Part shown: in pieces, positions 1 to 53,976 of the stretch
How the letters are laid out: each line of letters begins with the position of its first letter
Position numbering within the stretch: position 1 is the first letter of the stretch
Origin: a virus
Lineage: Duplodnaviria; Caudoviricetes
IMG/VR virus record: IMGVR_UViG_3300030329_005429
Coordinates: 1 to 53,976 of that record
DNA: 53,976 bases
Strand: one strand, 5' to 3'
The notes under the pieces: model-generated
Databases searched by the model: none
Told to the model about the DNA's origin: nothing
Seen by the model: the letters and a program-made list of their open reading frames with translations, nothing else
Made by a program: the position numbers and the translations under genes

Positions 1-100
1 ACTATCATTTATCCCATTTACCTTTTTTTGCAATGTTTTAAATTTCAAAACAGGAACATCCATTGTTACAACTGCTCCAGCAGGCAAAGATAGAGAGTGT
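1..100. repeat. Terminal direct overlap with 53877-53976 (circular assembly overlap)
   Basis: Nt 1-100 equal nt 53877-53976 except one mismatch at the penultimate base (tagagagtgt vs tagagagttt). Confidence 0.95.
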
Positions 101-258
101 GCATTGATTGGGTCTGCTGTACTATTATTAAATTCAAAATATACTGCATTTGAAGGCTTGATTGTTATTTTTCCTACTCCAGGAGTAAGAGCTTGACCAG
201 AAGTACCCCCAGAAACTAAACTTATTTTTAATCTTTTATTAAATCCGATTTTTGACAT
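1..258 (-). CDS. 5' part of a 108-aa late protein spanning the circular junction (continues 53876-53808)
   Basis: ATG at 258 after GAGGT SD; hand translation MSKIGFNKRLKISLVSGG...VNGINDS continues without a stop into HYIWVHAQAVNDDGGEVILIEH-TAA ending at 53808. Confidence 0.85.
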   Translation of the reverse strand, partial: MSKIGFNKRLKISLVSGGTSGQALTPGVGKITIKPSNAVYFEFNNSTADPINAHSLSLPAGAVVTMDVPVLKFKTLQKKVNGINDS

Positions 259-279
259 TTCTTACCTCACTTTATAATA

Positions 280-301
280 TTGGGAGGCCGAAGCCCCCCA
301 A
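280..301 (-). terminator. cUUCGg hairpin downstream of the capsid/auxiliary capsid genes (terminator or mRNA-stabilising stem)
   Basis: TTGGGGGGC-TTCG-GCCTCCCAA, 9 bp with one G-U, followed only by a weak AU tract. Confidence 0.65.
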
Positions 302-329
302 CATTCATTCATCACACCACATCCACAAA

Positions 330-962
330 TTAAGACGGGTCAGGCCTTGTTATTGTTATAGGGTTCTCTAAGGTATCATTAATAGCACCATACATATCCT
401 TAGGAAATCTAATGTAAGTAGACACATTATTATTCAAAGAAGCAATAGCATCATTTTGAATACTTGCTGTTACTCCATTACCACCCGAATCTGTAATAGT
501 AAGCTTTAATCTTAGTTTACTACCTGTTCTAACAATATCAGCAAACTTAGTGTCGCCAGCATCAATAGTTTGGGGAGTTGAACTTGCGCTCTCAGTCCCA
601 AAATCGACCCATTCTCCACCAGTTTGAGCTCCTGTCCCATCAAAAGTAGTATCTTTAGAATCAAAATATTGCCAAGTAGTTACAATCTGAGCGTCTCCTG
701 AAGCACCATATTTTAGGATACTTCCTACTATATCTTTGCCTTTTACAGCTAATGCAGTAGTAAAAAGTTCTAAGGTTTCTCCATTTCCAACATCTTCAGT
801 AACTTCTTGTATTATTTTGTCAGTACTGGCATTTACTTGATGCCATCCCTCTGCATCTATATCTGAAATTTCCCAGCCATCCATCATATCACGACTGATA
901 AATTTAGCAGAAGGGTCCTGCTGATTCCTAAAGTTTATTTTATTTTGACCGACATTCGCCAT
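330..962 (-). CDS. Putative auxiliary capsid/decoration protein
   Basis: Directly after the major capsid gene with strong AAGGAGG SD; acidic, beta-rich composition; call is positional. Confidence 0.5.
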   Translation of the reverse strand: MANVGQNKINFRNQQDPSAKFISRDMMDGWEISDIDAEGWHQVNASTDKIIQEVTEDVGNGETLELFTTALAVKGKDIVGSILKYGASGDAQIVTTWQYFDSKDTTFDGTGAQTGGEWVDFGTESASSTPQTIDAGDTKFADIVRTGSKLRLKLTITDSGGNGVTASIQNDAIASLNNNVSTYIRFPKDMYGAINDTLENPITITRPDPS

Positions 963-973
963 CGTCTACCTCC

Positions 974-2368
974 TTAAGACCACTTCATCACAGCGTGAGT
1001 TTCAGGTAATGAAATCTCTAACCCTGCTTCAGTGATTATTTGGTCTCTTCTTCCATCTTCGTCATTAGCTTGAATATTAGTTTCTACGAAGGTGTCACGA
1101 TTAACGCCATTTCCAACCAACGGTCTATATGCAACATTTTTCATATCTACACATACAGCATAATCTTCCCAAGGACCTCTTAATAAAGGCTCAGCAACAA
1201 AATGCAAGTTACCATAGATAGTATTTATCTTAGTTACATTGTGACCAAATTGGCCTGGAATATTAGCAACATCTAAACGATACTGTGAAGAACCCACAGA
1301 ATTGTTCATAAAACTACCAGAACCTAATTTATTTAGGTAAGTGATAACTTTTCTTGAAGCTAATACTAATTTATTACCAGAATTTCCACCTTCAGGTGCA
1401 AAATAATCTTCCATTGCATCTAAGAAAGCATCGTATCCTGACGAAGCGTATGACATATCGTATACTTTACCATTGACTTCAGTATAAGGAACAATACCAT
1501 GAGTATAACGAGCATTTCCACCTGTTTCACTAGTAGCACCAGTATCACCTTCAGTACTATGTCCAGCTACTCCTCGGCCAAATAAGAACCCTTGCTCTAG
1601 GTCCATTTTATGTTCCATAAGCTTTTCAGTCCATACTCTTTTATATTCATCAGCTTTTCCACGATAGACAGTAGCTCTAGCAGTATTTGAGAAAAGATTC
1701 ATTGCAGTTTTAAAAATCTGACAATATCCTTCTCTATCAAATAAAGCATCTTCCCATCCCTGAGGAGCAGTAGAGCCTTCAGCCCATGCTGTGCCAATTA
1801 CTTGACCAGCAGCGTTTGTTTGTATATCCTCAGTACCTGTCATATCCTTACCGACTACTATAATATCTTCACCAGCAATAGTTGTTGAGCTAGCACCATG
1901 AACTATCTCACCTTCAGTACCAGCTGAGCTACCAATCTTTGCTGAAGCTTTTATTTTTACTACTACAACACCTTCACTTGTTTTAATTGCTAATGTTTGA
2001 CCACCTACAATAAAATTACAAGGTTGGCTTGCCTCTGTTATACCTTGTGAATTATAACCACATGATAAAACGAGGTCATTGTTTGAGCCAAATGCTGCAC
2101 CTGCGGTTTTACCTAGGTCGTCCAAATTAGTATCTACATTAAAATTCCTTCTTTGCCATTGATGTCTCTGTTCCATAAATTTGAATACAGGGTCATTAGT
2201 AGGCTTTTTAGCAACTTTAGAAAGGTAAACAAAAAATGGAGATTGTTGCGGAGCTAACTCAGCTACCCTCTCTCCGAAGTTAAAAGTTCTTCGGTTATTA
2301 TCAATGCTTATCCCTTGAACACCAGTGCCAAAAGAAGGATTAAATTTATCTTGACTTGTTGTTGCCAT
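974..2368 (-). CDS. Major capsid protein (HK97 fold, DUF5309/SU10-like)
   Basis: Follows portal and scaffold; motifs YCQIFKT, EHKMDLEQGFLFG, TIYGNLHFV, DGRRDQIITEAGLE..PETHA typical of this MCP class. Confidence 0.9.
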   Translation of the reverse strand: MATTSQDKFNPSFGTGVQGISIDNNRRTFNFGERVAELAPQQSPFFVYLSKVAKKPTNDPVFKFMEQRHQWQRRNFNVDTNLDDLGKTAGAAFGSNNDLVLSCGYNSQGITEASQPCNFIVGGQTLAIKTSEGVVVVKIKASAKIGSSAGTEGEIVHGASSTTIAGEDIIVVGKDMTGTEDIQTNAAGQVIGTAWAEGSTAPQGWEDALFDREGYCQIFKTAMNLFSNTARATVYRGKADEYKRVWTEKLMEHKMDLEQGFLFGRGVAGHSTEGDTGATSETGGNARYTHGIVPYTEVNGKVYDMSYASSGYDAFLDAMEDYFAPEGGNSGNKLVLASRKVITYLNKLGSGSFMNNSVGSSQYRLDVANIPGQFGHNVTKINTIYGNLHFVAEPLLRGPWEDYAVCVDMKNVAYRPLVGNGVNRDTFVETNIQANDEDGRRDQIITEAGLEISLPETHAVMKWS

Positions 2369-2395
2369 TTCAATTTCTCCTATCTATTTTTTTTA

Positions 2396-3367
2396 TTAAC
2401 TCCAAGGATTCTTGGAATTGTAATCGCTAACTAAATCGTCCATTATACTATCAGAATCAGTTCTTTGCTGTGGTGCAGCAGCTGCAGGCATAACCCCCAT
2501 TGAATTAGGGATTTGCTGAGCAGCTTGTGTTTGCTGAAATTGAGGAGAAGGTTCAGCTACAGGAGCTTGTCCTGGTGACTGATTTATCCCTTTTTTCATT
2601 AAAAACAATTGCCACAAATTATCCATAGATACAGACTCAGGAGCAGACATTTCCTTAACAAATTCAGCGGCTAGATTTTCATCAGCTCCGAAATTTGCAA
2701 CAGCATATTTTTGGATTTCACTAGCTTGTTGAGCTTGAGATGCTTGCTGTATTCTAGCTTGTTCAGCATTAGCTTCTCTTTCTCTTTGAGCTTTAAAGCT
2801 TTCCTCTATCTTTGCTGTTTGATACTGAGTGAATAATCTATTATATTCATCAGTCTTATCTCTCCATTCATCCATTTCATCCATATATCTAGCAGAGTCA
2901 CTAGTTGTATCTGATATGGCTTCTTCACGACTAAAATTGCGAGGTCTTTCTGGCTTAACAGGAGCTTCTGGAAAGTCTTCTTTTATAACTTCTTCAGGTT
3001 GCCCTTGATTATTCATAATTCCTTGCTCGACATTTTGAATCACATAAGGATTAGCTTTTATATAGTCCACAAGTGGAGCTATTTGTTCGTATTCCTTTAA
3101 TTGATTATTTGCCTTAGCCGCTTGAGATTGCCAATACTCATAACGAACCTCGTCATTATTTTTAGGAGGTGTTGCCTCCTGCCCTGGTTGAGGCTCTGCA
3201 ACTTGAGAGGGTGTTCCTTCTGGAGTCGGAGCAGTAGGCTTAAAAGCATCTGCTGGTGACATAGAAGGAGCCTCTTGCTGAGGTGTCTCAACATCTTGGC
3301 TTACTGGGTTTTCAAATACTTGGTCAACTACTGAGCCATTATTTTGGGTATCAATATTTTGTTCCAC
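2396..3367 (-). CDS. Capsid scaffolding protein
   Basis: Between portal and MCP; acidic, Pro/Gln-rich disordered ends, helical core, YWQSQA motif. Confidence 0.75.
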   Translation of the reverse strand: MEQNIDTQNNGSVVDQVFENPVSQDVETPQQEAPSMSPADAFKPTAPTPEGTPSQVAEPQPGQEATPPKNNDEVRYEYWQSQAAKANNQLKEYEQIAPLVDYIKANPYVIQNVEQGIMNNQGQPEEVIKEDFPEAPVKPERPRNFSREEAISDTTSDSARYMDEMDEWRDKTDEYNRLFTQYQTAKIEESFKAQREREANAEQARIQQASQAQQASEIQKYAVANFGADENLAAEFVKEMSAPESVSMDNLWQLFLMKKGINQSPGQAPVAEPSPQFQQTQAAQQIPNSMGVMPAAAAPQQRTDSDSIMDDLVSDYNSKNPWS

Positions 3368-3381
3368 TTTTGTTTACTCCC

Positions 3382-5457
3382 TTACTTTTTAGGACTGCTC
3401 TTTTTAGAGGTTGAGTCCTTTTTGCTTTCTTGTATCTCTTTAGAAATACTACCAATGGCATCATTTAACCTTTTTTCAAAGACAGTGCCTGAGGCCTGTG
3501 CTTTGTTTTTTACTTGGTCTAAATTAGCCTTAAATTTCTCAACTTCAACCTTCTTACGCAAATTGACAGATTCTCTGTCCCTCGTTTGAAGGTCTCCCCT
3601 GAGCTTTTTCAATTCTTCTTGTTGTTGCTTTATCTGATTTTCCATTTTAGATATAATATCCGTTCTCTGCATAACACCTTCCATATCGAAAACCTCTGTT
3701 TTCTTTAGAACTTCTTGTCTATCTATAATTCCATTCTTATAAGCATCTGTATATAATTCTAATTGAGCATATCTATTTGAAGGTAATGTAGAACCAGTAA
3801 CAACTGTTATGTCATACTTACCAACAGAGATATCATTGAATACTTTTATCTCTCCAGTTTTTTCATCATACAATCTTTTATTTATAACATATTCACTCAT
3901 TGAATTATTAGGATTCGTAATCCTCATAACCTTTTCGGTTTTATACAATTGCTGCATTAAAGGAATAGCTACCATAGCCATCCTCTCTAAACCAGCTTCA
4001 ATATCTGCTTGTTTGGATTTGATTTTTCTTTGTCCAAATTCATCTATAGCAATAGTGGCTTTATATGTCTGAGGAGCTGCTCCAGAATTACCCATCATTA
4101 ATTCATATAACCCAAGTTGATGGTCTATATCAGCCTTAGCATCTGCTTCATTCTTATATAATTCGTTAGGAAGAGGTGTGGGTTGAACTGTTACAGGTTG
4201 TCCTTCTGAAAAGTCTATAGCAATTCCAACACCTGGCTGCGCCCATTTCTCTTCAAATTCTTTCATATCAACAGAACCCTCAGGAATAAGAACCTTTGCA
4301 TTCGTTGATGTTGTAGCATGTGCAATTACTAGTGACCTTATTTTATTTATATATTCTTGCAGCCCTTTAACCAATCTAACATCACTCATAGGATAAGGAG
4401 TTCTTGTATGTAAGTTCATAAATGGAATTATAGGGTAATGCTCTACAGGCAATTCTCTTGAATATAAATATTTATCACCCATAATAACGCATTGTATTAC
4501 CCTAGGAATCCTTACTTGGACAACCTCTATTAATTGTTTTTGAAGTAACTCTCCCATATTTGACTCTTGAACCATCATACCTCTAGAAGTCATTTTCTGA
4601 ACTATTTCTTCTTCGAGGACTGGTTTATCATTCATCATCCAAACAGGTCTATTCATATAAGATTCAAACTGTTTGTCACTAAATATATACTCTTTACCAG
4701 AAAACTTTTCGAATACTCTAAACTTATCTACAATCTCTTTGTAATATCTTTCATATCCTCTTATATAATCAGTAGATTCCCTGGTTTCGATTTCTTCTGG
4801 GAAAGCTGTTTCGCCATCATCTGCTCTATCAGTAGTAGGTCTGTCAGATAATTGTGAAGATGATGCATTTTGAATGGCTTTTTCGTACATTGGATGCATT
4901 TTCTTAGCTTGTTCTCTCGTAAAGAGTCTAGATATTATAATATTCTCAGCATCATCAAACATTCTATTTCTAGAATTTGGGTCGATATATACATCTAGTG
5001 GGTCTATATCCTTTATACAAACCTCACCCTTACCATCGTCCATTATAGGACTTTGATAGACTAATCCATACCCAACTCCACATACATAATAATCATCTAC
5101 TATTTGTCTCAAAACAGTAGTTCCTTCAGAAATATGCCATATATATTCAAGCATACCATTAAATACTTGAGCCACTTTATTATCAGAGTCTTCTCTAGGA
5201 GACACTCTAAAGCCAGGTTTATTTGCAGTCAACAAGGCTTTTGCTGTTTCAACAGCAGGATGCACTCTATTAACAACAATTGGAGCTTGTCCCCTAGATT
5301 CCAATGTATTTCTTTGTTCAGTCGTCCATTGCTTGCCTAATCTAAATTCTTGGTCTTCTTGGGCGTGTTCAGCCCAGACTCTTCTCTTTTCGGAATATTC
5401 GTCAAAAAGTCGGTGGGTTTCGTCTACTTTTTTCTTGTTATTATTATACTTCGCCAT
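3382..5457 (-). CDS. Portal protein (P22-like podoviral)
   Basis: 691 aa after TerL; GKQW..EQ, RGQAPIVVNRVHP, VYIDPNSR, YPIIPF, C-terminal coiled-coil barrel. Confidence 0.92.
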   Translation of the reverse strand: MAKYNNNKKKVDETHRLFDEYSEKRRVWAEHAQEDQEFRLGKQWTTEQRNTLESRGQAPIVVNRVHPAVETAKALLTANKPGFRVSPREDSDNKVAQVFNGMLEYIWHISEGTTVLRQIVDDYYVCGVGYGLVYQSPIMDDGKGEVCIKDIDPLDVYIDPNSRNRMFDDAENIIISRLFTREQAKKMHPMYEKAIQNASSSQLSDRPTTDRADDGETAFPEEIETRESTDYIRGYERYYKEIVDKFRVFEKFSGKEYIFSDKQFESYMNRPVWMMNDKPVLEEEIVQKMTSRGMMVQESNMGELLQKQLIEVVQVRIPRVIQCVIMGDKYLYSRELPVEHYPIIPFMNLHTRTPYPMSDVRLVKGLQEYINKIRSLVIAHATTSTNAKVLIPEGSVDMKEFEEKWAQPGVGIAIDFSEGQPVTVQPTPLPNELYKNEADAKADIDHQLGLYELMMGNSGAAPQTYKATIAIDEFGQRKIKSKQADIEAGLERMAMVAIPLMQQLYKTEKVMRITNPNNSMSEYVINKRLYDEKTGEIKVFNDISVGKYDITVVTGSTLPSNRYAQLELYTDAYKNGIIDRQEVLKKTEVFDMEGVMQRTDIISKMENQIKQQQEELKKLRGDLQTRDRESVNLRKKVEVEKFKANLDQVKNKAQASGTVFEKRLNDAIGSISKEIQESKKDSTSKKSSPKK

Positions 5458-5482
5458 ATTTGGTGGATAATATACAACAGAA

Positions 5483-6973
5483 TTACATTGTCATCCAATC
5501 AAGTTTTTTAATTTTCTTCTTTATTTTATTTCCTAAATCTATAAAGTGTTTTTTTCTACAAGGATGATGATTTTCTAAAGCTGTCCAAATAGCATCCATA
5601 ATATCGTCATTCTTACCTCTTGGATAAGATAAAAACTCTTCTTGAGCAATTACATCTTCTTTCCTAAAAAAGAACTCTCCTTTAGCAAACATAGGCACTA
5701 ATGATATCAATCTTTCTGATTTACGAGTCCTTGGTTTCACTCCCTTTTCTAAACCAGGTATAAATAGATTTTGTTCATTCATTGCCTTTCTAACAGCGCT
5801 TCTTAAAGCCTCTTGATACGCTACGGTCTCTATTCTTACTCTTCTAGGTTTGAATTTTTTATATATTTCAATAATTTTATCTGGTTGAATTGCTGGGTCT
5901 ATCCTTTTTCTAAATATATCTACGACATATTTATTATTATCGCTATCTACCCCAATAGTAGCTATTACAAAGAAGTCAGCTCTTATAGATAAAGATGATG
6001 CGGGGTCAATTCCGCAATAAATATCTATCGGAATTTTATCCCCATTCTTTTTTTCCAAAAAATTTTGTCCATTTTCCCTTTTGTATATCATATCATAAGT
6101 TTTGATATACACAGGTTTGAACGGAGCATCATCTGGTGCCTGAGCTACATTCATATATTCCTGATAGAATCCTGTTAAATTACCGACTGAAGCATATTCC
6201 TGTTTTATTGACTCAACTCTACTTAATGGAAATCTTTCAGGCCATATAGGGTTCCCTTCTTCATCTATTATAGAAAACCATAGAGTATGCCAAGCTGGGG
6301 AATCTTTAGCCCAATATAAAAAGCAGTCTTCTGATATTACAGTTCCTATCATTATAATCCTACCATCATCTGATAAAGAGGGTATAACAGCCTCTGTCAT
6401 CCAATCTCTATTCTTCTTCCTAGCTTCAAAGGTCAATGCATTATGCTCTGATTCAAAATCATCTACAATAATATGAGTGGGACGAGTATCTCCCTCAATA
6501 AAACCCCTAACTCTCTGTCCTGTACCAACAGCAACTATCCTGGTTCCATTTGACAATACAACATCAGTTGTTGTCCATCTCCTGGCAGTTGTTGGGCCCA
6601 TATCACCAAATATACGCTTGAAATTAGAAGAATATGTTAGATGGTATTTTATACGAGATAGAAAGTTTATAGACTGAGCTTGAGACTCAGATATAATTAC
6701 TATAAATTTATCCTCTTTAGCTGTTTTAAAAGCAGCTTGAAATAATGGCAATACAAGAGTTGATACTGTTGATTTAGCAGACCCCCTAGGAGCTGCTACT
6801 AAGACTCTTTTCTTATTGTCATTAACCAATGCTTTATAGATATGACTATGAAATGGAGGTGTAGCCTTTTGAAATGCAGAAGGAAAACAAATCTTACCAA
6901 ATAATGCCATATTTTTCTTTAATTTACGGAGAGTGCGCATTTTTGCGTAATTAGCTTCGTAATTAATACTCAT
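5483..6973 (-). CDS. terL: Terminase large subunit
   Basis: Walker A APRGSAKST, Walker B IIVDDFE, WPERF, QEYMN, RNase H-like GIDPA and NDDIMDA. Confidence 0.95.
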   Translation of the reverse strand: MSINYEANYAKMRTLRKLKKNMALFGKICFPSAFQKATPPFHSHIYKALVNDNKKRVLVAAPRGSAKSTVSTLVLPLFQAAFKTAKEDKFIVIISESQAQSINFLSRIKYHLTYSSNFKRIFGDMGPTTARRWTTTDVVLSNGTRIVAVGTGQRVRGFIEGDTRPTHIIVDDFESEHNALTFEARKKNRDWMTEAVIPSLSDDGRIIMIGTVISEDCFLYWAKDSPAWHTLWFSIIDEEGNPIWPERFPLSRVESIKQEYASVGNLTGFYQEYMNVAQAPDDAPFKPVYIKTYDMIYKRENGQNFLEKKNGDKIPIDIYCGIDPASSLSIRADFFVIATIGVDSDNNKYVVDIFRKRIDPAIQPDKIIEIYKKFKPRRVRIETVAYQEALRSAVRKAMNEQNLFIPGLEKGVKPRTRKSERLISLVPMFAKGEFFFRKEDVIAQEEFLSYPRGKNDDIMDAIWTALENHHPCRKKHFIDLGNKIKKKIKKLDWMTM

Positions 6974-7008
6974 ATTCTACCCAATCCTTATGTTTGTATT
7001 TCTTAGGC

Positions 7009-7821
7009 TTAGCTCGCTTCGGCTTCTTTAGCTTCTTCGAGCTCTTTTGATATTTGACTCGCTGATATCCCATGCACCTCTTTTGTTTGAGTTATATTCA
7101 ATCTTCTTTCTTCTTCTTCTAAAGATTCTAGCATTTTATGAGTTTCTGACGCTTCGATTGACTCAGTAGTCTTAATAGTCGATTTATCCTTCATACCATG
7201 CATCTCTTGAAGATTATCTACTGCTTTTAGCATATTAGATACATCCTTCTTGTCTTCTGCTATGGTAATAGCCTTTTTTAAAAGCTCCATAGTAAAGTCT
7301 TCAGTCATATCATGCTTTTGAAGTAGTTTTTGCTGTTCCTCTCTTACCATGTCAGTAAATACCTCCGATTTCATCCATCTTTTATATTTCCTTTTATTTG
7401 AATCATTTATATCTTCACCGTGAACTAAATTAATAGCTTGTTCCATCTTTACCCTATTAGAACCCTTGGCTTGAGCATATACCATAGCCATATCCCCTAA
7501 TAGCTGCTTCTTATGAACCTTTAGCCAGGGTTTTCCAGAGAATGTATATTTAGACTCTCTATTTTCAGCTAATAATTTAAAACTTTTATTTACATCTTTA
7601 CAAATGCAGTATCCCCAAGGGAATCTAAAATAAGTGGAACCATTCTTGTATGATGTGCGTTTAATGAGTTTTGATACTATATTATCATCGGATACAGCAT
7701 AATCACCTGAATTAGCTTCTCTCCAGTATTTAAAGTCAATCTTCTCGTCTTGAGCTTCTTCTGATGTTAAAATATTATAGGTTACAGGATTATCCCTGTG
7801 ATTAATTGTTATAGTATACAT
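7009..7821 (-). CDS. Putative terminase small subunit
   Basis: Immediately upstream of terL; helical C-terminal half (LLKKAITIAEDKKDVSNMLKAVDNL); mainly positional. Confidence 0.55.
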   Translation of the reverse strand: MYTITINHRDNPVTYNILTSEEAQDEKIDFKYWREANSGDYAVSDDNIVSKLIKRTSYKNGSTYFRFPWGYCICKDVNKSFKLLAENRESKYTFSGKPWLKVHKKQLLGDMAMVYAQAKGSNRVKMEQAINLVHGEDINDSNKRKYKRWMKSEVFTDMVREEQQKLLQKHDMTEDFTMELLKKAITIAEDKKDVSNMLKAVDNLQEMHGMKDKSTIKTTESIEASETHKMLESLEEEERRLNITQTKEVHGISASQISKELEEAKEAEAS

Positions 7822-8690
7822 TAAAGGTCTGAAGAATAAAGCCTATCATCCCATGTGAATGTTTTTTGATTATCCGCCCTTGCCTTGGCGTATGCAGACC
7901 TAAAATCAGCTGCTTTATTGGATAGTTTGTCGTATACCTGGTAATCTCCTTGCGCTAAATCTGCATAGGGAGCTTCAGAATATGTACCGCCACCCTCTAA
8001 AGGGACATTACCCGTAGTCAGCCTTCTCTTTTGTATAGGAGTCAAAGCTTTTTCAAACGCCTCACCCAACATATCAAACTGATGTTCTCCATAATGAGGG
8101 TCGTAACCAGCCTCATCCCATAACTCTCTTTTATTAGCTTTTTGGAAAGGCCTAACCCCATGCTTAGAAAATGAAGGTAACCAACCTTTTAAGAATCTAT
8201 CAGCTTTTTGGTATAAATTTAAATCAGGTATCTTGCCACCCTCTTCGCCTAGAGCATGACCACCAGGTCTATGGCCTGCGAAACCATGTCCAAACTCATG
8301 TCCTACTGTTTCTGGCCAAGATTCATAGCTTTTTGGGTTTAATACCATAACATCCCTGTCTCCACCACTCAATCTACCTTGAGTATAGCTACCACCTGCG
8401 TCTCCACCTAAATGTTGATGCTGTATATTCTGAACTCTACCTTCTACACCACCTCTACCAACAAAATCACTATAATCACCTATATCAGAGCTGGAAACAC
8501 CCTTGCTCTTAGCAAATTCCCTTATTGGAGATGCGCCTGTATTATATAAAGCCTCCATAAACCACGGAGCTATCTGCTTATAATCACCAACAGCCTCTCC
8601 ATGGCTATGAGTAGAATGATTATGCCCATGTTCATCTTGAACATCTTCATTCATATACTTTTTTTGGATATCATAGATATTATTTGACAT
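7821..8690 (-). CDS. Zincin-like metalloprotease-domain protein
   Basis: HExxH motif TVGHEFGHGFAGH; His-rich N-terminal patch; C-terminal FRSAYAKARADNQKTFTWDDRLYS. Confidence 0.6.
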   Translation of the reverse strand: MSNNIYDIQKKYMNEDVQDEHGHNHSTHSHGEAVGDYKQIAPWFMEALYNTGASPIREFAKSKGVSSSDIGDYSDFVGRGGVEGRVQNIQHQHLGGDAGGSYTQGRLSGGDRDVMVLNPKSYESWPETVGHEFGHGFAGHRPGGHALGEEGGKIPDLNLYQKADRFLKGWLPSFSKHGVRPFQKANKRELWDEAGYDPHYGEHQFDMLGEAFEKALTPIQKRRLTTGNVPLEGGGTYSEAPYADLAQGDYQVYDKLSNKAADFRSAYAKARADNQKTFTWDDRLYSSDL

Positions 8691-8806
8691 AATTATAAAT
8701 TACAGCAACTGCTAATAGCAACCAGCTAACTCTGAATCCTGTTTTTATAATCAAGTGTATAGTGCAACTGCTGTATTGGAAATTTATTATAGGTTACCCC
8801 TAAAAA

Positions 8807-9079
8807 TCAAGTCTTTTTTGAAGAAATAATATATGAAGCATTACTTTCCTCGCTTGTAAAGCTCGTCATTCTCTTATTACCAGGATATTCTTTAAAGATA
8901 CCACCCTCCTCAACTACTATAATACGCATCCCATCAGAATCTTCTGTAATAGGGTACTTTTTACCCATTAAAACTAGGCTTTTATTGTCGTATATAGCCT
9001 TATGACCCATTTTCAATACTTCGGATAATTTTCCAAATTTAGAAATTTTCAATTCTGTCATAATAGGCCCCCCTTTCAT
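8807..9079 (-). CDS. Hypothetical protein, first gene of the late arm (start may be ATG 9061); paralog of 10141-10413
   Basis: Open frame; GKKYPITEDSDGMRII resembles GAMFPVELDSDGLKII in 10141-10413. Confidence 0.7.
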   Translation of the reverse strand: MKGGPIMTELKISKFGKLSEVLKMGHKAIYDNKSLVLMGKKYPITEDSDGMRIIVVEEGGIFKEYPGNKRMTSFTSEESNASYIISSKKT

Positions 9080-9285
9080 ACCATAATTTACGAAGAATTA
9101 GGTTGAAAAACCCGATTTTAAAAAATTGCTGTAGAATCTGAGTGGTAGATATGCTACACACCTACCGCCTTGAAATTCAGGTCTATGGGTACAGGTTTCT
9201 GCTGAATTTTGCGGCTGTAGATGTGCATGCCCCCTCTGATTACAGTAGTAAATAAATTAATTAACTAATAAATAAAGGAAATAAT
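9080..9285. promoter_or_regulatory. Divergent intergenic control region with three stem-loops (candidate promoters, origin or genome end)
   Basis: Switch point between strands; stems GTGGTAG/CTACCGC, GAAATTCAG/CTGAATTTT, GCTGTAG/TTACAGT; GCTGTAGA occurs twice. Confidence 0.5.
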
Positions 9286-9543
9286 ATGAAGAAATTATAT
9301 AGATTTATTGTAGAAACATTTGGAGTCGCACCTTACGGTGGAATAGGTCCAAATGGTGGAAAGTGGGTCAAAATAGAGACCGCTTTCAATGATAAGGCAC
9401 AACAACTCATTAACAAGTGTAATGAGATAGCGGGAATATCCGCTAAGTTTATGCCACAAACTCCTCAGTATCCTTCGGGAGTTATGATTAATGTTGCATC
9501 TACGATGTCTGAAGACGATTTCGTTTCTCACTTGAGCTCGTAA
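9286..9543 (+). CDS. Hypothetical protein, first early gene
   Basis: AAGGA SD, ATG, 85 aa. Confidence 0.8.
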   Translation: MKKLYRFIVETFGVAPYGGIGPNGGKWVKIETAFNDKAQQLINKCNEIAGISAKFMPQTPQYPSGVMINVASTMSEDDFVSHLSS

Positions 9544-9554
9544 GAAATAGCAAC

Positions 9555-9582
9555 TAAAGGACTATCTATGGATAGTTCTTTA
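9555..9582 (+). promoter_or_regulatory. 12-bp hairpin after the first early gene
   Basis: TAAAGGACTATC-TATG-GATAGTTCTTTA. Confidence 0.55.
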
Positions 9583-9653
9583 TAACACATTTAATGAGGT
9601 GGCTATAATCTTGTAGTCACCTCTTTCTTTAAAAATAACACATTAAATGAGGT
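9582..9653 (+). repeat. 19-nt direct repeat ATAACACATT(T/A)AATGAGGT x2
   Basis: Copies at 9582-9600 and 9635-9653, one mismatch. Confidence 0.8.
9596..9630 (+). terminator. Intrinsic terminator-like hairpin
   Basis: GAGGTGGCTATA-ATCT-TGTAGTCACCTC followed by TTTCTTT; G-U pairs favour the + strand. Confidence 0.65.
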
Positions 9654-9657
9654 ATCT

Positions 9658-9816
9658 ATGGACACACCTAGGAATAAGTATGAACTAGTTAAATGGGCTA
9701 AAAGTATTAATCTAAAAGATGCCAGTATAATGAGTAAAAGTCAACTGTATTGGTATTGGTATAACATAAAGTTGATTAAGAATGATGGAACTATAATAAC
9801 TAAAAAGGAGAATTAA
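9658..9816 (+). CDS. Small hypothetical protein (52 aa, not in ORF track)
   Basis: GAGGT SD; MDTPRNKYELVKWAKSINLKDASIMSKSQLYWYWYN...; stop abuts next ATG. Confidence 0.7.
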   Translation: MDTPRNKYELVKWAKSINLKDASIMSKSQLYWYWYNIKLIKNDGTIITKKEN

Positions 9817-10011
9817 ATGCCATTCACTAAAGTTGAACCAATTTATTTAAGTAAGTGTTGTAATAAGCCAAGAGATACTTGTTATGACCCAAAAGATAAT
9901 GTTTGCTCTCATTGCTTAAATAAAGCTAATTTTGAAAAGGTTAATAAAGAATATGCTAAGAAAGTTCGTGAAATAGAGTATTGTGAATGGTTACTTAATA
10001 ATAAGATATGA
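9817..10011 (+). CDS. Small Cys-rich (zinc-binding) protein
   Basis: AAGGAG SD; SKCC and CSHC. Confidence 0.75.
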   Translation: MPFTKVEPIYLSKCCNKPRDTCYDPKDNVCSHCLNKANFEKVNKEYAKKVREIEYCEWLLNNKI

Positions 10012-10169
10012 AGATATTATGTTTAAATAATGATTGTGGTTTATGGATGAGACCTCAGGATATAGTTTGGTTAAAGCATCCATTTGTATGTAGTTCTTGT
10101 AATAAACCAATTAATATAGTACATAACTATGAGGAGGAAGATGTCAAAGAGCAAGAAAAAAGAAAGTAG
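10008..10169 (+). CDS. Small zinc-ribbon protein (53 aa, not in ORF track)
   Basis: ATGA overlap with upstream stop; CLNNDC ... CSSC. Confidence 0.65.
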   Translation: MKILCLNNDCGLWMRPQDIVWLKHPFVCSSCNKPINIVHNYEEEDVKEQEKRK

Positions 10170-10413
10170 TATAGATTATAATATGTTAGCACACAATACG
10201 TTGCATCATCATGTAGATAAGAAATATATAGATATAAATGGAGCTATGTTTCCAGTAGAATTAGATTCAGATGGATTAAAGATAATACATATACCAGGCA
10301 TTGGTGTATGGAAGAAAGTTTTAGATGATAAAGATAACCAGATAACTCATTGCTTGAAATTGGGTGAAAGGCAAAGGATTATCATAAACGGAGAATACAA
10401 AGATGCCAAATAA
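10141..10413 (+). CDS. Hypothetical protein, paralog of 8807-9079
   Basis: GAGGAGG SD before ATG 10141; shared G-x2-(F/Y)P-x3-DSDG-x2-II motif. Confidence 0.75.
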   Translation: MSKSKKKESSIDYNMLAHNTLHHHVDKKYIDINGAMFPVELDSDGLKIIHIPGIGVWKKVLDDKDNQITHCLKLGERQRIIINGEYKDAK

Positions 10414-10606
10414 AAGTGCAAAAGCAAGAAAGCAAAAGAAAGTTGCTTTAACAAGTGATATAGCCAAGAAGAAGAAACTTGCTCGTAAAGCTAATCAAAA
10501 GCTACGAAAGAGTCTTGAAAAGAAGGGTTATACTAATATAAAAATAGTAAATGGTAAAGCAATTCGCTATCAAAATGAAAAGGGGGAAGTAATTGAAGAT
10601 AAATAG
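10403..10606 (+). CDS. Small basic hypothetical protein
   Basis: GGAG SD; MPNKSAKARKQKK Lys-rich N-terminus. Confidence 0.75.
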   Translation: MPNKSAKARKQKKVALTSDIAKKKKLARKANQKLRKSLEKKGYTNIKIVNGKAIRYQNEKGEVIEDK

Positions 10607-10940
10607 CCTCCGAATTATAATAGCTTGTGTTACATTAGTATTATTGTCAAGCGTAATAGTTGCTTATAATACATATGATTATGAAACAGCAGCTTATCTT
10701 TCTATTATTATATTTATTAATCTATTGCTATTAGTAGGAATGGGTCAATTAAATTCAAATAAGGATGATTTTTCATTCGTAGTAATAATAGAACAAAAGT
10801 GGGAGAAAAGCTCTCCTTATGTAGCTTATTCTTATAAATCACGCAGTGCAGCAGAGAAAAGAGCTAAGGAAGAGAGAGCCATGTCGGTTAATACCAAAGC
10901 AGAGGTTATGATGTATGAATCTAGAGTTATGGATTGGTAA
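10593..10940 (+). CDS. Membrane protein with two predicted TM helices
   Basis: Two hydrophobic segments, IIIACVTLVLLSSVIVAY and YLSIIIFINLLLLVGM. Confidence 0.7.
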   Translation: MKINSLRIIIACVTLVLLSSVIVAYNTYDYETAAYLSIIIFINLLLLVGMGQLNSNKDDFSFVVIIEQKWEKSSPYVAYSYKSRSAAEKRAKEERAMSVNTKAEVMMYESRVMDW

Positions 10941-10947
10941 TAACTAT

Positions 10948-11011
10948 TCTTGTGGAGTAAAGGGCTTGAGTTGTAATGTGCTTGAGCCCTTTAAGAAGAA
11001 GATACACAAGA
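10948..11011 (+). promoter_or_regulatory. Intergenic extended hairpin
   Basis: TAAAGGGCTTGAG/CTTGAGCCCTTTA stem (10958-10993) enclosed by TCTTGTG/CACAAGA; tandem AAGATACAC repeats at its 3' end. Confidence 0.55.
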
Positions 11012-11042
11012 TACACCAGGATACTATATTAGAGAGGTATAA

Positions 11043-11237
11043 ATGAAAAGGCCAGTAGTTAAAAAAATAAGGAAATATGTCCCAGATGTTAAAATGATAA
11101 TAACAAAAGATTTGCAAATATGTGCTCTTGTAGGTAAAAAAGAAATACCTTGGGATGAGTATCAAATAAGAAAGAATATGGGTAGAAACGAACCTTGTTA
11201 TTGTAATAGTAATAAGAAATATAAAAAGTGTTGTTAG
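11043..11237 (+). CDS. Small protein with C-terminal SEC-C zinc-binding motif
   Basis: GRNEPCYCNSNKKYKKCC matches the SEC-C consensus GRNxPCxCGSGKKYKxC. Confidence 0.8.
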   Translation: MKRPVVKKIRKYVPDVKMIITKDLQICALVGKKEIPWDEYQIRKNMGRNEPCYCNSNKKYKKCC

Positions 11238-11257
11238 TTAAAATATTAAGGAGTATA

Positions 11258-11638
11258 ATGAAATTATTTACTATAATAGTAGAAAGAATAGATTCAAGTT
11301 TTGAACCAAAAAAAGATATAATAATGGGTGATAGAGATGTTATGTATTTCGGAACATTTACAAGCTATAAAAAGGCATTAAAAGGTTTTAGACAGGTATA
11401 TAGGCATGTTTTGAAGTATCATGAAATAAGTCCTTTAAAAGTAACAAAGAAATTTAAAGATTTATTTGAACAAGATACATTATGTTGGAATAAAATAACA
11501 CCTAAATTTTACACTTCTAAGGCAGCTTTATCAGGAGATTGGGATAGAAAAGATGTGAATGAGTATTATTTTAGATTTACAATTAATAAATTAGACCATT
11601 ATATAGATGATAATGGACAATTGAAAATAGTCAAATAA
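11258..11638 (+). CDS. Hypothetical protein
   Basis: AAGGAG SD before ATG 11258 (track start 11228 is probably too early). Confidence 0.7.
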   Translation: MKLFTIIVERIDSSFEPKKDIIMGDRDVMYFGTFTSYKKALKGFRQVYRHVLKYHEISPLKVTKKFKDLFEQDTLCWNKITPKFYTSKAALSGDWDRKDVNEYYFRFTINKLDHYIDDNGQLKIVK

Positions 11639-11642
11639 TAAA

Positions 11643-11900
11643 ATGAGATATAAAGACAAAGACGGATATCAATATAATTTTAAATGCAGATATGTTAACA
11701 ATTCTAATACTTGTAGTTATTGCGAACCAGCCTATGAAGTTCCAATGACTTTAGAGTTAAGAAAGTTATTAACAGCTTTAGATGGTAGAGGTTCATTATA
11801 TGAAAAGCCTTATATTAACCTAGACAAAGGAGAGCTGTCATATGATGAATTTGAAAGAATAAAAGATATTACTGAAATAAAAACAAAAAAAGGAGAATAA
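11643..11900 (+). CDS. Hypothetical protein with CxxC
   Basis: Open frame in operon; CSYC. Confidence 0.7.
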   Translation: MRYKDKDGYQYNFKCRYVNNSNTCSYCEPAYEVPMTLELRKLLTALDGRGSLYEKPYINLDKGELSYDEFERIKDITEIKTKKGE

Positions 11901-11916
11901 AAGGAGGTAATAATAA

Positions 11917-12213
11917 ATGACATCAATGGATGAAATGATGCAAAAAATAAGTATAGGAACACAAGTATTTTGTGATTTTTGTAATGGCGGAGCAGATACC
12001 AAGGGAGGAGTTATGCTTGGAAGCTACGCTGTATGTGGTAATTGTTGCGAAAGAAATGGTTATTACGACACAAAAAGCGATGAAATAGATGAAGTATTTG
12101 ATAAAAATAAAACATTCAAAGTAAATGTTCTTGATAGAAGAAAAAGAACAACTGGTAGTAGCGAAGGAATTATAACTATTACTAAATTTCCTAATATAAC
12201 AGAAGAATCATAA
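11917..12213 (+). CDS. Zinc-finger protein (CxxC...CxxC, ClpX-C4-like spacing)
   Basis: AAGGAGG SD; CDFC ... VCGNC. Confidence 0.75.
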   Translation: MTSMDEMMQKISIGTQVFCDFCNGGADTKGGVMLGSYAVCGNCCERNGYYDTKSDEIDEVFDKNKTFKVNVLDRRKRTTGSSEGIITITKFPNITEES

Positions 12214-12216
12214 GTT

Positions 12217-12280
12217 TTTTGGATTAAGAGGCTTAAGATGTTATGTTCTGACAAAACAGAGGTTAATTAGGAATCTAAAA
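12217..12280 (+). ncRNA. Hairpin element A (weak member of the array)
   Basis: TTTTGGATT/AATCTAAAA closing stem followed by AAGA; inner TCTG/CAGA hairpin; lacks the 3' UGA. Confidence 0.3.
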
Positions 12281-12365
12281 GCACTCAGTAGCCAAGTTGT
12301 TGTATAAATAGATATCGGAGTGTCTATAAGTACAATTGTGCAACAAAGCCGAGACCTGAGTGCTT
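12279..12365 (+). ncRNA. Hairpin element B
   Basis: AAGCACTCAG/CTGAGTGCTT 10-bp perfect stem; inner TTGTTGTA/TGCAACAA and ATAGATAT-CGGA-GTGTCTAT stems with G-U pairs on +. Confidence 0.6.
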
Positions 12366-12371
12366 ATTATT

Positions 12372-12445
12372 TATGAGAGCCAATAAGCCAAGTGATGCTA
12401 TTCTTGTGGAAGGGTTATAGTAGAGACATCGGTGAGGCTCTCATA
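12372..12445 (+). ncRNA. Hairpin element C (AAUA/UGA internal loop)
   Basis: TATGAGAGCC-AATA...TGA-GGCTCTCATA, 10-bp stem. Confidence 0.7.
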
Positions 12446-12467
12446 TATTTAAAAGATTTTATAAATT

Positions 12468-12567
12468 AAAAGAGAGCCAATAACTGGTCCTGTAAGTCCC
12501 TTTTTAGTAGTACCTCTCAAAAACTACTCCTTTTTTTAGGGCAAAGGAATATGTGAGGCTCTCTTTT
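12468..12567 (+). ncRNA. Hairpin element D (AAUA/UGA internal loop)
   Basis: AAAAGAGAGCC-AATA...TGA-GGCTCTCTTTT, 11-bp stem; inner TCCT/AGGA, GTCC/GGGC, AGTAGT/ACTACT. Confidence 0.7.
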
Positions 12568-12575
12568 TATGATTT

Positions 12576-12693
12576 AAAAGCTAAGTAAAGAGCTGTAACC
12601 GTGAGGCCAGCCAGGGAGAAGTTAATGCGTTCAACAACTATAGTTTTTCTTGCTAGACTATAGTATCCTTTCCCGACTTGATACTTAGCTTTT
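12576..12693 (+). ncRNA. Hairpin element E (AAGA/UGA internal loop, multibranch)
   Basis: AAAAGCTAAGTA-AAGA...TGA-TACTTAGCTTTT, 12-bp stem; inner GNRA hairpin CC-GTGA-GG and ACTATAGTTT/AGACTATAGT. Confidence 0.7.
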
Positions 12694-12699
12694 TATTTA

Positions 12700-12769
12700 T
12701 TGGGAATCAATAATGTTATAATTATGTCCTCGCCACGGTGCCTGGGGCAGATGCGCATGAGATTCCCAA
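12700..12769 (+). ncRNA. Hairpin element F (AAUA/UGA internal loop)
   Basis: TTGGGAATC-AATA...TGA-GATTCCCAA, 9-bp stem; inner TGTCCT/GGGGCA. Confidence 0.7.
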
Positions 12770-12795
12770 ATAATTAAGTGAAAAAGGAGAAGTAA

Positions 12796-13218
12796 ATGCA
12801 AGTAAACCCACAAGTAGTAGACGAGACTAACCATGGTAAATTGTATGATGATAAGTTATGGAAGGTCTTACAAATAAAAAAATACATAAAACCCACTTTA
12901 TCTAGTCAAGATTGCCCTAAAAGGTATAAAATATATTATCTTGCAAAGAAAAAAGTATTAAGGATATTCGGTGAATCTATATCTCTAAAAGGATTAGTAA
13001 GGATACCGAGTTATGTTATGTATGTAAATACAGATAGCTATAAAAATGGAGAAGTAGTGAAGAAGACACAGATAGACCATATTAGTGAGTTTGTATTTAA
13101 AACCAGCTATTTTATGGCTAAAAGGGCAAAGGTATATCGTAAATCAGTTTGCGGTGTATGCCCAAAAATAGAATGTTCTTTCAATAGTAAATACAAAGGA
13201 GAAGTAAATGGCAAATAA
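12796..13218 (+). CDS. Basic hypothetical protein with C-terminal CxxCxxxxC
   Basis: AAGGAG SD; CGVCPKIEC; overlaps the Ubl start. Confidence 0.75.
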   Translation: MQVNPQVVDETNHGKLYDDKLWKVLQIKKYIKPTLSSQDCPKRYKIYYLAKKKVLRIFGESISLKGLVRIPSYVMYVNTDSYKNGEVVKKTQIDHISEFVFKTSYFMAKRAKVYRKSVCGVCPKIECSFNSKYKGEVNGK

Positions 13219-13441
13219 TAATAAAGCAAGCGTATTCTTAAATGATTATGACCACGGTCATAAGCCAAGAAAAGTAGAATATGAAACTTTAGGTGATTTA
13301 GCATCAGGTGAGAATCTTACAACTGATAAAAAAGAAGTAACCATAATGATTAATGGTGCACCTGAAGATGATTTAGGAAAAGCTTTAAGAGATAATGATA
13401 CTGTAACATTTTCTAGAGTTCATCACAAATCAGGAAAATAG
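13208..13441 (+). CDS. Ubiquitin-like (ThiS/MoaD beta-grasp) protein ending SG-K
   Basis: 77 aa; TLGDL, IMING, LRDNDTVTF pattern of beta-grasp proteins; penultimate Gly; upstream of E2/JAB/E1. Confidence 0.8.
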   Translation: MANNNKASVFLNDYDHGHKPRKVEYETLGDLASGENLTTDKKEVTIMINGAPEDDLGKALRDNDTVTFSRVHHKSGK

Positions 13442-13456
13442 TTAGTATTTAAAAAT

Positions 13457-13525
13457 TAGAAGGGGTCAAGATAAGTTCAAATCGAAGATGGCAGTGTCTT
13501 TAATTTTGCTTTGAGACTCCTTCTA
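13457..13525 (+). ncRNA. Hairpin element G (AAGA/UGA internal loop) between the Ubl and E2 genes
   Basis: TAGAAGGGGTC-AAGA...TGA-GACTCCTTCTA, 11-bp stem with one G-U. Confidence 0.65.
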
Positions 13526-13540
13526 TTATTTGGAGAAAAT

Positions 13541-14785
13541 ATGACAAGAAAAGTAGAGAAGTTAGTAAACCTTGTAGAAAGCAATGTTAATCATTCTAAT
13601 CTATATCCAACAAGAGTTATTGCAAAATGGGAAGAAATAAAGGAATTATTCATATTACAAGCTGAATTAGTAGAAAAGAACTTCGAATTACTTGTTACTG
13701 CAAGAAAAAATCCTGAATTTAAAGTGATTTTAAGAGATATTCAAGTGAATACTGATGAAGGTGTTGTTAATATGGGTAATTATATATTGCATTTTAAATT
13801 AAATGTATGGGCTATGAAATGGAGTATTAGCTTTAATCAAGCAATAACTACTGTTTATGGAAGAAAGAAAATAATCCATGGATATCATCCTCATTTAAGT
13901 GGTGGAAGACCTTGTTTAGGAGATTTTAGAGATGAATATAATAATATGCTGGAAAATTTTACAATAATGGACGCAGTTTCTAAATGTAAATCTTTTCTAG
14001 AATGTTATAATAGATTAAATCCTTACCATGATATAGCATATTATATTAAAATAGAAGCAGAAATACCAGGTACTGATGATATAATGGTATGGGAGGGACT
14101 TACTAAAGCCTATACAATGTTTAGAGTAAATGACATTTATGTACCAGGAATGGATAGTTTGGTATTAGGGTCGAGAGATTGGGGAAAATTCAGTAAAATA
14201 ATAGCATCTATAATAGAAAGATATCAATGTAGCCAGCAAAGAGCTGTTGCTATATTTATAAGACACGCAAGATGCTTCTTTTATTTTATAAATAGAAAAT
14301 TAAGCGAATTTTCAGGAATGATTCCAAATTCTGAACTAAATAAATGTGGCTGGTTCTTAGCACATAATGGAAGATACTATCATATAAGAGATTATCCTAT
14401 ATATCTTGATTCAGAAACAACTAGAAAATTAAGAGCATATGATAGAGTTAGATATTTAGATACTTATATGGAAAGATTACATGAAATATTGGACTTAGAA
14501 ATGTCATTTGTTGATGATTTGACAAAATGGGAACATAGAAGTCTAGGATTGTATTCTGAAACATTTAATGGTATATCTATATATCAGGAATTAGGTGATA
14601 GAATAATAAATGAAGGATTTGAAAATCAGAAAGGTGTCCATGAGACATTAGTAGAAGCAGGATATTACATAAGAAGAAAATATCTTGAATATTTAAACTT
14701 AGAAAAACAAAGGATAGAAAATGAAATTATCAATTTCAATGAAGATGGAAAACAAAATAACTTATTTGCTCAACCATTATCTTAA
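13541..14785 (+). CDS. Prokaryotic E2-like (UBC-fold) conjugating protein with long C-terminal extension
   Basis: HPHLSGGRPCLGDF matches the HPH-x-C catalytic signature, followed by FLECYN; GGAG SD before ATG 13541. Confidence 0.75.
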   Translation: MTRKVEKLVNLVESNVNHSNLYPTRVIAKWEEIKELFILQAELVEKNFELLVTARKNPEFKVILRDIQVNTDEGVVNMGNYILHFKLNVWAMKWSISFNQAITTVYGRKKIIHGYHPHLSGGRPCLGDFRDEYNNMLENFTIMDAVSKCKSFLECYNRLNPYHDIAYYIKIEAEIPGTDDIMVWEGLTKAYTMFRVNDIYVPGMDSLVLGSRDWGKFSKIIASIIERYQCSQQRAVAIFIRHARCFFYFINRKLSEFSGMIPNSELNKCGWFLAHNGRYYHIRDYPIYLDSETTRKLRAYDRVRYLDTYMERLHEILDLEMSFVDDLTKWEHRSLGLYSETFNGISIYQELGDRIINEGFENQKGVHETLVEAGYYIRRKYLEYLNLEKQRIENEIINFNEDGKQNNLFAQPLS

Positions 14786-15524
14786 TATTGAATGGAGTGG
14801 TCCATGTTGGTATTCATACAAAAAGGATGAAGATGGATTTCCAACAGAGTTCAAATTAGAACATTTTGTATTATTAGATAAAGGAACAGCATCAGCAACT
14901 GATTGGTCAGGAGAACAGTTCGGTAAAATCTTTCCAATTATCATGAAGAAATACCCAAAACTAAAAAAATGTGTTGTAGGAAATATACATTCACACCATA
15001 CTATGGGAGCATTCTTTAGTGGAACAGATATAGAGCATCTGGAAGAAAATGCAAATAAAGACTTTTATCCAAGCCTTGTAGTAGCAAGGTCAGGAAAAGC
15101 ATTAAAAGCATTTGCATTTAGCTATAAAGACCAATACAATAACATTCATAGATATGAAGTTGATGAAGATGATATAGCAGTAAAGATTCCTAAACCAGAA
15201 AAAGAATGGTTAAGAGAAATAAAAGAAGCAGAAAAAGTATCAAAACCTGAAGCAATAACATTAGCTAGTAATAATAGAGGGTATTATAATGCTTTTAATC
15301 GAAACCACAATCAATCCTATTTATTCAATTATCATCAAAATGGATGGGGAGAAAAGGTATTAGATGAAACAGACCCAAAAACTTGGACGGATGAAGAGAA
15401 GATAGAAGCCTGGCAAGAAGTAATGGATGATATAGAAATGGGGTTTCAAGATACAATAGAAGCTAAAAAAAGGCTAAAGGAAATAGGTGTTAGCTGGGAA
15501 GGAGTAATAGTTGGAAATAAATAG
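14721..15524 (+). CDS. JAB/JAMM metalloisopeptidase
   Basis: N-terminal EWSG glutamate and HSHHTMGAFFSGTD (HxH-x7-S-x2-D). Confidence 0.92.
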   Translation: MKLSISMKMENKITYLLNHYLNIEWSGPCWYSYKKDEDGFPTEFKLEHFVLLDKGTASATDWSGEQFGKIFPIIMKKYPKLKKCVVGNIHSHHTMGAFFSGTDIEHLEENANKDFYPSLVVARSGKALKAFAFSYKDQYNNIHRYEVDEDDIAVKIPKPEKEWLREIKEAEKVSKPEAITLASNNRGYYNAFNRNHNQSYLFNYHQNGWGEKVLDETDPKTWTDEEKIEAWQEVMDDIEMGFQDTIEAKKRLKEIGVSWEGVIVGNK

Positions 15525-16191
15525 TTCTAGGTTTTTAAGAAATAAAGATTTAATAGACCAAAAGAACTTAAAAGGAAAAGTAACTTTAATAGGAGCAGGC
15601 GGAATTGGGTCTGCTCTTATTCAGTTATTAGCAATAATGGGATGGAAAGATGTAATGGTATGGGATGATGATGTATTAGCTCCTCATAACTTATCAACTA
15701 CAACTTATCAACCTAAATACCTTGGAAAAGATAAATCTTTAGTAGCAATGGAAACATTCAATTCATTTTCAGATAAATCTCAAAAAATAAATCATAAACC
15801 ATTTAGATGGTATTCAGATAGTAAGATAAGCCCTAGAGTATTCTTAGGCCCTGACAATATGGATACCAGGAAAGAGGTTTATGAGAAATGGGCTTCATTA
15901 AGCAATAGGGAATTTCTTATAGATATGAGAATGGGTGCATTAGGAATGGAAATAATAACAGCAACAAAAGAAAGCGATAATTATATGGATACTTGGATGG
16001 ATGGTAATTCCATAAAAGACGAAGCTTGTACTATGAAACATACTATATTCACAGCTAATATAGTAGCTGGTTTTGGTATAAATCAGGCATTTTGCGTATT
16101 GCAAGGAATACCATATTATTCGTATATTAACATCAGTTTAACTCCCCTTATCTGTAGGAAAGAGGGGTTTACTGTCTCTAGAACATTATAA
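15511..16191 (+). CDS. ThiF/MoeB/E1-family adenylating enzyme
   Basis: RFLRN, GAGGIGS, DDDVLAPHNL, GPDNMDTR, IDMRMG, candidate catalytic Cys in DEACT. Confidence 0.92.
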   Translation: MEINSSRFLRNKDLIDQKNLKGKVTLIGAGGIGSALIQLLAIMGWKDVMVWDDDVLAPHNLSTTTYQPKYLGKDKSLVAMETFNSFSDKSQKINHKPFRWYSDSKISPRVFLGPDNMDTRKEVYEKWASLSNREFLIDMRMGALGMEIITATKESDNYMDTWMDGNSIKDEACTMKHTIFTANIVAGFGINQAFCVLQGIPYYSYINISLTPLICRKEGFTVSRTL

Positions 16192-16203
16192 AATAGGAGA
16201 AAT

Positions 16204-17070
16204 ATGGACATTCAAATAAGAAAAGTAAAGAATGATTGGAAAGAGATGCCTAATGGTATTACCTATTATTTTATTGGTCAACCTAAGACTGGTAAAACAA
16301 CCGCAGCTTCTAAATGGAGTAGCAAAGGTAGTGAAGGCGTTCTTCTAATTGATACTGATTTAGGTAGTGATTTTGTTGAAAATGCAAACACTATAACTGT
16401 ATCATCATTAAATGAACCTATAAGAGAAAAAATGAGTGAAGATGGTAGAAAAATAGTAAATAAAAAAGGTCAACGGGAGGTAGAAATAGTTCCTCCAGAA
16501 GAAAGAGGATTTTATTATCGTTCAGGTGATAATAAAGGAAAGCCTATGCCTGTTTATTCTATGAGTGAAGTATTGCAATGGATTAAATCCAATTGGAATA
16601 AAGTTCCTTATGATACTATAGTAATAGATACAATTGACCAGGTAAATAGATGGATTGAAGAAAAAGTTACAAGAGAACTTAATATAAGAGCAATGGGTGA
16701 AGGACAATGGGGTGCTGACTGGGGTATGGCAAGAAGAAATAATGTCGATATCATAGTTAGATTCCAAAAACTAATGAAGCAGCTTGGGGGGAATTTAGTG
16801 TTGATAAGTCATAGTAAAACTACTACTATAACAGATGGAAAAGCACAATTGTCCCCTGAATTACCAAGAGGATTAGCATATAGCATAACAGCTAAAGCGG
16901 ATGTAATTGGATATTCTACAGTAGATAAAGAATCAGGAGATTATAAAATATCATTTGAATCTTATGATGAAAGAACTGTAGGAAGTCGATTAAAGCCTTT
17001 AGCTCAAAAAAGCTTGCTATTCGATTATAAAACAATATTAAATGAAATCTTAACTTATAAGGAGAAGTAA
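16204..17070 (+). CDS. AAA_24/Sak4-like ATPase (phage recombination)
   Basis: Walker A GQPKTGKT, Walker B TIVIDT, LISH, ADVIGY. Confidence 0.85.
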   Translation: MDIQIRKVKNDWKEMPNGITYYFIGQPKTGKTTAASKWSSKGSEGVLLIDTDLGSDFVENANTITVSSLNEPIREKMSEDGRKIVNKKGQREVEIVPPEERGFYYRSGDNKGKPMPVYSMSEVLQWIKSNWNKVPYDTIVIDTIDQVNRWIEEKVTRELNIRAMGEGQWGADWGMARRNNVDIIVRFQKLMKQLGGNLVLISHSKTTTITDGKAQLSPELPRGLAYSITAKADVIGYSTVDKESGDYKISFESYDERTVGSRLKPLAQKSLLFDYKTILNEILTYKEK

Positions 17071-17073
17071 AAT

Positions 17074-17691
17074 ATGTCAGGTATAGTTAGACCACAAAAA
17101 TCTGGTTCAGGAGGAGGAAGTTTTCTAGGATTTAAAGAGCTTGGAATAGTAAGCTTTGAAGATAAATCAAATAACTTCGATTGGGCAGATGTATATCTTA
17201 AAGTAGAAATGAAAGTAGAGGGAAGTCAGTATACAAGAAATTTATTTGTATCTGGCTCGCATGAAAAAGATGATAGTGGAAATATAATTGACAGTTCTTT
17301 ACTTAAAAGAATATATTACTTATTTGATGCAATTGGATTTCAAGGTGGATTAAACCTGAAAGGTCAATTTGTAGATGAAAAAGAAAATATAATCCCAGAT
17401 ATAGCAGGTTATCTAAATGATAACTTCGCTCCTAATCCTATAGAAGACCCATCAATGAGTCTTGTAGGCTATCTGTATAAAGAAGCTCCAAGAAAGAATG
17501 GAGATGGAAAAGTGTATAGTCGTATACATAACTTTCTTCAACCTAATACAGCAAAAGGCTTAGAGGTATTGAAAGATAGAATCCAGTTCCTAAAATCAAA
17601 GAACTTTATAAAAGAAGCTGATGAAACAACAATAAATGGAGTTCTACCAAAGAATGTAGAGATAGAAGGTGCTATAACAGAGCAGCTATAA
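17074..17691 (+). CDS. Putative single-stranded DNA-binding protein
   Basis: Between the Sak4-like ATPase and primase-helicase; beta-rich N-terminus; call is positional. Confidence 0.5.
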   Translation: MSGIVRPQKSGSGGGSFLGFKELGIVSFEDKSNNFDWADVYLKVEMKVEGSQYTRNLFVSGSHEKDDSGNIIDSSLLKRIYYLFDAIGFQGGLNLKGQFVDEKENIIPDIAGYLNDNFAPNPIEDPSMSLVGYLYKEAPRKNGDGKVYSRIHNFLQPNTAKGLEVLKDRIQFLKSKNFIKEADETTINGVLPKNVEIEGAITEQL

Positions 17692-19494
17692 ATGGAAAGG
17701 TTAATAGAAGTAGCGTATGGGCATCCCTCATCAAGAGGGGTGCTTGTACCAATAACTCAATTGCAATCCTATTTAAAACAAGCAATGGATGAGAATAAAT
17801 CTTTATATAGAAGTGTTTATCTATATGATGAAAATGTCTTAGAGCATATGCAGAAAGTAGGTAGTGTTAGAAAATATATGGGCCAAAGATATATTGACAA
17901 TGTTATAGTTGATATAGATAAAAAGGATAATTCAAATAATCAAACATTAAAAAATGCTAGAAATATCTTTTATAAAATAGTCAAAGCTGGCGCTCCATAT
18001 GATGCTATACTCCCTTTATTTAGTGGCTCTGGATATCATCTTTTATTATCAGGAAAGTTGTTTAGTTTTAAAGACTCTAAAGACCTACCTTATGTAGTGA
18101 AAAGTACAATGAACTCTTTATTAGGTAAAGATGTAGACCCTTCAGTTTATACAAGGACAGCTATATATAGAGTGTCACATACAATAAATAATAAAACTGG
18201 GTTATATAAAATACCTTTAAAGCATGAAGAGTTCTTAAATTCTGATGCCGATAGAATATTAGAGTTAGCAAAGACACCAAGAATAGAATTTAAATCAAAG
18301 AAATTAACATCAAAAGGCCAACTATTAACATTCGTTACAAAGAATGAAGATATCCCAAGTCTTAAATCATTTACAAATATAAGAGAACCTAAAAATATAG
18401 TTCCTTGTGTACAAACCCTTTACAATAAAGGACCAGAAGAAGGCAATAGAAATATGACAGCTATGCGTATAGCAAGCCATTTTAAAAGAAATGGAATACC
18501 GTCAGAAGCAACAAAAGCCGCTCTTATGCATTGGAATAAAGATTCATTAGAAAATGATTTCCTGATGGAAAGAGTGGAATCTGTATATAATAATGGTTAT
18601 AGATATGGATGTAATGATTCAATTTTAAAAGATAATTGCAATACAAGATGCATACATTTTAAAAGGAGGGACTATTTGGTGGATGTTAAAAACTCAAATC
18701 AATTACAAGAAGAGCTGCATAAACGAATGACAACTGATTTTACAGGAAGAGTAATAAAGCTGAGTAAATTATTAGGACTTCCTGATAAAGAAATAACAAT
18801 ATATCCAGGTGAATTAGTCACAATATTTGGACCAACAGGATGTAATAAAACAACCTTTGCCCAAAATCTTATATTAGGATATGATATGTTAAATGATAAA
18901 ATAATAGACGATAAAGTTCCAACTTTATTTTTATCTCTTGAATTATCAGATTGGTATATGCATAGAAGAAACCTGCAAATAGTAGCAAATAGAACAAAGC
19001 AACAAATAGATAGTAATTATGAGAAAATCTATAATGATAATAAGGATAAACTTGAACATGTAATGATTCAAACTGTATCTCCTACAATAGAACAAATTAA
19101 GGAGAAAATACGGGAATTAAATCCACTTTGTGTTGTTATTGATTATATAGACTTATTAGGCACTCCTGTCGGATATAAGGGCGAATATGAACAAATTAGA
19201 TACATATCGCATTCATTAAGTAATATGGCAGTGAACCTTGATATAATAATCATACAAATATCACAAGTATCAAGAGATTATTCAAGAAATGAAGTTTTAG
19301 ACCTTTATGCAGGAAAAGGCTCTGGAGCTATAGAAAATGCCTCAAGAAAAGTTATAGGCATTAATGGTAAGGCAAATTCAAATCAGAAAACAGTAGAAAT
19401 GTTTAAAAATAGTGATGGGGATTTGTTTAATGATGTTAAACTAGAATGGCTTCCGTCATTCAGATTAAGGAGGGTTAGTGAAAGTAACGATTGA
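17692..19494 (+). CDS. AEP primase/polymerase - PriCT - DnaB-like helicase fusion
   Basis: AEP motifs VDID, SGSGYH, RVSHTIN; PriCT EGNRN; helicase GPTGCNKT, LSLE, VIDYIDL, ISQVSR, GSGAIE. Confidence 0.88.
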   Translation: MERLIEVAYGHPSSRGVLVPITQLQSYLKQAMDENKSLYRSVYLYDENVLEHMQKVGSVRKYMGQRYIDNVIVDIDKKDNSNNQTLKNARNIFYKIVKAGAPYDAILPLFSGSGYHLLLSGKLFSFKDSKDLPYVVKSTMNSLLGKDVDPSVYTRTAIYRVSHTINNKTGLYKIPLKHEEFLNSDADRILELAKTPRIEFKSKKLTSKGQLLTFVTKNEDIPSLKSFTNIREPKNIVPCVQTLYNKGPEEGNRNMTAMRIASHFKRNGIPSEATKAALMHWNKDSLENDFLMERVESVYNNGYRYGCNDSILKDNCNTRCIHFKRRDYLVDVKNSNQLQEELHKRMTTDFTGRVIKLSKLLGLPDKEITIYPGELVTIFGPTGCNKTTFAQNLILGYDMLNDKIIDDKVPTLFLSLELSDWYMHRRNLQIVANRTKQQIDSNYEKIYNDNKDKLEHVMIQTVSPTIEQIKEKIRELNPLCVVIDYIDLLGTPVGYKGEYEQIRYISHSLSNMAVNLDIIIIQISQVSRDYSRNEVLDLYAGKGSGAIENASRKVIGINGKANSNQKTVEMFKNSDGDLFNDVKLEWLPSFRLRRVSESND

Positions 19495-19714
19495 TTTGCC
19501 AGATGAAGACTACCTATTATTGAAAACAAGAGCAGCAAAAGAAATGCGTTCAATAAGAGCTCAGGTAGCTTATGATATAAGAGAAGCTGTAAATAAAGAT
19601 ATTTCAGATAGGAAAGAATGGCGAAAAATGAATAATGAAGCAGCTAAATTTGCTAAAAAGACTCTTTTGGATACAATGACACAAGAATCTGTCGGTCCTA
19701 TGGAGAAATTATGA
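19478..19714 (+). CDS. Ribbon-helix-helix (Arc-like) DNA-binding protein
   Basis: VTIDLPDEDYLLLKTRAAKEMRSIRAQV matches the RHH pattern. Confidence 0.7.
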   Translation: MKVTIDLPDEDYLLLKTRAAKEMRSIRAQVAYDIREAVNKDISDRKEWRKMNNEAAKFAKKTLLDTMTQESVGPMEKL

Positions 19715-20244
19715 GCACAACAAAGGAACTAGTAGGCGAATACATCGATATAGAAATAAGAAAGGAGTACGCAGAAAGTCTTCAAGAAAGAAACGAATGC
19801 GATAATGCTCTCCAGGTAATACAAACAAAGCTAAAGAAGAAGGTTAAAGGTATAGACCATATAGTTATGGAAATGGATAAGAAATTAGCACTTGTAGTTG
19901 CTGAAGAAGATATTATATCCAAAGAAATAGCCAGATTAAAGAGAAGAAAAAATGCTATAAAAAGAAGTAAAGGATATTTCAATGAGGTTCTTTTACCAAT
20001 AGTAATAAAAGAAGTAGGTCAAAATGGAGTATTCGAAACTGAAACAGCAAAATATAAGTTATATGAAACATATGGAAAAGTAGATGTTAATGAAATAGAA
20101 TGTCCTAAAGACTATCTAAAAATCAGGATGGTTGAAGATATAGATAGAAAGAAAGCCAGAGCTGATGCCATAACAGCTCATAAAGAAGGCAAAGAGATAC
20201 CTGGTGTTAAAATAGCACTAGTAGAAAGAGTTAGAAGAACTTGA
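19711..20244 (+). CDS. Siphovirus Gp157-like protein
   Basis: Coiled coil EIARLKRRK, then CPKDY...IDRKK...GKEIPGV. Confidence 0.75.
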   Translation: MSTTKELVGEYIDIEIRKEYAESLQERNECDNALQVIQTKLKKKVKGIDHIVMEMDKKLALVVAEEDIISKEIARLKRRKNAIKRSKGYFNEVLLPIVIKEVGQNGVFETETAKYKLYETYGKVDVNEIECPKDYLKIRMVEDIDRKKARADAITAHKEGKEIPGVKIALVERVRRT

Positions 20245-20435
20245 TAAAAACATATAATAAAGATGGATGTAGTTATATATGTTTATTCAATTCATTAATA
20301 ATAGGATGTGCAAGGCAAGTAGATATTAATATTGGTAAAACAATACTTATTAATGTCTCATTATGGCAATTAGGCTTTAGCATATCATTTCATAAGTACG
20401 AAGAAAACGGAGGTAAAGTGTATGGCGAATCGTAG
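20241..20435 (+). CDS. Hypothetical protein
   Basis: TTGA-coupled ORF, 64 aa. Confidence 0.55.
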   Translation: MIKTYNKDGCSYICLFNSLIIGCARQVDINIGKTILINVSLWQLGFSISFHKYEENGGKVYGES

Positions 20436-20637
20436 AAAATCTCAGCTAAAAAAGATACTAAATCATTTGCAAAAAGTAGGATATATAAATCCACTTCAAG
20501 CATTGAATAAGTATGGATGCTTTAGATTATCTGCTGTAATATACTCATTAAGAGAAGCAGGGCATAATATTATTACCAAAAATATGAAAAATAAGCATGG
20601 TAATAATTATGCAAGATATGAGTATGATGCAAGTTAA
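20422..20637 (+). CDS. Winged helix-turn-helix protein
   Basis: ILNHL...INPLQALNKYGCFRLSAVIYSLREAGHNI is a typical phage HTH. Confidence 0.85.
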   Translation: MANRRKSQLKKILNHLQKVGYINPLQALNKYGCFRLSAVIYSLREAGHNIITKNMKNKHGNNYARYEYDAS

Positions 20638-20669
20638 CCTTGCTTTGAATGCGTATTAAATCGTAAAAT

Positions 20670-20746
20670 ATAAATGGAGAGACTGCTAGTTTATTTACTA
20701 TTGTTCATTAATAATACCTTTATATAGAGCAGTCTCTTCTATTTAT
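20670..20746 (+). promoter_or_regulatory. 18-bp hairpin occluding the HNH start codon
   Basis: ATAAATGGAGAGACTGCT pairs with AGCAGTCTCTTCTATTTAT (one bulge, one G-U); the 3' arm includes the AT of ATG 20745. Confidence 0.6.
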
Positions 20747-21203
20747 GAGACAAAAAAGAATACTACATTGGGAAAAGAAATTTCAAAGAAAATTAAAAAG
20801 ATTTCATAAAAACTTTTGGAAAAGAGCTTTTGGAAAAATCATCAAAAAAAGCTCTAACCTTAGAACATCATTAAAGAGGAGAAGTCGTGAGTATAATACG
20901 CTTTTTAAAATCAGCCTTGAGGAAATCCGTGAAATTATATATAAATACTACGGTAAAGGCTGTAATTATTGTGGGTGCACTCTTACCGTGGCTAATATTG
21001 TTTGCGACCATATACAGCCTATATCTAATGGCGGAGACAGCACTCCAAGTAATCTTCAAATAATATGTAGAAGATGTAATATCAGGAAAGGTAATTTATC
21101 CCATAAAGACTTTAAAAGAGTATTGAAGTGGATAAATAAACAACCAGAAGATGTAAAAAAGTATATTTTAAGAAAACTATCGAAAGGAGATAACTTCAGA
21201 TAA
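20745..21203 (+). CDS. HNH endonuclease
   Basis: CNYCG, DHIQPISNGG, NLQIICRRCNIRKG. Confidence 0.92.
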   Translation: MRQKRILHWEKKFQRKLKRFHKNFWKRAFGKIIKKSSNLRTSLKRRSREYNTLFKISLEEIREIIYKYYGKGCNYCGCTLTVANIVCDHIQPISNGGDSTPSNLQIICRRCNIRKGNLSHKDFKRVLKWINKQPEDVKKYILRKLSKGDNFR

Positions 21204-21316
21204 TGAGTGATTTAGATAAATTCAAAAAAATAGTTGAAAAACTAATAGGACCTCTGGGATTAACAACTTCAAAGAAAGTTAAAAAGAAAAGAGGAAGACC
21301 AAGGAAGAAAAAATGA
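21203..21316 (+). CDS. 37-aa AT-hook peptide (not in ORF track)
   Basis: TAATG coupling and AAGGAG upstream; MSDLDKFKKIVEKLIGPLGLTTSKKVKKKRGRPRKKK; ATGA-coupled to next gene. Confidence 0.7.
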   Translation: MSDLDKFKKIVEKLIGPLGLTTSKKVKKKRGRPRKKK

Positions 21317-21531
21317 ATTATTTTAAAAATACTAATTACTTTAACAATTCAACAAAAAAGAAAAGCTATAAAAGAGAACTTATATACACTCCAGAATATA
21401 GCACTTTCACAACACATCAAAGACATAACGCTTGTGCAGAGAAAGCATCAGGAAAAGGTACAGATGGTTATTGTTGGTGGATAGAAAAATGGTTGAAAAT
21501 GTATCCGACAGAGAATGCATTTAAGGTATAA
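21313..21531 (+). CDS. Hypothetical protein
   Basis: ATGA-coupled ORF, 72 aa. Confidence 0.65.
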   Translation: MNYFKNTNYFNNSTKKKSYKRELIYTPEYSTFTTHQRHNACAEKASGKGTDGYCWWIEKWLKMYPTENAFKV

Positions 21532-21724
21532 AGGAAAAGGTTATTTAGATTGCAATGTATGTGGAAAACAAACAAATCAAATATATGGCTATAAACCACA
21601 CAAAGCAATTATAAACCTATTGAATGAATCAGAACAAAAAGAAAAAGATATATGTGAACTATGCGCAAGAAGAGAAATTGGGCCCAAAAATAAAGCTTGG
21701 CCTGATATAAAAAGAAAAATATAA
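21515..21724 (+). CDS. Zinc-finger protein, last early gene
   Basis: CNVC ... ICELC. Confidence 0.7.
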   Translation: MHLRYKGKGYLDCNVCGKQTNQIYGYKPHKAIINLLNESEQKEKDICELCARREIGPKNKAWPDIKRKI

Positions 21725-21815
21725 AAAAATTGAGCAGGTACGCTTCTTATAACACTTAAAAAACGCACAATAAGTATAGCAACTTTCAACCTTATCCGAC
21801 TAGCTACCTGCTCAA
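21722..21815 (-). terminator. Long-loop stem at the convergence of both arms
   Basis: TTGAGCAGGTA (21730-21740) / TACCTGCTCAA (21805-21815), followed on the - strand by a T tract. Confidence 0.45.
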
Positions 21816-21882
21816 CTGCCAATAAAGACAGCAAAGAACAACAGCTAAAAAATATTAAAAATATTTATACAGGGAGGCAAAA

Positions 21883-22215
21883 TTAGTCTCTAATTCCCCT
21901 TTTTACAGGTTTTGCGAATGCTGCTTTATGGATAGCTTTATAAAGAGAGGATTGCAAATCGTCTTTTCCTTTTGTCATTTTAAAAACAATAGTTCTAAGC
22001 CTATCAACATTATCTCTATTCATAGTAGCTCTAGCTGTTCTTATAACACCACTTATATCCGTTCCCTCTCTATTTGCTTTGCCTTGCAAGAATCTCCTTG
22101 CTTTATCGGTAAATTGAGCGCTTAATGGTATTATAGGCCTACCAGCTCTATCAGTTCTATAAGTAACACCCTTTTTTAAGGCGTTTAATACTAATCGTGC
22201 AGTACTTAATTTCAT
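21883..22215 (-). CDS. Basic hypothetical protein, last late gene
   Basis: GGAG SD; Arg/Lys-rich, 110 aa. Confidence 0.75.
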   Translation of the reverse strand: MKLSTARLVLNALKKGVTYRTDRAGRPIIPLSAQFTDKARRFLQGKANREGTDISGVIRTARATMNRDNVDRLRTIVFKMTKGKDDLQSSLYKAIHKAAFAKPVKRGIRD

Positions 22216-22370
22216 AATTTACTCCAAATAATTTTTATAATAAATAAGAAAATAACAGCTCCTAATACAGAAAAAACATCAACAATATGATTTCCACTAT
22301 CACTAGATATTGTTCCTACAGGAGTTTCTATAGTAAATTCCCTATCTTCTGTAAATTCTTTATTTACCAT
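22212..22370 (-). CDS. Small membrane-anchored protein (52 aa, not in ORF track)
   Basis: TAATG and ATGA coupling on both sides; IETPVGTISSDSGNHIVDVFSVLGAVIFLFII. Confidence 0.7.
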   Translation of the reverse strand: MVNKEFTEDREFTIETPVGTISSDSGNHIVDVFSVLGAVIFLFIIKIIWSKL

Positions 22371-25300
22371 TATTCTTCCTCTCTTTGCTCTTTTACAAAT
22401 TTATGCATTTTAATATATGGGAAGCCAGTCATTCTTTCTACAGTTTGTATAGGATTTTCAGCAGCTATTTTAACATCTCTTGCAAACCTACCAAAAGGCA
22501 ACATTGTCATTGCATAGTAATCTCCCATCCTACTCCAATCGTCATCTAATAAGGCTTTAAATGTAGGAGGCAATAATCTTAAAGCTGGAGGTGTTACCAT
22601 CTGTAAAGGAGCTATTGCTTTAGGGTATGCTCCAAAGAAAGCCCTGTCCCTCTCTTTTTCATCTCCAAATATCCAATCAGAAAAATCTTGAAACCAATTT
22701 AAAGGAGCAGGAAGAGTATTCTCAAAGATACTATATGTAAATACATTAGCCAAAGCAAACAACATCATATCTGTAGACATTACTCTTTTAAATCTTTCAA
22801 ATTCCATTGTTCCTTTTTGATACCCTCTTTCAGCCGCTTCTTTATATACCATATTCCTAAAAGCAACCGAGTTCCAGGCCCATAATTGAAACCTAGAAAC
22901 TATTTTACCTAAAGAAGTAGCAGCAAAAGCAGGCCTATTGGCTGCATTGTATAAAAATTGAGTATCTTTTACACCTCTTTTTGCCCACCATATTAAAAAT
23001 GGATGTTCAGCTGAATCTACAGCCCCTTTAAACATATCTTTAGCTTGTATATAATGAGCTAAGAAAGAGTCTCTTCTTAATCTTCTTTCTGAAACTCTCA
23101 TAAAGTAAGCTGCTTTATTAAATAATGAATCAGACAACCCAGAACGCTTCCAAACCTCTTTTAAAGTTTTGTCTTTAACAGATGGGTCTTTCTTTATCTT
23201 TTTAACTAACATTTCAAGGCCTTCTTTTACCTTTTTATCTTTAGCGTAATCAGATAATCCAATTTCTTTCCTTAAAAACTCTTCAATAATACCTAAACTT
23301 TCAACCCATTTATAAGTATCCTCTAAAGATTTCCATTTTGTATTTATATTATCGCTTAACCATTTTATATCTCTTGTTTTATTCCAATGTCTTAATCCAA
23401 CAGATTGAACTGTCATTGTAGTACCACCAAATATATTAGCAATAGCAGTTTTAGGATGAGCTAATAATGTTGCCAATTGATATTTAGCTTCTAAATTAGA
23501 CCAATGTTTTAACTTGTCATAAGTCATAATATCTTGTAACTCAGGAGGTAAATCTTTATTACCTAATCCCATTTTCTTTGCTATTTTGTTTATTCTATTT
23601 TTAACAGTAGAATCAGCAAACCAATAGTAAGGTGTTCCCTTTAATGCCATTTTAGGATTATTTACCATATAATCAGGAAGAATATCAGGAAAACCCATTG
23701 ACCTATTAACAAAAAGCTTATAATGATTAGTCCAGGCATCTATATTATCCCAAGCACTCTTATCTGTTATTTTTCCATTTTTATCTGTATATTTCATTTT
23801 ACCTGATTTTTCAAAATTATCAACTATCATCCTTGATAATATCTGAGATGCATTTTTATAATAAGCATCCATAACATTATTCGCATATTTCTCAATAGCA
23901 GCAGGACTCCTATCATAACCAGGTATATGCAATTCTCTTGCCATTTGATGTCCTGATTTCACTACAGATTTATCATAATCAATAATATCAGCAGTTTTAT
24001 CTTTTATTTTTTGAACTATATCATCATATATTCCCCATTGCTTCCAAGTTTCAAGACTAAAATCATCTGTAATATTTCTCATCTTAAGAGATAAAGCAGC
24101 AGCTTTAGAGATTAAACCTTCTTTAGTTGTTTTAGTATAATTCTTATTAGCCAAATCATCCATAGCAGATTGAAGTGCTTTCTCAATATGCTTTCCTTCA
24201 AAATTTACATGAGGAAAGAAATCTTTTCTATATTTAGTTCCCATTTCCTCTAATCTTCTTCTTAATGCAGATTGTAATTTAGGATTCCTAGTCATCTTTA
24301 ATTGTAAGTGAGTTCCAATCCTGTTCATACCATCAACACCAATATCTAATACTTTATCTATTGCTATATTCTCTTTTATAGCGTCCATCATATCTTTAGT
24401 GAATAATTCTAATCTAGCTTGTTCAATACCATTTTCATCTCTATATATATATTTAGATAAAGTTTTAGGATTACCTCTTAACCATTTATTGTAAATATTA
24501 TCAGTAGTTTTTGAATAAAGTTTGTTAATTTCATCCATAATCTGCTGACCAGTCATTTCTTTTGTTTTACTACCAAACCTTACATTGAATACTTTCTTAT
24601 CTACTGCAGCTATCCTTTTTAAAATCTTATCCTGTAACTTTCCATCTTTAACTCCATAAGTCCTTGCTTTTGCATTCATAGATAAATCAGAAGCTTTAAA
24701 AGCATCTAATTTCAATCCAACAGGAAGTTCTCTTTGATATGCTGCTAATTCAGCTAATTCCTGACCTTCTGTTATTGCATTTAAAAATTGGAGTTTATCT
24801 CTAAAAATATCTTCTTGCCTTCTTTTTTCATGCATAGCAAAATCACCTAAATTAGTGATAGCATAGTTTAATTGTCCCATAGCATGAGCAGGTTCATATA
24901 TAATACCTGTTTCAGCCTTTCTATCTAATGGATTCCAAAACATTCCAATTCTTTCTACTAGCTTAAAATCCTTTCTTAACCAGGCTTTATCAGAAGTCAT
25001 TGGAAATGTATTATAAAAATATTTACTTAAAATAGGGTCACCTTTAGTCCATTTTACAAATTGCTTTCCAAGCCAACCTAAATGCTGTCCTGAACGCCTT
25101 GAACCTAATAAATGATTAAAAGCTCTCATATCCTCAATAGTCATTGCATCAGGAGATTTTAAGAATAAATTCTTCATATAACCTTCAACTTTAAGCCCAA
25201 TACTCGGCCCGTAAAAATCTAAATGGTCTAATATTTCATTATATAATCTTTGATTCTCGCTAGATAACGGGACTCTTTTTTGATTTTTATTCTCAGCAAC

Positions 25301-28300
25301 TCTTCTAAATGCTGGTATCTTATCTAAAGCTCTAAGAGTTTCTAATTTAGCCTCTCTCCCCTCACCTAAATCTGCCTTTACACTTGTATCTTCAACTTTA
25401 ACATCAACAGGCTCACTCATTCTTCTTGATATTTCTAATAAATCTTTCTTTAATGATTCTGATATAGGGTCTGTAGTCTCATTAAAAAGTTTTTTATAAT
25501 TATCCCAATATTCACTTACCATTCTATCTGATATAGACTTACTTGAAAAGCCCAATCTATTTACACCAGTAGCATTTATATTCTTTCCTGATGTTTCCAT
25601 AGCAATTTCTTCAATAAAGCTTTTATCTTTTTTATTTCTCAGTCCATAAAATGTCTTTAATTCGTTTGCATATGGTATTCTGAATCCACTTAATAATAAT
25701 GCATCAAAAGCATCCTGTTCTAAATCTGTTAAACTTTCTTTGTATTTACTAATAGCAGCATCTGTTTCTGCTTGATTAACTGACCTTGTTCTTTTAGGGA
25801 GTGGTGTTTCAGACTCTATAGTATATTCAATCTTTGCTTTATCTAAGGCTTCTTTTTGTGCTTGATTTATATTTGAAACCTCTCCTTTTTTATCCTTTAT
25901 AACATATTCATAAGAACCTTCACTTTCTCTATTTAGTAAATAACTATCTTTACTAATAGCATCTGCTTCTAATGCGAGTTCTTGAAGTTTTTCCTTTGGT
26001 AATTGTCTCCAATACTCTATCCCTGTTTTATAGCCTGTCATAACAGATAAATCATTACTAAAAAAATCTTCACCCTGTTTTAATTTATCACCCTCTAATC
26101 TTCCTTGTAAAAACCTAGCTATATTTTTATTAAAAGGAACTACAAATCCTCCCCTATAAAATGCATTAGCTATCTTTTTATTTTCAGGTCTTCTAACCTC
26201 TTCATTGTAATCAGTATAAAGTTGTTGAACAGAATCTAAATTTACCCTTTTTTGATAACCATCTTGCCAATCGACATCTTTCAAAGTATCTGCTTGTTTT
26301 GATATAAAAGATATTCTAGAATCAGCAGGAATATTGTTTATAAAACCAGCTTTTTCTTTTCTTTCATGATATCGCCATTGTCTGTTATTAGCTATGTCCT
26401 TACCATAGTATGCTGTATTTATGTTTGAATAATTTTGAACAGCTTTTCTCTTCATAAATGATGTAACTTTATCTGTTCGCATTTTACCTGTTTTATTTTT
26501 AGCAGATGTCACTTCAAAAAGAGAGTCAAACATTCTAGAGTAATATAACTCAGGATTTACTATACCTATTTCATCTAATGGGTCAGAAGGAAAAGCAATA
26601 GATGCTCTTAATTTTTCTAATGCTTTTTTCAAAGCAGTTTTTTCAGTCTTTAATTTTACAGTAAATGTCGTCTTATTCTTATCTCCAACATCTATATCAA
26701 AAGTCTTACTCTCAGAATCAGCTAATTCATTTATTTTGTCGGTATATAAAGCTATTAAATTTTGCTTCGCAACCACAGCAGGCCCCAATCTATTACGACC
26801 ATCTGCAGCTATATCAGATATAGTTTTTCTATGATTCATAGAATACATAAGAGAAGGGCTTCTTCTTAGATTTATATTTGAACCTGTAGTTACAGTAAAG
26901 TCTTTTCTGTAACCTTCCTTATTATCAGATACTCCTTCATACCAATCGTCTGGATTGATTTTTTTATCCTTAGAAAGTTGACTAAACTCTTCAGGAGTCA
27001 ATACATCTTTCTTGCCTTTTTGACCATATTGAGATTTCTTATAATATCTTAAAAACTCATCTTTATTTTGATTGTATACATCTTTATATTTACTCTTAAC
27101 ATCCATAAAGAGCCACATTTTATCACCATCAGCATCAGCTCCACCAAGCTTTCTCATTATCTCCCCATGTATCAATCCTCCAAAGCCTTTTCTACCAGTG
27201 AATCCACCAAATTTTAATGCAGCAGTTCCACTAATAGAATCAATAGGAACTCTTGTAGTTAAGGCTTCAAAGAATTTAGGTATTTCTTCTTTTAAAACAG
27301 GATTGGTAGTTTTATTGTATAAATCCCAAAGTTCACCTAGATTCCTTGTTCCCCTTATAGAATCTATTTGAGATTTTAAGATTCCAGAGGCCTCTAATGT
27401 TGCTATTAAATTATCATAATTATGCTTTTTATGCCTATGTCCATCATCTAGAAAGTAAATATCTTTTTCTGTTTGAAGTCTTTTTGTTAAGGGATTATCT
27501 TGAAATTCATAATCATATACACGCATTCTAGAAGCTACTGAATTAGGCACTTTAGGTCTAGTGACCTGATGAACTATATAATTCTTTAAAATAGCCTCTC
27601 TATAAGGATTGTTCATTTTATTTAAGAATACAGAGATATGGTCTCCAGCTAATGATAAATTTCTATCACTAACTGAAGTATACTCATTCATTTCTTTCAT
27701 TACATCAGTATATTCTCTTTCACTTTTTTCACCTTCCTCAATAGCCATAGATTCAGCATCTTTATTGATTCTTAGCATTTTTCTATATACTTCTACTTGA
27801 AAATCTCCAAATCCAGGCTCTGTTAATGCTTCTGCTAATTCTGAAGCCCCTATTTTTTCTATATTATCAATTAAAGGTTTCATTAATTTAGGGTCTTTAC
27901 TAGCAAGGTATTCTGAAAGCATTTTATTATACCTATCTTCTCCCTTAAAAGACTTCAAATTATAATCTGTGAAAAATTCATTTATAATTTCAGGTGTAAC
28001 GCCTGGAGAAATAGTCGATAAAGTAGAACCTATTTGCTTTGGCAATCTTTGGTCTTTATTCCCTGATTTTGAAGATACAACCTCTGATAATATAACTCTC
28101 AAATCTTTTGAATTAACTTGGAACATATAATCTCTCATAAGTTGTTCTTGTGAGACATCAAAACGCTTTCCTTTGGCATCATAATCCCAAAATTCAAATT
28201 TACCATCTTTCATTTTACCAAAAACACCTTTTCTACTTCCATATTGCTTAGCTGATGTGGTAGGTAGCATTTGATGCAACCCTAAAGATTCCATAGCTTT

Positions 28301-31300
28301 AGATTGTCTAGGGCCCGCATCAAAATGCATATGCTTCCCTAGCAATGCTCCTGGACCATCTTCTGGTGCAGATATAATAAAGTTCTTGTTTTGACCACTT
28401 TCATTATCTGAAAAATGCAATCCTGCTTCTTTATTTATAGCTATCAAAACATCATCTCTAATAGGACTCCCCCCATCAAAATGCTCTATATTATCTGTAT
28501 TTTTCTTAATTTCCCAAGGCTTCTTTCTCAATCCAAAACCTTTAGGAATATCATCATTAGTTTTTAAGATGATAGTATTTAAGTTTCCATCAACAATATC
28601 AGGAATGTGTTTTAAATATTCAGGGTCAACAGAATGCCCATTAGTAAACCATACTTGCAATCTTTTATTTAATGATATAGGGTCATTTATAAAGCCTTCT
28701 CCAGCTATTTTCTTATAATTAGCAATATTAGGTTTTAATCCATTCATAGATAGATTATAAAATACATTAGAAACCATACCACGATTATATAGCTCATTAG
28801 CTTTTAAACTTCCACCTAAAAACTTGCTATATTTCATTCTAAAATCACGCATATCAGTATCTATATGATTTTTATCTAATTTCATAGATTTTATAATAAG
28901 GTCTTTATTATTATTTATTTCTTGATTAGTTAAAACCTCAGCTCTAGGATGCCATTTATTGTAAATCATAACCTCACTATCAGCTTTACCTCCAAAGTAA
29001 TACATTCCCTTGCCAAGCATTTCTTGATGCATATTACCAATTAATTCATTATAAGCTTTTTCAGCAGTTTCTCTGGCTTTTTTCTCTCCTATTTGAAATT
29101 TTAAATCATTATATATATTTTCTCTAAATTGTAATAATCCAACTTCTTTATTTACACCATTTCCACCTTTTTGAACTACTCCATCTACTCTAATAATAGG
29201 TCTTTGAGATGCATCAGTTATATCTACAGTGTTATTCATCTCTTTTCTATAAACTTCTTCAACATAGAAATTTACCATAGGAATACTTTTTCTATCTCCA
29301 GCCATATTCTGAGGACTTTCAGGGTCTAAATGGCTAATTTTAATATCTTTTATATCTTTAAAGGTAAAACTATCATTCTTTCCTTTTGTATAATTAAAGG
29401 TAACATATGGAGATGCTACAATCATATTCCTTTCGCCAATTCTTCTCTTTAGATAATTCCTGAAAAAGTTTCTTTCTGGGGCATTTTCATTAGACATATC
29501 AAATTTTTCACCATATCTATTTTTCATCCAATCAGAAAGTTCATTTATATCATCATTAAAGTTTTCAGCTTTTTCTAACAATTTTTGATGCAAGTCCTCT
29601 ATACTGACTTTTTTACGAGCAGCGTCTATACTACCATCTTTACGAATCCAAGAAAAGGAAAGATTATCTTCTGCCCAACTTTTAATACGAGGCATAGCAT
29701 CTATTTGAATCTGAACTCCAGTATCTTCTCTTTCAGCTATTGTCTCTAAAGCTTTTTCGACTTCTTCTCTAGCTTCCCCTAATTTAGGTTTATGAAGCTT
29801 TGCTATTTCATCTTGTAGAAATTTATAAGTTCTTGGCGCTCTTTGCGATAATTGAGACCTCTGAGTATTACCAAAGCCCTCAGTTGGAATTACAACAGGC
29901 TTATCTTTTGGTATTTTTTCTATAGCTTTTTGAATAACTCTTTTATTTAAAACAAAATCATCATCAGTAAAGAATGATTCATATCTTTCTCCTGGCAATC
30001 TTTTAGTAGGTATTCCGAAGGCATTTGGCTCATTTCTTACAGAAGCATTTCCTGATGAACCTCTCTTTAAAAAGTCATCTGCAAATATAAATACTTTATC
30101 CTTATTTTTCTGAACATACTCAGGAGTCATTTTGTCTATTGTGTAAAAATCTGGAGTTTTCTTAGAAAAAACTTTTGCCTCAGTTCTTTCTTCTAATATC
30201 TTAGAAACTTCTTCTTTTGATACAAAGCCTTTGTCTATAGCCTCTTTTAAGTAAGGATAGTCTTCTCCAAATCGCTTTATCATCTCTGTAACTTGAGTTT
30301 TTTGTATACTAGCTCTTGAATATTGTTCTACAACTTTTTTAGTTTCAGGAGACCAATCTTTTTGGAGCAAATCTTTTTCTAATTTTATAAGCATCTTATC
30401 AGCAGTTACCTCTTTTTGTAAATCCTGATATCTATATTTCATTGCAGTTCTTCTTGCAGAAGGAGATTCTTTAAATCCAAAATAAGCACCTAATAAGTAT
30501 TCATATATTTGCTCAGGAGCTGTAGCTCCTCTCATAGTAGAAGGAAGTCCTTGGAATAAAGCTCCAGCAATAGAGCCTAAGGCATTCTCTCCTAAAGCAT
30601 TTTCGCCTGGGATAGCAGATTTAAGAAGATTACCAATTCCCCTAAAAGCTCCCCCTGCTACTCCACCATGTATGAATGAATCAACCATAACATCCACACC
30701 TTTTGTCCAAGAAGAAACAGCGGATGCTGTACCTAAATGAAAAGCTCCTTCAGCCATATCTCTTGCAGTATCGTTATATAATAATTTAGATACAGTAGAA
30801 ACTGCTTCGCTTCTCTTTCCAATAGCAGTTGTAATAGCCTTAGCAGCATGTTTAGAAACAGGCTCTGTAACAGCTTTAGCAGCCATCATAGGTACTGACT
30901 TACCCTTTAAGTAAGAAAGTGCCCTTAAGACCCCTATACTGCTCTTAGCCGCTGCTCCTGGTATATAACCTACAAAACCACCAAGATGTCCTAAGCTACG
31001 AGCTATACCTTCCCATTGATTTTTAGGTTGCTCTCCTACTTCTAATGTAGTGAATCCTTCAATAAAACCAGAACCCGCTTGTTTTATCGATTCTAACATT
31101 TTAAATTCTTCATCGGAAGGGTCTCTATTGAACCACATACCATAATGATTTGCATGCTCTTCTATTTGAGAGACTAAATTTTCATTAAAATTCGAAGGTT
31201 TAGAATAATAATTCTTTATTAATCGCTTTGTTAAATCACGATTATATTGAGGTTTAAATTTGTATTCCTCTAGGTTATCCCCAGGTTGAATGTTTTCTGC

Positions 31301-31303
31301 CAT
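22370..31303 (-). CDS. Giant virion/ejection protein with double-psi beta-barrel RNA polymerase motifs (putative virion RNAP)
   Basis: GGADADGDK (D1390/D1392/D1394); RVP at R1351, 39 aa upstream; FDGG (D943), K990 and SAK (K1019) as candidate first-barrel residues; end of ejection-protein cluster. Confidence 0.8.
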   Translation of the reverse strand: MAENIQPGDNLEEYKFKPQYNRDLTKRLIKNYYSKPSNFNENLVSQIEEHANHYGMWFNRDPSDEEFKMLESIKQAGSGFIEGFTTLEVGEQPKNQWEGIARSLGHLGGFVGYIPGAAAKSSIGVLRALSYLKGKSVPMMAAKAVTEPVSKHAAKAITTAIGKRSEAVSTVSKLLYNDTARDMAEGAFHLGTASAVSSWTKGVDVMVDSFIHGGVAGGAFRGIGNLLKSAIPGENALGENALGSIAGALFQGLPSTMRGATAPEQIYEYLLGAYFGFKESPSARRTAMKYRYQDLQKEVTADKMLIKLEKDLLQKDWSPETKKVVEQYSRASIQKTQVTEMIKRFGEDYPYLKEAIDKGFVSKEEVSKILEERTEAKVFSKKTPDFYTIDKMTPEYVQKNKDKVFIFADDFLKRGSSGNASVRNEPNAFGIPTKRLPGERYESFFTDDDFVLNKRVIQKAIEKIPKDKPVVIPTEGFGNTQRSQLSQRAPRTYKFLQDEIAKLHKPKLGEAREEVEKALETIAEREDTGVQIQIDAMPRIKSWAEDNLSFSWIRKDGSIDAARKKVSIEDLHQKLLEKAENFNDDINELSDWMKNRYGEKFDMSNENAPERNFFRNYLKRRIGERNMIVASPYVTFNYTKGKNDSFTFKDIKDIKISHLDPESPQNMAGDRKSIPMVNFYVEEVYRKEMNNTVDITDASQRPIIRVDGVVQKGGNGVNKEVGLLQFRENIYNDLKFQIGEKKARETAEKAYNELIGNMHQEMLGKGMYYFGGKADSEVMIYNKWHPRAEVLTNQEINNNKDLIIKSMKLDKNHIDTDMRDFRMKYSKFLGGSLKANELYNRGMVSNVFYNLSMNGLKPNIANYKKIAGEGFINDPISLNKRLQVWFTNGHSVDPEYLKHIPDIVDGNLNTIILKTNDDIPKGFGLRKKPWEIKKNTDNIEHFDGGSPIRDDVLIAINKEAGLHFSDNESGQNKNFIISAPEDGPGALLGKHMHFDAGPRQSKAMESLGLHQMLPTTSAKQYGSRKGVFGKMKDGKFEFWDYDAKGKRFDVSQEQLMRDYMFQVNSKDLRVILSEVVSSKSGNKDQRLPKQIGSTLSTISPGVTPEIINEFFTDYNLKSFKGEDRYNKMLSEYLASKDPKLMKPLIDNIEKIGASELAEALTEPGFGDFQVEVYRKMLRINKDAESMAIEEGEKSEREYTDVMKEMNEYTSVSDRNLSLAGDHISVFLNKMNNPYREAILKNYIVHQVTRPKVPNSVASRMRVYDYEFQDNPLTKRLQTEKDIYFLDDGHRHKKHNYDNLIATLEASGILKSQIDSIRGTRNLGELWDLYNKTTNPVLKEEIPKFFEALTTRVPIDSISGTAALKFGGFTGRKGFGGLIHGEIMRKLGGADADGDKMWLFMDVKSKYKDVYNQNKDEFLRYYKKSQYGQKGKKDVLTPEEFSQLSKDKKINPDDWYEGVSDNKEGYRKDFTVTTGSNINLRRSPSLMYSMNHRKTISDIAADGRNRLGPAVVAKQNLIALYTDKINELADSESKTFDIDVGDKNKTTFTVKLKTEKTALKKALEKLRASIAFPSDPLDEIGIVNPELYYSRMFDSLFEVTSAKNKTGKMRTDKVTSFMKRKAVQNYSNINTAYYGKDIANNRQWRYHERKEKAGFINNIPADSRISFISKQADTLKDVDWQDGYQKRVNLDSVQQLYTDYNEEVRRPENKKIANAFYRGGFVVPFNKNIARFLQGRLEGDKLKQGEDFFSNDLSVMTGYKTGIEYWRQLPKEKLQELALEADAISKDSYLLNRESEGSYEYVIKDKKGEVSNINQAQKEALDKAKIEYTIESETPLPKRTRSVNQAETDAAISKYKESLTDLEQDAFDALLLSGFRIPYANELKTFYGLRNKKDKSFIEEIAMETSGKNINATGVNRLGFSSKSISDRMVSEYWDNYKKLFNETTDPISESLKKDLLEISRRMSEPVDVKVEDTSVKADLGEGREAKLETLRALDKIPAFRRVAENKNQKRVPLSSENQRLYNEILDHLDFYGPSIGLKVEGYMKNLFLKSPDAMTIEDMRAFNHLLGSRRSGQHLGWLGKQFVKWTKGDPILSKYFYNTFPMTSDKAWLRKDFKLVERIGMFWNPLDRKAETGIIYEPAHAMGQLNYAITNLGDFAMHEKRRQEDIFRDKLQFLNAITEGQELAELAAYQRELPVGLKLDAFKASDLSMNAKARTYGVKDGKLQDKILKRIAAVDKKVFNVRFGSKTKEMTGQQIMDEINKLYSKTTDNIYNKWLRGNPKTLSKYIYRDENGIEQARLELFTKDMMDAIKENIAIDKVLDIGVDGMNRIGTHLQLKMTRNPKLQSALRRRLEEMGTKYRKDFFPHVNFEGKHIEKALQSAMDDLANKNYTKTTKEGLISKAAALSLKMRNITDDFSLETWKQWGIYDDIVQKIKDKTADIIDYDKSVVKSGHQMARELHIPGYDRSPAAIEKYANNVMDAYYKNASQILSRMIVDNFEKSGKMKYTDKNGKITDKSAWDNIDAWTNHYKLFVNRSMGFPDILPDYMVNNPKMALKGTPYYWFADSTVKNRINKIAKKMGLGNKDLPPELQDIMTYDKLKHWSNLEAKYQLATLLAHPKTAIANIFGGTTMTVQSVGLRHWNKTRDIKWLSDNINTKWKSLEDTYKWVESLGIIEEFLRKEIGLSDYAKDKKVKEGLEMLVKKIKKDPSVKDKTLKEVWKRSGLSDSLFNKAAYFMRVSERRLRRDSFLAHYIQAKDMFKGAVDSAEHPFLIWWAKRGVKDTQFLYNAANRPAFAATSLGKIVSRFQLWAWNSVAFRNMVYKEAAERGYQKGTMEFERFKRVMSTDMMLFALANVFTYSIFENTLPAPLNWFQDFSDWIFGDEKERDRAFFGAYPKAIAPLQMVTPPALRLLPPTFKALLDDDWSRMGDYYAMTMLPFGRFARDVKIAAENPIQTVERMTGFPYIKMHKFVKEQREEE

Positions 31304-31306
31304 TCA

Positions 31307-32326
31307 TTAAAAGCCTGGTAACATTTGTTGAGAAACTCCTTGAAATAATCCACCCATACCACCACCGCCTTGGGCCATGCCACCTTGAGCATTGATAGCA
31401 GCTGTTTGAGGATTAGCAAGTCCTCCTGGGAATTGTACTCTACTAGGAATAGACGGAATAGGAGTTCCTTGTGCTAATCCCATAGGAGTTCCTTGTCCTA
31501 ATTGCAATACACTTCTAACAGGTCTAATAGTTTGAGTTTTCAAAAACTCTTCCATGCCTCTTATAAAATTCTTTTTAGGTATTTCTTTTACACCTGCTAT
31601 TCCTGAATGTTTATGGAACCAATGAGCAATTATTTTTTCATTACTAGCTTTGCTTCCATGTTGTCTTTGTTTTCTTATAAATTCATTCATAGATTTCATA
31701 GCATTAGGGTCTTTAGACATCCATCTCCAAGCTATTCCTGCCTCTTCTGGAGCTATGCCTATGCCAGGTTTCTTGCTAAATACTTTACCAGCACCTTTAA
31801 CATTAAAAGGCCATCCAAAGCTCTGTCTGAAAGCATTCCAAGCTGGAGATTTACTTGGAGCATTAAGAAGCCCACTAAAACCCTTACCAGCACCTTTTAT
31901 TCCAGCAGCACCAAAAGCAGCGCCTCCCAATCCTCTCATTAATTTCATAGGACCACCAAAAGGAACAGCCAGACCAGCTAATCCACCAATTCCTGTTGCA
32001 ACTCTTTCAGCTTGATTTAATGGAGTATATAATTCATTTGGCAATAATCCGAACATAGCAGTATCAGCAGCTGAAGCTAATCCTTTACCTACAGCTTTAG
32101 CCATATTTGTTTCAGTATCAGGCATTGGTAGTCCTGCTTCCATTGCTTGTTGTTCAAGCCACATTCTTTGGTCTCTACCATATTTACCAGGATTAATTCT
32201 ATAATCCCTTAATTTAGCTGATAATTTAGCTTTTTTCTTGGCATTAGCTTGTAATTGCATGTATAGCATTCTTTCTTGAGGGTCAGATGCCATCATTGGT
32301 ACATTTGCTATTGTTTCGTATGCCAT
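31307..32326 (-). CDS. Putative ejection (internal virion) protein
   Basis: Gly/Ala-rich amphipathic segment GLASAADTAMFGLLP...GIGGLAGLAVPFGG; upstream of the giant gene. Confidence 0.6.
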   Translation of the reverse strand: MAYETIANVPMMASDPQERMLYMQLQANAKKKAKLSAKLRDYRINPGKYGRDQRMWLEQQAMEAGLPMPDTETNMAKAVGKGLASAADTAMFGLLPNELYTPLNQAERVATGIGGLAGLAVPFGGPMKLMRGLGGAAFGAAGIKGAGKGFSGLLNAPSKSPAWNAFRQSFGWPFNVKGAGKVFSKKPGIGIAPEEAGIAWRWMSKDPNAMKSMNEFIRKQRQHGSKASNEKIIAHWFHKHSGIAGVKEIPKKNFIRGMEEFLKTQTIRPVRSVLQLGQGTPMGLAQGTPIPSIPSRVQFPGGLANPQTAAINAQGGMAQGGGGMGGLFQGVSQQMLPGF

Positions 32327-32336
32327 ATCCTACTCC

Positions 32337-33257
32337 TTATTTATATATATCATCAAATAAATCCATATCTGAAACTCCTAAATTATACTTTAAATCAGGA
32401 GCGTGGCCTAAATTCTTAGAATAAGGACCTAATTGATTTACTATTTTCATTAATCCACTATCAATCATAAATTTCCTATAATCATCGGGAGTTTCAAAGT
32501 CAACCCCTCTTAATTCATCCATAACTTTTTCAGATATTCTTTTTTGATGTGGCTCTATTTTATTTAAAAAGGCTGTTCTTCCAAACAAACCACTTTCATT
32601 AACTCTTCTTTGTGCTTCTCCAGGAGTTAATCCAAACTTTTGTTGATATCTATCAGCAATCATCTTCTGATACATATCTTCATTTAAAGGTATATTCCCA
32701 CCTTCAACTCTATATTGAGGAGTAGGAGCTTCTGTAGGAGCTTGTGATGCTAAACTATTTGCCAATGATTGCTCTACAGTAGTCTTTTTATTATACGGGT
32801 TAGCATCTGGGTCACCAGCCATAGCATAAGCATATGCAGAACTAGCTTGATTTAGCTTGTTTTGAGGCAAACTTGAAGTATTAGTAATAGGAGCATTATT
32901 AGGAGTTACAAAATTTTGATTTTGAGATACCCAATCATTATAAGCTTTTTGAGTCTCTGGTCCATAAATACCATCAGCAGATACTCCTAATTTCATTTGC
33001 AGATTGCTTAAATCTGATGGGCTAATTTTACTCAAATCTAAACCAGGTTGTATTCCAGTATATGGAGTAGGCTGTATATTCTTGGTATCTTCAATTTGAT
33101 TAAAAACAGGGTCTTCAAAGGTTATATCAGATGATATATTCCTTAACTCTTCCCCTATATCCTGCCTCATATTAGATTGAAATCTATCCTGCAATTCAGG
33201 GATTCTATTTGCAGCTTGATTTAAATAGCCGAATAATGTATCACTAGTTATAGCCAT
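32337..33257 (-). CDS. Putative ejection protein with peptidoglycan-binding-like motif
   Basis: LQMKLGVSADGIYGPETQKAY resembles the PG_binding_1 core. Confidence 0.6.
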   Translation of the reverse strand: MAITSDTLFGYLNQAANRIPELQDRFQSNMRQDIGEELRNISSDITFEDPVFNQIEDTKNIQPTPYTGIQPGLDLSKISPSDLSNLQMKLGVSADGIYGPETQKAYNDWVSQNQNFVTPNNAPITNTSSLPQNKLNQASSAYAYAMAGDPDANPYNKKTTVEQSLANSLASQAPTEAPTPQYRVEGGNIPLNEDMYQKMIADRYQQKFGLTPGEAQRRVNESGLFGRTAFLNKIEPHQKRISEKVMDELRGVDFETPDDYRKFMIDSGLMKIVNQLGPYSKNLGHAPDLKYNLGVSDMDLFDDIYK

Positions 33258-33893
33258 TTAAACTCCTTTTTTAGGTTGAGGCCTATAGCCATATTTAAAT
33301 GCATCCCACATACCCATAGGATTATCTTCTGTAAATTCACCAAATCCTTTAGCGCCTGTAAATCCTAACATTCCTGTTAGACCAGGCATTAACATATTAG
33401 CTCCCAATCCTAATACAGACTGATTCATTTGAGCTCTAGCAGCATCATTTTGAGATTTTGTATTTAAATAAGCTTCATTTGCCTGATTATATAATCCTGC
33501 AGCTCTATCTCCAGCTCCCATTGATAGTTTTTGCCCTTGCATCCACATATCCATAAGAGACTTATCTGTCTGTCCCATAGCTGAATCTAAGGCTCTTCTT
33601 CTAGAGGCTTCATTTTGAGCAAATCCAATACCTTGACTAGCTCCTGTCTGAGCAATACCTCTATTATTCATATTCATTGAAGTAGCTAAGTTATCTTGAG
33701 CTTGACGATTATATATATCAGAAAAGAAACTTCGACCCTGTTTATAATAATCAGAGTTAAAATCAGCATAATCCTCGGCTTGCTCATTCCATTTATCAAG
33801 GTACGGATTGCTTAATATTTTATTTTGTGCTGCAGAAGGGCTTTGAGTCGCTAAAAGATTCTTATTTGCCCATCTAGAAATGAAATTTCCCAT
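33258..33893 (-). CDS. Putative ejection/pilot protein
   Basis: Gln/Ala/Asn/Met-rich helical protein with Gly-rich hydrophobic tail. Confidence 0.6.
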   Translation of the reverse strand: MGNFISRWANKNLLATQSPSAAQNKILSNPYLDKWNEQAEDYADFNSDYYKQGRSFFSDIYNRQAQDNLATSMNMNNRGIAQTGASQGIGFAQNEASRRRALDSAMGQTDKSLMDMWMQGQKLSMGAGDRAAGLYNQANEAYLNTKSQNDAARAQMNQSVLGLGANMLMPGLTGMLGFTGAKGFGEFTEDNPMGMWDAFKYGYRPQPKKGV

Positions 33894-33916
33894 ATATTTT
33901 CCTTAAATCTCCTCGT

Positions 33917-33946
33917 AATGTAATTAAACTTTTACATCATTTGCAA
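33917..33946 (-). promoter_or_regulatory. Possible sigma70-type promoter for the ejection cluster
   Basis: TTGCAA-18 nt-TACATT upstream of ATG 33893; weak in AT-rich DNA. Confidence 0.25.
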
Positions 33947-34085
33947 CAGTATTTTCAGAATAATCCAACTGATTATCAGAACCCTCATCTCAGTTAGCTG
34001 CAAAGCCACAATTTCTACATTGATAATGGCAATTATGGACATGTACTACTTCAGCACATACCATGCATTTACTTTCTACTGCCAT
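33924..34085 (-). CDS. Small zinc-finger protein with in-frame UGA at codon 32 (candidate selenoprotein, 53 aa)
   Basis: AAGGA SD; MAVESKCMVCAEVVHVHNCHYQCRNCGFAAN-TGA-DEGSDNQLDYSENTVANDVKV-TAA. Confidence 0.6.
33959..33977 (-). promoter_or_regulatory. Candidate bacterial SECIS hairpin
   Basis: GAUAAUC-AGUUG-GAUUAUU starts 12 nt after the UGA; G at loop position 2 followed by U. Confidence 0.45.
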
Positions 34086-34099
34086 TTAATATACATCCT

Positions 34100-36919
34100 T
34101 TATGTTGATGAATCCCATTTAAATACTATTGAAGTATTAGTATCACCTGGCCAAACTGGAGTAGTTACTTTCAAAGCTATTATCTCACCTTTAGTTATAG
34201 AATTAGAACCAGTAACTCCTGATGTAAAATCCTCATGATGAGTTATATCATCAGCTATATCTACTGTGCTATCTTTTGCCATATATACTACGCCTGGAAC
34301 CTCAGTTTGGTCTGCTGATTTATATAATTTCCATTCTATATCTCCATCCATTGCAACTTCAGAACGAAATGAAGCTTTTATTATTTCTCCGTCATATGGA
34401 GCTACCATAGCTATATATTCATTTTGACCAGTCGTAGAAGTCCTCTCTATTACATACCCAGGTAATGGTACAAAGTTCCCAGTAGAAGTTGAATAGAAGT
34501 TACAAACTCTTATTTCATGAAATTCAGAGCTTGCTCCACCACCAGATAATGAATCTCCACTTGTAATTTGAATATCTTGACCACTCTCATTAGTATAATA
34601 CAAATCAGGTGTTACATTATTCTTTACCCATAATTGACCATAATTAGTTACTGAAGTAACAGCAGCAGCTGATTGTGCTATAAATAAGGGAACTTGAGTT
34701 TCTAATTTATCATCTTTAAATGCAAATATATCACTATCATCTCTACATACTAATATACCATTAGCATCATTGTAAATCTTATCATTATCTAATCTATCTC
34801 CAAATGCAATACCACCTTGTCCTAAAACTTCTAAAGAATCTTCTACGGTAACATATGAAGAATCAGAATCTAAAGTTAGCATAGATGCTCCACCAACAGC
34901 TATTGTTAATTGGTCTTGTTGGTCGTTTACAATGTAAATACCACCAGTTCCAAATACTCCATCAAAGCATAATTTTGAGGTGGCATTTATACCTATATTT
35001 AAATTACCATTCATAGCCATAAGCCTAGTAAAATTATTTAAATCGCTACCAGAACTTCCAGACGGAGTAACATTAAAGACAATATTACCACCCTCCGATG
35101 AACCTGTACTAGCACCACCGTAAAGTTGCAATCTATATCCACTTAAATTAGGGCCAGACCTTGGAGCAGCTTGTATTATACTATGCACTCCAGCAGAGCC
35201 AACTTCTAAAGTATCTCCTGCTAATTTAACCTCTAGGGAATGATGATTACCTATAGTAATATTTGAATCAATATTAGCTAATTCACCCTCTAATTCAGTA
35301 GTGCTTTTTATAAGGATTTGGTCAGTATGAGCTAGAGTCCCTGTATAATCAGGAAGAGTTAATGTTCTATCATCTGTATGATTAGATACTAATGTTAAAG
35401 TTTTGTCACTAGTAGCTCCATCAAAATCAAATGTTATATCACGATTTCCATTAGTTCTAAGTATGATAGGATTAGTAGCAGATTGAACGATTGCATTGCC
35501 ATTAAGTTGTAAATTACCACCTAATGTGGGAGAAGTATCATCTTGTATATTTAAATTAGAATCTAATACTATTTCTCCAGTAGTATCAGGAAAGGTTATA
35601 CTTCTATTGTCAGTTACATTAGATATTAAAGTCAACCTTTTGCCTGATGTAGTCCCATCAAAGTCTAACCAGAGCTCTCTATCGGTATTACATTTAAATT
35701 GTACTGCATCAGTGCCCTCTATATCTCCTATAGAATAGCTTCCTCCCCCAGGATTGGTTTTTAAATCTCCTCCTAATGAAGGGTCACTATCATCCCAAAT
35801 ACTAATAGTAGAATCTAAAACAACAGTCCCTGTACTATCTGGGAAGTTCCAAGTTCTATCTACAGTGGCACCAAATTCAAATGTTCCTTTCTTAGTATCT
35901 GTTATCCCAAGGAGATTAACTTTTAATTGTTTGCTACCCGTATTGAATGTAAATTGAGATTCGGGATGTTCAGTGCCTTTAGTGCCAAATTGTAAGCCTA
36001 TATCTGTATCGCTTCCTACAGCCTCTATCATAGGAGCGTATCCAGTAGCAGCATTTATTATTTCTATATGATTTACAGCACTAGCAGTAGCTTCAAATTC
36101 AATCAATTCATTATCATTAGAATCTAAAATAGGGCTACTTTCATCTATACTGGTTCCACCAGAAACTGTTTGCCAAGTTCCGTCTTTTCTTAAAAATTTA
36201 TTAGAATGAGTTGCTGACCCTGAAAGAACTAATCCAGCAGCATATGAATTACCTGAACCCATAGCTGAATATTGTGTATCAGTAGGAACAATCCAACTAC
36301 CATCCTGTCGTAAGAACTTTGTAGTCCCTGATTCACCAGGATTGGGTACTAATCCATCAGCGCTATTTCCAAAGGTCGAAGTAGTCGCTAACCCTGCTTC
36401 AGAAGCGCTTTGATTAATCCATTTACTTGAACTTGAATCGTATGCTAAAATATCATTATCAGCAATGTCTGTAATAGTTGTATCTGTTAAATCAGAAACT
36501 CCTGTCGAACCTGAGAAAAGAGTACTTAAAGTTGATTGCGCTACAGTTTTAGTAGATGTTTGAGCACCCCAAAAGAAACCTGTAGTATCAGTTCCATAAA
36601 AAGTATCTAGAAAGTAAAAATTGTCATCATCTATAACAATTACATTATGGTATCCATTGTACTGATTTTGTCCTGATTTTATGTAAACAGTTAGATTACT
36701 ATATGGTATCCCGTGGTCAGTTTTGGTTGCCTTTATAGCGCCAGTTACAGTAGCTCCATAGTCTGAAAAAGTTACTGATTGAGGTATCTCAACTACAAAT
36801 AAAGATTCCACAGGTACACTTGTAACCGTCTCTGCTTCAATTATATTTATATCTCTAGCATCGGCTAATTTAAATGCTCCACCGCCTGCTTGTATTAACT
36901 TACCAGCTATACTTGGCAT
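34100..36919 (-). CDS. Tail fibre/receptor-binding protein with internal repeats
   Basis: 939 aa, Gly/Ser/Thr/Asp-rich; FLRxDGxW x2, (D/N)RxxxxPDxTG x3, DDxxPxLGGxL x2. Confidence 0.75.
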   Translation of the reverse strand: MPSIAGKLIQAGGGAFKLADARDINIIEAETVTSVPVESLFVVEIPQSVTFSDYGATVTGAIKATKTDHGIPYSNLTVYIKSGQNQYNGYHNVIVIDDDNFYFLDTFYGTDTTGFFWGAQTSTKTVAQSTLSTLFSGSTGVSDLTDTTITDIADNDILAYDSSSSKWINQSASEAGLATTSTFGNSADGLVPNPGESGTTKFLRQDGSWIVPTDTQYSAMGSGNSYAAGLVLSGSATHSNKFLRKDGTWQTVSGGTSIDESSPILDSNDNELIEFEATASAVNHIEIINAATGYAPMIEAVGSDTDIGLQFGTKGTEHPESQFTFNTGSKQLKVNLLGITDTKKGTFEFGATVDRTWNFPDSTGTVVLDSTISIWDDSDPSLGGDLKTNPGGGSYSIGDIEGTDAVQFKCNTDRELWLDFDGTTSGKRLTLISNVTDNRSITFPDTTGEIVLDSNLNIQDDTSPTLGGNLQLNGNAIVQSATNPIILRTNGNRDITFDFDGATSDKTLTLVSNHTDDRTLTLPDYTGTLAHTDQILIKSTTELEGELANIDSNITIGNHHSLEVKLAGDTLEVGSAGVHSIIQAAPRSGPNLSGYRLQLYGGASTGSSEGGNIVFNVTPSGSSGSDLNNFTRLMAMNGNLNIGINATSKLCFDGVFGTGGIYIVNDQQDQLTIAVGGASMLTLDSDSSYVTVEDSLEVLGQGGIAFGDRLDNDKIYNDANGILVCRDDSDIFAFKDDKLETQVPLFIAQSAAAVTSVTNYGQLWVKNNVTPDLYYTNESGQDIQITSGDSLSGGGASSEFHEIRVCNFYSTSTGNFVPLPGYVIERTSTTGQNEYIAMVAPYDGEIIKASFRSEVAMDGDIEWKLYKSADQTEVPGVVYMAKDSTVDIADDITHHEDFTSGVTGSNSITKGEIIALKVTTPVWPGDTNTSIVFKWDSST

Positions 36920-36931
36920 TTAATCTCCTTG

Positions 36932-37282
36932 TTAAATAGGCGTTGTTCCATCAAGATACTTTCCAACAGCTGCTGATGCGGAAGTTCCTCCTGCAGCAGT
37001 GCTTGTATTTACTGGGAATAATTGCCTGTTTACATTGTTGGTTAAATGAGCTATTATATTAGCTCTTATAGTAGCTACATTATCACTAGTTTCTGTGTTA
37101 AAATCATTCCATTTATAAATAACTCCCAATTCATCTTGGACTTCTACTTTCCAATATGCAAAATCAGATATATCATTATCATTTATTCTTTCGAATTTTA
37201 ATACCTTACATCTATTAGCTTCTCCAGAAGTAAATTTTTTTAAAGATATTGAATCAGGAGCTGTTACTATATATTTACCCAT
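36932..37282 (-). CDS. Small fibre-associated protein, paralog of 40508-40891
   Basis: Shared PD...KF..EAN...YW....D..G..Y.W.D...IR....HL..NV. Confidence 0.7.
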   Translation of the reverse strand: MGKYIVTAPDSISLKKFTSGEANRCKVLKFERINDNDISDFAYWKVEVQDELGVIYKWNDFNTETSDNVATIRANIIAHLTNNVNRQLFPVNTSTAAGGTSASAAVGKYLDGTTPI

Positions 37283-38531
37283 TATCTTGCCAATCTATAT
37301 CAGTAAATGACAATGTTGTTGCATAATTAAATATTTCGTTACTATACATTACATAGTAATCTTCTGCAAAGCCATGTTCATTTTCAATATTTACAGTTCT
37401 AATAGTAAAATCATCCGCCATATTACCAGGCATCCCATCTGCTATCATATAGTTTATTTCTTTATTTGAATTATTCCAACTCGATTTAGGATATGCTAAT
37501 AAAGGCCATGAATAAGTAGGCATATCAATTACTAAAGGTGATTCTTCCATCCAAAAGTCATAGTGACCCATAATATCTCTAAATGTTTTATAATAAGCCA
37601 TTTCATGAGTATTTTGTCTATTAGCTTGGCAAGTATTTGTTATAGCCCATTGAATATCATCATCATTCGTTGGAAATGACTCCCCATTATCATTATATCT
37701 TAAATAACCATAATATACATTATTACGCCAACAAATACTTGGTAGAAAGCCATACCACGCCATTTGATGGTGTATTATTTCAACTTGAGTTCCTTGACCA
37801 TCGTCTTCTGTACAAACATATCCAGCACCAACTACATCTCCATCATTATCCATCTGACCTGCATTAATATGAAAAATAGCATTACTACCATTAGTTCCAG
37901 AGTGTTTAGTTGATTTTACATAATATTTAAATTCTAAATCTCTTCCATTATAATCATTGGTAGAACTTGGAGAAGCTAACTCTATATTTTCAGGGTCAAT
38001 ATCAGCTGTTATAGTTTCAGTATTTTGATTTTGATTTGGACCTAATATCCAAGTTCGACCATGTTGGGTTTTATTACCCGTTATATAATCTGTGTAATAA
38101 TGGTCTCTAAATTGACCATATGGAGTTCCAACATCAATACCACCAGTATCCATGTCTGTATAATAGAATTTCGCCTTTACGCCAGTGAGACCTCCATCTC
38201 CAATTAATCGCATCTGATTATGGTCTATTCTATTTGCACCAACATAATAACCATCAAAGTGCATCTGAGGTGCACCAGTAGGAAAGTAATTTACAACTTC
38301 TTGCCATACTAGGTCAGAATGAGATAACATATGAACTCTACCTGCATCTATTCTTTGATAAATAGAGGGATATAAAGAATCGTCATCAGTTGTTACTATA
38401 TATACATCCCCAATTTGAGGCATTAAAGTTGTATAATTATTTTCATCAGGAATATCAGTCCCTCTTTTTACATCGCTTAGAGAGTCTAAATTAAAGTCTC
38501 CTTCGGTAAGGAGTTTTTTCCAACCTGGCAT
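37275..38531 (-). CDS. Tail fibre/spike-associated protein
   Basis: Shares LMPxIGDxY and NxHGxxExY motifs with 40891-42783. Confidence 0.6.
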   Translation of the reverse strand: MPGWKKLLTEGDFNLDSLSDVKRGTDIPDENNYTTLMPQIGDVYIVTTDDDSLYPSIYQRIDAGRVHMLSHSDLVWQEVVNYFPTGAPQMHFDGYYVGANRIDHNQMRLIGDGGLTGVKAKFYYTDMDTGGIDVGTPYGQFRDHYYTDYITGNKTQHGRTWILGPNQNQNTETITADIDPENIELASPSSTNDYNGRDLEFKYYVKSTKHSGTNGSNAIFHINAGQMDNDGDVVGAGYVCTEDDGQGTQVEIIHHQMAWYGFLPSICWRNNVYYGYLRYNDNGESFPTNDDDIQWAITNTCQANRQNTHEMAYYKTFRDIMGHYDFWMEESPLVIDMPTYSWPLLAYPKSSWNNSNKEINYMIADGMPGNMADDFTIRTVNIENEHGFAEDYYVMYSNEIFNYATTLSFTDIDWQDNG

Positions 38532-38764
38532 TATTCTACCTCTTCAGTTGAATTAGATAGCCTTTCGTGTATCGCTCTTAACTTCGCTAGAGTAGAATGA
38601 GCCTGAGCTATATCTGACCCTATAATGTGAGTTTGAGATAAATACCTTATAATGAAATCTGTATCCCTTATATTTAGTCCTATTTTATCATATACAACCC
38701 TCTTTTGGGGATTCTTAGGATTATTAGGGCCCATTCTAGATGAGCCCTTTGTAATCAAAGCCAT
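38531..38764 (-). CDS. Small hypothetical protein (possible fibre chaperone)
   Basis: 77 aa following a fibre gene; TAATG coupled. Confidence 0.6.
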   Translation of the reverse strand: MALITKGSSRMGPNNPKNPQKRVVYDKIGLNIRDTDFIIRYLSQTHIIGSDIAQAHSTLAKLRAIHERLSNSTEEVE

Positions 38765-38779
38765 TTATTTCCCCTTATA

Positions 38780-39811
38780 TTACACTCCTGAATAGAAGTA
38801 CATATCTCCATCATTAGAGTTATAAGCAAAACCACCAGCTACATTATCAGCGCCAGATATAGCTCCTGGTGCAGCTTGAACTTGAATACCAGCTATCCCA
38901 ATAGGAGTCACATCATTTCTACTATACATAACCCATTCAAATGGAGATACAGCAGTATCATTCATCCAAAAAATACCTGCTTTTTTAGTAGTAGCTGCAG
39001 CATTGTCCACTGTAATACCTGTTAGATTCGCACCAGAATTATTTAAGCTTCCTTTTCCTAGAATAATCTCTTTATCTTCTACTTCTAATTCAGTAGTACT
39101 TATTGTAGTAGTGTCACCACTTACAGTTAAATTACCTGTTACAGTTAAATCACCACCTACAGATGTTGTTGACTCTGCATTACCTAAAGTAACACCATTT
39201 GCATTGCCTGTATTAAGAAGGATAGCTCCACCTGAATTAGAAAAACTCATTTGCGAACTTGCATTACAAGCCATAGTTGTACCATCAAATGCTATGGAAG
39301 TATCAACATCAAGAATATCAACATTTGTAGTACCACCTACATCTAAATTATCAGCGATAGTAACATTACCATCAGCAATATCAAGCGCAGTTTGAGCTGA
39401 TGTACCAGTGATTGTAAGCTTTTCTTCGCTTGAATCCCATACCATAGCATCACCAGCTGTGGCACTATGAAATGTCACATCTAATCCAGAACCATCCGTC
39501 CCTACAATTAAACCACCTGAAGCTATACTCAATCCAGTACCTGTAGTATAGCTTAAATTAGCTCCTTCATTCGTAAATGTAGAATCGTCATTTTTAAAAG
39601 TTATAACTCCATTATCAGTCAATGCTGAAACATCTCTAGCACTACCACCTGAATTGTCAGTTACGAATTGCCTAGTAGCTGCATCAGTACCAGTTGTTGG
39701 CGCTCCTAAATTTGTTATTTTTTGACTCCCCATAGAAAAAGCACTTGTTGGCGTTGCCAAATCTGATATAGTATTTTCACTATGGATTATCTTTCTCCAT
39801 CCTGCTGCCAT
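38780..39811 (-). CDS. Tail fibre protein
   Basis: KITNLGAPTTGTDAATRQFV and GDLTVTGNLTVSGDTTTISTTELEVEDKEIILG fibre motifs. Confidence 0.8.
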   Translation of the reverse strand: MAAGWRKIIHSENTISDLATPTSAFSMGSQKITNLGAPTTGTDAATRQFVTDNSGGSARDVSALTDNGVITFKNDDSTFTNEGANLSYTTGTGLSIASGGLIVGTDGSGLDVTFHSATAGDAMVWDSSEEKLTITGTSAQTALDIADGNVTIADNLDVGGTTNVDILDVDTSIAFDGTTMACNASSQMSFSNSGGAILLNTGNANGVTLGNAESTTSVGGDLTVTGNLTVSGDTTTISTTELEVEDKEIILGKGSLNNSGANLTGITVDNAAATTKKAGIFWMNDTAVSPFEWVMYSRNDVTPIGIAGIQVQAAPGAISGADNVAGGFAYNSNDGDMYFYSGV

Positions 39812-39826
39812 ATTTATCTCCTTTTA

Positions 39827-40492
39827 TTAAACATCTATTCCTAAATAAAAATCTGTTCCATCAAAATATAAACCACCCAATTTTGCTGATGGTTCTGATG
39901 CCAAAGCTGGTAAGGTTAGGACTCCATCACTAGCTGAGATACTAAAAACCTCATCAGAACCGTTGTATAATTTAAAAACATTACCACTATTTTCAAACTT
40001 AAAAGAAAAATCATTATTAGTCCCAAATGTTAAACTTGTATCATCAGGATAATTTTTAGTTTGAGTATAAGATGCAATTGTTTGCGCTAATATATGTTTT
40101 GTTTTACTTTGGTCTCCTGTTGCGCCTATATCAACCAAAAAAGCATCGCCATCAGATAATGCTTCTGCTGGTGGAGGTGCTGCCCTATATCCTGCTGCAC
40201 TAGTTGATTGATATGATGTGTTTATAACAAAGAAATTACTAGAAACACTATCTATAGTTTGATTCCCAGTATAATAATCGTTATTACCTGAAAATTCAAC
40301 CATCTTAATTACATCTCCTGCTTCAAATCTATGGTCGGTAAGATTTACTTTTGTTTTCGAGCCGCCACTATCAGATTCAAATGAATCTATTTCATGTGAA
40401 GAAGGGATGCTTATATCCCTTCCTTTTACAAGTTGCCATCCAGTGTCACCTCCTCCACCTAATGGTTCTAAAAGTCCTGGATATGCAGGCAT
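39827..40492 (-). CDS. Tail fibre-related protein; N-terminus paralogous to 34100-36919
   Basis: MPAYPGLLEPLGGG...LVKGRDI vs MPSIAGKLIQAGGG..LADARDI; C-terminal GGLYFDGTDFYLG. Confidence 0.65.
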   Translation of the reverse strand: MPAYPGLLEPLGGGGDTGWQLVKGRDISIPSSHEIDSFESDSGGSKTKVNLTDHRFEAGDVIKMVEFSGNNDYYTGNQTIDSVSSNFFVINTSYQSTSAAGYRAAPPPAEALSDGDAFLVDIGATGDQSKTKHILAQTIASYTQTKNYPDDTSLTFGTNNDFSFKFENSGNVFKLYNGSDEVFSISASDGVLTLPALASEPSAKLGGLYFDGTDFYLGIDV

Positions 40493-40507
40493 ATTATACT
40501 CCTTTCA

Positions 40508-40891
40508 TTATAATGTAGCATTATCTACCATTGTATTTCCGACCCCTTCAGTTGACCCACCTGGAACAACACTATTATTATAATCTTCTGATATTTCATT
40601 TAATTGTGAATAGGGCAATTTATCTACATTTTCTTGCAAATGAGTCATTACAGCACTTCTAATCTGAGTTTTATTAGCTAAAGAAGATAAAGAATGGTCT
40701 TTCCATTCATAGTAATTACCATCTGCATCTCTTATTTGAATAATCCAATATTGAAAAGTTGAAGAGCCATCTATTTTATGCCTATATTTATCAGCCTTTA
40801 CTAATACAGATTGATTTGCTTCTTCAAAGCTAAATTTTGAAAGGCCTGCATCAGGAACTGTAATTATTGATTTATTTATCAGGGCAGTCAT
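40508..40891 (-). CDS. Small fibre-associated protein, paralog of 36932-37282
   Basis: Likely ATG 40891 (TAATG coupling); paralog motifs as above. Confidence 0.7.
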   Translation of the reverse strand: MTALINKSIITVPDAGLSKFSFEEANQSVLVKADKYRHKIDGSSTFQYWIIQIRDADGNYYEWKDHSLSSLANKTQIRSAVMTHLQENVDKLPYSQLNEISEDYNNSVVPGGSTEGVGNTMVDNATL

Positions 40892-42783
40892 TATGAGGTC
40901 CACCAATTTGTTGTATGAGGAGCTTGTGGGTTAGAATACCAAATTTTATATTGCTCTACAGCACCATGTGGATTTGTATAATTCAAAATAGTTACATTAA
41001 AATTACCAACAACATTATCGCCTGGACTATTTCCATTATCAGACCGTATTTCTGTTATATCAGGAGTTGTATGTGTTCCTGTTACTCCAATCGGTATTCC
41101 GAACCATATATACCCTAGATTTGGACAAGTAATAGCTTGTTGAGTCCATTGATTATAAATATTGCTTGTATTTAATGTTTCATTATTCAGGCTTTCATTA
41201 CTTATTATAACATCAGATGGAGGTTGGCTTGAAGCTCCACAAATTCTATAATTTCTAAAATAAATTTTTTTATGAGTAGCATCTGCATCTACGCTCCAAG
41301 ATTGGCCATCTATAGTTTCAAAGCATTCCGTCATAATATCTGATAATTCAGTATAACCATCTCTTAAACTAGGATTAGTATTTGAAGACGCTCCTACAGC
41401 GCTAGATGCATTAGAATGCAAATGATTCGATTCTGAACTTAAATCGATTTCTGCAGTACTATTTGTATTTGTATTAGCATTATAAGTTCTAAATCTAACT
41501 TTAGGAGTTCCAGAGTCAATTGTTCCTGTAACTTCTGAATATTGAACTTTAGCAAAAAGAGATTGAGATTGTCCTATTGCGATTTGTCCTGGGTCGTAAG
41601 AAGCTCCTCCTAGTGTTTGAGTGAAATAGACATGAGTGCATCTAGGGTCTGGGTCTGGGATTGGCTCTGAAGATTTTTGATAATTATTAGTCCTTATCAG
41701 GAAAGACCTATCAGTAGCTGTTCTTATATGAACCTTTGGGTAACTACTAGAGCCATCTCCTGTATCTTGAACATAAATATCACCTATATTAGGCATTAAT
41801 TCATCATTATTAGAATCCCAATATTGACTAACTGAATCTGTACCAAAATTAACTCTAGTGTTTATCTGTAATGTAGCTCCACCACCTGGGTTTGTTATTG
41901 CTGCATTTTCAAAATTAAATTGAGTTACATTAGAATAATCAGTACTATTATTTACATCTTGAACATCAGGAATGGTATCTGTAGAATTAAAAGTAATAGT
42001 CTCGTTATTAGTCGCAAATGACATTCCAGTACCAGCTGAAAATGTTAATGTATCTGCTGCTTCTTGAGCTGTTACTGTTGTCTGTCCTGCTATTTCTATA
42101 TGCTTAAAAGCATCTCCTCCACCAGCTCCACCAATAGCTGCTCCATTAAATTTTAAAGTTCCATTTTCATTATAAATTTTATTTGTAGTAACTCCTGGAG
42201 CATCCTCAGAAGGCAGTATAAGTCCTCCAGAAGCCTGTTCTACTGTAACTACAACATTACTACCTGAAGTACTAAAATCAACATCTCCTGTCACATTTTT
42301 AGTTCTCAATCTATTGATTGGCTCTTCATTTGTAGTACCAACTACTAAAACTCCTTTTCCTGAACCATTTTCACTAGGAGTCGCATCTATTATAACACCA
42401 GAACTACCTAATGCACTACTTGCAATAGCTGCTGTTCCTGGGCTACCAAATTCAATAGATAAAGCATTATCTGTATTTACCCATTCAAAAGTCTCACTAT
42501 CCTTATTATAAGCCATCATAGCATAATTGTCAGGGTTACGAGGCATTGTGACAGCTTTATCCCAACCTTCATCAGTTCTAAACTCTAATTTATGTTTTGT
42601 TGTAGAGTATTTTGAGCTAGAGTCTTGAATAACTCTAATATCACCTTCTTTTCCCTTGCCTTCTATAGATTGGCTTACATCTTGATTAACTGAATTAATT
42701 ATATCATTAATATCATCATAAATAGTTTGAATTGTTCTATTTAAATCACCTGTTCTTGGAGCTCTTTTATTTGATATAGACAT
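40891..42783 (-). CDS. Tail fibre/hub protein
   Basis: After the nozzle gene; N-terminal coiled coil IQTIYDDINDIINSVN; fibre motifs IYNENGTLKFNG and DTLTFSAGTGM. Confidence 0.7.
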   Translation of the reverse strand: MSISNKRAPRTGDLNRTIQTIYDDINDIINSVNQDVSQSIEGKGKEGDIRVIQDSSSKYSTTKHKLEFRTDEGWDKAVTMPRNPDNYAMMAYNKDSETFEWVNTDNALSIEFGSPGTAAIASSALGSSGVIIDATPSENGSGKGVLVVGTTNEEPINRLRTKNVTGDVDFSTSGSNVVVTVEQASGGLILPSEDAPGVTTNKIYNENGTLKFNGAAIGGAGGGDAFKHIEIAGQTTVTAQEAADTLTFSAGTGMSFATNNETITFNSTDTIPDVQDVNNSTDYSNVTQFNFENAAITNPGGGATLQINTRVNFGTDSVSQYWDSNNDELMPNIGDIYVQDTGDGSSSYPKVHIRTATDRSFLIRTNNYQKSSEPIPDPDPRCTHVYFTQTLGGASYDPGQIAIGQSQSLFAKVQYSEVTGTIDSGTPKVRFRTYNANTNTNSTAEIDLSSESNHLHSNASSAVGASSNTNPSLRDGYTELSDIMTECFETIDGQSWSVDADATHKKIYFRNYRICGASSQPPSDVIISNESLNNETLNTSNIYNQWTQQAITCPNLGYIWFGIPIGVTGTHTTPDITEIRSDNGNSPGDNVVGNFNVTILNYTNPHGAVEQYKIWYSNPQAPHTTNWWTS

Positions 42784-45700
42784 TATCTAGGACTCCTATC
42801 TCTATATAAAATTCCAATAGAATGAATAATAGAAGTTACTCCAGAAAATACCATCTGAATCCATTTAGCTTTTCTATTAGAGCCAGTTAAATTATACATA
42901 TTATTATCAGTCTCAGATGTTAAAGATTTTGAAACATCACCCTTTGAGCTTGTTACGGAAGTCATTTCTGTATTAGCAAGACTAGCTCCTGTTAACCTTA
43001 TTTTTTTAAAGAATTTATCTTGAGTATCTCTACCTAATGATAGTTTTTTACTATACCAAGTAAATTGACTCCTTGCGGTTTCATCTTTTCCAATATTTAT
43101 TAGTTTTGATGAGGTAGACAATAAAACTTCATTTTTAGGAGAAACAACAGCAGATAAACCATTGCTAAATGACCATAAATCCCATCTATTTTTAATTAAA
43201 TTATATACATATGCTTTATTGGCAGTCATAAATATCATAAAAGAATTTATTTTTGCATTATAAGTAACAATAGGCTTAAAAGTGTCTTCATCTAATAAAT
43301 CTTGATATCCTATACCAAAATTCCTATCTACAGATATAGGAGCTGAAATTATAGTTGGATATTCAGTTGTTTGTAAGTAAATATTAAACTTATCTGCAAA
43401 ACACATGCCTACATCAGATGCGAATACAGAGTCTTGGCTTAAACAACCTATTCCTTCATAAGTATCTTCTAATATTAAATTAGAATTAATTACATACATA
43501 TTACTTTCGTCCCAAGCATATACTCTGCCTCTAAAAGCTTTCATAGCCACAGGAATAGTTGGAAGTTTTAAATAATTAATAGACCAATCAAATTGACTAA
43601 AATTACCAGGATTTGATTTAAATATGTAAGCTGAAGCATCTGTTATATTTCTTTGACCACAATTACCAACAAAAAGGCATCCATCTAATACTGTTGAAAT
43701 CTTGTAATTTATAGTTGTATTTCTAATAGTTTCACTCATATTATTAATAGCTTCATATGTAGCTCCACTAACACCTTCATCAATTATAGTTTTTTCATAA
43801 ACACTTATACCTGCTGTAACTATACTACTCCAAGTACTATCCAATCTTACTGATTTAACCAGCCTATATAGTTTAGTTGGACTATCAGTTCTATATAGAT
43901 TTATATGTGTTATTCTTGAACTTATATTAGATACTTTTAATTTTAAAGATATATAACTATAATCATCACTTCCATCATCAACACTATAATTAACAGAATC
44001 ATATTCATTTGCATTAAATTTCCAATTACCCATAGTTAGAGGACTCTCTTGAAATCCATCATATAAAAAAGATATTTTATAATAATAATCTTGCTTACAT
44101 TTAAATATAGTTCCAGAGCCTGGGTCGTTAGGAGTAATTAATGATAAGAAAGAATCATTTGTGCCGAATTTATATTTATGAGGAGTCAATGCACGTCCAA
44201 AATGATTTAAAGTAAAATTTTCTGAGCCAGAATTTGTCTCTCCATCTATTGGAGATATATTATTTATAGTGCTTAATTCAGTATTTATATCTATATTTAT
44301 TAAGCCCATGCCACCATCTCTATCAAACATAATTAACCTGGCTGTAGGAGTAGTATTCATATCTACATCAGTGCTTTGATTAGGTAATCCTGAATCATTA
44401 TATTCTTCAAGTAGCATGATTGAATCCTGCATTCTAGGATGTTGATTGTCAACATCTGCATCTCCATTAGATTTTCCATCTCCATCAAAATTTATTTGAA
44501 AAGAAGTATCATTAAAATATCCCATTTCATCATCTCTATTTAAATCAGGGTCAGTATTACTAGCTCCATTAACTTGCCTTATATCTATTGCGAATAATGA
44601 ATTAAAATAAGGAACAACTCCATCACCATCATCATGACCTATATAATTATTAAAGGAATAAAATAATGTAGATTTACCACTATTTACAGTTGTATTTTCA
44701 TTGAGGCCCTGTAAATTAGTCTGCTTTGGCATCTGGGCTCCATTAAAATCCATAGCTTTTAGAGATGATGTTGTATCATCAAACCATCTTATTTGTCTTA
44801 CTCTATTATCAGGACTGGAAGACTGAAGAGATGAAAAATTATGAGAAGTTGTAGTATAATCACTATCTGAACCCAAACTTTTACCTGTTGTCCAATTTTC
44901 TGTATCATAAAAACCTAAAGCCCCATCATTTCCTACAAAGCTAGTAATATACATTACAACTTTATTTTCTAAATTTACCCTGTATTCATCGCTAGGGTTA
45001 CCACCAGAATAAGTATAGTTATTACTATCTACTGTATCTGCTATTAAAGAATGGAATTTATCTCCTTCTACATTAGTAACTGCATCTATTTTATTTATCA
45101 TCCATACACCATCAGAGCCAGATATCATATTACCATTGTAACTACTCCCGATTTTAGCCATACATCCAACTACAGCATTACCTTCCGCATTAGTATCGCA
45201 ATCAATTCCATACTCATCTGTTAAATCTACCAATGAATATTCTAATGGACATATATTAATACTATTATTTCTTACACCTGGTCCACCACCACTTTCAGCA
45301 GCGCTTGCTCTTTCTGTTCGTAATGAGCGGTATTTTGTTCCGCAATTATCACCTGTATAATTTCCAAAAACAGCATTCGTAAACATTCCAACATTTTTAG
45401 CAATAGTATAGACTCCAGTACCATCTGTTCCGCTATTCCCACCATCATCTAAATTATTTGCAGCGAATGATACATATTCATCAGATTGAGCGCTTTCATC
45501 GAATCTTGAACAAAATAAAGTCCCTGTATTAGTTGGACTTTCTACAGCATCTATTTTAAATCTCCAAGAATAAAGATATGATTCCCAATCATACCCATTT
45601 TGCGACTCAAAACCATAAGAATCACTAAGAGTAAGAGTCCCCATGTGTTGAGGAGTTTTATCGTACAATGTCAAAGTATCGGTTCCGCCACTTTCATCTA

Positions 45701-47276
45701 CATCTTGCATGTTTTTAGAAGCATATAGCCATCTATGAGTTCTATAGCTACCTACTGCATTATCATCAACCCAACTAGGATGCTCAGAATTAGCTGCATC
45801 ATCTGCTTTTTCTTCAGACATACTTGTAGTTCTAAACCAATGTGTTTTTTGTGCTTCTTCTGGGAAGGAAGGGGTTATTAGGAACCATAAAATAGACTTT
45901 GTAGAATTTCCAGTCTCTAATATATCTCCAAATTTAGCAAAGCCATTCCATTCGCCTTCATTAGTATCATGAGTCCAATTCATCCCTTTATATGTTTCCC
46001 AATCAAATTTATCTATTGTTTTTAATATAGATAAAGAAGGAGTCAAAGCCCAATCAATTGGGGAGGAAGAATCATTTACTTTTAATTTATATAATTTCCC
46101 TGTATTTATACTTCCATCTTGATAGTCAGAACTTTCGAAAGAATTATAATCAGAATCTAATGGATTACCTGGGCCACTATAAGCCCATATATATGAATTA
46201 GTACCTCCTACAGAAACACATTCACAAATAAGGTCGACATTGAAGGGTAATTTAGCACAAATATAAGCTTTACCTAAATTTGTAGAAGCATTAGTATTAT
46301 AATCTATTCTCCAAATAAAAGGTTGTCCTTTAGTACAAGCATAAATAGCATTGTCTTCTTGTGATATTTTTATCATCTTAGTAAATTGTGCTAAAGGCTG
46401 TGCTTTGTCAGGTGGTTTTAATTCATTGTCACCTAAAAAATATCCCTCATTTGCATCTGAAAATGCTACTGAATCTAAATAACCAGCATATAAAGAACTT
46501 TGATTTTTCCCTCTGCCTATAACTGCACTTCTACCTCTTTTAGCAAAATCAATTTTATCTGTATGTATTTTACTTCCTAATACCTTATCATTAGAACCCT
46601 CAAAGTCACTAATTCTATTTAATCTATTTGAATTACTATCAACATATAGCAAGTCTTTTTGAGTGCCTTTTGAAATAAAAGCCATTGACTTACTGCTTAT
46701 ATTGTGATTTACTCCGTCAGTAGTAACTGATATTGTGAATCCAGAGTCAGCAACTGTAGGAGGTTGTAATACAATTCCTTTTATATCGCAAGTAACCTCT
46801 AGTATAGCGCCATTTCTAGTTACTGTAAAATCCTCTCCGCCATTTATATAATTCATAACAGTCATTGTTGCCAAAGCAACGCTAGAATCACCTAAATTAC
46901 CATCTCCAGAAGCAACTCCAATTCTAACAGCTTCTTCGTTTTCTAGTAAATCAGGAGCTGAACCTGTATGATTAAAATCATAATAAATTTTATAAACTTG
47001 ACTTGGAGTTGATATTGAGAAGTACTTACTATTCAAACTACTTTCAACAGAAGCAACACAAGTAATACTTGTAACCTCTCCTACACTAGTAATATTATCA
47101 TTCCATCCATCAGCTTGCAGATTTTTATCGGCATATCTACCTACAAGCATCCCATCGCCATTGTCAGCAGAGACATCTAATGAGTAGGGAGTAGCATCTT
47201 CAGGTAAATCTGTTTGGTCAGGAGAGGTTATAATGCCAGCATTAAAGCCCTTTATTTCATGTAGCTTTTTAGGCAT
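42783..47276 (-). CDS. Putative tail nozzle/stabilisation (beta-propeller) protein with large insertions
   Basis: 1497 aa; N-terminal FNAGI, YYYKISFLYDGFQES, EGIGC, WYSKKLSLG..KFFKKI, C-terminal GILYR. Confidence 0.7.
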   Translation of the reverse strand: MPKKLHEIKGFNAGIITSPDQTDLPEDATPYSLDVSADNGDGMLVGRYADKNLQADGWNDNITSVGEVTSITCVASVESSLNSKYFSISTPSQVYKIYYDFNHTGSAPDLLENEEAVRIGVASGDGNLGDSSVALATMTVMNYINGGEDFTVTRNGAILEVTCDIKGIVLQPPTVADSGFTISVTTDGVNHNISSKSMAFISKGTQKDLLYVDSNSNRLNRISDFEGSNDKVLGSKIHTDKIDFAKRGRSAVIGRGKNQSSLYAGYLDSVAFSDANEGYFLGDNELKPPDKAQPLAQFTKMIKISQEDNAIYACTKGQPFIWRIDYNTNASTNLGKAYICAKLPFNVDLICECVSVGGTNSYIWAYSGPGNPLDSDYNSFESSDYQDGSINTGKLYKLKVNDSSSPIDWALTPSLSILKTIDKFDWETYKGMNWTHDTNEGEWNGFAKFGDILETGNSTKSILWFLITPSFPEEAQKTHWFRTTSMSEEKADDAANSEHPSWVDDNAVGSYRTHRWLYASKNMQDVDESGGTDTLTLYDKTPQHMGTLTLSDSYGFESQNGYDWESYLYSWRFKIDAVESPTNTGTLFCSRFDESAQSDEYVSFAANNLDDGGNSGTDGTGVYTIAKNVGMFTNAVFGNYTGDNCGTKYRSLRTERASAAESGGGPGVRNNSINICPLEYSLVDLTDEYGIDCDTNAEGNAVVGCMAKIGSSYNGNMISGSDGVWMINKIDAVTNVEGDKFHSLIADTVDSNNYTYSGGNPSDEYRVNLENKVVMYITSFVGNDGALGFYDTENWTTGKSLGSDSDYTTTSHNFSSLQSSSPDNRVRQIRWFDDTTSSLKAMDFNGAQMPKQTNLQGLNENTTVNSGKSTLFYSFNNYIGHDDGDGVVPYFNSLFAIDIRQVNGASNTDPDLNRDDEMGYFNDTSFQINFDGDGKSNGDADVDNQHPRMQDSIMLLEEYNDSGLPNQSTDVDMNTTPTARLIMFDRDGGMGLINIDINTELSTINNISPIDGETNSGSENFTLNHFGRALTPHKYKFGTNDSFLSLITPNDPGSGTIFKCKQDYYYKISFLYDGFQESPLTMGNWKFNANEYDSVNYSVDDGSDDYSYISLKLKVSNISSRITHINLYRTDSPTKLYRLVKSVRLDSTWSSIVTAGISVYEKTIIDEGVSGATYEAINNMSETIRNTTINYKISTVLDGCLFVGNCGQRNITDASAYIFKSNPGNFSQFDWSINYLKLPTIPVAMKAFRGRVYAWDESNMYVINSNLILEDTYEGIGCLSQDSVFASDVGMCFADKFNIYLQTTEYPTIISAPISVDRNFGIGYQDLLDEDTFKPIVTYNAKINSFMIFMTANKAYVYNLIKNRWDLWSFSNGLSAVVSPKNEVLLSTSSKLINIGKDETARSQFTWYSKKLSLGRDTQDKFFKKIRLTGASLANTEMTSVTSSKGDVSKSLTSETDNNMYNLTGSNRKAKWIQMVFSGVTSIIHSIGILYRDRSPR

Positions 47277-47452
47277 TACTTTTCTTTAGTAAGAACTTTC
47301 TCTAATACTTCCATAAAAGCATCAAAAACAGATTCTATACAAGCTTGTTCTTTTTTCTCACTCACTAATGGTATGTTTATCATTCCGTTTAGCTCTGTAC
47401 AGATGCTCTCTTTCTTTTCCTTTAGCATCGATATTATCATCATTCCTACCAT
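47276..47452 (-). CDS. Small hypothetical protein (58 aa, not in ORF track)
   Basis: AAGGAG SD; MVGMMIISMLKEKKESICTELNGMINIPLVSEKKEQ...; TAATG-coupled to the nozzle gene. Confidence 0.7.
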   Translation of the reverse strand: MVGMMIISMLKEKKESICTELNGMINIPLVSEKKEQACIESVFDAFMEVLEKVLTKEK

Positions 47453-47588
47453 CTTTTTTCTCCTTTGTTATATGTTCATGTTTTACCTTACAATATAAAG
47501 GGCATGTATAATCCCCTAAATTTTCGCTATATTCTATGCTATAATGTAACGATACTGCAAATATTATAATAATTAAATCTTCATGCAA
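47358..47588 (-). CDS. Small hydrophobic-leader Cys/His protein
   Basis: LIIIIFAVSL then CPLYCKVKHEH; overlaps the next ORF by 95 nt; start uncertain. Confidence 0.4.
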   Translation of the reverse strand: MHEDLIIIIFAVSLHYSIEYSENLGDYTCPLYCKVKHEHITKEKKDGRNDDNIDAKGKEREHLYRAKRNDKHTISE

Positions 47589-47589
47589 T

Positions 47590-47709
47590 TCATTTTCTAC
47601 TCTCTCTCCACTCTCTCCATTTTATTTTGCATGCTATATACATAATGAATATAGGTATTGACAAAAAAAATCCTTTAAAAATTGATGTAAATAAATGCCC
47701 CCAATCCAT
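47590..47709 (-). CDS. 39-aa single-TM peptide (not in ORF track)
   Basis: ATG abuts upstream stop; MDWGHLFTSIFKGFFLSIPIFIMYIACKIKWREWRESRK. Confidence 0.5.
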   Translation of the reverse strand: MDWGHLFTSIFKGFFLSIPIFIMYIACKIKWREWRESRK

Positions 47710-47940
47710 CTATTTATTTTCCCAATATCTCTTACGAGCCTTTTCTTCAAAGCAATTATCAGTTGAATCTACAGGCAATAAATAATACTCATCATTAACC
47801 TTGTAAAAGTCATCTTCCTCCCAATTACACACATATCCTTCACTACTATAATCCTCTTCAACTCTTGGATATAAACAATTAAAATACTCTCCTACTCCCA
47901 ATCCTGTTATTATAATTATAAAATGTGTAAAAGTTAACAT
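47710..47940 (-). CDS. Small exported/membrane protein
   Basis: Hydrophobic N-terminus, three Cys. Confidence 0.6.
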   Translation of the reverse strand: MLTFTHFIIIITGLGVGEYFNCLYPRVEEDYSSEGYVCNWEEDDFYKVNDEYYLLPVDSTDNCFEEKARKRYWENK

Positions 47941-48392
47941 TATTTCTTACCTTTTTTCTTAGTCAAGGGAATATCATCTCCCCATACAGGGTCAGCGGGA
48001 GTTTTAGATTCCATTTTCATTCCATTCCCACCAATTTTAATTTCATTTCTATCCATCTTAACTTCTAAGTCTTTTTGATTATTGGCTTGGTCTTGCAAGT
48101 GATGAACTAAATCTTTAGCAACAGTCGCTAATGGGTCTTCAGGTGGAGGCGGAGCTACCATCGAAGTTAATACATTAATTAGTCCTAAAGTAATAGTCGA
48201 AATAAGACCAACAACAACTGCTAATTGTGATTCACCAAGATAATATGCAGCACCTATTAGCATACAAGCCATTACAAGTATAGTAGGTACACTAAATACT
48301 CCTACCCAAAATCTTAATTTATCTATCATAAGTCGTCTATCTGCAGCTCTTTTCTTTTTAATTGCTTCTATTTCTTGCTTAGACATTGCCAT
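47940..48392 (-). CDS. Two-TM membrane protein (holin/antiholin candidate)
   Basis: Two long hydrophobic helices, charged termini, near the endolysin. Confidence 0.55.
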   Translation of the reverse strand: MAMSKQEIEAIKKKRAADRRLMIDKLRFWVGVFSVPTILVMACMLIGAAYYLGESQLAVVVGLISTITLGLINVLTSMVAPPPPEDPLATVAKDLVHHLQDQANNQKDLEVKMDRNEIKIGGNGMKMESKTPADPVWGDDIPLTKKKGKK

Positions 48393-49167
48393 CTATAAGT
48401 TCCCCCCATAAGCTAGTTTTTCCATTTATTATCTGAACCATATGAACCGTAAATTGACCTCCATGATAAAAATCAACTATTGCAAATGCATGAGCCCAAT
48501 TAGTAGCTCTATTTTGTAACCATTCATTAGCCTCATCAGACATATCCTTTAAACACCCTATAGACCAGGCAGATTTAGGACCATCTACATGAGTAACGCT
48601 CATCTGCTGTAAATCGTGCCAATGTCCATACATAATATTACATCCAAGCTTTCTTAGATGATTAGAAGTATGATACTGTCCACCAAATTGATTTCCATGA
48701 TAAAAGAATAATTTGCCTATTTTAAGCTTCTTTCCCATAGGATAGTATATGTACCCCCTATCCTTTAAATTTACTGCGTTTTTAAACCTATATTGGCTTA
48801 AATAAGGATATTCATCAACAAACATATTTAACCAATTATCATGGTTGCCTTCAGTTATGTATCTCTGCTTACATCCAGCTTTATCTAAGGACTTGTCTAT
48901 TAAATCCATCCCTTTATTAACATCTTTTACATCTGTATCTAATAAGGGTATTATATGTTCCAAAGGAGGCTTCTTTTTGCGTTTATACTTCCAAGCGCTA
49001 AACTCACTCCATTCTCCTACATCCCCTAAATCGATATAAATATCAGGACGGATTAATTCTATAGCTTTACAAAGAACTTTTATAGAGGGCTTATGATGAA
49101 GCGGAAAATGCTTATCAGGTGTTACTATAGCCCTCTTGACTACAGCCTTCTTCTTGCGTCTAAACAT
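48379..49167 (-). CDS. Calcineurin-like metallophosphoesterase
   Basis: PDKH, LGD, GNHD, YHG, GHWH motifs. Confidence 0.92.
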   Translation of the reverse strand: MFRRKKKAVVKRAIVTPDKHFPLHHKPSIKVLCKAIELIRPDIYIDLGDVGEWSEFSAWKYKRKKKPPLEHIIPLLDTDVKDVNKGMDLIDKSLDKAGCKQRYITEGNHDNWLNMFVDEYPYLSQYRFKNAVNLKDRGYIYYPMGKKLKIGKLFFYHGNQFGGQYHTSNHLRKLGCNIMYGHWHDLQQMSVTHVDGPKSAWSIGCLKDMSDEANEWLQNRATNWAHAFAIVDFYHGGQFTVHMVQIINGKTSLWGELIDGNV

Positions 49168-49176
49168 ACATGTCTC

Positions 49177-49512
49177 CTAATTGAAGTTTTCTTTTTTAAC
49201 CTCCCAATCACTAGGCACTGTAAATACTTTTGTCGCTTTAAGAAGACGTTTTTTTGTCGTATTAATGGTATATTTAAGTAATAATCCTTCACATTCCTCG
49301 CATGACCAGAATAATGGAGAATTTAGCCCTGAACCATAGACTTCAATGCCTATGATATCATTTCCACCACAATAAGGGCATCCATCAGGATGTTGTTTGA
49401 AGACTTTCTTACATGTAATCCCCAAATCTTTAACAATATTATCACCCTTCTCTAATGGAGGCTCTCTCCAGTACATTACTGATATATTTTCTTTTACTTT
49501 TGGAATAACCAT
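49177..49512 (-). CDS. Zinc-ribbon protein
   Basis: CPYC ... WSCEEC; start may be internal. Confidence 0.7.
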   Translation of the reverse strand: MVIPKVKENISVMYWREPPLEKGDNIVKDLGITCKKVFKQHPDGCPYCGGNDIIGIEVYGSGLNSPLFWSCEECEGLLLKYTINTTKKRLLKATKVFTVPSDWEVKKENFN

Positions 49513-49712
49513 CCTATAAATGCTATTATAACTGCTCCAAATCCTTTGAACCAGCTTATTGCATTTTCTGTTTTACGAACTCTACCGTTTATTTTAGATA
49601 CATCTTCTCTTAAATATCTTAATTGTTCTTTCGTCCAATCTCGATAAGATTCAGTTTCAGAATTATGACTAACCATTAAATCTTTCAATTCTTCATTGGT
49701 TGTTTTAGCCAT
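49494..49712 (-). CDS. Putative holin-like protein (coiled coil plus C-terminal TM)
   Basis: KINGRVRKTE then GFGAVIIAFIGWLF; directly after the endolysin. Confidence 0.6.
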   Translation of the reverse strand: MAKTTNEELKDLMVSHNSETESYRDWTKEQLRYLREDVSKINGRVRKTENAISWFKGFGAVIIAFIGWLFQK

Positions 49713-50061
49713 AAACTCCTACTCCATTTTTAACATTACCTCGTCCAAGATGAATGAAAGTTTTACTAATAGCGATGTCTTTGAAGTATCCCAAGCTGAT
49801 AGCGTGCTGTAAAATTGAAAACCGCTTATATCTGTCGACACAGTGTACGTCACAGGCAGTTCCAAGGACATGGTCTCCTCTTGAATTTTTTGAGACTTTC
49901 TTATTATGCTCATCACATCTCCATCCTGAATTTATTTTGAAAGGGAAGTTACACAGAGTTCTAAGTTCTTGTAATTTAGAGATAAATTCTTTATCCATCT
50001 TTGTGTCTCCACAATGAGAACATTTAAATTCACTCGATTGAAAGTTCTTAGATAATCTCAT
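49705..50061 (-). CDS. Peptidase M15A-family endolysin
   Basis: LSKNF..EFKC, INSGWRC..HN, H..GTACD, FIHL. Confidence 0.88.
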   Translation of the reverse strand: MRLSKNFQSSEFKCSHCGDTKMDKEFISKLQELRTLCNFPFKINSGWRCDEHNKKVSKNSRGDHVLGTACDVHCVDRYKRFSILQHAISLGYFKDIAISKTFIHLGRGNVKNGVGVYG

Positions 50062-50064
50062 ATT

Positions 50065-50247
50065 TTATTTACCTTTTTTATTTTTCTCTAGGCTTTCTTG
50101 TATTTCTTCTTCTAATAAAGCCTGACAGAACTCTATAGCTCCTTGAACCTTAGCGTAAGTAGTTTCTATTTGCTTTAACTGTGCTTTTAGGTTCTCTAGT
50201 TTTTCAGCAATACCACTTTCGGTTTGCTGTGTTTTTTCTTTTGCCAT
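50065..50247 (-). CDS. Small coiled-coil protein (possible fibre chaperone)
   Basis: LENLKAQLKQIE...VQGAIE after a fibre gene. Confidence 0.65.
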   Translation of the reverse strand: MAKEKTQQTESGIAEKLENLKAQLKQIETTYAKVQGAIEFCQALLEEEIQESLEKNKKGK

Positions 50248-50264
50248 TTGATACTATTCTCCTT

Positions 50265-51467
50265 TTATGTTGTTCCTGAAGTAACTCCTTCTACTCTCAA
50301 GTTACCTCCAAATGTTGTTATATAATAATCATCTCCTGCTCCACCTCCTAAGGTTATATCTGCAGTGCAAGTTTGACTAGCATAATTAGCTATAGTCCCA
50401 GCTGTCAGTAAAGATTGAGATGTACTTACTGAACCACCTGTAATTACTACTGAAAAAAGTCGTGCATAACCAGCTAAATTTGTAATTGCTACTAATGAAA
50501 ATCCTGTTTTTGTAGCATCTGGAGAGCCTCCTGTATGGTCATTAAATTGAATCTTTAATTTAGTATCTCCAGAAGTACTTGTGTGCTTATGAGTATTATA
50601 AGGAAGATAACTATTAAATGTAGAAAATCCTCTTCCATAATTACCTGCATTATTTATAGTTATACTTTGATTTAGAGTGCCTAAGGCATTAGCTGTATCT
50701 GCAGTGCCTGTTACATCACCTGTTAGTGGTCCTGAAAAAGCAGCAGCAGTACAAGTACCTTCAAAATTTGCATTTCCATTATTAAATATAAAACAATCCT
50801 CATCATTTGTATTATTATTTGCATCAAAAGTTAAAGTAGCTCTTTGGCTGGCTCCAGTAGTAGTAGTAATGTCAAATATAGTCCCACCAGTAAAAGTACC
50901 CGCACTTTGATTGAGAGTGAGAAATGCTGAATTTGAGCCACCATCTGGGCAAGATATTTTAAATCTATTAGCCAATCCACCTACTGCTAATTCCCATGTG
51001 TTTTGACTAAGACTTGCTTTTGAATTTATTTGAATACGACCAGTACCATTGTCTCCAGTATCATCTTCATTTTTAACTTGAAAACCTAAGCGTGCATCAA
51101 CAGTTAATGCTGTTAAAGTTCCAACTGAAGTAATATTTGGTTGAGCTGCTGCTGTAGCTGGTAATAAAAAAGTTCCAGTAGGAGCAGTATCAGGAGCGAG
51201 TCCAGCAATTGTAGATACTGTCCCAGCGCTACCTGAAACATTACCCGTTACATCACCAGTTAAATCTCCATTTACATTCCCAGTTAAATTTGCAGTTATA
51301 GTTTCAGATTCAATAGTACCATTTACAGTCAAAGCACCAGTAGCAAATGATAATAAATCAGTATCATCCTTATGCCCAATTGTTGTTCCATCTATTTTTA
51401 TACTATCAATAGACAAATCACCTGTTATTCCTATCGATTCCGTATAAGTATCTTCTGTAAATGCCAT
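50265..51467 (-). CDS. Tail fibre protein
   Basis: GTTIGHKDDTDLL, LTGNVNGDLTGDVTGNVSGSA, AQPNITSVGTLTALTV. Confidence 0.8.
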   Translation of the reverse strand: MAFTEDTYTESIGITGDLSIDSIKIDGTTIGHKDDTDLLSFATGALTVNGTIESETITANLTGNVNGDLTGDVTGNVSGSAGTVSTIAGLAPDTAPTGTFLLPATAAAQPNITSVGTLTALTVDARLGFQVKNEDDTGDNGTGRIQINSKASLSQNTWELAVGGLANRFKISCPDGGSNSAFLTLNQSAGTFTGGTIFDITTTTGASQRATLTFDANNNTNDEDCFIFNNGNANFEGTCTAAAFSGPLTGDVTGTADTANALGTLNQSITINNAGNYGRGFSTFNSYLPYNTHKHTSTSGDTKLKIQFNDHTGGSPDATKTGFSLVAITNLAGYARLFSVVITGGSVSTSQSLLTAGTIANYASQTCTADITLGGGAGDDYYITTFGGNLRVEGVTSGTT

Positions 51468-51475
51468 ATATACTC

Positions 51476-51856
51476 CTAAAAATCTACAGGCACAATTTTA
51501 CCACTATTACTATGATTCATTCGTGCCCATTTTTTTGCCCTTTTTTCAGTTTCTTGATATTCTTTTTCAAAAAAAGCAGCTAAATCTATATTTAAATTTC
51601 TAGGGTCTTTATATCCAAAGCTAATAGCCTTAGAAACTAACCCTTCATGAAATTGAGAAGGTATTTGACCATGCTCTGTAGAGCCTGGGATTGAATCCAT
51701 ATTTGCAGATGTTAAATTATCAGCCTTCTTAGAGCAAAAAACTCTTATAGTTTTTCCTGTTGATGTTATGCTCTTCCATTTATTAGAGTTGTCTTTTTCA
51801 ACAATTGCAATCTTGTTTCTACTTATATACCAGGCATATGTTTTATTTAAAGCCAT
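51476..51856 (-). CDS. Head-tail adaptor/ring protein (C-terminal-half-like)
   Basis: IPSQFHEGLVSKAI motif of adaptor proteins. Confidence 0.6.
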   Translation of the reverse strand: MALNKTYAWYISRNKIAIVEKDNSNKWKSITSTGKTIRVFCSKKADNLTSANMDSIPGSTEHGQIPSQFHEGLVSKAISFGYKDPRNLNIDLAAFFEKEYQETEKRAKKWARMNHSNSGKIVPVDF

Positions 51857-52140
51857 TATTCTAAATCCTTATCTTCTTCTTCGGGAATACCAGCGCCCCT
51901 TGGAATATAGAAAGAATCTCCATTGGCATCTGTAAGGGTTAGTCCTGATATTTTTAATATATTAGAATTTAATTCGTAATATCTTTGATTAGCAATTGTA
52001 CTATCTGTATAAGATGTCTTAATAATATCAGTTGATTCTGAAAGAACATCCATAGCCCTATTAAGAAGCTTTCTAATTTCAGTTTCACCCATATGAGGAT
52101 GGTGTTGTTGAACAAGTTCTATCATCTCCTTTTGCTTCAT
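51856..52140 (-). CDS. Head-tail adaptor/ring protein (N-terminal-half-like)
   Basis: MIELV...EIRKLLNRA...ANQRYYEL. Confidence 0.6.
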   Translation of the reverse strand: MKQKEMIELVQQHHPHMGETEIRKLLNRAMDVLSESTDIIKTSYTDSTIANQRYYELNSNILKISGLTLTDANGDSFYIPRGAGIPEEEDKDLE

Positions 52141-53186
52141 TACTCTGCCGCTCCTCCCCCAAGTCTATTCATTTCTTCTCTAAAAAGAACTCTAAGCTCT
52201 TCAAGTTGAGATTTTATCATTCTCATAACTTCATCATCTTCTTCGTCCTGAACTGCATTCGATAATTTAACCATCAATATATTTATAGAAGATTTTAATA
52301 TAACCGCATGTTCTGCAGTTTTAGGGAAATCTGATATCTCCTCATCCTCACTTAAATCTGCTGTTCTCCCTACTCTTTTTACACTTATATTATCTATAGT
52401 CCCCACAAAATCACTTTCAGGTATTATAGTAATTGCATTATTAACAGTACTCCCTGCTACTAAAGTTGTATCTCCAGAAGCTTTTTGTATAGCACTAGCT
52501 GTCCCATTTCCAACTTTAAATGAAACTCCCCCTCCACTATCGTGGGTTAAAGTCCATCTTACAATATAAGAAGCTCCATTTGCTATTGCTTTGGGATAGC
52601 CAGAATGAATAAAGGTCATATCTGCAGTATTACCTGTTGCATGTGATAAATTCTTATTTTCTGAACTCCAAGTCCAACCTGCTTGAGCATTTTGCCAATT
52701 ACTACTAGATATATCAACTTCAAAATCACCATCATATCGACCAGTATTGCTAAGTATTTGCTCGCCTTCTGTTAAGTAATTTATATAATATATACGACCA
52801 TTATTAGAATTTGAAGGCGCAGGCGACATTTTTAAAGTAGTAATTCCATCAGAAGTATCTAAAGCATATACTGGAGAGAAATCAGTTCTATAATAAATAC
52901 TATTAGAATCATTTGCTCTCGAATAATCAAGCAAAGTGACCTGAGTAGCTCTTCTTTCTACATTTTCATCTTCTCTTGAAACATCTAATATCTTGGAACC
53001 TTCAGGCATACTCCATGTTACACCTTGAGTGTCACTTAAAACAATAGGAGCAGGAGCATATTTCATTAATAAATCATTTGGAAGTAAATCCATAACTTCA
53101 TTAATAGCAGATTGATATAAATTATCTTCGCCAGTAAGCCCAGTAGCTCCTATAAGAGATTCAATTCTATCTTTGATAAGACCCAT
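52140..53186 (-). CDS. Head-tail adaptor/ring protein with inserted beta-sandwich domain
   Basis: N-terminal KDRIESLIG, SPVY, C-terminal FPKTAEHAVIL; central insert ending FVGTIDNISVK. Confidence 0.6.
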   Translation of the reverse strand: MGLIKDRIESLIGATGLTGEDNLYQSAINEVMDLLPNDLLMKYAPAPIVLSDTQGVTWSMPEGSKILDVSREDENVERRATQVTLLDYSRANDSNSIYYRTDFSPVYALDTSDGITTLKMSPAPSNSNNGRIYYINYLTEGEQILSNTGRYDGDFEVDISSSNWQNAQAGWTWSSENKNLSHATGNTADMTFIHSGYPKAIANGASYIVRWTLTHDSGGGVSFKVGNGTASAIQKASGDTTLVAGSTVNNAITIIPESDFVGTIDNISVKRVGRTADLSEDEEISDFPKTAEHAVILKSSINILMVKLSNAVQDEEDDEVMRMIKSQLEELRVLFREEMNRLGGGAAE

Positions 53187-53261
53187 TATTTACCTTTTCT
53201 TCTATTATCAGGCTTAATACCATTAACAGGAGTCCCTATATCGCTTGATTTTACCATCAGT

Positions 53262-53795
53262 TTAAGATTGTATGGATACATTTTTATTTTTAGTAATTAC
53301 CATCCAAGCGCCATTTACAAATATAAGCCAACATTCTTGGTCTGCAGTATTAAATGTTAAACTAGTTCCATCATAAAAATTAGTTGGCTGGACAATAACA
53401 TCATTACCATTATCTGTTGTCATTCTTAAATATTTCAATTGACCTTCTTCTCCATCAGCAAACCCATGAGTAATATTAGCAGCCACAGCACTTACCATAT
53501 TTGTTATTGTAGATGTAGTATTTACATTACCCGCTAATGCAGCCATGTTTTGAACTGTAGTAGTACCTGTTGTAGTCACTGAAAATTGATTAGTCCCTTT
53601 AGTCAATGTGCCAGTAGATTCTACGCCAGCTGTAGAAATCTTAAGGGCAGATGAAGAATTAGACTTCGCTCCCTTAACTGCAGCTAAATTTCCATCTAAA
53701 TTAGCAGCTGTATGCAAGGATTCGTAATTAACTTCACCTTCTTCAACTTGTTCTCCCATAACTCCTGATGTTGTCATTATAACATTGTTCAACAT
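53262..53795 (-). CDS. Putative structural (head fibre/decoration) protein
   Basis: AAGGAG SD; ADGEEGQLK...LTFN...LIFVNGAW C-terminal domain. Confidence 0.6.
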   Translation of the reverse strand: MLNNVIMTTSGVMGEQVEEGEVNYESLHTAANLDGNLAAVKGAKSNSSSALKISTAGVESTGTLTKGTNQFSVTTTGTTTVQNMAALAGNVNTTSTITNMVSAVAANITHGFADGEEGQLKYLRMTTDNGNDVIVQPTNFYDGTSLTFNTADQECWLIFVNGAWMVITKNKNVSIQS

Positions 53796-53807
53796 AATTC
53801 TTCTCCT

Positions 53808-53876
53808 TTAATGCTCTATTAAAATAACTTCTCCACCATCATCATTTACAGCTTGTGCATGCACCCAAATATAATG
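53808..53876 (-). CDS. 3' part of the junction-spanning 108-aa protein
   Basis: In frame with 258-1 after removing the overlap; TAA at 53810-53808. Confidence 0.85.
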   Translation of the reverse strand, partial: HYIWVHAQAVNDDGGEVILIEH

Positions 53877-53976
53877 ACTATCATTTATCCCATTTACCTT
53901 TTTTTGCAATGTTTTAAATTTCAAAACAGGAACATCCATTGTTACAACTGCTCCAGCAGGCAAAGATAGAGAGTTT
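53877..53976. repeat. Terminal direct overlap with 1-100
   Basis: 99 of 100 nt identical. Confidence 0.95.

Follow-up and report, generated by a model that had tools for sequence, protein, structure and literature searches.

A hairpin array in an uncultured marine phage contains a recurrent element with an invariant base and an exchanged apex

Background

The RNase III sites of phage T7 are intergenic hairpins with an internal loop. Y RNAs and YrlA have a conserved closing stem that binds Ro60/Rsr and a variable effector module, which is tRNA-like in YrlA. The kink-turn consists of a helix, a 3-nt bulge and then tandem sheared G-A and A-G pairs, while an attC-like site has conserved core sites at both ends and serves the exchange of flanking gene cassettes. 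GOLLD and ROOL are described as phage-borne, highly structured RNAs that are found in RNA islands near tRNAs (10.1101/2024.12.08.627333). Fremin, Bhatt and Kyrpides reported 8,495 unnamed candidate structured RNAs in IMG/VR in 2023 (PMC10690425), which share with the elements studied here both their source and the kind of object they are. We found no description in the literature of the motif that we call D-type below; the candidate list in the supplementary tables of PMC10690425 might include it, and possibly the E-type motif as well.

Here we analyse an array of hairpin units in the genome of a roughly 54-kb uncultured marine phage. The window is the whole stretch of 53,976 nt that was available, and all positions refer to it unless a relative is named.

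Results and discussion

An ORF-free stretch tiled by stem-closed units

A sequence-only reading of this DNA had noticed six hairpin units (A-F) between genes and a seventh one (G) further on. The observation as a whole is confirmed by the ORF content, the folding scores and the motif counts against shuffles. No + strand ORF of at least 30 aa is listed between 12214 and 12795, and the - strand ORFs found there clip the edges of the stretch only (Table 1). On the + strand, the 596-nt stretch folds with -159.9 kcal/mol (z -3.85, 0 of 100 shuffles as good), and on the - strand with -135.0 kcal/mol (z -2.80, 1 of 100). Units B-F tile 12214-12795 and are joined by short, A/U-rich linkers; unit G lies separately at 13457. 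When the units were folded singly, B-G stood out from their shuffles as had been proposed, but A did not (86 of 200 shuffles as good). The fold of B was the most pronounced (-30.9 kcal/mol, 0 of 200 shuffles).

Table 1. Hairpin units and edge ORFs of the array region
Feature	Position	Strand	Fold z (200 shuffles each)	Closing stem in motif scan (bp)	Description
Unit A	12214..12277	+	-0.18		Small hairpin with the 12-mer TTCTGACAMAAA; no significant fold
Unit B	12279..12365	+	-5.89		10-bp closing stem AAGCACUCAG/CUGAGUGCUU; AAUA/UGA loop absent
Unit C	12372..12445	+	-2.99	10	GAGAGCC-AAUAA ... UGA-GGCUCUC as in D; interior unrelated to D
Unit D	12468..12567	+	-2.52	11	Full member of the D-type family; MFE structure reproduces the consensus fold
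Unit E	12576..12693	+	-3.10	12	Member of a second family (E-type)
Unit F	12700..12769	+	-2.02	9	9-bp closing stem, AAUA/UGA loop, then 4-bp helix
Unit G	13457..13525	+	-2.98	11	Solitary
Edge ORF	12063-12254	-			Clips the edge of 12214-12795 only
Edge ORF	12697-12834	-			Clips the edge of 12214-12795 only
Edge ORF	12774-12896	-			Clips the edge of 12214-12795 only

The whole window was scanned for a closing stem of at least 8 bp that is followed by AA[T/G]A and has TGA ahead of its 3' arm. Five of the six + strand matches are units C, D, E, F and G; the sixth (9054-9149, 8 bp with 3 G-U pairs) looks like chance. The - strand gave 4 matches, and 50 shuffles averaged 1.24 per strand and never exceeded 4. 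The count of five units against 1.24 bears out the AA(U/G)A/UGA motif that had been described for them. The closing stems also diverge while staying paired, as had been noted: GAGAGCC/GGCUCUC is common to C and D, and the remaining stems have other sequences.

None of the further scans assigned the array to a known element. At the gathering score, the Rfam 15 covariance models had no match in the whole window, in agreement with the sequence-only reading, which had not recognised the array as a named family; between 12000 and 13700, a search at E up to 10 returned only 6 weak, unrelated matches, all far below the gathering scores. ARAGORN found no tRNA or tmRNA gene in the window, where RF00005, RF02032 (GOLLD) and ROOL likewise had no match. 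A blastn query with 12000-13600 did not match any GenBank phage. Promoter-like sigma-70 sites were not enriched (32 versus 27.1 in shuffles), and terminator-like sites numbered 2 versus 1.6 in shuffles, none of them within 12214-13600. Three metatranscriptome runs of a sample containing this DNA yielded no reads for 11900-13600, a result that is neutral on transcription.

Unit D belongs to a family that is widespread in marine phages

From the outside inwards, unit D is organized into P1 (GAGAGCC/GGCUCUC plus a covarying A-U extension), an internal loop (AAUA/GA), P1b (AC/GU), a second loop (UGG/AUAU), P2 (UCCU/AGGA) and a junction (GUAAG ... AA) with the variable P4 hairpin. Exact copies of its 19-nt 5' arm are present in 116 IMG/VR viral contigs. 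The invariance of this arm is partly built in, because the search used the exact 19-mer. The 3' arm, an 18-mer that was not selected for, lies within 400 nt in 113 of 121 matches of the 19-mer and is unchanged in 96 of the 96 unique sequences listed. In total, about 45 nt of the base are without variation, helices included.

Covariation is seen in the outer stems, as judged from pair counts in 49 sequences. The pair adjoining the core stem is A-U in 29, U-A in 18, G-C in 1 and U-G in 1 of them and is never unpaired, and the basal pair of P4 is C-G in 42, G-C in 4 and U-A in 2. The covariation score was 0.231 compared to 0.091 in shuffles, with 0 of 500 shuffles reaching it, and slid partners scored at most 0.072. 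Pairing on the + strand is also indicated by the three pairs adjoining the core stem, which in 93 distinct D-type units comprise 20 G-U but a single A-C. The sequence-only reading had seen G-U pairs favouring the + strand; this signal is weak in the window itself, with 0-1 G-U per closing stem, and strong in the family.

A covariance model built from the 49 sequences (R1) matches unit D with 88.2 bits (E 3e-19), partly by construction, because D is among the training sequences. The family is unnamed and widespread in one clade of marine phages. It is not in Rfam, and it is absent from 50,697 GenBank phage records, where eight 20-nt chance matches fall in the variable part of D only. Among 185,579 species genomes, we found one real D-type copy, and this copy is on a phage-like contig. 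A full-text search with both arm sequences returned two unrelated primer matches only.

The other units

In its handle, unit C is paralogous to D: R1 aligns to it with 29.9 bits (E 4.9e-5), through the handle alone. The same holds for F (21.2 bits, E 0.006) and, weakly, for G (14.2 bits, E 0.33). Unit F has a single homolog, at the equivalent genomic position of a relative (L010:3902-3974). Between the two, both sides have changed in the outer stem (UU..AA versus AA..UU) as well as in the inner helix (AUGU/GCAU versus ACAU/AUGU).

Besides its variable closing stem, unit E has the hairpin GCUGUAWCCGUGAGGNCAGC (GUGA loop), which is invariant, together with a G-rich/C-rich helix and the sequence CCUUUC, which is conserved. 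This pattern occurs in the window and in 12 viral contigs. Stem finding on each sequence separately, not RNAalifold, gave closing stems of 9-15 bp in all 13 loci, with 6 distinct stems. Since a MAFFT alignment of 10 units misplaced the 3' ends, RNAalifold retrieved nothing but the invariant hairpin from it.

Unit G is flanked by a ubiquitin-like gene upstream (13208-13441) and the gene of a 414-aa protein downstream (13541-14785). In relatives, this slot holds D-type units; L010 has three units there, one of them D-type. For unit B, blastn found no homolog across about 1 Mb of related loci. C and G likewise lack homologs; for all three units, the structures are predictions from a single sequence. 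The 12-mer of unit A is found, among 138 loci, only in the closest relatives (L004/L030/L064 and L010/L108).

The apex of D-type units is replaced as a cassette

The inserts carried by the D-type base range from 4 to about 150 nt. A 43-nt copy without payload (L090) shows that the base alone can be kept. We compared 41 pairs of D-type units in which both 250-nt flanks were at least 80% identical, and in 29 of these pairs the insert identity was 0.70 or less. The apical hairpin can be swapped outright between loci with 94-99% identical flanks; for example, in L012, L120 and L068 the exchange is confined exactly to P4. The inserts also recur elsewhere, some of them free-standing, with 68 blast matches outside exact D units. 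These recurring inserts are well-folded hairpins that are 90-100% identical in other contexts. The base of about 45 nt, in turn, is unchanged where the flanks have diverged by 10-20%, which argues for purifying selection on it.

The comparison fits the common handle with variable payloads that had been proposed earlier for the array, the handle being the invariant base and the payload the swapped apical hairpin. A use of the payloads as guides or antisense RNAs, which had also been suggested, is left without support, since the inserts show no excess complementarity to their surroundings: when 87 inserts were compared with the 1.5 kb on either side of them, the longest complement averaged 8.37 nt versus 8.30 nt in shuffled inserts.

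Genomic context

D-type units follow the direction of the genes around them. The nearest ORF is co-directional in 89 of 99 cases upstream and in 80 of 92 cases downstream. All five complete records carry 1-2 copies per genome. Most units are solitary and lie in tight spacers, with 7-30 nt to the stop codon upstream and 18-34 nt to the start codon downstream; the median gap holding them is 244 nt, and 19 of 79 are in ORF-free gaps of at least 480 nt. The unit type occupies at least 4 different intergenic slots. Upstream ORFs belong in 24 of 82 cases to one cluster, which includes an SSB-like protein (phrog_378), and in 13 of 82 cases they encode small ubiquitin-like proteins. Eight units are followed by the gene of a primase-helicase and 11 by that of a protein of 495-546 aa. 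The latter proteins match no Pfam family and have no significant similarity to the 414-aa protein of the window (E 0.054), of which the related-locus search found no relatives.

Comparison with described RNAs

Like the T7 RNase III sites, the D-type units are intergenic in polycistronic phage transcripts, are co-oriented with the genes and have a lower stem and a conserved internal loop beneath an upper stem that varies, and a role in defining and protecting mRNA ends is plausible for them. However, T7 has about ten such sites per genome against 1-2 D-type units, the invariance of the D-type base including its helices far exceeds what RNase III recognition needs, and an apex of such variable length that is exchanged as a cassette is unlike the T7 sites.

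In Y RNAs and YrlA, too, the ends pair into a conserved stem with a loop, on which a variable module sits, and one D-type insert (L033) contains a sequence resembling a tRNA T-arm. In contrast to these RNAs, which are separate genes, D-type units are situated inside operons. The Rfam models for Y RNA and YrlA have no match in the window, and the phage proteins show 0 matches to the TROVE domain (PF05731).

A link to GOLLD is seen in L025. Its ORF-free array of 1.2 kb includes a D-type unit, lies next to tRNA-Met and is 2 kb away from a GOLLD RNA, all within 3 kb, in line with the islands described for GOLLD and ROOL. The GOLLD match (RF02032, 799-1219, 192.7 bits) is a neighbour of the array and lies outside it; tRNA-Met is the only known RNA family in the array. 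While GOLLD and ROOL each are one large conserved fold, the units of the window are small (70-120 nt), self-closed and shuffled independently.

What the array may be

The reading that we favour, tentatively and at somewhat less than an even chance, is that of an RNA island in which autonomous modules, each closed by a stem, follow one another in tandem and would be transcribed from the + strand within a polycistronic transcript of the early or replication arm and processed into handle-bearing RNAs. The closing helix of 9-12 bp may insulate each module. In C, D, F and G it abuts an internal loop that is small and asymmetric, with AA(U/G)A facing (U)GA; E has a variant of this loop. A conserved trans-acting factor would then recognise the D-type base by its sequence, as a site for docking or processing; candidates are RNA polymerase, the ribosome, an RNase and a protein of the host or the phage. 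The apex would be a slot in which phages exchange unrelated, well-folded hairpin modules. We infer that a host endonuclease cuts the single-stranded A/U-rich linkers; the closing helices could then protect the products, leading to discrete stable RNAs, protected mRNA ends or both. The small-RNA cassette suggested by the sequence-only reading is in this respect partly supported. The island character is in keeping with the D-type units in long ORF-free gaps, the L025 array beside tRNA-Met and near GOLLD, and the different module content of the array in the window and in L010. Against the island stand the solitary units in tight spacers and the payload-free copy, which fit a purely cis-acting element equally well or better. 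Moreover, no L7Ae, TROVE or RNase III domain was detected among the phage proteins, and the handle loop is not universal, as it is absent from unit B, several E-type relatives and two L010 units flanking D.

Such a purely cis-acting role is possible, though on the unlikely side. The base would tune operon expression between cistrons, with the inserts as tolerated passengers and no functional small RNA released; the element could stabilise 3' ends, act as a partial terminator or as an attenuator, be processed in the manner of the T7 RNase III sites, or bind the polymerase as an antiterminator, as HK022 put RNA does. Besides the tight spacers between co-directional genes, the low copy number and the copy without payload, the position of the units is consistent with this explanation, as they repeatedly come directly behind genes for products required in large amounts (the SSB-like cluster and the ubiquitin-like proteins) and have enzymes downstream. 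That the sequence of the base does not vary would follow if a conserved host machine binds it. A U-rich tail, however, is not typical: of 83 distinct contexts, no more than 28 have at least 5 T in the 8 nt that follow the core stem, and 39 start with a base other than T. D-type units as a class are therefore not intrinsic terminators. Nor do the inserts look like drifting junk, since what takes their place are unrelated, well-folded hairpins found nearly unchanged in other contexts, and five or six modules between two genes exceed the need for one regulatory site.

A different role for the D-type element, which we consider rather unlikely, is that of a display scaffold. Here, a conserved machine would hold the invariant base, and the payload in the hypervariable slot would set the specificity in phage conflict. 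The payloads would be drawn from a shared pool of folded modules under diversifying selection and might act as decoys or as immunity or exclusion determinants between phage and host or between phages. Co-infecting phages could swap them via short-homology recombination at the two invariant arms, and the array in the window would be a battery of such modules.

It is improbable that the units are selfish or recombination-driven passengers that spread and are reshuffled among co-infecting phages through short-homology recombination and bring the phage no benefit. The occurrence of one unit type in several intergenic slots could be read in this way, as could modules nested in modules, inserts common to several contexts and an array content that differs between close relatives (the window and L010 have different modules). 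These phages also encode an SSB and a Sak4-like annealing protein, for which tblastn found no match in GenBank phages. On the other hand, a hairpin of 30-150 nt encodes no mobility function, the copy number remains at just 1-2 per genome, and the base stays constant while its flanks diverge.

Even less probable is an element that acts as single-stranded DNA, not as RNA, for example as a priming or helicase-loading signal or as a recombination site in replication. Strand specificity and hairpin covariation would be equally expected of a folded DNA strand. DNA hairpins tolerate G-T wobble, and SSB and primase-helicase genes frequently adjoin the units. Yet the orientation follows transcription in about 90% of cases, units also occur between non-replication genes such as the ubiquitin-like gene and its neighbour, and arrays adjoin tRNA and GOLLD genes, which specify RNAs. 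The array of the window itself is far from the replication genes (16204 and beyond).

The sequence-only reading had seen kink-turn geometry in the shared loop. We regard handles of this kind, bound by an L7Ae-type protein and presenting guide, antisense or decoy payloads, as very doubtful. The internal loop is asymmetric as in the kink-turns of box C/D RNPs and has GA on the 3' strand beside the closing helix in C-G, and the AAGA on the 5' strand of E and G could give tandem G-A pairs; hypervariable payloads would also fit. But C, D and F do not have the standard signature: with AAUA-A on their 5' strand, where a bulge followed by GA is the rule, the first sheared pair would be A-A and not G-A. 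E and G leave only two bulged bases before GA. No L7Ae domain (PF01248) was found in the phage, whereas control genomes matched; a host protein could still exist. The payloads are self-folding and, being of such variable length, are unlike guides, and they lack excess complementarity to the flanks.

Chance hairpins or ordinary Rho-independent terminators are barely credible: A/T-rich sequence forms hairpins easily and the U-runs that follow D and E in the window mean that individual copies might terminate, but the fold z-scores, the motif count above shuffles, the covariation, the conservation over more than 100 contigs, the terminator scan of 12214-13600 and the scarcity of U-rich tails all speak against this explanation, which had been named in advance as one that would undo the reading of the array.

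Several known element types were also considered and rejected. The units are located 3' of genes and have no expression platform as a riboswitch would; they are not direct repeats as in type III toxin-antitoxin loci; and their outer flanks are complementary rather than duplicated, which together with 1-2 copies per genome does not fit a MITE. Known small ribozymes gave no Rfam match at E up to 10. In an integron attC-like site it is the flanking genes that are exchanged, whereas here the flanking genes stay and the hairpin interior is replaced.

Conclusions

Phage non-coding RNAs are poorly charted, and the locus described here adds a family with members in over 100 viral contigs. What is unusual about its architecture is that a base of about 45 nt is invariant even in its helices, while the apex is replaced between genomes that are otherwise 94-99% identical. 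These two features point to a specific, conserved binding partner and to a fast turnover of the displayed part, and both are directly testable because the minimal core is as short as 43 nt. Should the base serve as a processing signal or be bound by a host machine, this would explain how these phages set gene dosage and would provide a compact natural RNA scaffold. If the payloads matter, phage conflicts would involve a variable RNA locus of a new kind.

A set of folded RNA modules

The array is a set of strand-specific folded RNA modules. Between 12214 and 12795 no ORF of at least 30 aa is found on the + strand, which folds at -159.9 kcal/mol over the array stretch (z -3.85), compared with -135.0 kcal/mol (z -2.80) for the - strand, and consecutive stem-closed modules appear in both the MFE and the centroid fold. 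Folded alone, six units are better than shuffles (z: B -5.89, C -2.99, D -2.52, E -3.10, F -2.02, G -2.98). The hairpin array proposed in the sequence-only reading therefore stands for B to G, while A, with a z of -0.18, folds no better than shuffles and drops out as a folded unit. We also scanned for closing stems of at least 8 bp that are followed by AA[T/G]A and have TGA before the 3' arm. This recovered C, D, E, F and G, with stems of 9–12 bp, and one weak extra + strand match (shuffled windows: 1.24 matches per strand); unit B is closed by a stem without the loop motif. ARAGORN and Rfam 15 gave no match in the window, so that no known Rfam family accounts for the array.

At the array start lies a small hairpin whose loop reads CUGACA(A/C), with a T-rich stretch ahead of it; it is conserved only among the closest relatives and might act as a promoter or start signal of the array. 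Strong hairpins occur in other intergenic spacers of the + arm too, and the one at 9596-9623 is the sole terminator-like site detected on this strand.

The phage genome (53,976 bp, a complete IMG/VR record, G+C about 32%) is present in DNA runs from marine metagenomes and has no close relative among GenBank phages. One of its arms (roughly 9000–22000) is read from the + strand. The genes around the array are small and of no known function; further on follow a ubiquitin-like protein, a 414-aa protein, a Prok-JAB protein (E 4e-7), a ThiF/E1 protein (E 3e-15) and an AAA_24/Sak4-like protein. The first four of these resemble a phage-borne ubiquitin-like conjugation system: versions of the ubiquitin-like protein in relatives end in GG, and for the 414-aa protein prokaryotic E2 folds are suggested only weakly (Atlas scores <0.9). 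Strong AAGGAG-type ribosome-binding sites precede genes. The sole genome match of a D-type unit (the RNA family of unit D) is on a Flavobacteriales MAG contig, which makes the host assignment uncertain.

Coordinates of features in the window and in related viral loci (L numbers)
Feature	Sequence	Position	Remark
Units A–F	window	12214-12780	+ strand
Unit D	window	12468-12567	
Unit E	window	12576-12693	
Unit G	window	13457-13525	
CUGACA(A/C)-loop hairpin	window	12245-12260	
CUGACA(A/C)-loop hairpin	L004	3912-3923	
CUGACA(A/C)-loop hairpin	L010	3864-3875	
Ribosome-binding sites	window	11900-11916, 12780-12795, 13195-13207	AAGGAG type
Spacer hairpin	window	9555-9650	z -5.13
Terminator-like hairpin	window	9596-9623	
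Spacer hairpin	window	10948-11015	z -3.32
Spacer hairpin	window	20669-20748	z -3.22
Ubiquitin-like small protein	window	13208-13441	77 aa
Conjugation-like gene set	window	13208-16191	
E-type CCUUUC stretch	window	12668-12680	
E-type CCUUUC stretch	L074, L096, L134-L138		
Stem-closed units beside D-type unit	L010	4650-4740, 4828-4926	
GOLLD RNA	L025	799-1219	192.7 bits
tRNA-Met	L025	2628-2698	
Free-standing stem-closed unit	L025	3421-3575	recurring insert
tRNA-like sequence	L025	~3640-3720	with T-arm
D-type unit	L033	1675-1821	insert with T-arm-like stretch GGGTTCGAATCCC

A conserved base with an exchangeable apex

The 19-nt 5' arm of unit D matches exactly in 116 IMG/VR contigs, and its 3' arm lies within 400 nt in 113 of 121 matches, yielding 96 distinct sequences. 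All 96 have the same base, in which a 7-bp closing helix leads through a 4x2 loop to a 2-bp helix, and this through a 3x4 loop to a 4-bp helix and the junction. Because the units were found with its exact 19-mer, some of the 5' arm's invariance comes from the search itself; the 3' arm, which was outside the query, is likewise unchanged. The part above the junction varies in size: the smallest is a 4-nt loop (L090, 43 nt in all), and the largest reach about 150 nt and form two or three hairpins.

In an alignment of 49 sequences, the position directly outside the core helix is paired throughout (A-U in 29, U-A in 18, G-C in one and U-G in one), and C-G (42), G-C (4) and U-A (2) occur at the second pair of the apical helix. 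The covariation that had been proposed for the stems is thus borne out for the D-type pairs, with a score of 0.231 against 0.091 in shuffles (none of 500 reaches 0.231) and at most 0.072 with partners slid. Rare core-helix variants are compensated or wobble (GAGAGCU/AGUUCUC in L042, GGGAGCC/GGCUCUC in L059). Across 93 units, the three pairs adjoining the core show G-U and A-C in a ratio of 20 to 1, which makes the + strand the folding one, as the sequence-only reading had it. The nearest ORF is on the unit's strand in 89 of 99 cases upstream and 80 of 92 downstream, and an element acting as RNA is the economical reading.

Where both 250-nt flanks of two D-type units are at least 80% identical, the inserts of 29 of 41 pairs have an identity no higher than 0.70; most of the 12 pairs whose inserts are identical are duplicates. 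Three loci (L012, L120 and L068) align with a mean column identity of 94% and differ only in the apical hairpin between invariant arms, and these hairpins are unrelated to one another, in agreement with the variable payloads suggested earlier. Inserts recur elsewhere at 80–100% identity, in other D-type units, at either of two scaffold positions or in free-standing stem-closed units. The D-type base is under strong purifying selection and the apex is exchanged as a cassette. Array content also changes: the window has A-B-C-D-E-F and L010 has A and F, its D unit having moved to the slot behind the ubiquitin-like gene. In the window that slot is occupied by unit G, in relatives by D-type units. 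One insert, in L033, includes a tRNA T-arm-like stretch; its layout, a conserved stem with a tRNA-like piece on top, recalls YrlA.

A handle common to several units

A covariance model of the 49 sequences scores unit D, itself one of them, at 88.2 bits. It also matches three other units, at 29.9 bits for C (E 5e-5), 21.2 bits for F (E 0.006) and 14.2 bits for G (E 0.33), the E-values being rough. Since C, F and G align through the closing helix and its loop only, the handle is common and the interiors are not, just as had been anticipated. A strict handle scan of 980,759 bases of loci gave 84 distinct D-type and 33 other distinct matches (shuffles: 6–20), about a dozen of the 33 being clearly related handles on different stems.

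Unit E represents a second family, with a 20-nt invariant hairpin, 12 contigs besides the window and six different closing stems of 9–15 bp. E-type units keep a CCUUUC pyrimidine stretch, often unpaired or in a loop, which may resemble the 3' tail of 16S rRNA. The only homolog of unit F lies at the matching place in L010, and two of its helices have changed on both sides; for B, C and G, about 1 Mb of related loci yielded none, and the structures of several units are single-sequence folds. Two more stem-closed units flank the D-type unit of L010. They have a common handle (closing stem, GAGGCGUGG ... GUGUA, closing stem) and probably form a third family.

The D-type family has no match in Rfam 15, is absent from 50,697 GenBank phage records and was not found in a full-text literature search for its arm sequences. 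A search of 185,579 species genomes gave a single true copy, which lies on a phage-like contig of a Flavobacteriales MAG, and one further 19-mer match, by chance, in a coding region. PMC10690425 reports 8,495 unnamed candidates, and the family may be among them.

Genomic context and possible function

D-type units are usually solitary and sit in narrow spacers, where the ORF-free gap has a median of 244 nt (at least 480 nt in 19 of 79); typically they lie 7–30 nt past a stop codon and 18–34 nt ahead of the next start. The five complete genomes carry one or two copies each. For 97 distinct units, one cluster including an SSB-like protein makes up 24 of 82 upstream ORFs and small ubiquitin-like proteins, several ending in GG, another 13; a primase-helicase is adjacent 13 times (8 downstream, 5 upstream), and 495–546-aa proteins of no known family lie downstream 11 times. 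Narrow spacers, few copies per genome and the existence of a payload-free copy all speak for a purely cis-acting role, in which the element would tune expression between the gene of a bulk protein and an enzyme gene downstream of it; overall we consider this role rather unlikely. Less likely still is a role as single-stranded DNA near replication genes, which agrees less well with the orientation of the units and with their occurrence in contexts that have nothing to do with replication.

The D-type units as a group were rejected as intrinsic terminators because just 28 of 83 contexts have a U-rich tail; U-runs do occur at units D and E of the window. The kink-turn handle of the sequence-only reading is not supported, as C, D and F break the usual sequence rule and the phage encodes no L7Ae (nor TROVE or RNase III proteins), and antisense action of the payloads on nearby sequence found no support.

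The closest analogies to the D-type family are T7 RNase III sites, Y RNAs (in which a variable module sits on a conserved stem) and phage GOLLD/ROOL/tRNA islands; the family belongs to none of these groups. In L025, a tRNA-Met is followed by a 1.2-kb ORF-free array with a D-type unit, and a GOLLD RNA lies 2 kb away. The same array holds a tRNA-like sequence that neither ARAGORN nor Rfam calls a tRNA.

RNase E and RNase Y prefer A/U-rich single strands adjoining hairpins. We tentatively favor reading the locus as an RNA island of processed, handle-bearing modules, in which a conserved factor would dock at the base or process it, endonucleases could target the A/U-rich linkers and the closing helices may protect the cleavage products.

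Follow-up and report, generated by a model that had tools for sequence, protein, structure and literature searches.

Results

Organization of the locus

The window analysed, IMGVR_UViG_3300030329_005429 (53,976 bp), is a whole virus record (CheckV 100%) from a marine phage. Within its block of replication and recombination genes lie four tightly packed genes, at 13208-16191 on the plus strand, in the order Ubl-E2-JAB-E1:

13208..13441, + strand: ubiquitin-like protein (Ubl) candidate, 77 aa, ending in HKSGK
13541..14785, + strand: E2-like protein, 414 aa; UBC-like domain (about residues 9-190) followed by a helical C-terminal domain of about 220 aa
14721..15524, + strand: JAB/JAMM metallopeptidase, 267 aa; Glu24 at 14790-14792, HSHHTMGAFFSGTD at 14988-15029
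15511..16191, + strand: ThiF-type E1 adenylating enzyme, 226 aa, TTG start; GAGGIG at 15592-15609, Cys173 at 16027-16029

An original prediction made from the sequence alone had described a phage-encoded set of four consecutive genes here, with overlapping E2, JAB and E1 genes and no sulfur-transfer or cofactor genes. All of these points held. The four open reading frames are present in a complete virus record, the E2 and JAB genes share 65 nt and the JAB and E1 genes 14 nt, and no rhodanese, desulfurase, ThiG/ThiH, MoaE or other cofactor gene was found among the ORFs scanned, 45 of them with PHROGs. In the scanned ORFs, integrase families and ParB were likewise absent from the PHROG matches, and CD-NTase and metallo-beta-lactamase from the PHROG and Pfam matches. 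A GGAG/AGGA-like stretch lies upstream of every one of the four starts. The start of the E2-like gene was set at the ATG at 13541 and not at the TTG at 13511 because homologues align from that Met.

The JAB peptidase and the E1

The product of 14721-15524 is, by sequence, a member of the JAB/JAMM (MPN+) family. With 30.3 bits (E 4.2e-7) it clears the 25-bit cut-off of Pfam PF14464 Prok-JAB, and its catalytic set is complete: Glu24 together with HSHHTMGAFFSGTD gives the intact glutamate and HxH-x7-S-x2-D that had been claimed, and none of E24, H90, H92, S100 and D103 varies among 15 JAB sequences. With tblastn, relatives of the JAB turned up in 52 phage records, the majority of them from crAss-like and Flavobacterium phages.

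Judged in the same way, the product of 15511-16191 is a member of the ThiF/MoeB/E1 family made of a single minimal adenylation domain. It passes Pfam PF00899 ThiF (E 3.3e-15, 56.3 bits; cut-off 28.1), and the nucleotide loop that had been noticed is indeed present as GAGGIG. The cysteine described as lone is one of three (residues 173, 195 and 215), of which C173 alone is invariant in 16 homologues, as are R7, G28/30/31/33, D52, D54, N60, K75, D115, R120, D138, R140 and K176. Partial NCBIfam matches, all below cut-off, were to 6A-MBL cap2_3, PRTRC_ThiF, ThiF and MoeB, with ThiF/MoeB scores of about 21-35 bits against cut-offs of 159-633 bits; partial PADLOC matches were to the Cap2-type E1-E2 and BilD models, and sequence matches in the PDB were to NEDD8, SUMO and ubiquitin E1s. 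The usual products of ThiF-type enzymes of about 226 aa are thiocarboxylates. Consisting of nothing but its adenylation domain, this E1 lacks a recognizable E2-docking or CYS domain and so offers no evident route for handing a Ubl over to the E2.

The E2-like protein

The HPH-x6-C motif reported for the E2-like product was recovered as HPH-LSGGRP-C, with H116/P117/H118 at 13886-13894 and C125 at 13913-13915. All of 27 E2-like sequences keep H116, H118 and C125; the crAss-like forms have HSH-x17-C. In classical E2s, the motif at that place is HPN.

An AF2 model built with an alignment has a mean pLDDT of 77.7 and values of about 78-96 in the N-terminal blocks; in it, Cys125 follows a beta-meander and lies directly ahead of helix 127-138, a UBC-like placement. 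Comparison of the first ~190 residues with 48,161 chains (VIA, wide search) gave a best Z of 7.7 and 57 chains at Z>=5, and a second VIA look gave Z 8.1 to Ube2W, with Z>=5 for 205 of the 996 chains; best Z values of 7-8 are middling, and models that have no true match typically reach them as well. The best matches of the wide search had an rmsd of 2.9-3.6 A over 116-119 aligned residues and, among those listed, were almost all UBC, UEV or RWD proteins; matches to these folds span about 110-139 residues. Ubc13, Ube2W, Ube2S and Ube2K aligned at Z 7.2-8.1 over 112-129 residues, and the phage protein resembles these eukaryotic E2s in having an HPx motif six residues ahead of the Cys at the catalytic position, but it is only 12-16% identical to them and has an extra N-terminal helix and the 220-aa C-terminal helical domain. 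In Foldseek, E2s formed the majority of the best rows, although nothing reached E<=1e-3; the modelled UBC fold and the kind of structure retrieved support the proposed E2 identity, but not at that threshold.

Sequence models gave a different picture. None of the 27 members matched Pfam UQ_con or Prok-E2_A-E at E<=0.01 (the lone UQ_con match had E 0.096, and Prok-E2 had none), no Pfam, NCBIfam or PADLOC E2 model finds any of them, and a PDB profile search with the E2-like protein returned nothing. Of the features that mark the UBC/E2 superfamily, the protein shows the fold, as modelled, and an HPN-like motif with its Cys, but no sequence-model match. The N-terminal domain appears to have a UBC-type fold, at a middling Z. 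Its C-terminal extension, put earlier at ~250 aa, measures about 220 aa and yielded no fold or feature lead.

The Ubl candidate

The small protein ends, as had been noticed, in KSG-K: Ser75-Gly76 (Gly codon 13433-13435) is followed by a single Lys (13436-13438) and the stop codon. T27, S75 and G76 are invariant across the family (n=14), and the tails after Ser-Gly comprise 0, 1, 3 or 9 non-conserved residues; in place of such a tail, Flavobacterium phage FpV4 and the crAss-like phages have a domain of 130-220 residues. A conserved C-terminal Gly with a tail of the removable type is a feature of ubiquitin-like modifiers, and the candidate has it. Signals for the beta-grasp fold are weak. All Pfam matches of the family are sub-threshold (Rad60-SLD in 3 of 14, ThiS in 2 of 14, TGS and DUF348 in one each, plus unrelated ones), a PDB profile search gave no relevant match, and the nearest ESM Atlas clusters are partly ThiS-labelled (14-19% of members) at a score of 0.91, which shuffled proteins reach 4-10% of the time. 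The 77-aa protein is best described as a candidate beta-grasp Ubl. The claim of a complete Ubl/E2/JAB/E1 set is supported by the Pfam scores of the JAB and E1, by the modelled UBC-type fold and HPH...C motif of the E2 and by the Ser-Gly end of the Ubl, whose beta-grasp fold is putative.

Relatives, gene order and selection

The synteny survey that had been suggested covered 18 marine relatives and 31 crAss-like loci. As far as the contigs reach, all of them show the order Ubl-E2-JAB-E1, and in every case it lies in the replication module. Among the marine relatives, the Ubl was found in all eight having at least 250 nt upstream of the E2, and JAB plus E1 in 16 of 18. The crAss-like loci carry the Ubl in 30, the JAB in 30 and the E1 in 29 of 31 cases, each miss falling at a contig or locus end. 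In profile comparisons between the marine and crAss-like groups, homology of the Ubls was not demonstrable (probability 1%, E 0.054), and the signal for the E2s was modest (probability 31%, E 5e-4).

Purifying selection acts on each of the four genes, with dN/dS of 0.20-0.30 for the Ubl, 0.45-0.51 for the E2, the fastest-evolving of the four, 0.27-0.28 for the JAB and 0.18-0.19 for the E1. All that is left of the cassette in the crAss-like phage L052 is an E2 remnant of 98 aa, so at least one lineage can do without it. Because the JAB and E1 pass their Pfam models, the catalytic residues are invariant and the gene order is kept in dozens of loci, we regard the cassette as more than a chance assembly.

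Discussion

We propose that the four genes constitute a self-contained, E3-less Ubl conjugation cascade that is expressed with the phage replication and recombination genes and serves the phage, a reading that we favour with modest confidence. In this cascade, the JAB would cut the 77-aa precursor after Gly76 and remove Lys77; in the relatives, it would take off 0-9 residues or the entire C-terminal domain. Such trimming, foreseen in the original prediction, has a direct precedent by analogy in the cleavage of the Type II BilA tail by BilC, as described in the available part of Chambers et al. (2023, 10.1101/2023.09.26.559546). The minimal E1 would then adenylate the Gly76 carboxylate with ATP, and the Ubl would probably be loaded on the invariant Cys173, which adjoins the helix after the crossover region. 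From there, the Ubl may be moved to Cys125 of the UBC-fold protein, where HPH would occupy the classical HPN place, and the E2 would put it on lysines of one or more target proteins. It is possible that the fast-evolving helical C-terminal half of the E2 picks the target and that the JAB also undoes the tag. We infer all these steps by reading the sequence in the light of Bil and eukaryotic systems. That the cassette keeps one position within the replication module, in phages that look lytic, suggests that it serves the phage's own cycle and is not an accessory defence island; in infection it may act in taking over the host, in counter-defence or in controlling replication proteins. Use early in infection, the targets named in the original prediction (host conjugates, host defence proteins or adjacent replication proteins) and substrate selection by the E2 C-terminal domain are conjectural.

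Protein conjugation by bacterial Ubl/E1/E2/JAB operons has been shown only recently, and the characterized cases are anti-phage. As far as the accessible text on Bil extends, the phage cassette resembles BilABCD (Type I/II) in having separate Ubl, E2, JAB and E1 genes and no E3, and Type II Bil in particular, in which the Gly of BilA is followed by up to nine non-conserved residues that BilC cleaves (Chambers et al. 2023, 10.1101/2023.09.26.559546). The Ser-Gly end with variable tails follows this Type II BilA pattern and points to a JAB that processes its cognate Ubl. In contrast to the single 226-aa domain of the phage E1, the same source describes BilD as a large E1 with an inactive and an active adenylation domain and a CYS insertion; the BilD model covers only residues 17-123 of the phage protein (E 3.3e-4, 17.5 bits), and we did not assign it to BilD. 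Neither could the cassette be placed in BilABCD, as PADLOC gave no match at E<=1 for the Ubl, E2 and JAB and none for the 27 homologues of the E2. Whereas Bil lies in bacterial defence islands, the phage cassette lies in the replication module of lytic-looking phages.

The best partial matches of the E1 were to CBASS type II Cap2/Cap3 and 6A-MBL (NCBIfam cap2_3, 5.6e-13; PADLOC 'E1-E2', 4.1e-9). In those systems, E2 and E1 are fused (in 6a also the JAB), there is no Ubl, and the CD-NTase C-terminus is conjugated, whereas the phage genes are separate and include a Ubl candidate. Membership was rejected for want of an E2-E1 fusion and with cap2_3 at 48.3 bits against a cut-off of 320. The 6a/6b class E2 domains retain the classical His and Cys, as does the phage E2, and both have a JAB partner, at least in the portion of Iyer, Burroughs and Aravind (2006, PMC1779556) available to us. 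The class 6d E2s listed in Table 1 of that article have no His upstream of the Cys, unlike the phage E2 family with its HPH/HSH. PRTRC (TIGR03734-03742; class 6d) otherwise has a similar layout, in which mobile DNA carries a Ubl, an E2-like protein, a JAB and a ThiF-type E1 as separate genes, but PRTRC_A and PRTRC_ThiF scored 15.6 against 101.8 bits and 35.5 against 144.75 bits, PRTRC_B and PRTRC_C had no match at E<=10 in the window, and PRTRC membership was also rejected. The crAss-like and FpV4 arrangement of a Ubl domain, a terminal Gly and a further C-terminal domain recalls the lambda/T1 tail assembly proteins TAPI (Ubl) and TAPK (JAB); cutting of the TAPI C-terminal domain by the neighbouring JAB was predicted (class 5; Iyer et al. 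2006, PMC1779556, in the part available). However, that pair lacks E1 and E2 and lies in the tail gene cluster, not in the replication module.

The likeness to anti-phage systems raises the question of whether the cassette is instead a defence against competitors, with Bil-like tagging of the structural proteins of co-infecting phages excluding them. Characterized four-gene Ubl/E2/JAB/E1 systems do act against phages, and Bil tags the phage central tail fibre according to the accessible portions of the reports (PMC11601603; Hor et al. preprint). The rapid evolution of the E2 is as expected of an arms-race component, and L052 lives without the cassette. Nevertheless, we consider this unlikely: the Ubl, E2 and JAB match no PADLOC defence model and the E1 matches Cap2/BilD only partially, the position in the replication module is fixed in two very divergent phage groups, unlike variable defence islands, and no integrase family appears among the PHROG matches of the scanned ORFs.

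Counter-defence in a narrower sense, in which the JAB takes apart the Ubl or CD-NTase conjugates that the host makes with Bil or CBASS type II, and the Ubl, E1 and E2 are decoys or competitors for the host machinery, would fit the JAB being the most widely detectable part, with its 52 phage records, and the top E1 model matches being Cap2-type enzymes of CBASS and 6A-MBL. We think it quite improbable, as a lone deconjugase needs none of the other components, yet the whole cassette is conserved and under purifying selection, down to the catalytic Cys of E1 and E2, and the variable Ubl tails after Ser-Gly point to a JAB acting on its cognate Ubl. A sulfur-carrier pathway, in which a ThiS/MoaD-like Ubl is adenylated and thiocarboxylated by the ThiF-type enzyme for cofactor, tRNA or DNA thiolation, is implied by the GenBank label 'thiamine biosynthesis protein' on the crAss-like and FpV4 E1 and agrees with the ThiF/MoeB size and type of the E1 and its partial NCBIfam matches, with the ThiS labels near the Ubl in the ESM Atlas and with JAB + ThiS/MoaD + E1 sulfur-assimilation clusters described in the available part of Iyer et al. 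(2006, PMC1779556), but it is very unlikely given the UBC-fold protein with invariant HPH...Cys that always stands beside the E1, the lack of a rhodanese domain, desulfurase, ThiG/ThiH or MoaE among the scanned ORFs, ThiF/MoeB scores far under their cut-offs and the fusion of the crAss-like Ubl upstream of a large unrelated domain.

Returning to the conjugation cascade, we put forward more tentatively a wider proposal, that crAss-like and marine Bacteroidota-type phages may use their own E3-less Ubl pathway in replication, tagging host or phage proteins through a previously unrecognized E2 family that retains the eukaryote-type HPx...Cys active site. Such a cascade would also contribute an E2 family that escapes the current models of Pfam, NCBIfam and PADLOC. 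The logic is that of the bacterial Ubl/E1/E2/JAB operons, here on the virus side and fixed beside replication genes. If the proposal is true, Ubl conjugation in the service of a prokaryotic virus would be described for the first time, as a mirror image of the Bil and CBASS defences, and an active cascade would raise the testable question of what a phage tags and why. The crAss-like phages are dominant in the human gut virome. We found no literature linking them with ThiF, JAB or ubiquitin-like genes, although subscription papers or supplements could still describe it. In the GenBank records of Kolpuevirus sp. 'frurule' and FpV4, the annotations of these genes read 'thiamine biosynthesis protein', 'metalloprotease domain containing protein' or 'hypothetical protein'. 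Culturable phages that carry the cassette include DAC15/DAC17, a Kehishuvirus record, PhiCrAssBcn, Kolpuevirus and FpV4.

Candidate four-gene conjugation cassette among replication genes

The four consecutive genes of the original prediction were confirmed by their open reading frames (ORFs), motifs and Pfam matches. Their reading as a ubiquitin-like protein (Ubl) conjugation set is well supported by sequence, fold and synteny as a candidate function. The cassette lies in the plus-strand block of a genome that CheckV rates as 100% complete (53,976 bp).

Features of the window (the four cassette genes are given as ORFs; structural genes are from PHROGs)
about 10-21.5 kb, + strand: small early genes together with genes for replication
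13208-13441, + strand: Ubl candidate, 77 aa, C-terminus HKSGK
13541-14785, + strand: E2-like protein, 414 aa, ATG start
14721-15524, + strand: JAB protein, 267 aa
15511-16191, + strand: ThiF-type E1, 226 aa, TTG start
minus strand: structural genes (major head protein, portal, large terminase, endolysin)

The ATG at 13541 was taken as the real start of the E2-like gene because every full-length homologue aligns from there. Two of the junctions are overlaps, of 65 nt at E2/JAB and 14 nt at JAB/E1, and a GGAG/AGGA-like stretch precedes each of the four starts. On the 3' side, the cassette is followed by genes for a Sak4-like AAA_24 ATPase, a 205-aa protein without an assigned family and a primase-helicase. 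In a scan of 12.5-16.5 kb, promoter and terminator counts were at chance level, and a search for tRNA genes found none. The sequencing runs that carry this sequence are labelled as marine metagenomes, and none of those listed is an RNA run. The large terminase (TerL) shares no more than 26.5% identity with any phage record, too little to infer a host.

A 140-aa ORF whose C-terminal part is rich in Cys (12796-13218, + strand) overlaps the start of the Ubl candidate by 11 nt; as it has a homologue in 0 of 18 related loci, it probably lies outside the cassette. Further upstream, a 64-aa ORF (11043-11237, + strand) has a Lys-rich end with a Cys-x-Cys ... Cys-Cys motif, which may resemble the SEC-C metal-binding motif of the SecA C-terminus. 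The minus strand, which carries the structural genes, also has two giant ORFs (22370-31303, 2,976 aa; 42783-47276, 1,496 aa), neither of which matched a PHROG family at E<=1e-5.

JAB and E1 enzymes

The two enzymes at the 3' end of the cassette pass the Pfam cut-offs for Prok-JAB (30.3 bits, cut-off 25) and ThiF (56.3 bits, cut-off 28.1), respectively. Across 15 aligned JAB sequences, E24, H90, H92, S100 and D103 are invariant, which is the full JAMM set. Across 16 aligned E1 sequences, the Arg finger R7, the GxGGxG loop, D52/D54, N60, K75, D115, R120, D138, R140, C173 and K176 are invariant. The E1 had been described as having a lone Cys; in fact it has three (173, 195 and 215), of which Cys173 alone is invariant among the 16 homologues. 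The best matches of the E1 to other models were partial and fell well short of the family cut-offs: NCBIfam 6A-MBL cap2_3 reached 48.3 bits (cut-off 320), PRTRC_ThiF 35.5 bits (cut-off 144.75) and the ThiF and MoeB equivalogs about 21-35 bits (cut-offs 159-633), while the PADLOC Cap2-type 'E1-E2' and BilD models gave partial matches of 33.3 and 17.5 bits. In the PDB, the E1 sequence matched the NEDD8, SUMO and ubiquitin E1s (E 1e-5 to 4e-4).

E2-like protein

The E2-like family is rare. An exhaustive search of 1.84 billion representatives returned 13 proteins at E<=1e-3, and a word-based profile search added one sequence; tblastn found no relative in 50,697 phage records, nor did a single-protein pattern scan of IMG/VR. 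The window protein is recognized by no Pfam, NCBIfam, PADLOC or PHROG model, the E2 models of Pfam, NCBIfam and PADLOC matched none of 27 family members apart from one UQ_con trace (E 0.096), and sequence and profile searches of the PDB gave nothing relevant. Among these 27 sequences only H116, H118 and C125 are invariant, inside the motif HPH-x6-C-[LWYF]-[GA].

Structure prediction by AlphaFold depended on the alignment, with a pLDDT of 37 on the single sequence and a mean pLDDT of 77.7 on the 27-sequence alignment, in which the first roughly 200 residues are mostly at 78-96. In the model, two helices lead into a beta-meander and then the HPH loop; Cys125 immediately precedes a helix, and more helices follow. 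Foldseek gave no PDB match at E<=1e-3; its best rows were mostly UBC E2s, for example Ubc13 2c2v_B (E 0.056, probability 0.97, 148 columns), interspersed with long, unrelated chains, for instance the T7 portal, IKK1 and CagA. Comparison with 48,161 representative chains by VIA-align gave Z>=5 in 57 and Z>=8 in none, and the best 50 of these 57 were almost all UBC, UEV or RWD chains covering model residues 9-190. Two matches shared the top Z of 7.7, namely 2h2y_A (rmsd 3.6 A, 116 aligned residues) and Ubc13 4ip3_B (rmsd 2.9 A, 119 aligned residues), and the bacterial BubCD-BubB-BubA entry reached Z 5.2. In a second VIA look, 205 of 996 chains had Z>=5, Ube2W being the best at Z 8.1; because best Z values of 7-8 are common even in models without a true match, the weight of the UBC reading comes from the combined evidence. 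The uniform match list, the near-whole coverage of the UBC domain and the invariant HPx...Cys at the expected place jointly point to a UBC fold for the modelled N-terminal half, with middling fold scores. The C-terminal 220 residues are helical in the model, and an ESM Atlas query with residues 195-414 yielded no usable feature match, every structure row having TM<=0.31.

Ubl candidate

In each of the eight marine relatives whose contigs extend at least 250 nt beyond the start of the E2 gene, a small ORF immediately precedes that gene. T27, S75 and G76 are invariant among 14 aligned sequences, and what follows the Ser-Gly varies: no residue in the loci L009 and L010, a single one in five sequences (K for the window, L013 and L020, R for P0004 and N for L005), three in L019 and nine in L018. 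This variable short tail behind a conserved Gly is like that of Type II BilA. According to passages of the preprint by Chambers et al. (2023; 10.1101/2023.09.26.559546), every BilA keeps the Gly, and the JAB BilC cuts off what lies behind it, a stretch of at most nine residues that are not conserved.

Similarity to known beta-grasp proteins was weak. Sub-threshold Pfam matches in the family included Rad60-SLD (3 of 14, best 4.2e-4), ThiS (2 of 14), TGS and DUF348, together with unrelated families such as S4_2 and FHA. In the ESM Atlas, the candidate scored 0.91 to clusters partly labelled ThiS, a level of 0.9 being reached by 4-10% of shuffled proteins. A PDB search with the Ubl profile gave nothing relevant. 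Position, terminus and this weak similarity are indirect evidence, and they make the 77-aa protein a candidate Ubl with a putative beta-grasp fold.

Conservation in marine relatives

Scanning IMG/VR with an E1 pattern identified 18 related marine loci. JAB and E1 occur together in 16 of them, the other two contigs starting just before the E1 gene, and the E2 was found by HMM in 13, the remainder being cut by contig ends. The downstream neighbourhood is shared as well: 16 loci have the Sak4-like ATPase, 15 the 205-aa protein and 10 the primase-helicase, and the misses are mostly at contig ends. The dN/dS ratios (Nei-Gojobori) were 0.18-0.19 for E1, 0.27-0.28 for JAB, 0.20-0.30 for the Ubl candidate and 0.45-0.51 for E2, and values of 0.18-0.51 indicate that all four genes are maintained. 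By this measure E2 is the fastest-changing gene of the cassette; compared with L003, the nearest relative, the window has an amino-acid identity of 84% for E1, 62% for JAB and 45% for E2.

Proposed mechanism and relationship to known systems

Residue conservation, together with what is established for Bil and eukaryotic systems, lets us infer a possible sequence of steps. The Ubl precursor would be trimmed to Gly76 by JAB; Gly76 would then be adenylated by E1, probably with a thioester at Cys173, and the Ubl would be handed to Cys125 of E2. The E2 would conjugate it to target lysines, its variable C-terminal half perhaps selecting the targets, and the tag may be reversed by JAB. The cassette contains no E3. 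The weak points of this scheme are the putative fold of the Ubl, the middling fold scores of the E2 and a bare E1 without an evident E2-docking domain.

In its predicted working, the cassette is closest to Type II Bil as described in passages of Chambers et al. (2023), with four separate genes and Gly tails predicted to be JAB-trimmed. A Bil identity was rejected because PADLOC matched none of the cassette Ubl, E2 and JAB, and because the E1 lacks the BilD architecture. The E1 is nearest to the Cap2/6A-MBL enzymes, and the E2 retains the classical His, as do classes 6a/6b in the passages of Iyer et al. (2006; PMC1779556); the Cap2/6A-MBL and 6a/6b systems, however, are fusions without a Ubl, whereas the cassette genes are separate. 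A PRTRC/6d identity was rejected because the PRTRC_B and PRTRC_C models match nothing in the window at E<=10 and because class 6d E2s are described in those passages as lacking the upstream His.

Cassettes in crAss-like and Flavobacterium phages

Relatives of the JAB protein were found by tblastn in 52 of 50,697 phage records, comprising crAss-like Bacteroides phages (DAC15/17, PhiCrAssBcn, Kolpuevirus, a Kehishuvirus record and uncultured cr1xx genomes) and the Flavobacterium phages FpV3/FpV4. According to the annotations of Kolpuevirus (L002) and FpV4 (L053), the primase is followed by proteins of 261-289 aa, 388-420 aa and 423-426 aa, the third labelled 'metalloprotease/hypothetical', and then by a 'thiamine biosynthesis protein'; FpV4 has a uracil-DNA glycosylase between primase and cassette. 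The first protein begins with a Ubl-like region of 90-95 residues whose end reads K-[KR]-[IV]-[KR]-S-G (VKSGG in FpV4), and the second, E2-like protein carries HSH-x17-(S/N/D)PCLG. This E2 led to 31 crAss-like IMG/VR loci, in which HMMs built partly from the same sequences found the Ubl-extension protein in 30, JAB in 30 and E1 in 29, all misses being at locus ends. In the searchable literature, exclusive of subscription papers and supplements, we found nothing tying crAss-like phages to ThiF, MoeB, JAB/JAMM or ubiquitin-like genes, and phrases for phage-encoded ubiquitin or Ubl were absent.

There is modest support for homology between marine and crAss-like E2s: hhalign gave a probability of 31% (E 5e-4) over 88 columns spanning the meander and the active site, and the BFVD structural matches include crAss-like proteins (probability 0.77-0.85). 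The corresponding comparison of Ubl profiles was not significant (probability 1%, E 0.054), and the link between the two Ubl candidates lies solely in synteny and the Lys-Ser-Gly end.

One further crAss-like locus, L052, lacks Ubl, JAB and E1 between the primase and the next genes and retains a 98-aa E2-like remnant (3579-3875, HMM E 2e-9), which suggests that the cassette was deleted naturally. In L025 (6306-7406), and probably also in L029, an insertion of ~1.1 kb splits the E1 right after the GxGGxG loop. The L025 insertion holds a group I intron (Rfam RF00028, 91.8 bits, E 6.9e-24, 7109-7371) as well as two LAGLIDADG-like ORFs, and the E1 reading frame resumes at 7407.

Behind the Ubl-like region, the first protein of the crAss-like phages and FpV4 has an extension of 130-220 residues. 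In the crAss-like phages this form, a Ubl-like region with a putatively removable domain behind it, is reminiscent of lambda TAPI/TAPK in the passages of Iyer et al. (2006). In L034 (2490-3425), a C-terminal domain of the ribosomal protein L7/L12 type forms part of the extension (PF00542, E 7.2e-11, above cut-off); as this domain is present in one crAss-like lineage and absent in others, the extension is modular. The Ubl-extension proteins of L022 (2672-3442), L034, L043, L046 and L048 end in the short, conserved motif S-E-I-[ND]-x-[LM]-F plus 4-5 residues after an acidic stretch, and these ends may resemble short docking peptides such as sliding-clamp-binding motifs.

What the first reader, a model, noticed from the sequence alone, without database searches (positions are those of the whole stretch)
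22370..31303. 2977-aa virion protein is a probable single-chain double-barrel RNA polymerase with a DADGD active site
Seen: LGGADADGDK at 27122-27148, RVP 39 aa upstream, and FDGG/K/SAK motifs about 370-450 aa earlier; the gene ends a cluster of ejection-type genes. Established: DxDGD plus upstream RxP are the beta-prime-type catalytic motifs of two-barrel RNAPs (cellular NADFDGD, QDE-1-like RdRPs, YonO), and crAss-like phage phi14:2 injects such an enzyme (DFDID). Inference: a ~54-kb phage without crAss-type replication genes injects its own RNAP to transcribe the early arm, including the RNA array and Ubl cassette. This may be a distinct lineage.
Basis: partly seen in the sequence, partly recalled or inferred. 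Interest (0 to 1): 0.85.

Follow-up and report, generated by a model that had tools for sequence, protein, structure and literature searches.

The report
Giant phage protein with crAss-type RNA polymerase
A 2977-residue protein of a 54-kb uncultured marine phage very probably contains a single-chain RNA polymerase built like the one that crAss-like phages inject into their hosts, and it marks a large, undescribed group of such enzymes.

Summary
ORF 22370-31303 lies on the minus strand and encodes 2977 aa, with LGGADADGDK at aa 1386-1395, RVP 39 aa upstream, and FDGG/SAK 448/373 aa upstream.

A DxDxD alone is expected about once by chance in a protein this size. Here, though, the three Asp, R1351/P1353 and K973/K990/K1019 are invariant in 30 of 30 aligned full-length proteins. 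All 80 IMG/VR loci examined keep DxDxD.

An AlphaFold model of aa 801-1800 has pLDDT 86.4 and pTM 0.84. Its best and only significant PDB match is the virion RNA polymerase gp66 of crAss-like phage phi14:2 (6VR4, E 1.7e-7). All 50 listed matches are RNA polymerase entries.

Sequence similarity to gp66 is marginal and confined to the catalytic barrel. The capsid and portal proteins are unrelated to phi14:2 by BLASTP, and the genome is half crAss size with no DNA polymerase found.

I read it as a new, deeply diverged lineage of crAss-type single-chain two-barrel RNA polymerases, with 457 clusters at 50% identity. Packaging into the virion and early-gene transcription are inferred from gene position and analogy. 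They are not shown.

The parts
22370..31303 (-). Giant ORF, 2977 aa (P0001), including the stop codon at 22370-22372. The ATG at 31301-31303 lies 3 nt after the stop of the upstream ORF.
30404..31156 (-). Conserved N-terminal region, aa ~50-300. It is Gly/Ala-rich and of unknown fold.
   Evidence: Column conservation 0.50-0.59 across 30 proteins. No Pfam or PHROG hit. The Atlas gave only leads, with P22 gp16-type at 0.88, below the 0.9 line.
29810..30130 (-). DUF7831 domain, aa 392-498, sitting in a variable, poorly occupied slot of the family.
   Evidence: Pfam PF25176, E 2.3e-26. Alignment occupancy there is 0.45-0.73. Stand-alone copies occur in 63 phage records, mostly phages of Alphaproteobacteria.
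28094..28591 (-). Upstream beta-rich barrel, aa ~905-1070. It is a candidate beta-type double-psi barrel with invariant D943, G944, K973, K990, K1019 and G1022 (30/30) and Q1020 and R1024 in 29-30 of 30.
   Evidence: conservation; strands at model residues 107-250
27560..27994 (-). All-helical connector of ~145 aa between the two barrels, aa ~1104-1248.
   Evidence: DSSP of the model, helices 304-448. gp66 and QDE-1 have a ~140-residue connector between their barrels (paper text).
26924..27265 (-). Catalytic beta-prime-type barrel, aa ~1347-1460. Six predicted strands lie around the metal-binding loop.
27245..27253 (-). RVP, aa 1351-1353. R and P are invariant, and the motif lies 39 aa before the first catalytic Asp.
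   Evidence: gp66 has the same 39-aa spacing, R1322 to D1361.
27122..27145 (-). GGADADGD, aa 1387-1394, the predicted Mg-binding loop with D1390, D1392 and D1394.
26726..26839 (-). 38-residue helix, aa 1489-1526, carrying R1492, G1502, R1503 and V1510 (29-30 of 30). It is a candidate bridge helix.
   Evidence: DSSP helix 689-726 and conservation. The assignment is by analogy with gp66's bridge helix at 1529-1559 and is not superposed.
22373..24106 (-). The most conserved C-terminal region, aa ~2400-2977. It is helical and of unknown function.
   Evidence: Conservation 0.44-0.75. The model of aa 1801-2977 has pLDDT 69.3 and 0 PDB fold matches at E <= 0.001.

Best explanation
The centre of this 2977-aa protein (aa ~900-1530) is a single-chain 'two-barrel' DNA-dependent RNA polymerase.

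Anatomy:
- An upstream beta-type barrel supplies invariant Lys/Arg residues.
- A ~145-residue helical connector follows.
- A beta-prime-type barrel then carries RVPxDSxSG...GGADADGD. D1390, D1392 and D1394 would hold the catalytic Mg2+.
- A long helix downstream is the likely bridge helix.

Its nearest relative is the virion RNA polymerase gp66 of crAss-like phage phi14:2.

Inferred mechanism, by analogy with gp66:
- The protein is made late and packed into the capsid as an internal protein.
- It passes into the host cell with the DNA. The conserved N- and C-terminal regions would serve packaging and ejection.
- It then starts rifampicin-insensitive transcription of the rightward early arm (9.3-21.2 kb), which holds replication genes and the JAB/ThiF cassette. 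The host polymerase expresses the structural arm.

What is shown: the motifs, their conservation, the fold match and the gene position. What is inferred: catalytic activity, packaging, injection and which genes it transcribes.
For: (1) Conservation.
- D1390/D1392/D1394, R1351/P1353 and K973/K990/K1019 are identical in 30 of 30 full-length proteins.
- DxDxD is kept in 31 of 31 homologues and in 80 of 80 IMG/VR loci.
- The block aa 1351-1400 is the most conserved 50-aa bin of the whole protein, at 0.76.

(2) Fold.
- The model of aa 801-1800 has pLDDT 86.4 and pTM 0.84.
- Against the PDB, rank 1 and the only hit at E <= 0.001 of 541 is 6vr4_A, phi14:2 virion RNAP (E 1.7e-7, probability 1.00, 1186 columns).
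- Rank 2 is the AR9 non-virion RNAP, and all 50 listed rows are RNA polymerase entries.
- Against BFVD there are 19 hits at E <= 0.001. The named ones are crAss-like giant proteins.

(3) Motif-level match to gp66.
- The R-to-first-Asp spacing is the same, 39 aa, and both continue with 'DKM[WY]' after the loop.
- BLASTP of the two barrel regions aligns RVP with RIP and DADGD with DFDID: 19/61 identical, E 0.006 for that single comparison.
- hhalign of the family profile (51 sequences) against a crAss profile (8 sequences) aligns the same 59 columns, E 1.8e-4.

(4) Architecture. The ~145-aa helical connector between the barrels matches the ~140-residue connector described for gp66 and QDE-1.

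(5) Genome position.
- The order here is TerL, portal, scaffold, capsid, tail genes, giant gene, then a strand switch into the early arm.
- phi14:2 has the same order: g094 TerL ... g091 capsid ... g067-g066-g065, then the switch. g066 is annotated there as found in virions by MS.

(6) No other polymerase. 31 of 45 ORFs were scanned with Pfam, including every ORF of 300 aa or more except the capsid (464 aa) and portal (691 aa) ORFs, which PHROGs identified. None gave an RNA or DNA polymerase domain.

(7) Accessory domains. Homologues carry extra enzyme domains typical of injected 'polyvalent' proteins: ART-PolyVal, cpYpsA SLOG and 2OG-Fe(II) oxygenase.
Against: - Fold scores are modest in global terms. 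TM-score to 6VR4 is 0.33 normalised by the query, rmsd is 25 A, and beta-prime chains score about 0.13. I could not inspect coordinates, so the barrel topology and the residue equivalences are inferred from DSSP and Foldseek ranks.
- At the sequence level the link is marginal. There were no Pfam or PHROG polymerase hits and no PDB sequence hit with the protein or with the family profile. hhalign against gp66 alone gave probability 0.3%, and profile against profile gave only 48%.
- Nothing here shows that the protein is in the virion. The upstream 'ejection' ORFs have no family hits.
- There is no hydrophobic 19-aa segment above 1.3 on the Kyte-Doolittle scale.
- The C-terminal 1177 aa match nothing.
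- No conserved early promoter was found. Sigma-70-like sites number 85 against 73.7 +/- 9.7 in shuffles.
Confidence: 0.72

Rival explanations
1. It is a genuine two-barrel RNA polymerase but is not packaged. It would be made inside the infected cell and transcribe middle or late genes, like the non-virion polymerases of AR9, PhiKZ or P23-45.
For: Packaging was not tested. The second-best PDB match is a non-virion enzyme, AR9 7s00_d, at E 1.2e-3. No transmembrane-like segment was found.
Against: The gene sits at the far end of the structural, late-type arm on the same strand as the capsid, portal and tail genes. An enzyme needed before late genes would be oddly placed there. The protein is about 2000 aa larger than a polymerase core needs. 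It has strongly conserved N- and C-terminal regions and polyvalent-type inserts in homologues, as in packaged crAss enzymes. The closest structure is a virion enzyme.
Confidence: 0.12
2. The two-barrel core serves replication rather than transcription. It could act as a primase or a DNA/RNA-templated polymerase, as proposed for RdRP-like enzymes of selfish elements and as in archaeal PolD.
For: No DNA polymerase was found in the genome. A published proposal holds that RdRP-like enzymes of phages and selfish elements may act as primases (passages of PMC3417536).
Against: The phage has its own primase-helicase, with PriCT_1 plus DnaB_C at 17692-19494. No PolD entry is among the 50 listed PDB fold matches, which are all RNA polymerases. 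The gene lies in the structural arm, not the replication arm.
Confidence: 0.06
3. It is mainly a structural or ejection protein, and its barrel region is a catalytically dead relic.
For: About two thirds of the protein is not polymerase-like. In phi14:2 the crystal form is self-inhibited, so activity cannot be read from structure alone.
Against: A dead site would not keep all three Asp, the RxP and the upstream Lys residues invariant across proteins only 26-57% identical overall, nor across 80 of 80 loci. The catalytic block is the best conserved of the protein.
Confidence: 0.03

Closest known systems
gp66, virion-packaged DNA-dependent RNA polymerase of crAss-like Cellulophaga phage phi14:2 (PDB 6VR4; Drobysheva et al., preprint 10.1101/2020.03.07.982082, parts 1-2 of 6 read)
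   Same: - It is the best structural match.
- Both are single chains with a beta-type barrel, a ~140-aa connector, then a beta-prime-type barrel.
- The catalytic loop sits at almost the same position, aa 1390 against 1361.
- The RxP-to-Asp spacing is identical at 39 aa, and both continue with 'DKM' after the loop.
- The gene lies at the distal end of the structural arm, next to the divergent early arm.
- Both are giant proteins with large regions of unknown fold.
   Different: - The loop is DxDGD with Gly, as in cellular enzymes. It is not DFDID. The paper states that all crAss enzymes have Ile or Val there.
- No BLAST or HMM similarity exists outside 59-61 residues.
- The host genome is 54 kb rather than ~100 kb. 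It has no DNA polymerase and no detectable capsid or portal similarity.
- There are no separate gp65/gp67-like giant neighbours.
- About half the genes have Shine-Dalgarno sites.
gp96 tail-tape-measure-fused virion RNA polymerase of Thermus phage P23-45 (PMC10770324, passages read)
   Same: It is a two-barrel RNA polymerase with DFDGD, fused to a very large virion protein and delivered to transcribe pre-early genes.
   Different: It is fused to a siphovirus tape measure protein, and its core is small at about 800 aa. It is a weak fold match here: the only P23-45 entry among the listed BFVD matches, an uncharacterized protein (A7XX94), scores E 0.07.
N4-type virion RNA polymerase (Schitoviridae)
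   Same: It is a giant (~3500 aa) virion protein with a central polymerase, injected to transcribe early genes (abstracts of PMC13434306 and PMC11445570 in the listing).
   Different: That its polymerase is a T7-like right-hand single-subunit enzyme, not a two-barrel enzyme, is recalled rather than tested here. No such Pfam domain was found in the window protein, and all fold matches are two-barrel enzymes.
QDE-1 / eukaryotic RNAi RNA polymerases
   Same: They are single-chain two-barrel enzymes with a connector domain. That their loop is of the GG-D-x-D-G-D type is recalled, not tested.
   Different: There is no Pfam RdRP hit at E <= 1 and no PDB sequence hit with the family profile at E <= 10. 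QDE-1 is not among the 50 PDB fold matches listed.

Membership tests
Two-barrel (double-psi beta-barrel) RNA polymerase superfamily | DxDxD metal-binding loop in the beta-prime-type barrel, conserved among homologues | tested here: met
   DADGD at aa 1390-1394. The three Asp are kept in 30/30 aligned proteins, 31/31 homologues and 80/80 loci.
Two-barrel (double-psi beta-barrel) RNA polymerase superfamily | RxP motif about 35-40 residues before the first Asp | tested here: met
   R1351 and P1353 are invariant and lie 39 aa upstream. gp66 has the same spacing.
Two-barrel (double-psi beta-barrel) RNA polymerase superfamily | Fold similarity to solved two-barrel polymerases | tested here: met
   Foldseek against the PDB: 6vr4_A at E 1.7e-7. 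All 50 listed matches are RNA polymerase entries. The model has pLDDT 86.4.
Two-barrel (double-psi beta-barrel) RNA polymerase superfamily | Second (beta-type) barrel contributing conserved basic residues to the active site | tested here: inconclusive
   There is a beta-rich domain at aa ~905-1070 with invariant K973, K990 and K1019 and near-invariant R1024. The psi-loop topology and the equivalence to the catalytic Lys of beta could not be checked, because no coordinates were available.
Two-barrel (double-psi beta-barrel) RNA polymerase superfamily | Bridge helix and trigger loop after the catalytic barrel | tested here: inconclusive
   There is a 38-residue conserved helix at aa 1489-1526. 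A trigger loop was not identified.
Two-barrel (double-psi beta-barrel) RNA polymerase superfamily | Mg-dependent, template-directed RNA synthesis | not testable with these tools
   This needs a biochemical assay.
crAss-like (Crassvirales) virion RNA polymerase, gp66 family | DFDxD loop with Ile or Val at position 4 (stated for all crAss-like phages) | tested here: not met
   The window has Gly. Among 80 loci, 77 have Gly, 1 has Ala and 2 have Ile.
crAss-like (Crassvirales) virion RNA polymerase, gp66 family | Recognisable sequence homology to gp66 orthologues | tested here: inconclusive
   tblastn of the window protein finds no crAss record: 63 records matched, and the 30 listed match only aa ~380-525. 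gp66 itself finds 141 crAss-type records. hhalign profile against profile gives probability 48% and E 1.8e-4 over 59 columns. BLASTP of the barrels gives E 0.006.
crAss-like (Crassvirales) virion RNA polymerase, gp66 family | Encoded by a Crassvirales genome (~90-105 kb, crAss-type capsid, portal and terminase, own DNA polymerase) | tested here: not met
   The genome unit is ~53.9 kb. BLASTP of the capsid and portal proteins against phi14:2 gives no similarity. The nearest cultured phages are non-crAss at 22-27% identity. No DNA polymerase domain was found.
crAss-like (Crassvirales) virion RNA polymerase, gp66 family | Presence in the virion and delivery into the host | not testable with these tools
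   Only gene position is available, at the end of the structural arm as in phi14:2.
Eukaryotic-type RdRP (QDE-1/RDR, Pfam RdRP) | Match to the RdRP family model or to QDE-1 | tested here: not met
   There is no Pfam hit other than DUF7831 at E <= 1, no PDB sequence hit with the family profile, and no QDE-1 among the 50 listed fold matches.
T7/N4-type single-subunit RNA polymerase | Right-hand polymerase domain | tested here: not met
   There is no such Pfam domain, and the fold matches are all two-barrel enzymes.
Polyvalent proteins of phages (large injected multi-domain proteins) | Giant size plus variable enzymatic or LPD domains | tested here: inconclusive
   Homologues carry ART-PolyVal (26.6 bits, below the 31.2-bit cut-off), cpYpsA and 2OG-FeII_Oxy_2. 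The window protein carries only DUF7831. LPD-type clusters appear only as Atlas leads at 0.87-0.94.

The most novel reading that the evidence does not exclude
This family may be a lineage of phage two-barrel RNA polymerases separate from the crAss enzymes. It keeps the ancestral Gly-containing GGADxDGD loop and belongs to phages of hosts that use Shine-Dalgarno sites, possibly marine Alphaproteobacteria.

If so, it would be a better candidate than crAss phages of Bacteroidota for the phage source of the eukaryotic RNAi polymerases. Drobysheva et al. proposed that source to be a phage of the proto-mitochondrial lineage.

Hints for the host:
- 23 of 45 ORFs have strong SD sites.
- Stand-alone relatives of the DUF7831 domain occur mostly in phages of Alphaproteobacteria.
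- Two of the four capsid hits are from Roseobacter and Caulobacter phages.

Against:
- Two of three distant copies in genome bins are labelled Bacteroidota or Rhodothermales.
- QDE-1 is not among the listed fold matches.
Probability: 0.08. Interest if true: 0.85.

Novelty: new variant of a known kind. Interest (0 to 1): 0.66.

Why it matters
Injected single-chain two-barrel RNA polymerases have been shown experimentally only in crAss-like phages and, fused to a tape measure protein, in Thermus phage P23-45.

This result would extend the strategy to a large, uncultured group. The family profile finds 457 clusters at 50% identity. 221 IMG/VR stretches encode a relative. The contigs are mostly 45-56 kb, about half the size of crAss genomes, and no DNA polymerase was found in the one genome examined here.

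It has three practical uses:
- It gives a function to the signature gene of that group.
- It provides a set of very divergent sequences for asking which residues of a two-barrel polymerase are truly indispensable.
- It offers a Gly-containing counterpart to the unusual DFDID loop of crAss enzymes.

It also bears on how this polymerase class spread among phages and into eukaryotes.

Four full-text searches found no paper describing this family. Supplementary files could not be read, so a mention in a supplement cannot be excluded.

Tried and rejected
- Plus-strand reading of the coordinates gives stops throughout.
- Sequence routes to a known polymerase all came back empty: Pfam and PHROGs on the whole protein, PDB sequence search with the protein and with a 51-sequence profile, tblastn against 50,697 phage records, and hhalign against gp66 alone.
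- C-terminal 1177 aa: the model is only moderate (pLDDT 69.3), and it has no fold match at E <= 0.001 among 100 at E <= 10. Its function is left open.
- ESM Atlas on aa 1-330 and aa 2400-2977 returned only unnamed viral clusters and sub-threshold leads: LPD domains, and P22 gp16 at 0.88. These were not used as evidence.
- Search for an early promoter or repeated signal:
  - Sigma-70-like sites are not above shuffles, 85 against 73.7 +/- 9.7.
  - Short direct and inverted repeats exist in 9.0-13.5 kb, but none forms a convincing family.
  - Rfam gave 0 matches.
- Conservation of the neighbouring ORFs across the 80 loci by tblastn gave 0 to 3 hits each. Synteny of the 'ejection' genes could therefore not be used.
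- A crude count of strand switches downstream of the giant gene was too noisy: 28 switch, 10 same, 42 undecided or too short.
- Hydropathy scan found no membrane-type segment.
- Host assignment: three distant copies sit in metagenome bins labelled Rhodothermales, Bacteroidota and Saccharibacteria. That conflicts with the SD usage and the alphaproteobacterial-phage hints, so the host is left open.
- A Pfam scan of a whole alignment was too large. It was replaced by the precomputed Pfam column and a scan of three homologues.

Full report
**1. The observation.**

The coordinates are right, but the gene is on the minus strand. The plus-strand frame is full of stops. The reverse complement of 22370-31303 is an open frame of 2977 aa, P0001.

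- LGGADADGDK is aa 1386-1395 (window 27119-27148).
- RVP is aa 1351-1353, 39 aa before D1390.
- FDGG is aa 942 and SAK is aa 1017.

With this protein's composition, a DxDxD string is expected about once and a DxDGD 0.064 times in 2977 aa. The motif alone proves little.

**2. Conservation.**

A word-indexed search with aa 850-1750 found 31 proteins of 2053-3643 aa. They lie on metagenome contigs whose longest members are 45-56 kb. None has a polymerase Pfam domain on record.

- All 31 keep DxDxD at one site: 29 DxDGD, one DLDAD and one DLDID.
- I aligned 30 full-length proteins, leaving out the truncated P0002 and P0003. In that alignment the following are identical in all 30: D1390, D1392, D1394, R1351, P1353, D1355, S1358, G1359, G1387-A1389 and, upstream, D943, G944, K973, K990, K1019 and G1022. 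The 50-aa bin 1351-1400 is the most conserved of the protein.
- A pattern scan of IMG/VR found 221 stretches that encode a relative. In the 80 kept, the giant ORF always has DxDxD, with 77 Gly, 1 Ala and 2 Ile at position 4.
- A 51-sequence profile of the core (A3) finds 457 clusters at 50% identity among 1.84 billion representatives, 401 of them at E <= 1e-10. Most of the 150 listed are 2800-4600 aa long.

**3. Fold.**

AlphaFold2 on aa 801-1800 with 29 homologues gave pLDDT 86.4 and pTM 0.84.

- DSSP shows a beta-rich domain at aa ~905-1070.
- A helical stretch of ~145 aa follows, at aa ~1104-1248.
- Next comes a second beta-rich domain, in which six strands surround the GGADADGD loop (aa ~1347-1460).
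- A 38-residue helix lies at aa 1489-1526.

Foldseek against the PDB gave one hit at E <= 0.001 out of 541. [quoted passage not shown] The AR9 non-virion polymerase follows at 1.2e-3. All 50 listed rows are RNA polymerase entries, mostly beta-prime chains.

Against BFVD, 19 hits reach E <= 0.001. Two unnamed proteins score very high (E 5.8e-49 and 2.6e-34, 22% identity). The named hits are giant proteins of crAss-like phages.

I could not see coordinates. The double-psi topology and the residue equivalences therefore rest on these ranks and on DSSP.

**4. Relation to gp66.**

The phi14:2 paper shows that gp66 is a Mg-dependent, rifampicin-resistant RNA polymerase. It is delivered with the DNA and transcribes early genes. 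Each Asp of DFDID is essential. The enzyme has two barrels joined by a ~140-residue connector, a bridge helix at 1529-1559 and a trigger loop. All crAss enzymes have Ile or Val at position 4 of the loop (preprint 10.1101/2020.03.07.982082, parts 1-2 of 6 read).

In gp66 the RIP motif lies 39 aa before D1361, the same spacing as here, and both loops are followed by DKM.

- BLASTP of the two barrel regions aligns the motifs: 19/61 identical, E 0.006 for that one comparison.
- hhalign of A3 against an 8-sequence crAss profile (A4) aligns the same 59 columns, at probability 48% and E 1.8e-4.

Beyond that there is no detectable sequence relation. I conclude that the core is homologous to crAss-type polymerases but very far diverged from them.

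**5. The genome.**

The window is the whole assembly. Its first and last 100 bases are 99% identical, and the repeat lies inside an ORF. The unit is therefore ~53.9 kb, and the repeat is probably an artefact of a circular or permuted assembly.

- Leftward arm: small ORFs, then TerL (5483-6973), portal (3382-5457), a scaffold-like ORF and the capsid protein (974-2368).
- Across the junction the leftward arm continues with tail and fibre-like ORFs, three small Gly-rich ORFs (31307-33893), the giant gene and a 110-aa ORF.
- Rightward arm, 9286-21203: JAB, ThiF, AAA_24, a primase-DnaB helicase, Gp157-like and HNH.

phi14:2 has the same overall order, with g067-g066-g065 at the end of the structural arm.

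By sequence the phage is not a crassvirus.

- The capsid and portal proteins show nothing against phi14:2.
- The nearest cultured phages are at 22-27% identity and are not crAss-like.
- No DNA or other RNA polymerase domain was found in 31 of 45 ORFs scanned with Pfam.
- 23 of 45 ORFs have a strong Shine-Dalgarno-type site, against a 4.4% background.

**6. The rest of the protein.**

- The N-terminal 50-300 aa and the C-terminal ~580 aa are strongly conserved but match nothing.
- The window protein carries DUF7831 in a variable slot.
- Homologues carry a 2OG-Fe(II) oxygenase there. Just after the catalytic loop they carry a cpYpsA SLOG domain or an ART-PolyVal domain, the latter below Pfam's cut-off.
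- This fits a delivered multi-domain protein, but it is not proof.

**7. Mechanism and confidence.**

- A two-barrel RNA polymerase core: about 0.9.
- Virion packaging, injection and early transcription: about 0.65-0.7, resting on gene position and analogy.
- Combined: 0.72.

The rivals are a non-packaged polymerase, a replication role and a dead relic. They are weighed in their own sections.

**8. Novelty.**

Four literature searches listed the crAss, P23-45, N4, AR9 and QDE-1 work, but nothing on this family. Passages of PMC10770324 and PMC3417536 were read. All other papers were seen only in search listings.

I rate the finding a new variant of a known kind.

Noticed in passing
window 1-100 and 53877-53976: The first and last 100 bases are the same sequence, 99 of 100 identical, and lie inside a minus-strand ORF. 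The record is therefore a closed ~53,876-bp genome, and the overlap is probably an assembly artefact rather than a true terminal repeat.
   Followed up: partly
window 14721-16191 (+): Adjacent Prok-JAB (E 4.2e-7) and ThiF/E1-like (E 3.3e-15) genes lie in the early arm. A 424-aa ORF with no family hit precedes them at 13511-14785. This looks like a ubiquitin-like conjugation cassette.
   Followed up: no
window 9100-9245 and 9582-9660 (+): The gap between the divergent arms holds a GC-richer segment with 24-nt inverted arms (9157-9180 / 9202-9225, 79% complementary). Downstream of the first early ORF there is a 12-pair hairpin with a T-run (9596-9623) and a repeated 25-mer (9582-9606, 9635-9659). 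These could be transcription signals or small RNAs. Rfam finds nothing.
   Followed up: partly
window 7821-8690 (-): A 289-aa ORF just upstream of the packaging genes contains an HEFGH string, an HExxH zincin-like motif, but has no Pfam hit. phi14:2 has a zincin-like protease in gp65, next to its polymerase.
   Followed up: no
window 48379-49167 (-): A metallophosphoesterase (phrog_221, E 3.5e-20) lies inside the structural arm. phi14:2 also has a calcineurin-like phosphoesterase (g075) within its structural arm.
   Followed up: no
P0024 aa 1445-1533; P0029 aa 1331-1486; P0007 aa 550-689: Homologues of the giant protein carry extra enzyme domains. cpYpsA SLOG and ART-PolyVal are inserted about 80-115 aa after the catalytic loop. 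A 2OG-Fe(II) oxygenase sits in the N-terminal variable slot.
   Followed up: partly
window, 45 ORF starts: 23 of 45 ORFs have AGGAG/GGAGG/AAGGA/GGAGA within 3-18 nt of the start, against 4.4% at random positions. From memory, Bacteroidota and their phages use such sites little, so the host may lie outside that phylum. Three distant relatives, however, sit in bins labelled Rhodothermales, Bacteroidota and Saccharibacteria.
   Followed up: partly
L075 and L078 (giant ORF aa ~1196): Two of the 80 related loci have GGADLDID, with the Ile at position 4 that is typical of crAss enzymes. L030 has GADFDGD, the cellular-type string.
   Followed up: no

Follow-up and report, generated by a model that had tools for sequence, protein, structure and literature searches.

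The window analysed here, a stretch of 53,976 nucleotides that forms the whole of an IMG/VR virus record (IMGVR_UViG_3300030329_005429), most probably encodes a selenoprotein. The predicted protein of 53 residues is encoded by the minus-strand open reading frame 34085..33924, in which an in-frame TGA at codon 32 would be read as selenocysteine (Sec). It is also reasonably likely that a marine phage family, probably infecting Marinimicrobia (SAR406), turned a host-type Cys zinc ribbon into a selenoprotein that depends on the SelA, SelB, SelC, and SelD of its host.

Gene layout and genomic context

The features of the locus are listed below.

34085..33924, minus strand: candidate selenoprotein ORF, 53 residues if the TGA is decoded
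34096..34100, minus strand: SD-like AAGGA, 10 nt 5' of the ATG at 34085-34083, read directly
33993..34085, minus strand: codons 1-31, the probable zinc-ribbon core as judged from the alignment and AlphaFold, translation MAVESKCMVCAEVVHVHNCHYQCRNCGFAAN
33990..33992, minus strand: in-frame TGA, the proposed Sec codon (residue 32), present as TGA in 26/26 contigs and as Cys in cellular homologues
33927..33989, minus strand: codons 33-53, the acidic tail DEGSDNQLDYSENTVANDVKV, translated only with TGA decoding and conserved at the protein level
33924..33926, minus strand: true terminator TAA, replaced by TAG at the same place in the relative L001
33959..33977, minus strand: SECIS-like hairpin with 5' arm 33977-33971 (GAUAAUC), loop 33970-33966 (AGUUG), and 3' arm 33965-33959 (GAUUAUU)

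Codons 1-31 follow the pattern M-x5-CxxC-x8-C-x3-CxxCG-x4, after which the TGA stands. According to the ORF list, the AAGGA overlaps the TAA of a 939-aa fibre-like ORF (34100..36919). The downstream neighbour is a 211-aa gene starting at 33893, and the genes in this region lie on the minus strand. An earlier note on this DNA had described the succession of SD, Cys pattern, TGA, 21 open codons, and TAA, and direct reading of the sequence reproduced it.

The record had a CheckV completeness of 100% and a GC content of about 33%. It encodes an SU10-type capsid protein, a P22-type portal, and a DnaB/primase. No close cultured relative was found, as the phage GenBank collection gave neither a DNA match nor a useful protein match, and the portal of the window had only matches of about 22% identity. 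Neither the gene nor its neighbours matched a PHROGs family.

The position of the gene differed among the relatives. In the window and in L001, the gene was flanked by the fibre-like and ejection-type genes that the earlier note had named, and among the loci with neighbours read, only the window, L001, and L028 adjoined large ORFs without a family match. In most relatives, the gene was located in a replication/recombination module among DnaB, DUF932, HNH, PD-(D/E)XK, RusA, and ERF genes. The previous description as a late gene thus holds for the lineage of the window and does not extend to most relatives. Given this placement in replication/recombination modules, a function in DNA metabolism or in host take-over is favoured over one in the virion.

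Conservation of the TGA codon among phage relatives

Relatives were collected by two scans of IMG/VR. The first scan used the pattern CHYxCxNCG[F/Y], with the column of interest left out, and returned 20 loci, of which 19 belonged to the family and one was unrelated. The second scan used the family alignment, likewise without that column, and returned 27 loci, including eight on new contigs (seven members and one spurious). Every one of the 26 IMG/VR contigs with the family, corresponding to 24 distinct genes and the window, had TGA at the column, and none had TGG or TGY. The terminal stops of the same 25 genes varied (TAA in 12, TAG in 6, and TGA in 7) and switched even between close relatives, with TAA in the window and TAG in L001. 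When the TGA was read as Cys, the invariant columns in the alignment of the 25 phage genes were C7, C10, C19, C23, C26, G27, and column 32.

L001 is a phage contig with 81% identity, and it carried the same TGA and the same open tail. Four sequencing runs yielded only short contigs, among them X13 record 5, from another run, which spans the TGA unchanged; a further one starts right at the TGA and is uninformative. A metagenome scan gave only the contig of L001 and a scaffold identical to the window at the locus. A sequencing error was rejected because the TGA recurs in L001, in the contig from another run, and in 24 distinct relatives.

Coding potential downstream of the TGA

The frame after the TGA remained open for 10-55 codons in the 25 genes, with a median of 30, compared to a median of 6 after 142 ordinary stops. 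These control stops were taken from long ORFs of the same contigs, and the difference gave a Mann-Whitney p-value of 1.5e-5 on 13 lineage medians. Frame 0 was the longest of the three frames after the TGA in 20 of 25 genes.

Conservation within the protein was highest in the block NCGFAAN-x-DEGSDNQLDY. The [D/E][D/E]G block that follows the TGA was kept while its codons changed, and the Ser of DEGSD was encoded by TCT in the window, AGC in L013, and AGT in L012, so that both Ser codon families were used. Indels occurred in multiples of three. The pooled pairwise pN/pS was 0.06 for the head and 0.58 for the tail, or about 0.5 when one indel pair was removed by hand, all from small counts. The distal part of the tail appears to be only weakly held, under a loose constraint. 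Judged from this protein-level pattern, the tail is coding, and the conserved coding sequence that had been expected downstream of the TGA is borne out by the open length and by protein-level conservation with changed codons.

SECIS-like hairpin downstream of the TGA

The hairpin of the window consists of seven pairs, including one G-U pair. It starts 12 nt past the UGA, and the spacing from UGA to loop is 19 nt. Reading of the sequence confirmed the 7-bp hairpin, the AGUUG loop, and the 12-nt distance given by the earlier note. According to the bSECIS model in the legend of Fig 2 in PMC13188914, the apical loop has 3-9 nt and the upper stem 4-16 bp, a G lies in the first two loop positions, the distance from UGA to loop is 16-37 nt, and the minimum free energy (MFE) is <= -7.5 kcal/mol. 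Each gene was scored by its best contiguous hairpin meeting the loop, stem, G[G/U], and spacing rules of PMC13188914.

Hairpins within the loop, stem, G, and spacing rules of the model were detected in 24 of 25 genes, with scores of -0.1 to -5.5 kcal/mol. The spacing was 17-23 nt in 23 of the 25 genes and 28 nt in one more. As a background, 6000 codon-aligned windows were drawn from the long ORFs in these contigs, and 14.4% of them had any such hairpin. The score of the window was -3.3 kcal/mol, and 3.7% of the background windows were equal or better. When the worst p-value per lineage was taken for 13 lineages, Fisher's combined p was 1.8e-7, although combined p-values of this kind overstate independence because the 13 lineages share ancestry.

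The contribution of the peptide was separated by randomisation of synonymous codons with the peptide kept. An equal or better hairpin was obtained in 1.1-6.8% of 1000 trials for 12 of the 14 representatives, with L013 and L045 as the exceptions; the hairpin of the window was matched in 31 of 1000 trials. Codon choice in these 12 of 14 representatives favours the hairpin beyond what the peptide demands. Stems and local peptides differed by lineage (DNQLDY, DPSSGY, NPGLE, IDQVDQ, and KIQDES), and the loops were kept as AGUU[G/A/C], AGGU[U/A], GGUC, or AGGAU.

Such hairpins were associated with the internal TGA and not with terminal ones. None of the seven terminal TGA stops of the family genes had one, and among the six other TGA stops of the window there was a single case, which was directly trailed by another stop. 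The comparison of hairpin presence between internal and terminal TGA gave a Fisher exact p-value of 2.4e-6.

Several results limit the strength of the signal. L013 had no contiguous 4-bp hairpin, and the hairpins of L045, L046, and L049 were weak (p 0.12-0.14). The MFE threshold of -7.5 kcal/mol was missed by the window, for which the UGA plus 45 nt gave -5.6, and only L020 (-8.1) of the 25 genes passed it. For the window alone, a 66-nt fold was no better than its shuffles (z = -0.38). For an ungapped alignment of eight relatives, RNAalifold returned neither a consensus hairpin (-0.07 kcal/mol) nor a compensatory pair, because the hairpin registers differ by 1-2 nt between relatives. A search of eight loci against Rfam at E <= 10 gave chance rows only. 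Across the family, the hairpin signal clearly exceeds chance, unlike in the window taken alone. The SECIS-like reading of the hairpin is thus supported by recurrence, spacing, and the G[G/U] loop in diverged relatives, and it falls short at the energy threshold.

Cellular Cys homologues and candidate hosts

The family alignment was scanned against one genome per prokaryote species, and all 17 loci obtained had Cys (TGT/TGC) at the column. Fifteen were clear homologues, ten of them titled Candidatus Neomarinimicrobiota, and the remaining two, also with Cys, were doubtful. GC contents were 26-32% in all of the 17 loci but one doubtful locus. The 15 homologues read M[I/L]E.K.C..C...[V/I]..[I/L]NCHY.C.NCGF[S/G]EN-C-HD.PH.I..., and they were surrounded by ordinary cellular genes, such as those for a glycosylase, ferritin, cold-shock protein, tricorn protease, and DUF520. 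The family was present in seven of 301 sampled genomes of the candidate phylum, and all six readable loci had Cys. A Cys form was also found on the phage side, as the phage-type database protein P0012 has Cys at the column; its IMG/VR relative L016, with 85% identity, has TGA. The Cys that had been predicted for the UGA position was therefore recovered as TGT/TGC in cellular homologues and, at the protein level, as Cys in P0012.

Five bins with the Cys form were tested for Sec machinery. Both selA and tRNA-Sec were present in 5/5 bins. selB was above its curated cut-off in four of the five, with fragments in the fifth, and selD was above the cut-off in 4/5 bins, each copy with one in-frame TGA. 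A SelW-like gene with one in-frame TGA was present in three of the five. These findings are consistent with the Sec-utilising host anticipated by the earlier note, the host itself being what we infer. Gene sharing and GC content point to this small-genome, low-GC, Sec-decoding clade as the most likely host group. No match to the portal of the window was found in 42 genomes of the candidate host family.

The bins' own Sec elements were short, AU-rich hairpins. The SelW-like hairpin had a 6-bp stem, the loop CGUGU, and a spacing of 21, and the selD hairpin had a 5-8 bp stem, the loop GUU or GUA, and a spacing of 33. On the measure applied to the phage hairpins, they scored -0.7 to -5.5 kcal/mol. 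Their MFE values were -3.9 and -6.1 for SelW-like genes (UGA plus 45 nt) and -5.3 to -9.7 for selD (UGA plus 51 nt). Since the host elements lie in the same range as the phage ones, the threshold of -7.5 kcal/mol seems ill-suited to this low-GC clade.

Alternative readings of the UGA codon

The main rival to the Sec reading is SelB-independent read-through, which we consider improbable though deserving of attention. UGA is generally the leakiest stop, and some near-cognate reading as Trp or Cys is possible. Under programmed leaky termination, a near-cognate tRNA (Trp or Cys) would read UGA-32 at low frequency to give a short and a long product, and the hairpin would merely slow the ribosome or weaken release-factor action. 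A UGA-specific stop followed by a coding tail agrees equally well with such read-through and with Sec, the stem of the hairpin is weak, and W is found at the column in database proteins, though in at least one of them it stems from a table-4 call. However, the Cys of the cellular homologues is invariant at this column and belongs to an invariant Cys set; residue identity therefore matters, and Trp would be no substitute. In addition, the loop motif and spacing match both the published SECIS model and the selD and SelW-like elements of the candidate hosts, and 0/26 contigs have drifted to TGG, which is one transition away. A known case of read-through is A1 of phage Q-beta, a phage gene with an in-frame UGA in which a fraction of ribosomes produces a C-terminal extension; Trp is inserted, and the identity of the residue is unimportant. 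The present family differs from it in that the column is an invariant Cys in the homologues and a SECIS-like hairpin is present.

The apparent Trp in database proteins was traced further. A protein collection was searched with the read-through product, and the profile of the hits was then compared to a representative library, yielding 27 small proteins that share the Cys pattern. At the level of the protein sequences, the column residue in these 27 was W in most, C in two (P0012 and P0025), and Y in one. Four database proteins stop exactly before the column, namely P0006 (that of the window itself), P0022, P0029, and P0031. P0011 matched L013 translated with table 4 at 95% identity, and the match extended to W at the terminal TGA of L013 and residues beyond it. 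The W at its column is therefore a TGA called under table 4, and the second W of the database proteins was rejected as a real Trp, as it aligns with the terminal stop. On this comparison of translations, the database Trp at the column is an artefact of table-4 gene calling on short contigs, shown for at least one protein. Homologues with Trp at the column, which would have counted against the Sec reading, do appear in the databases, but the W of P0011 leads back to a table-4 call (L013). Existing annotation shows the gene in one of two forms, a 31-residue stub or, under table 4, a false Trp protein.

A second alternative, which appears quite unlikely, is that the TGA is a real terminator. The product would then be a 31-residue zinc ribbon, and the downstream stretch would be a non-coding RNA or DNA element, such as a regulatory hairpin for the next gene. 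Table-11 gene calls do stop at this position (P0006, P0022, and P0031 are all 31 aa), a conserved hairpin is present, and the far tail is weakly constrained. Against this, the tails stay open for far longer than the frames past real stops (medians of 30 and 6 codons), indels come in threes, and the Ser moves between TCN and AGY codons. Only TGA occurs as the stop at the column, in contrast to the mixed true terminators, and in the Cys forms the coding nature of the homologous stretch is unambiguous. Moreover, the downstream neighbours differ between phages, which makes it unlikely that the element regulates the next gene throughout the family.

A reading of TGA as a sense codon for Trp or Gly (table 4 or 25) can be given hardly any credence. 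Table-4 calls on short contigs do yield an open protein of 53-67 aa, and TGA is rare as a stop in the window, where the 60 ORFs, with the candidate gene counted, end in TAA (45), TAG (8), or TGA (7). However, TGA never occurs in frame among the 16,937 codons of the 59 other ORFs, which cover 94% of the window and contain 230 TGG. Six of these ORFs end in TGA, including those with ends at 10011 and 19714, and some show ATGA overlaps; a 37-codon ORF ends at 21316. TGA also terminates 7/25 of the family genes themselves. Table 4 or 25 is contradicted by the TGG/TGA counts and the TGA-ended ORFs, and the earlier statement that UGA is an ordinary stop elsewhere in this DNA, and the code not table 4, stands on the same observations. 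No tRNA genes were found in the window, and in five relatives of 96-100% completeness, only tRNA-Asn was found, with neither a suppressor tRNA nor a tRNA-Sec above the cut-off. This also speaks against table 4 or 25, and a phage suppressor tRNA was rejected, as none was found in the window or the five near-complete relatives.

Phages with reassigned stops (tables 4 and 15) resemble the present case in having an in-frame stop codon and in causing gene callers to switch tables. The difference is that here a single codon is affected, TGA ends other genes, and no suppressor tRNA is found. When the window and the five relatives were scanned in six frames for other ORFs interrupted by TGA, non-coding frames made up most of the output, and no second defensible candidate was obtained.

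Predicted fold and proposed mechanism

AlphaFold, run with a 25-row alignment, predicted a zinc-ribbon-like core of three strands with pLDDT values of 82-87 over residues 1-30. For residues 36-53, pLDDT was below 50, and in this model the tail (residues 36-53) is probably disordered. The CxxC motifs are located at residues 7-10 and 23-26. Zinc-ribbon rows in Foldseek were weak, with a best E of 0.29; the search against the PDB gave no match at E <= 0.001, and no Pfam family was above its cut-off.

For the Sec reading, the following course of translation is proposed. A ribosome arriving at UGA-32 would meet the short hairpin, whose apical loop with G-U lies 19 nt downstream. Host SelB together with GTP and Sec-tRNA(Sec) would, as we infer, bind this hairpin and insert selenocysteine, and translation would then proceed for 21 codons to the TAA. 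Where release factor 2 acts first, a 31-residue product without the sixth thiol/selenol position would result. The full-length protein would be a zinc ribbon with C7/C10 and C23/C26 as its knuckles, followed by a disordered acidic tail. C19 and residue 32, two further invariant positions, may, as a guess, provide a second metal site or pair up as a redox-active selenylsulfide. The phage copy probably descends from, or shares ancestry with, a small cellular Cys protein of the low-GC clade.

Comparison with known selenoproteins

Sec insertion is well known in cells. Bacterial selenoprotein genes such as selD and SelW-like genes share several properties with the phage gene, namely an in-frame UGA, Cys homologues, a close 3' hairpin, G[G/U] early in a small loop, and a spacing of 16-37 nt. 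The weak AU-rich stem of the candidate hosts' own elements is likewise the same as in the phage hairpins. In contrast to the bacterial genes, the gene described here is phage-borne, has no Pfam or PHROGs family above cut-off, and has a hairpin energy above -7.5 kcal/mol.

The portion of PMC8310308 cited here names only two viral selenoproteins, the glutathione peroxidases of the poxviruses molluscum contagiosum virus and fowlpox virus, and places the fowlpox SECIS inside the coding region. On that account, these enzymes resemble the phage protein as virus-encoded selenoproteins that are related to cell genes and need host Sec machinery, with Sec being predicted in the present case. The poxviruses, as described there, have a eukaryotic SECIS and a well-known enzyme, whereas here a bacterial virus would use a bacterial-type element for a protein without assigned function.

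Among marine selenoproteins, the part of PMC2398784 considered here reports new families from ocean metagenomes, including Sec-containing zinc-ribbon proteins of the FmdB family. As presented in that part, the FmdB proteins are alike in being small, Cys-rich marine proteins of the zinc-ribbon type with Sec beside metal-binding Cys. However, their Sec lies in a CxxU knuckle, and the Sec column here lies five residues past the second CxxC. The FmdB family was absent among the Pfam matches listed at E <= 1, and four motifs of the phage family were absent from four supplementary files of the GOS selenoproteome paper (PMC2398784). The words phage, virus, and viral are absent from the 2026 review of prokaryotic selenoproteomes (PMC13188914). 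No phage-encoded selenoprotein was found in full-text searches of literature outside the subscription journals.

Possible implications for phages of Sec-decoding hosts

If the Sec reading is true, bacterial viruses would here have their first selenoprotein family, and phages would be shown to exploit the most specialised decoding system of their hosts. The phage copies would all have Sec where the cellular copies have Cys, and Sec would therefore appear to benefit the phage copy in a way in which Cys does not. In that case, the selenium supply in the ocean could gate the production of a phage protein and perhaps the success of infection. The conserved UGA together with the SECIS element would further give a sequence marker for phages of Sec-decoding hosts and could indicate the host range of uncultured phages.

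Stop codon usage and a second TGA-hairpin pair

Across the whole window, TAA was the stop codon of 45 ORFs, TAG of 8 and TGA of 7, with the zinc-ribbon gene carrying the proposed selenocysteine codon counted among the TGA cases. Within the minus-strand block at 22370-47276, TAA terminated all ORFs except this gene. A SECIS-like hairpin was also located 3' of the TGA stop of a plus-strand ORF.

19711-20244, plus strand: ORF with TGA stop, then a SECIS-like hairpin (10-bp stem, 27 nt between TGA and loop)

A second in-frame stop directly follows this TGA, and the hairpin probably represents either chance or a terminator-like structure.

Genomic setting of the gene

In most relatives (L008, L009, L012, L017, L025, L039, L045, and L050), the gene lies within a replication and recombination module, surrounded by genes for DnaB, DUF932, HNH, PD-(D/E)XK, RusA, ERF, and Gp157. 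The window differs from them in that the gene is placed among structural genes, with large ORFs beside it.

22370-31303, minus strand: 2977-aa ORF, sole Pfam match DUF7831 at residues 392-498

No family match was obtained for the next ORFs of 339, 306, and 211 aa or for the 939-aa fibre-like ORF of the window. In four relatives (L011, L013, L016, and L039), the +1 frame 3' of the TGA was open for 75-82 codons, which suggests an overlap there between the tail of the predicted selenoprotein gene and a gene downstream of it. No tRNA genes were found in the window, and tRNA-Asn (GTT) was present in two of the five near-complete relatives.

L100, 12889-12975: tRNA-Asn (GTT)
L105, 6010-6083: tRNA-Asn (GTT)

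Genome bins of the candidate host clade

In the clade to which bins G001-G005 belong, ten loci bear the title Candidatus Neomarinimicrobiota. These bins contain selD and SelW-like genes with in-frame TGA (L084-L086 and L094-L097), in the context GAG-TGA-ACK in selD and C-x-x-TGA in the SelW-like genes, followed by short AU-rich hairpins. In one genome bin, a cold-shock protein gene follows the Cys-form gene approximately 70 nt downstream on the same strand.

L055, 5001-5419: Cys-form gene region

This synteny is not conserved, because the neighbours differ at L063, another Cys-form locus.

Database annotation of the family

In public protein collections, several family members (P0002-P0005, P0009-P0011, and others) carry 'Trp' at the TGA column, because gene callers selected table 4 on short, low-GC contigs. 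On long contigs, the same genes were truncated to 31 aa by annotation. The proposed recoded TGA is masked by both annotations, the table-4 'Trp' protein and the 31-aa version.
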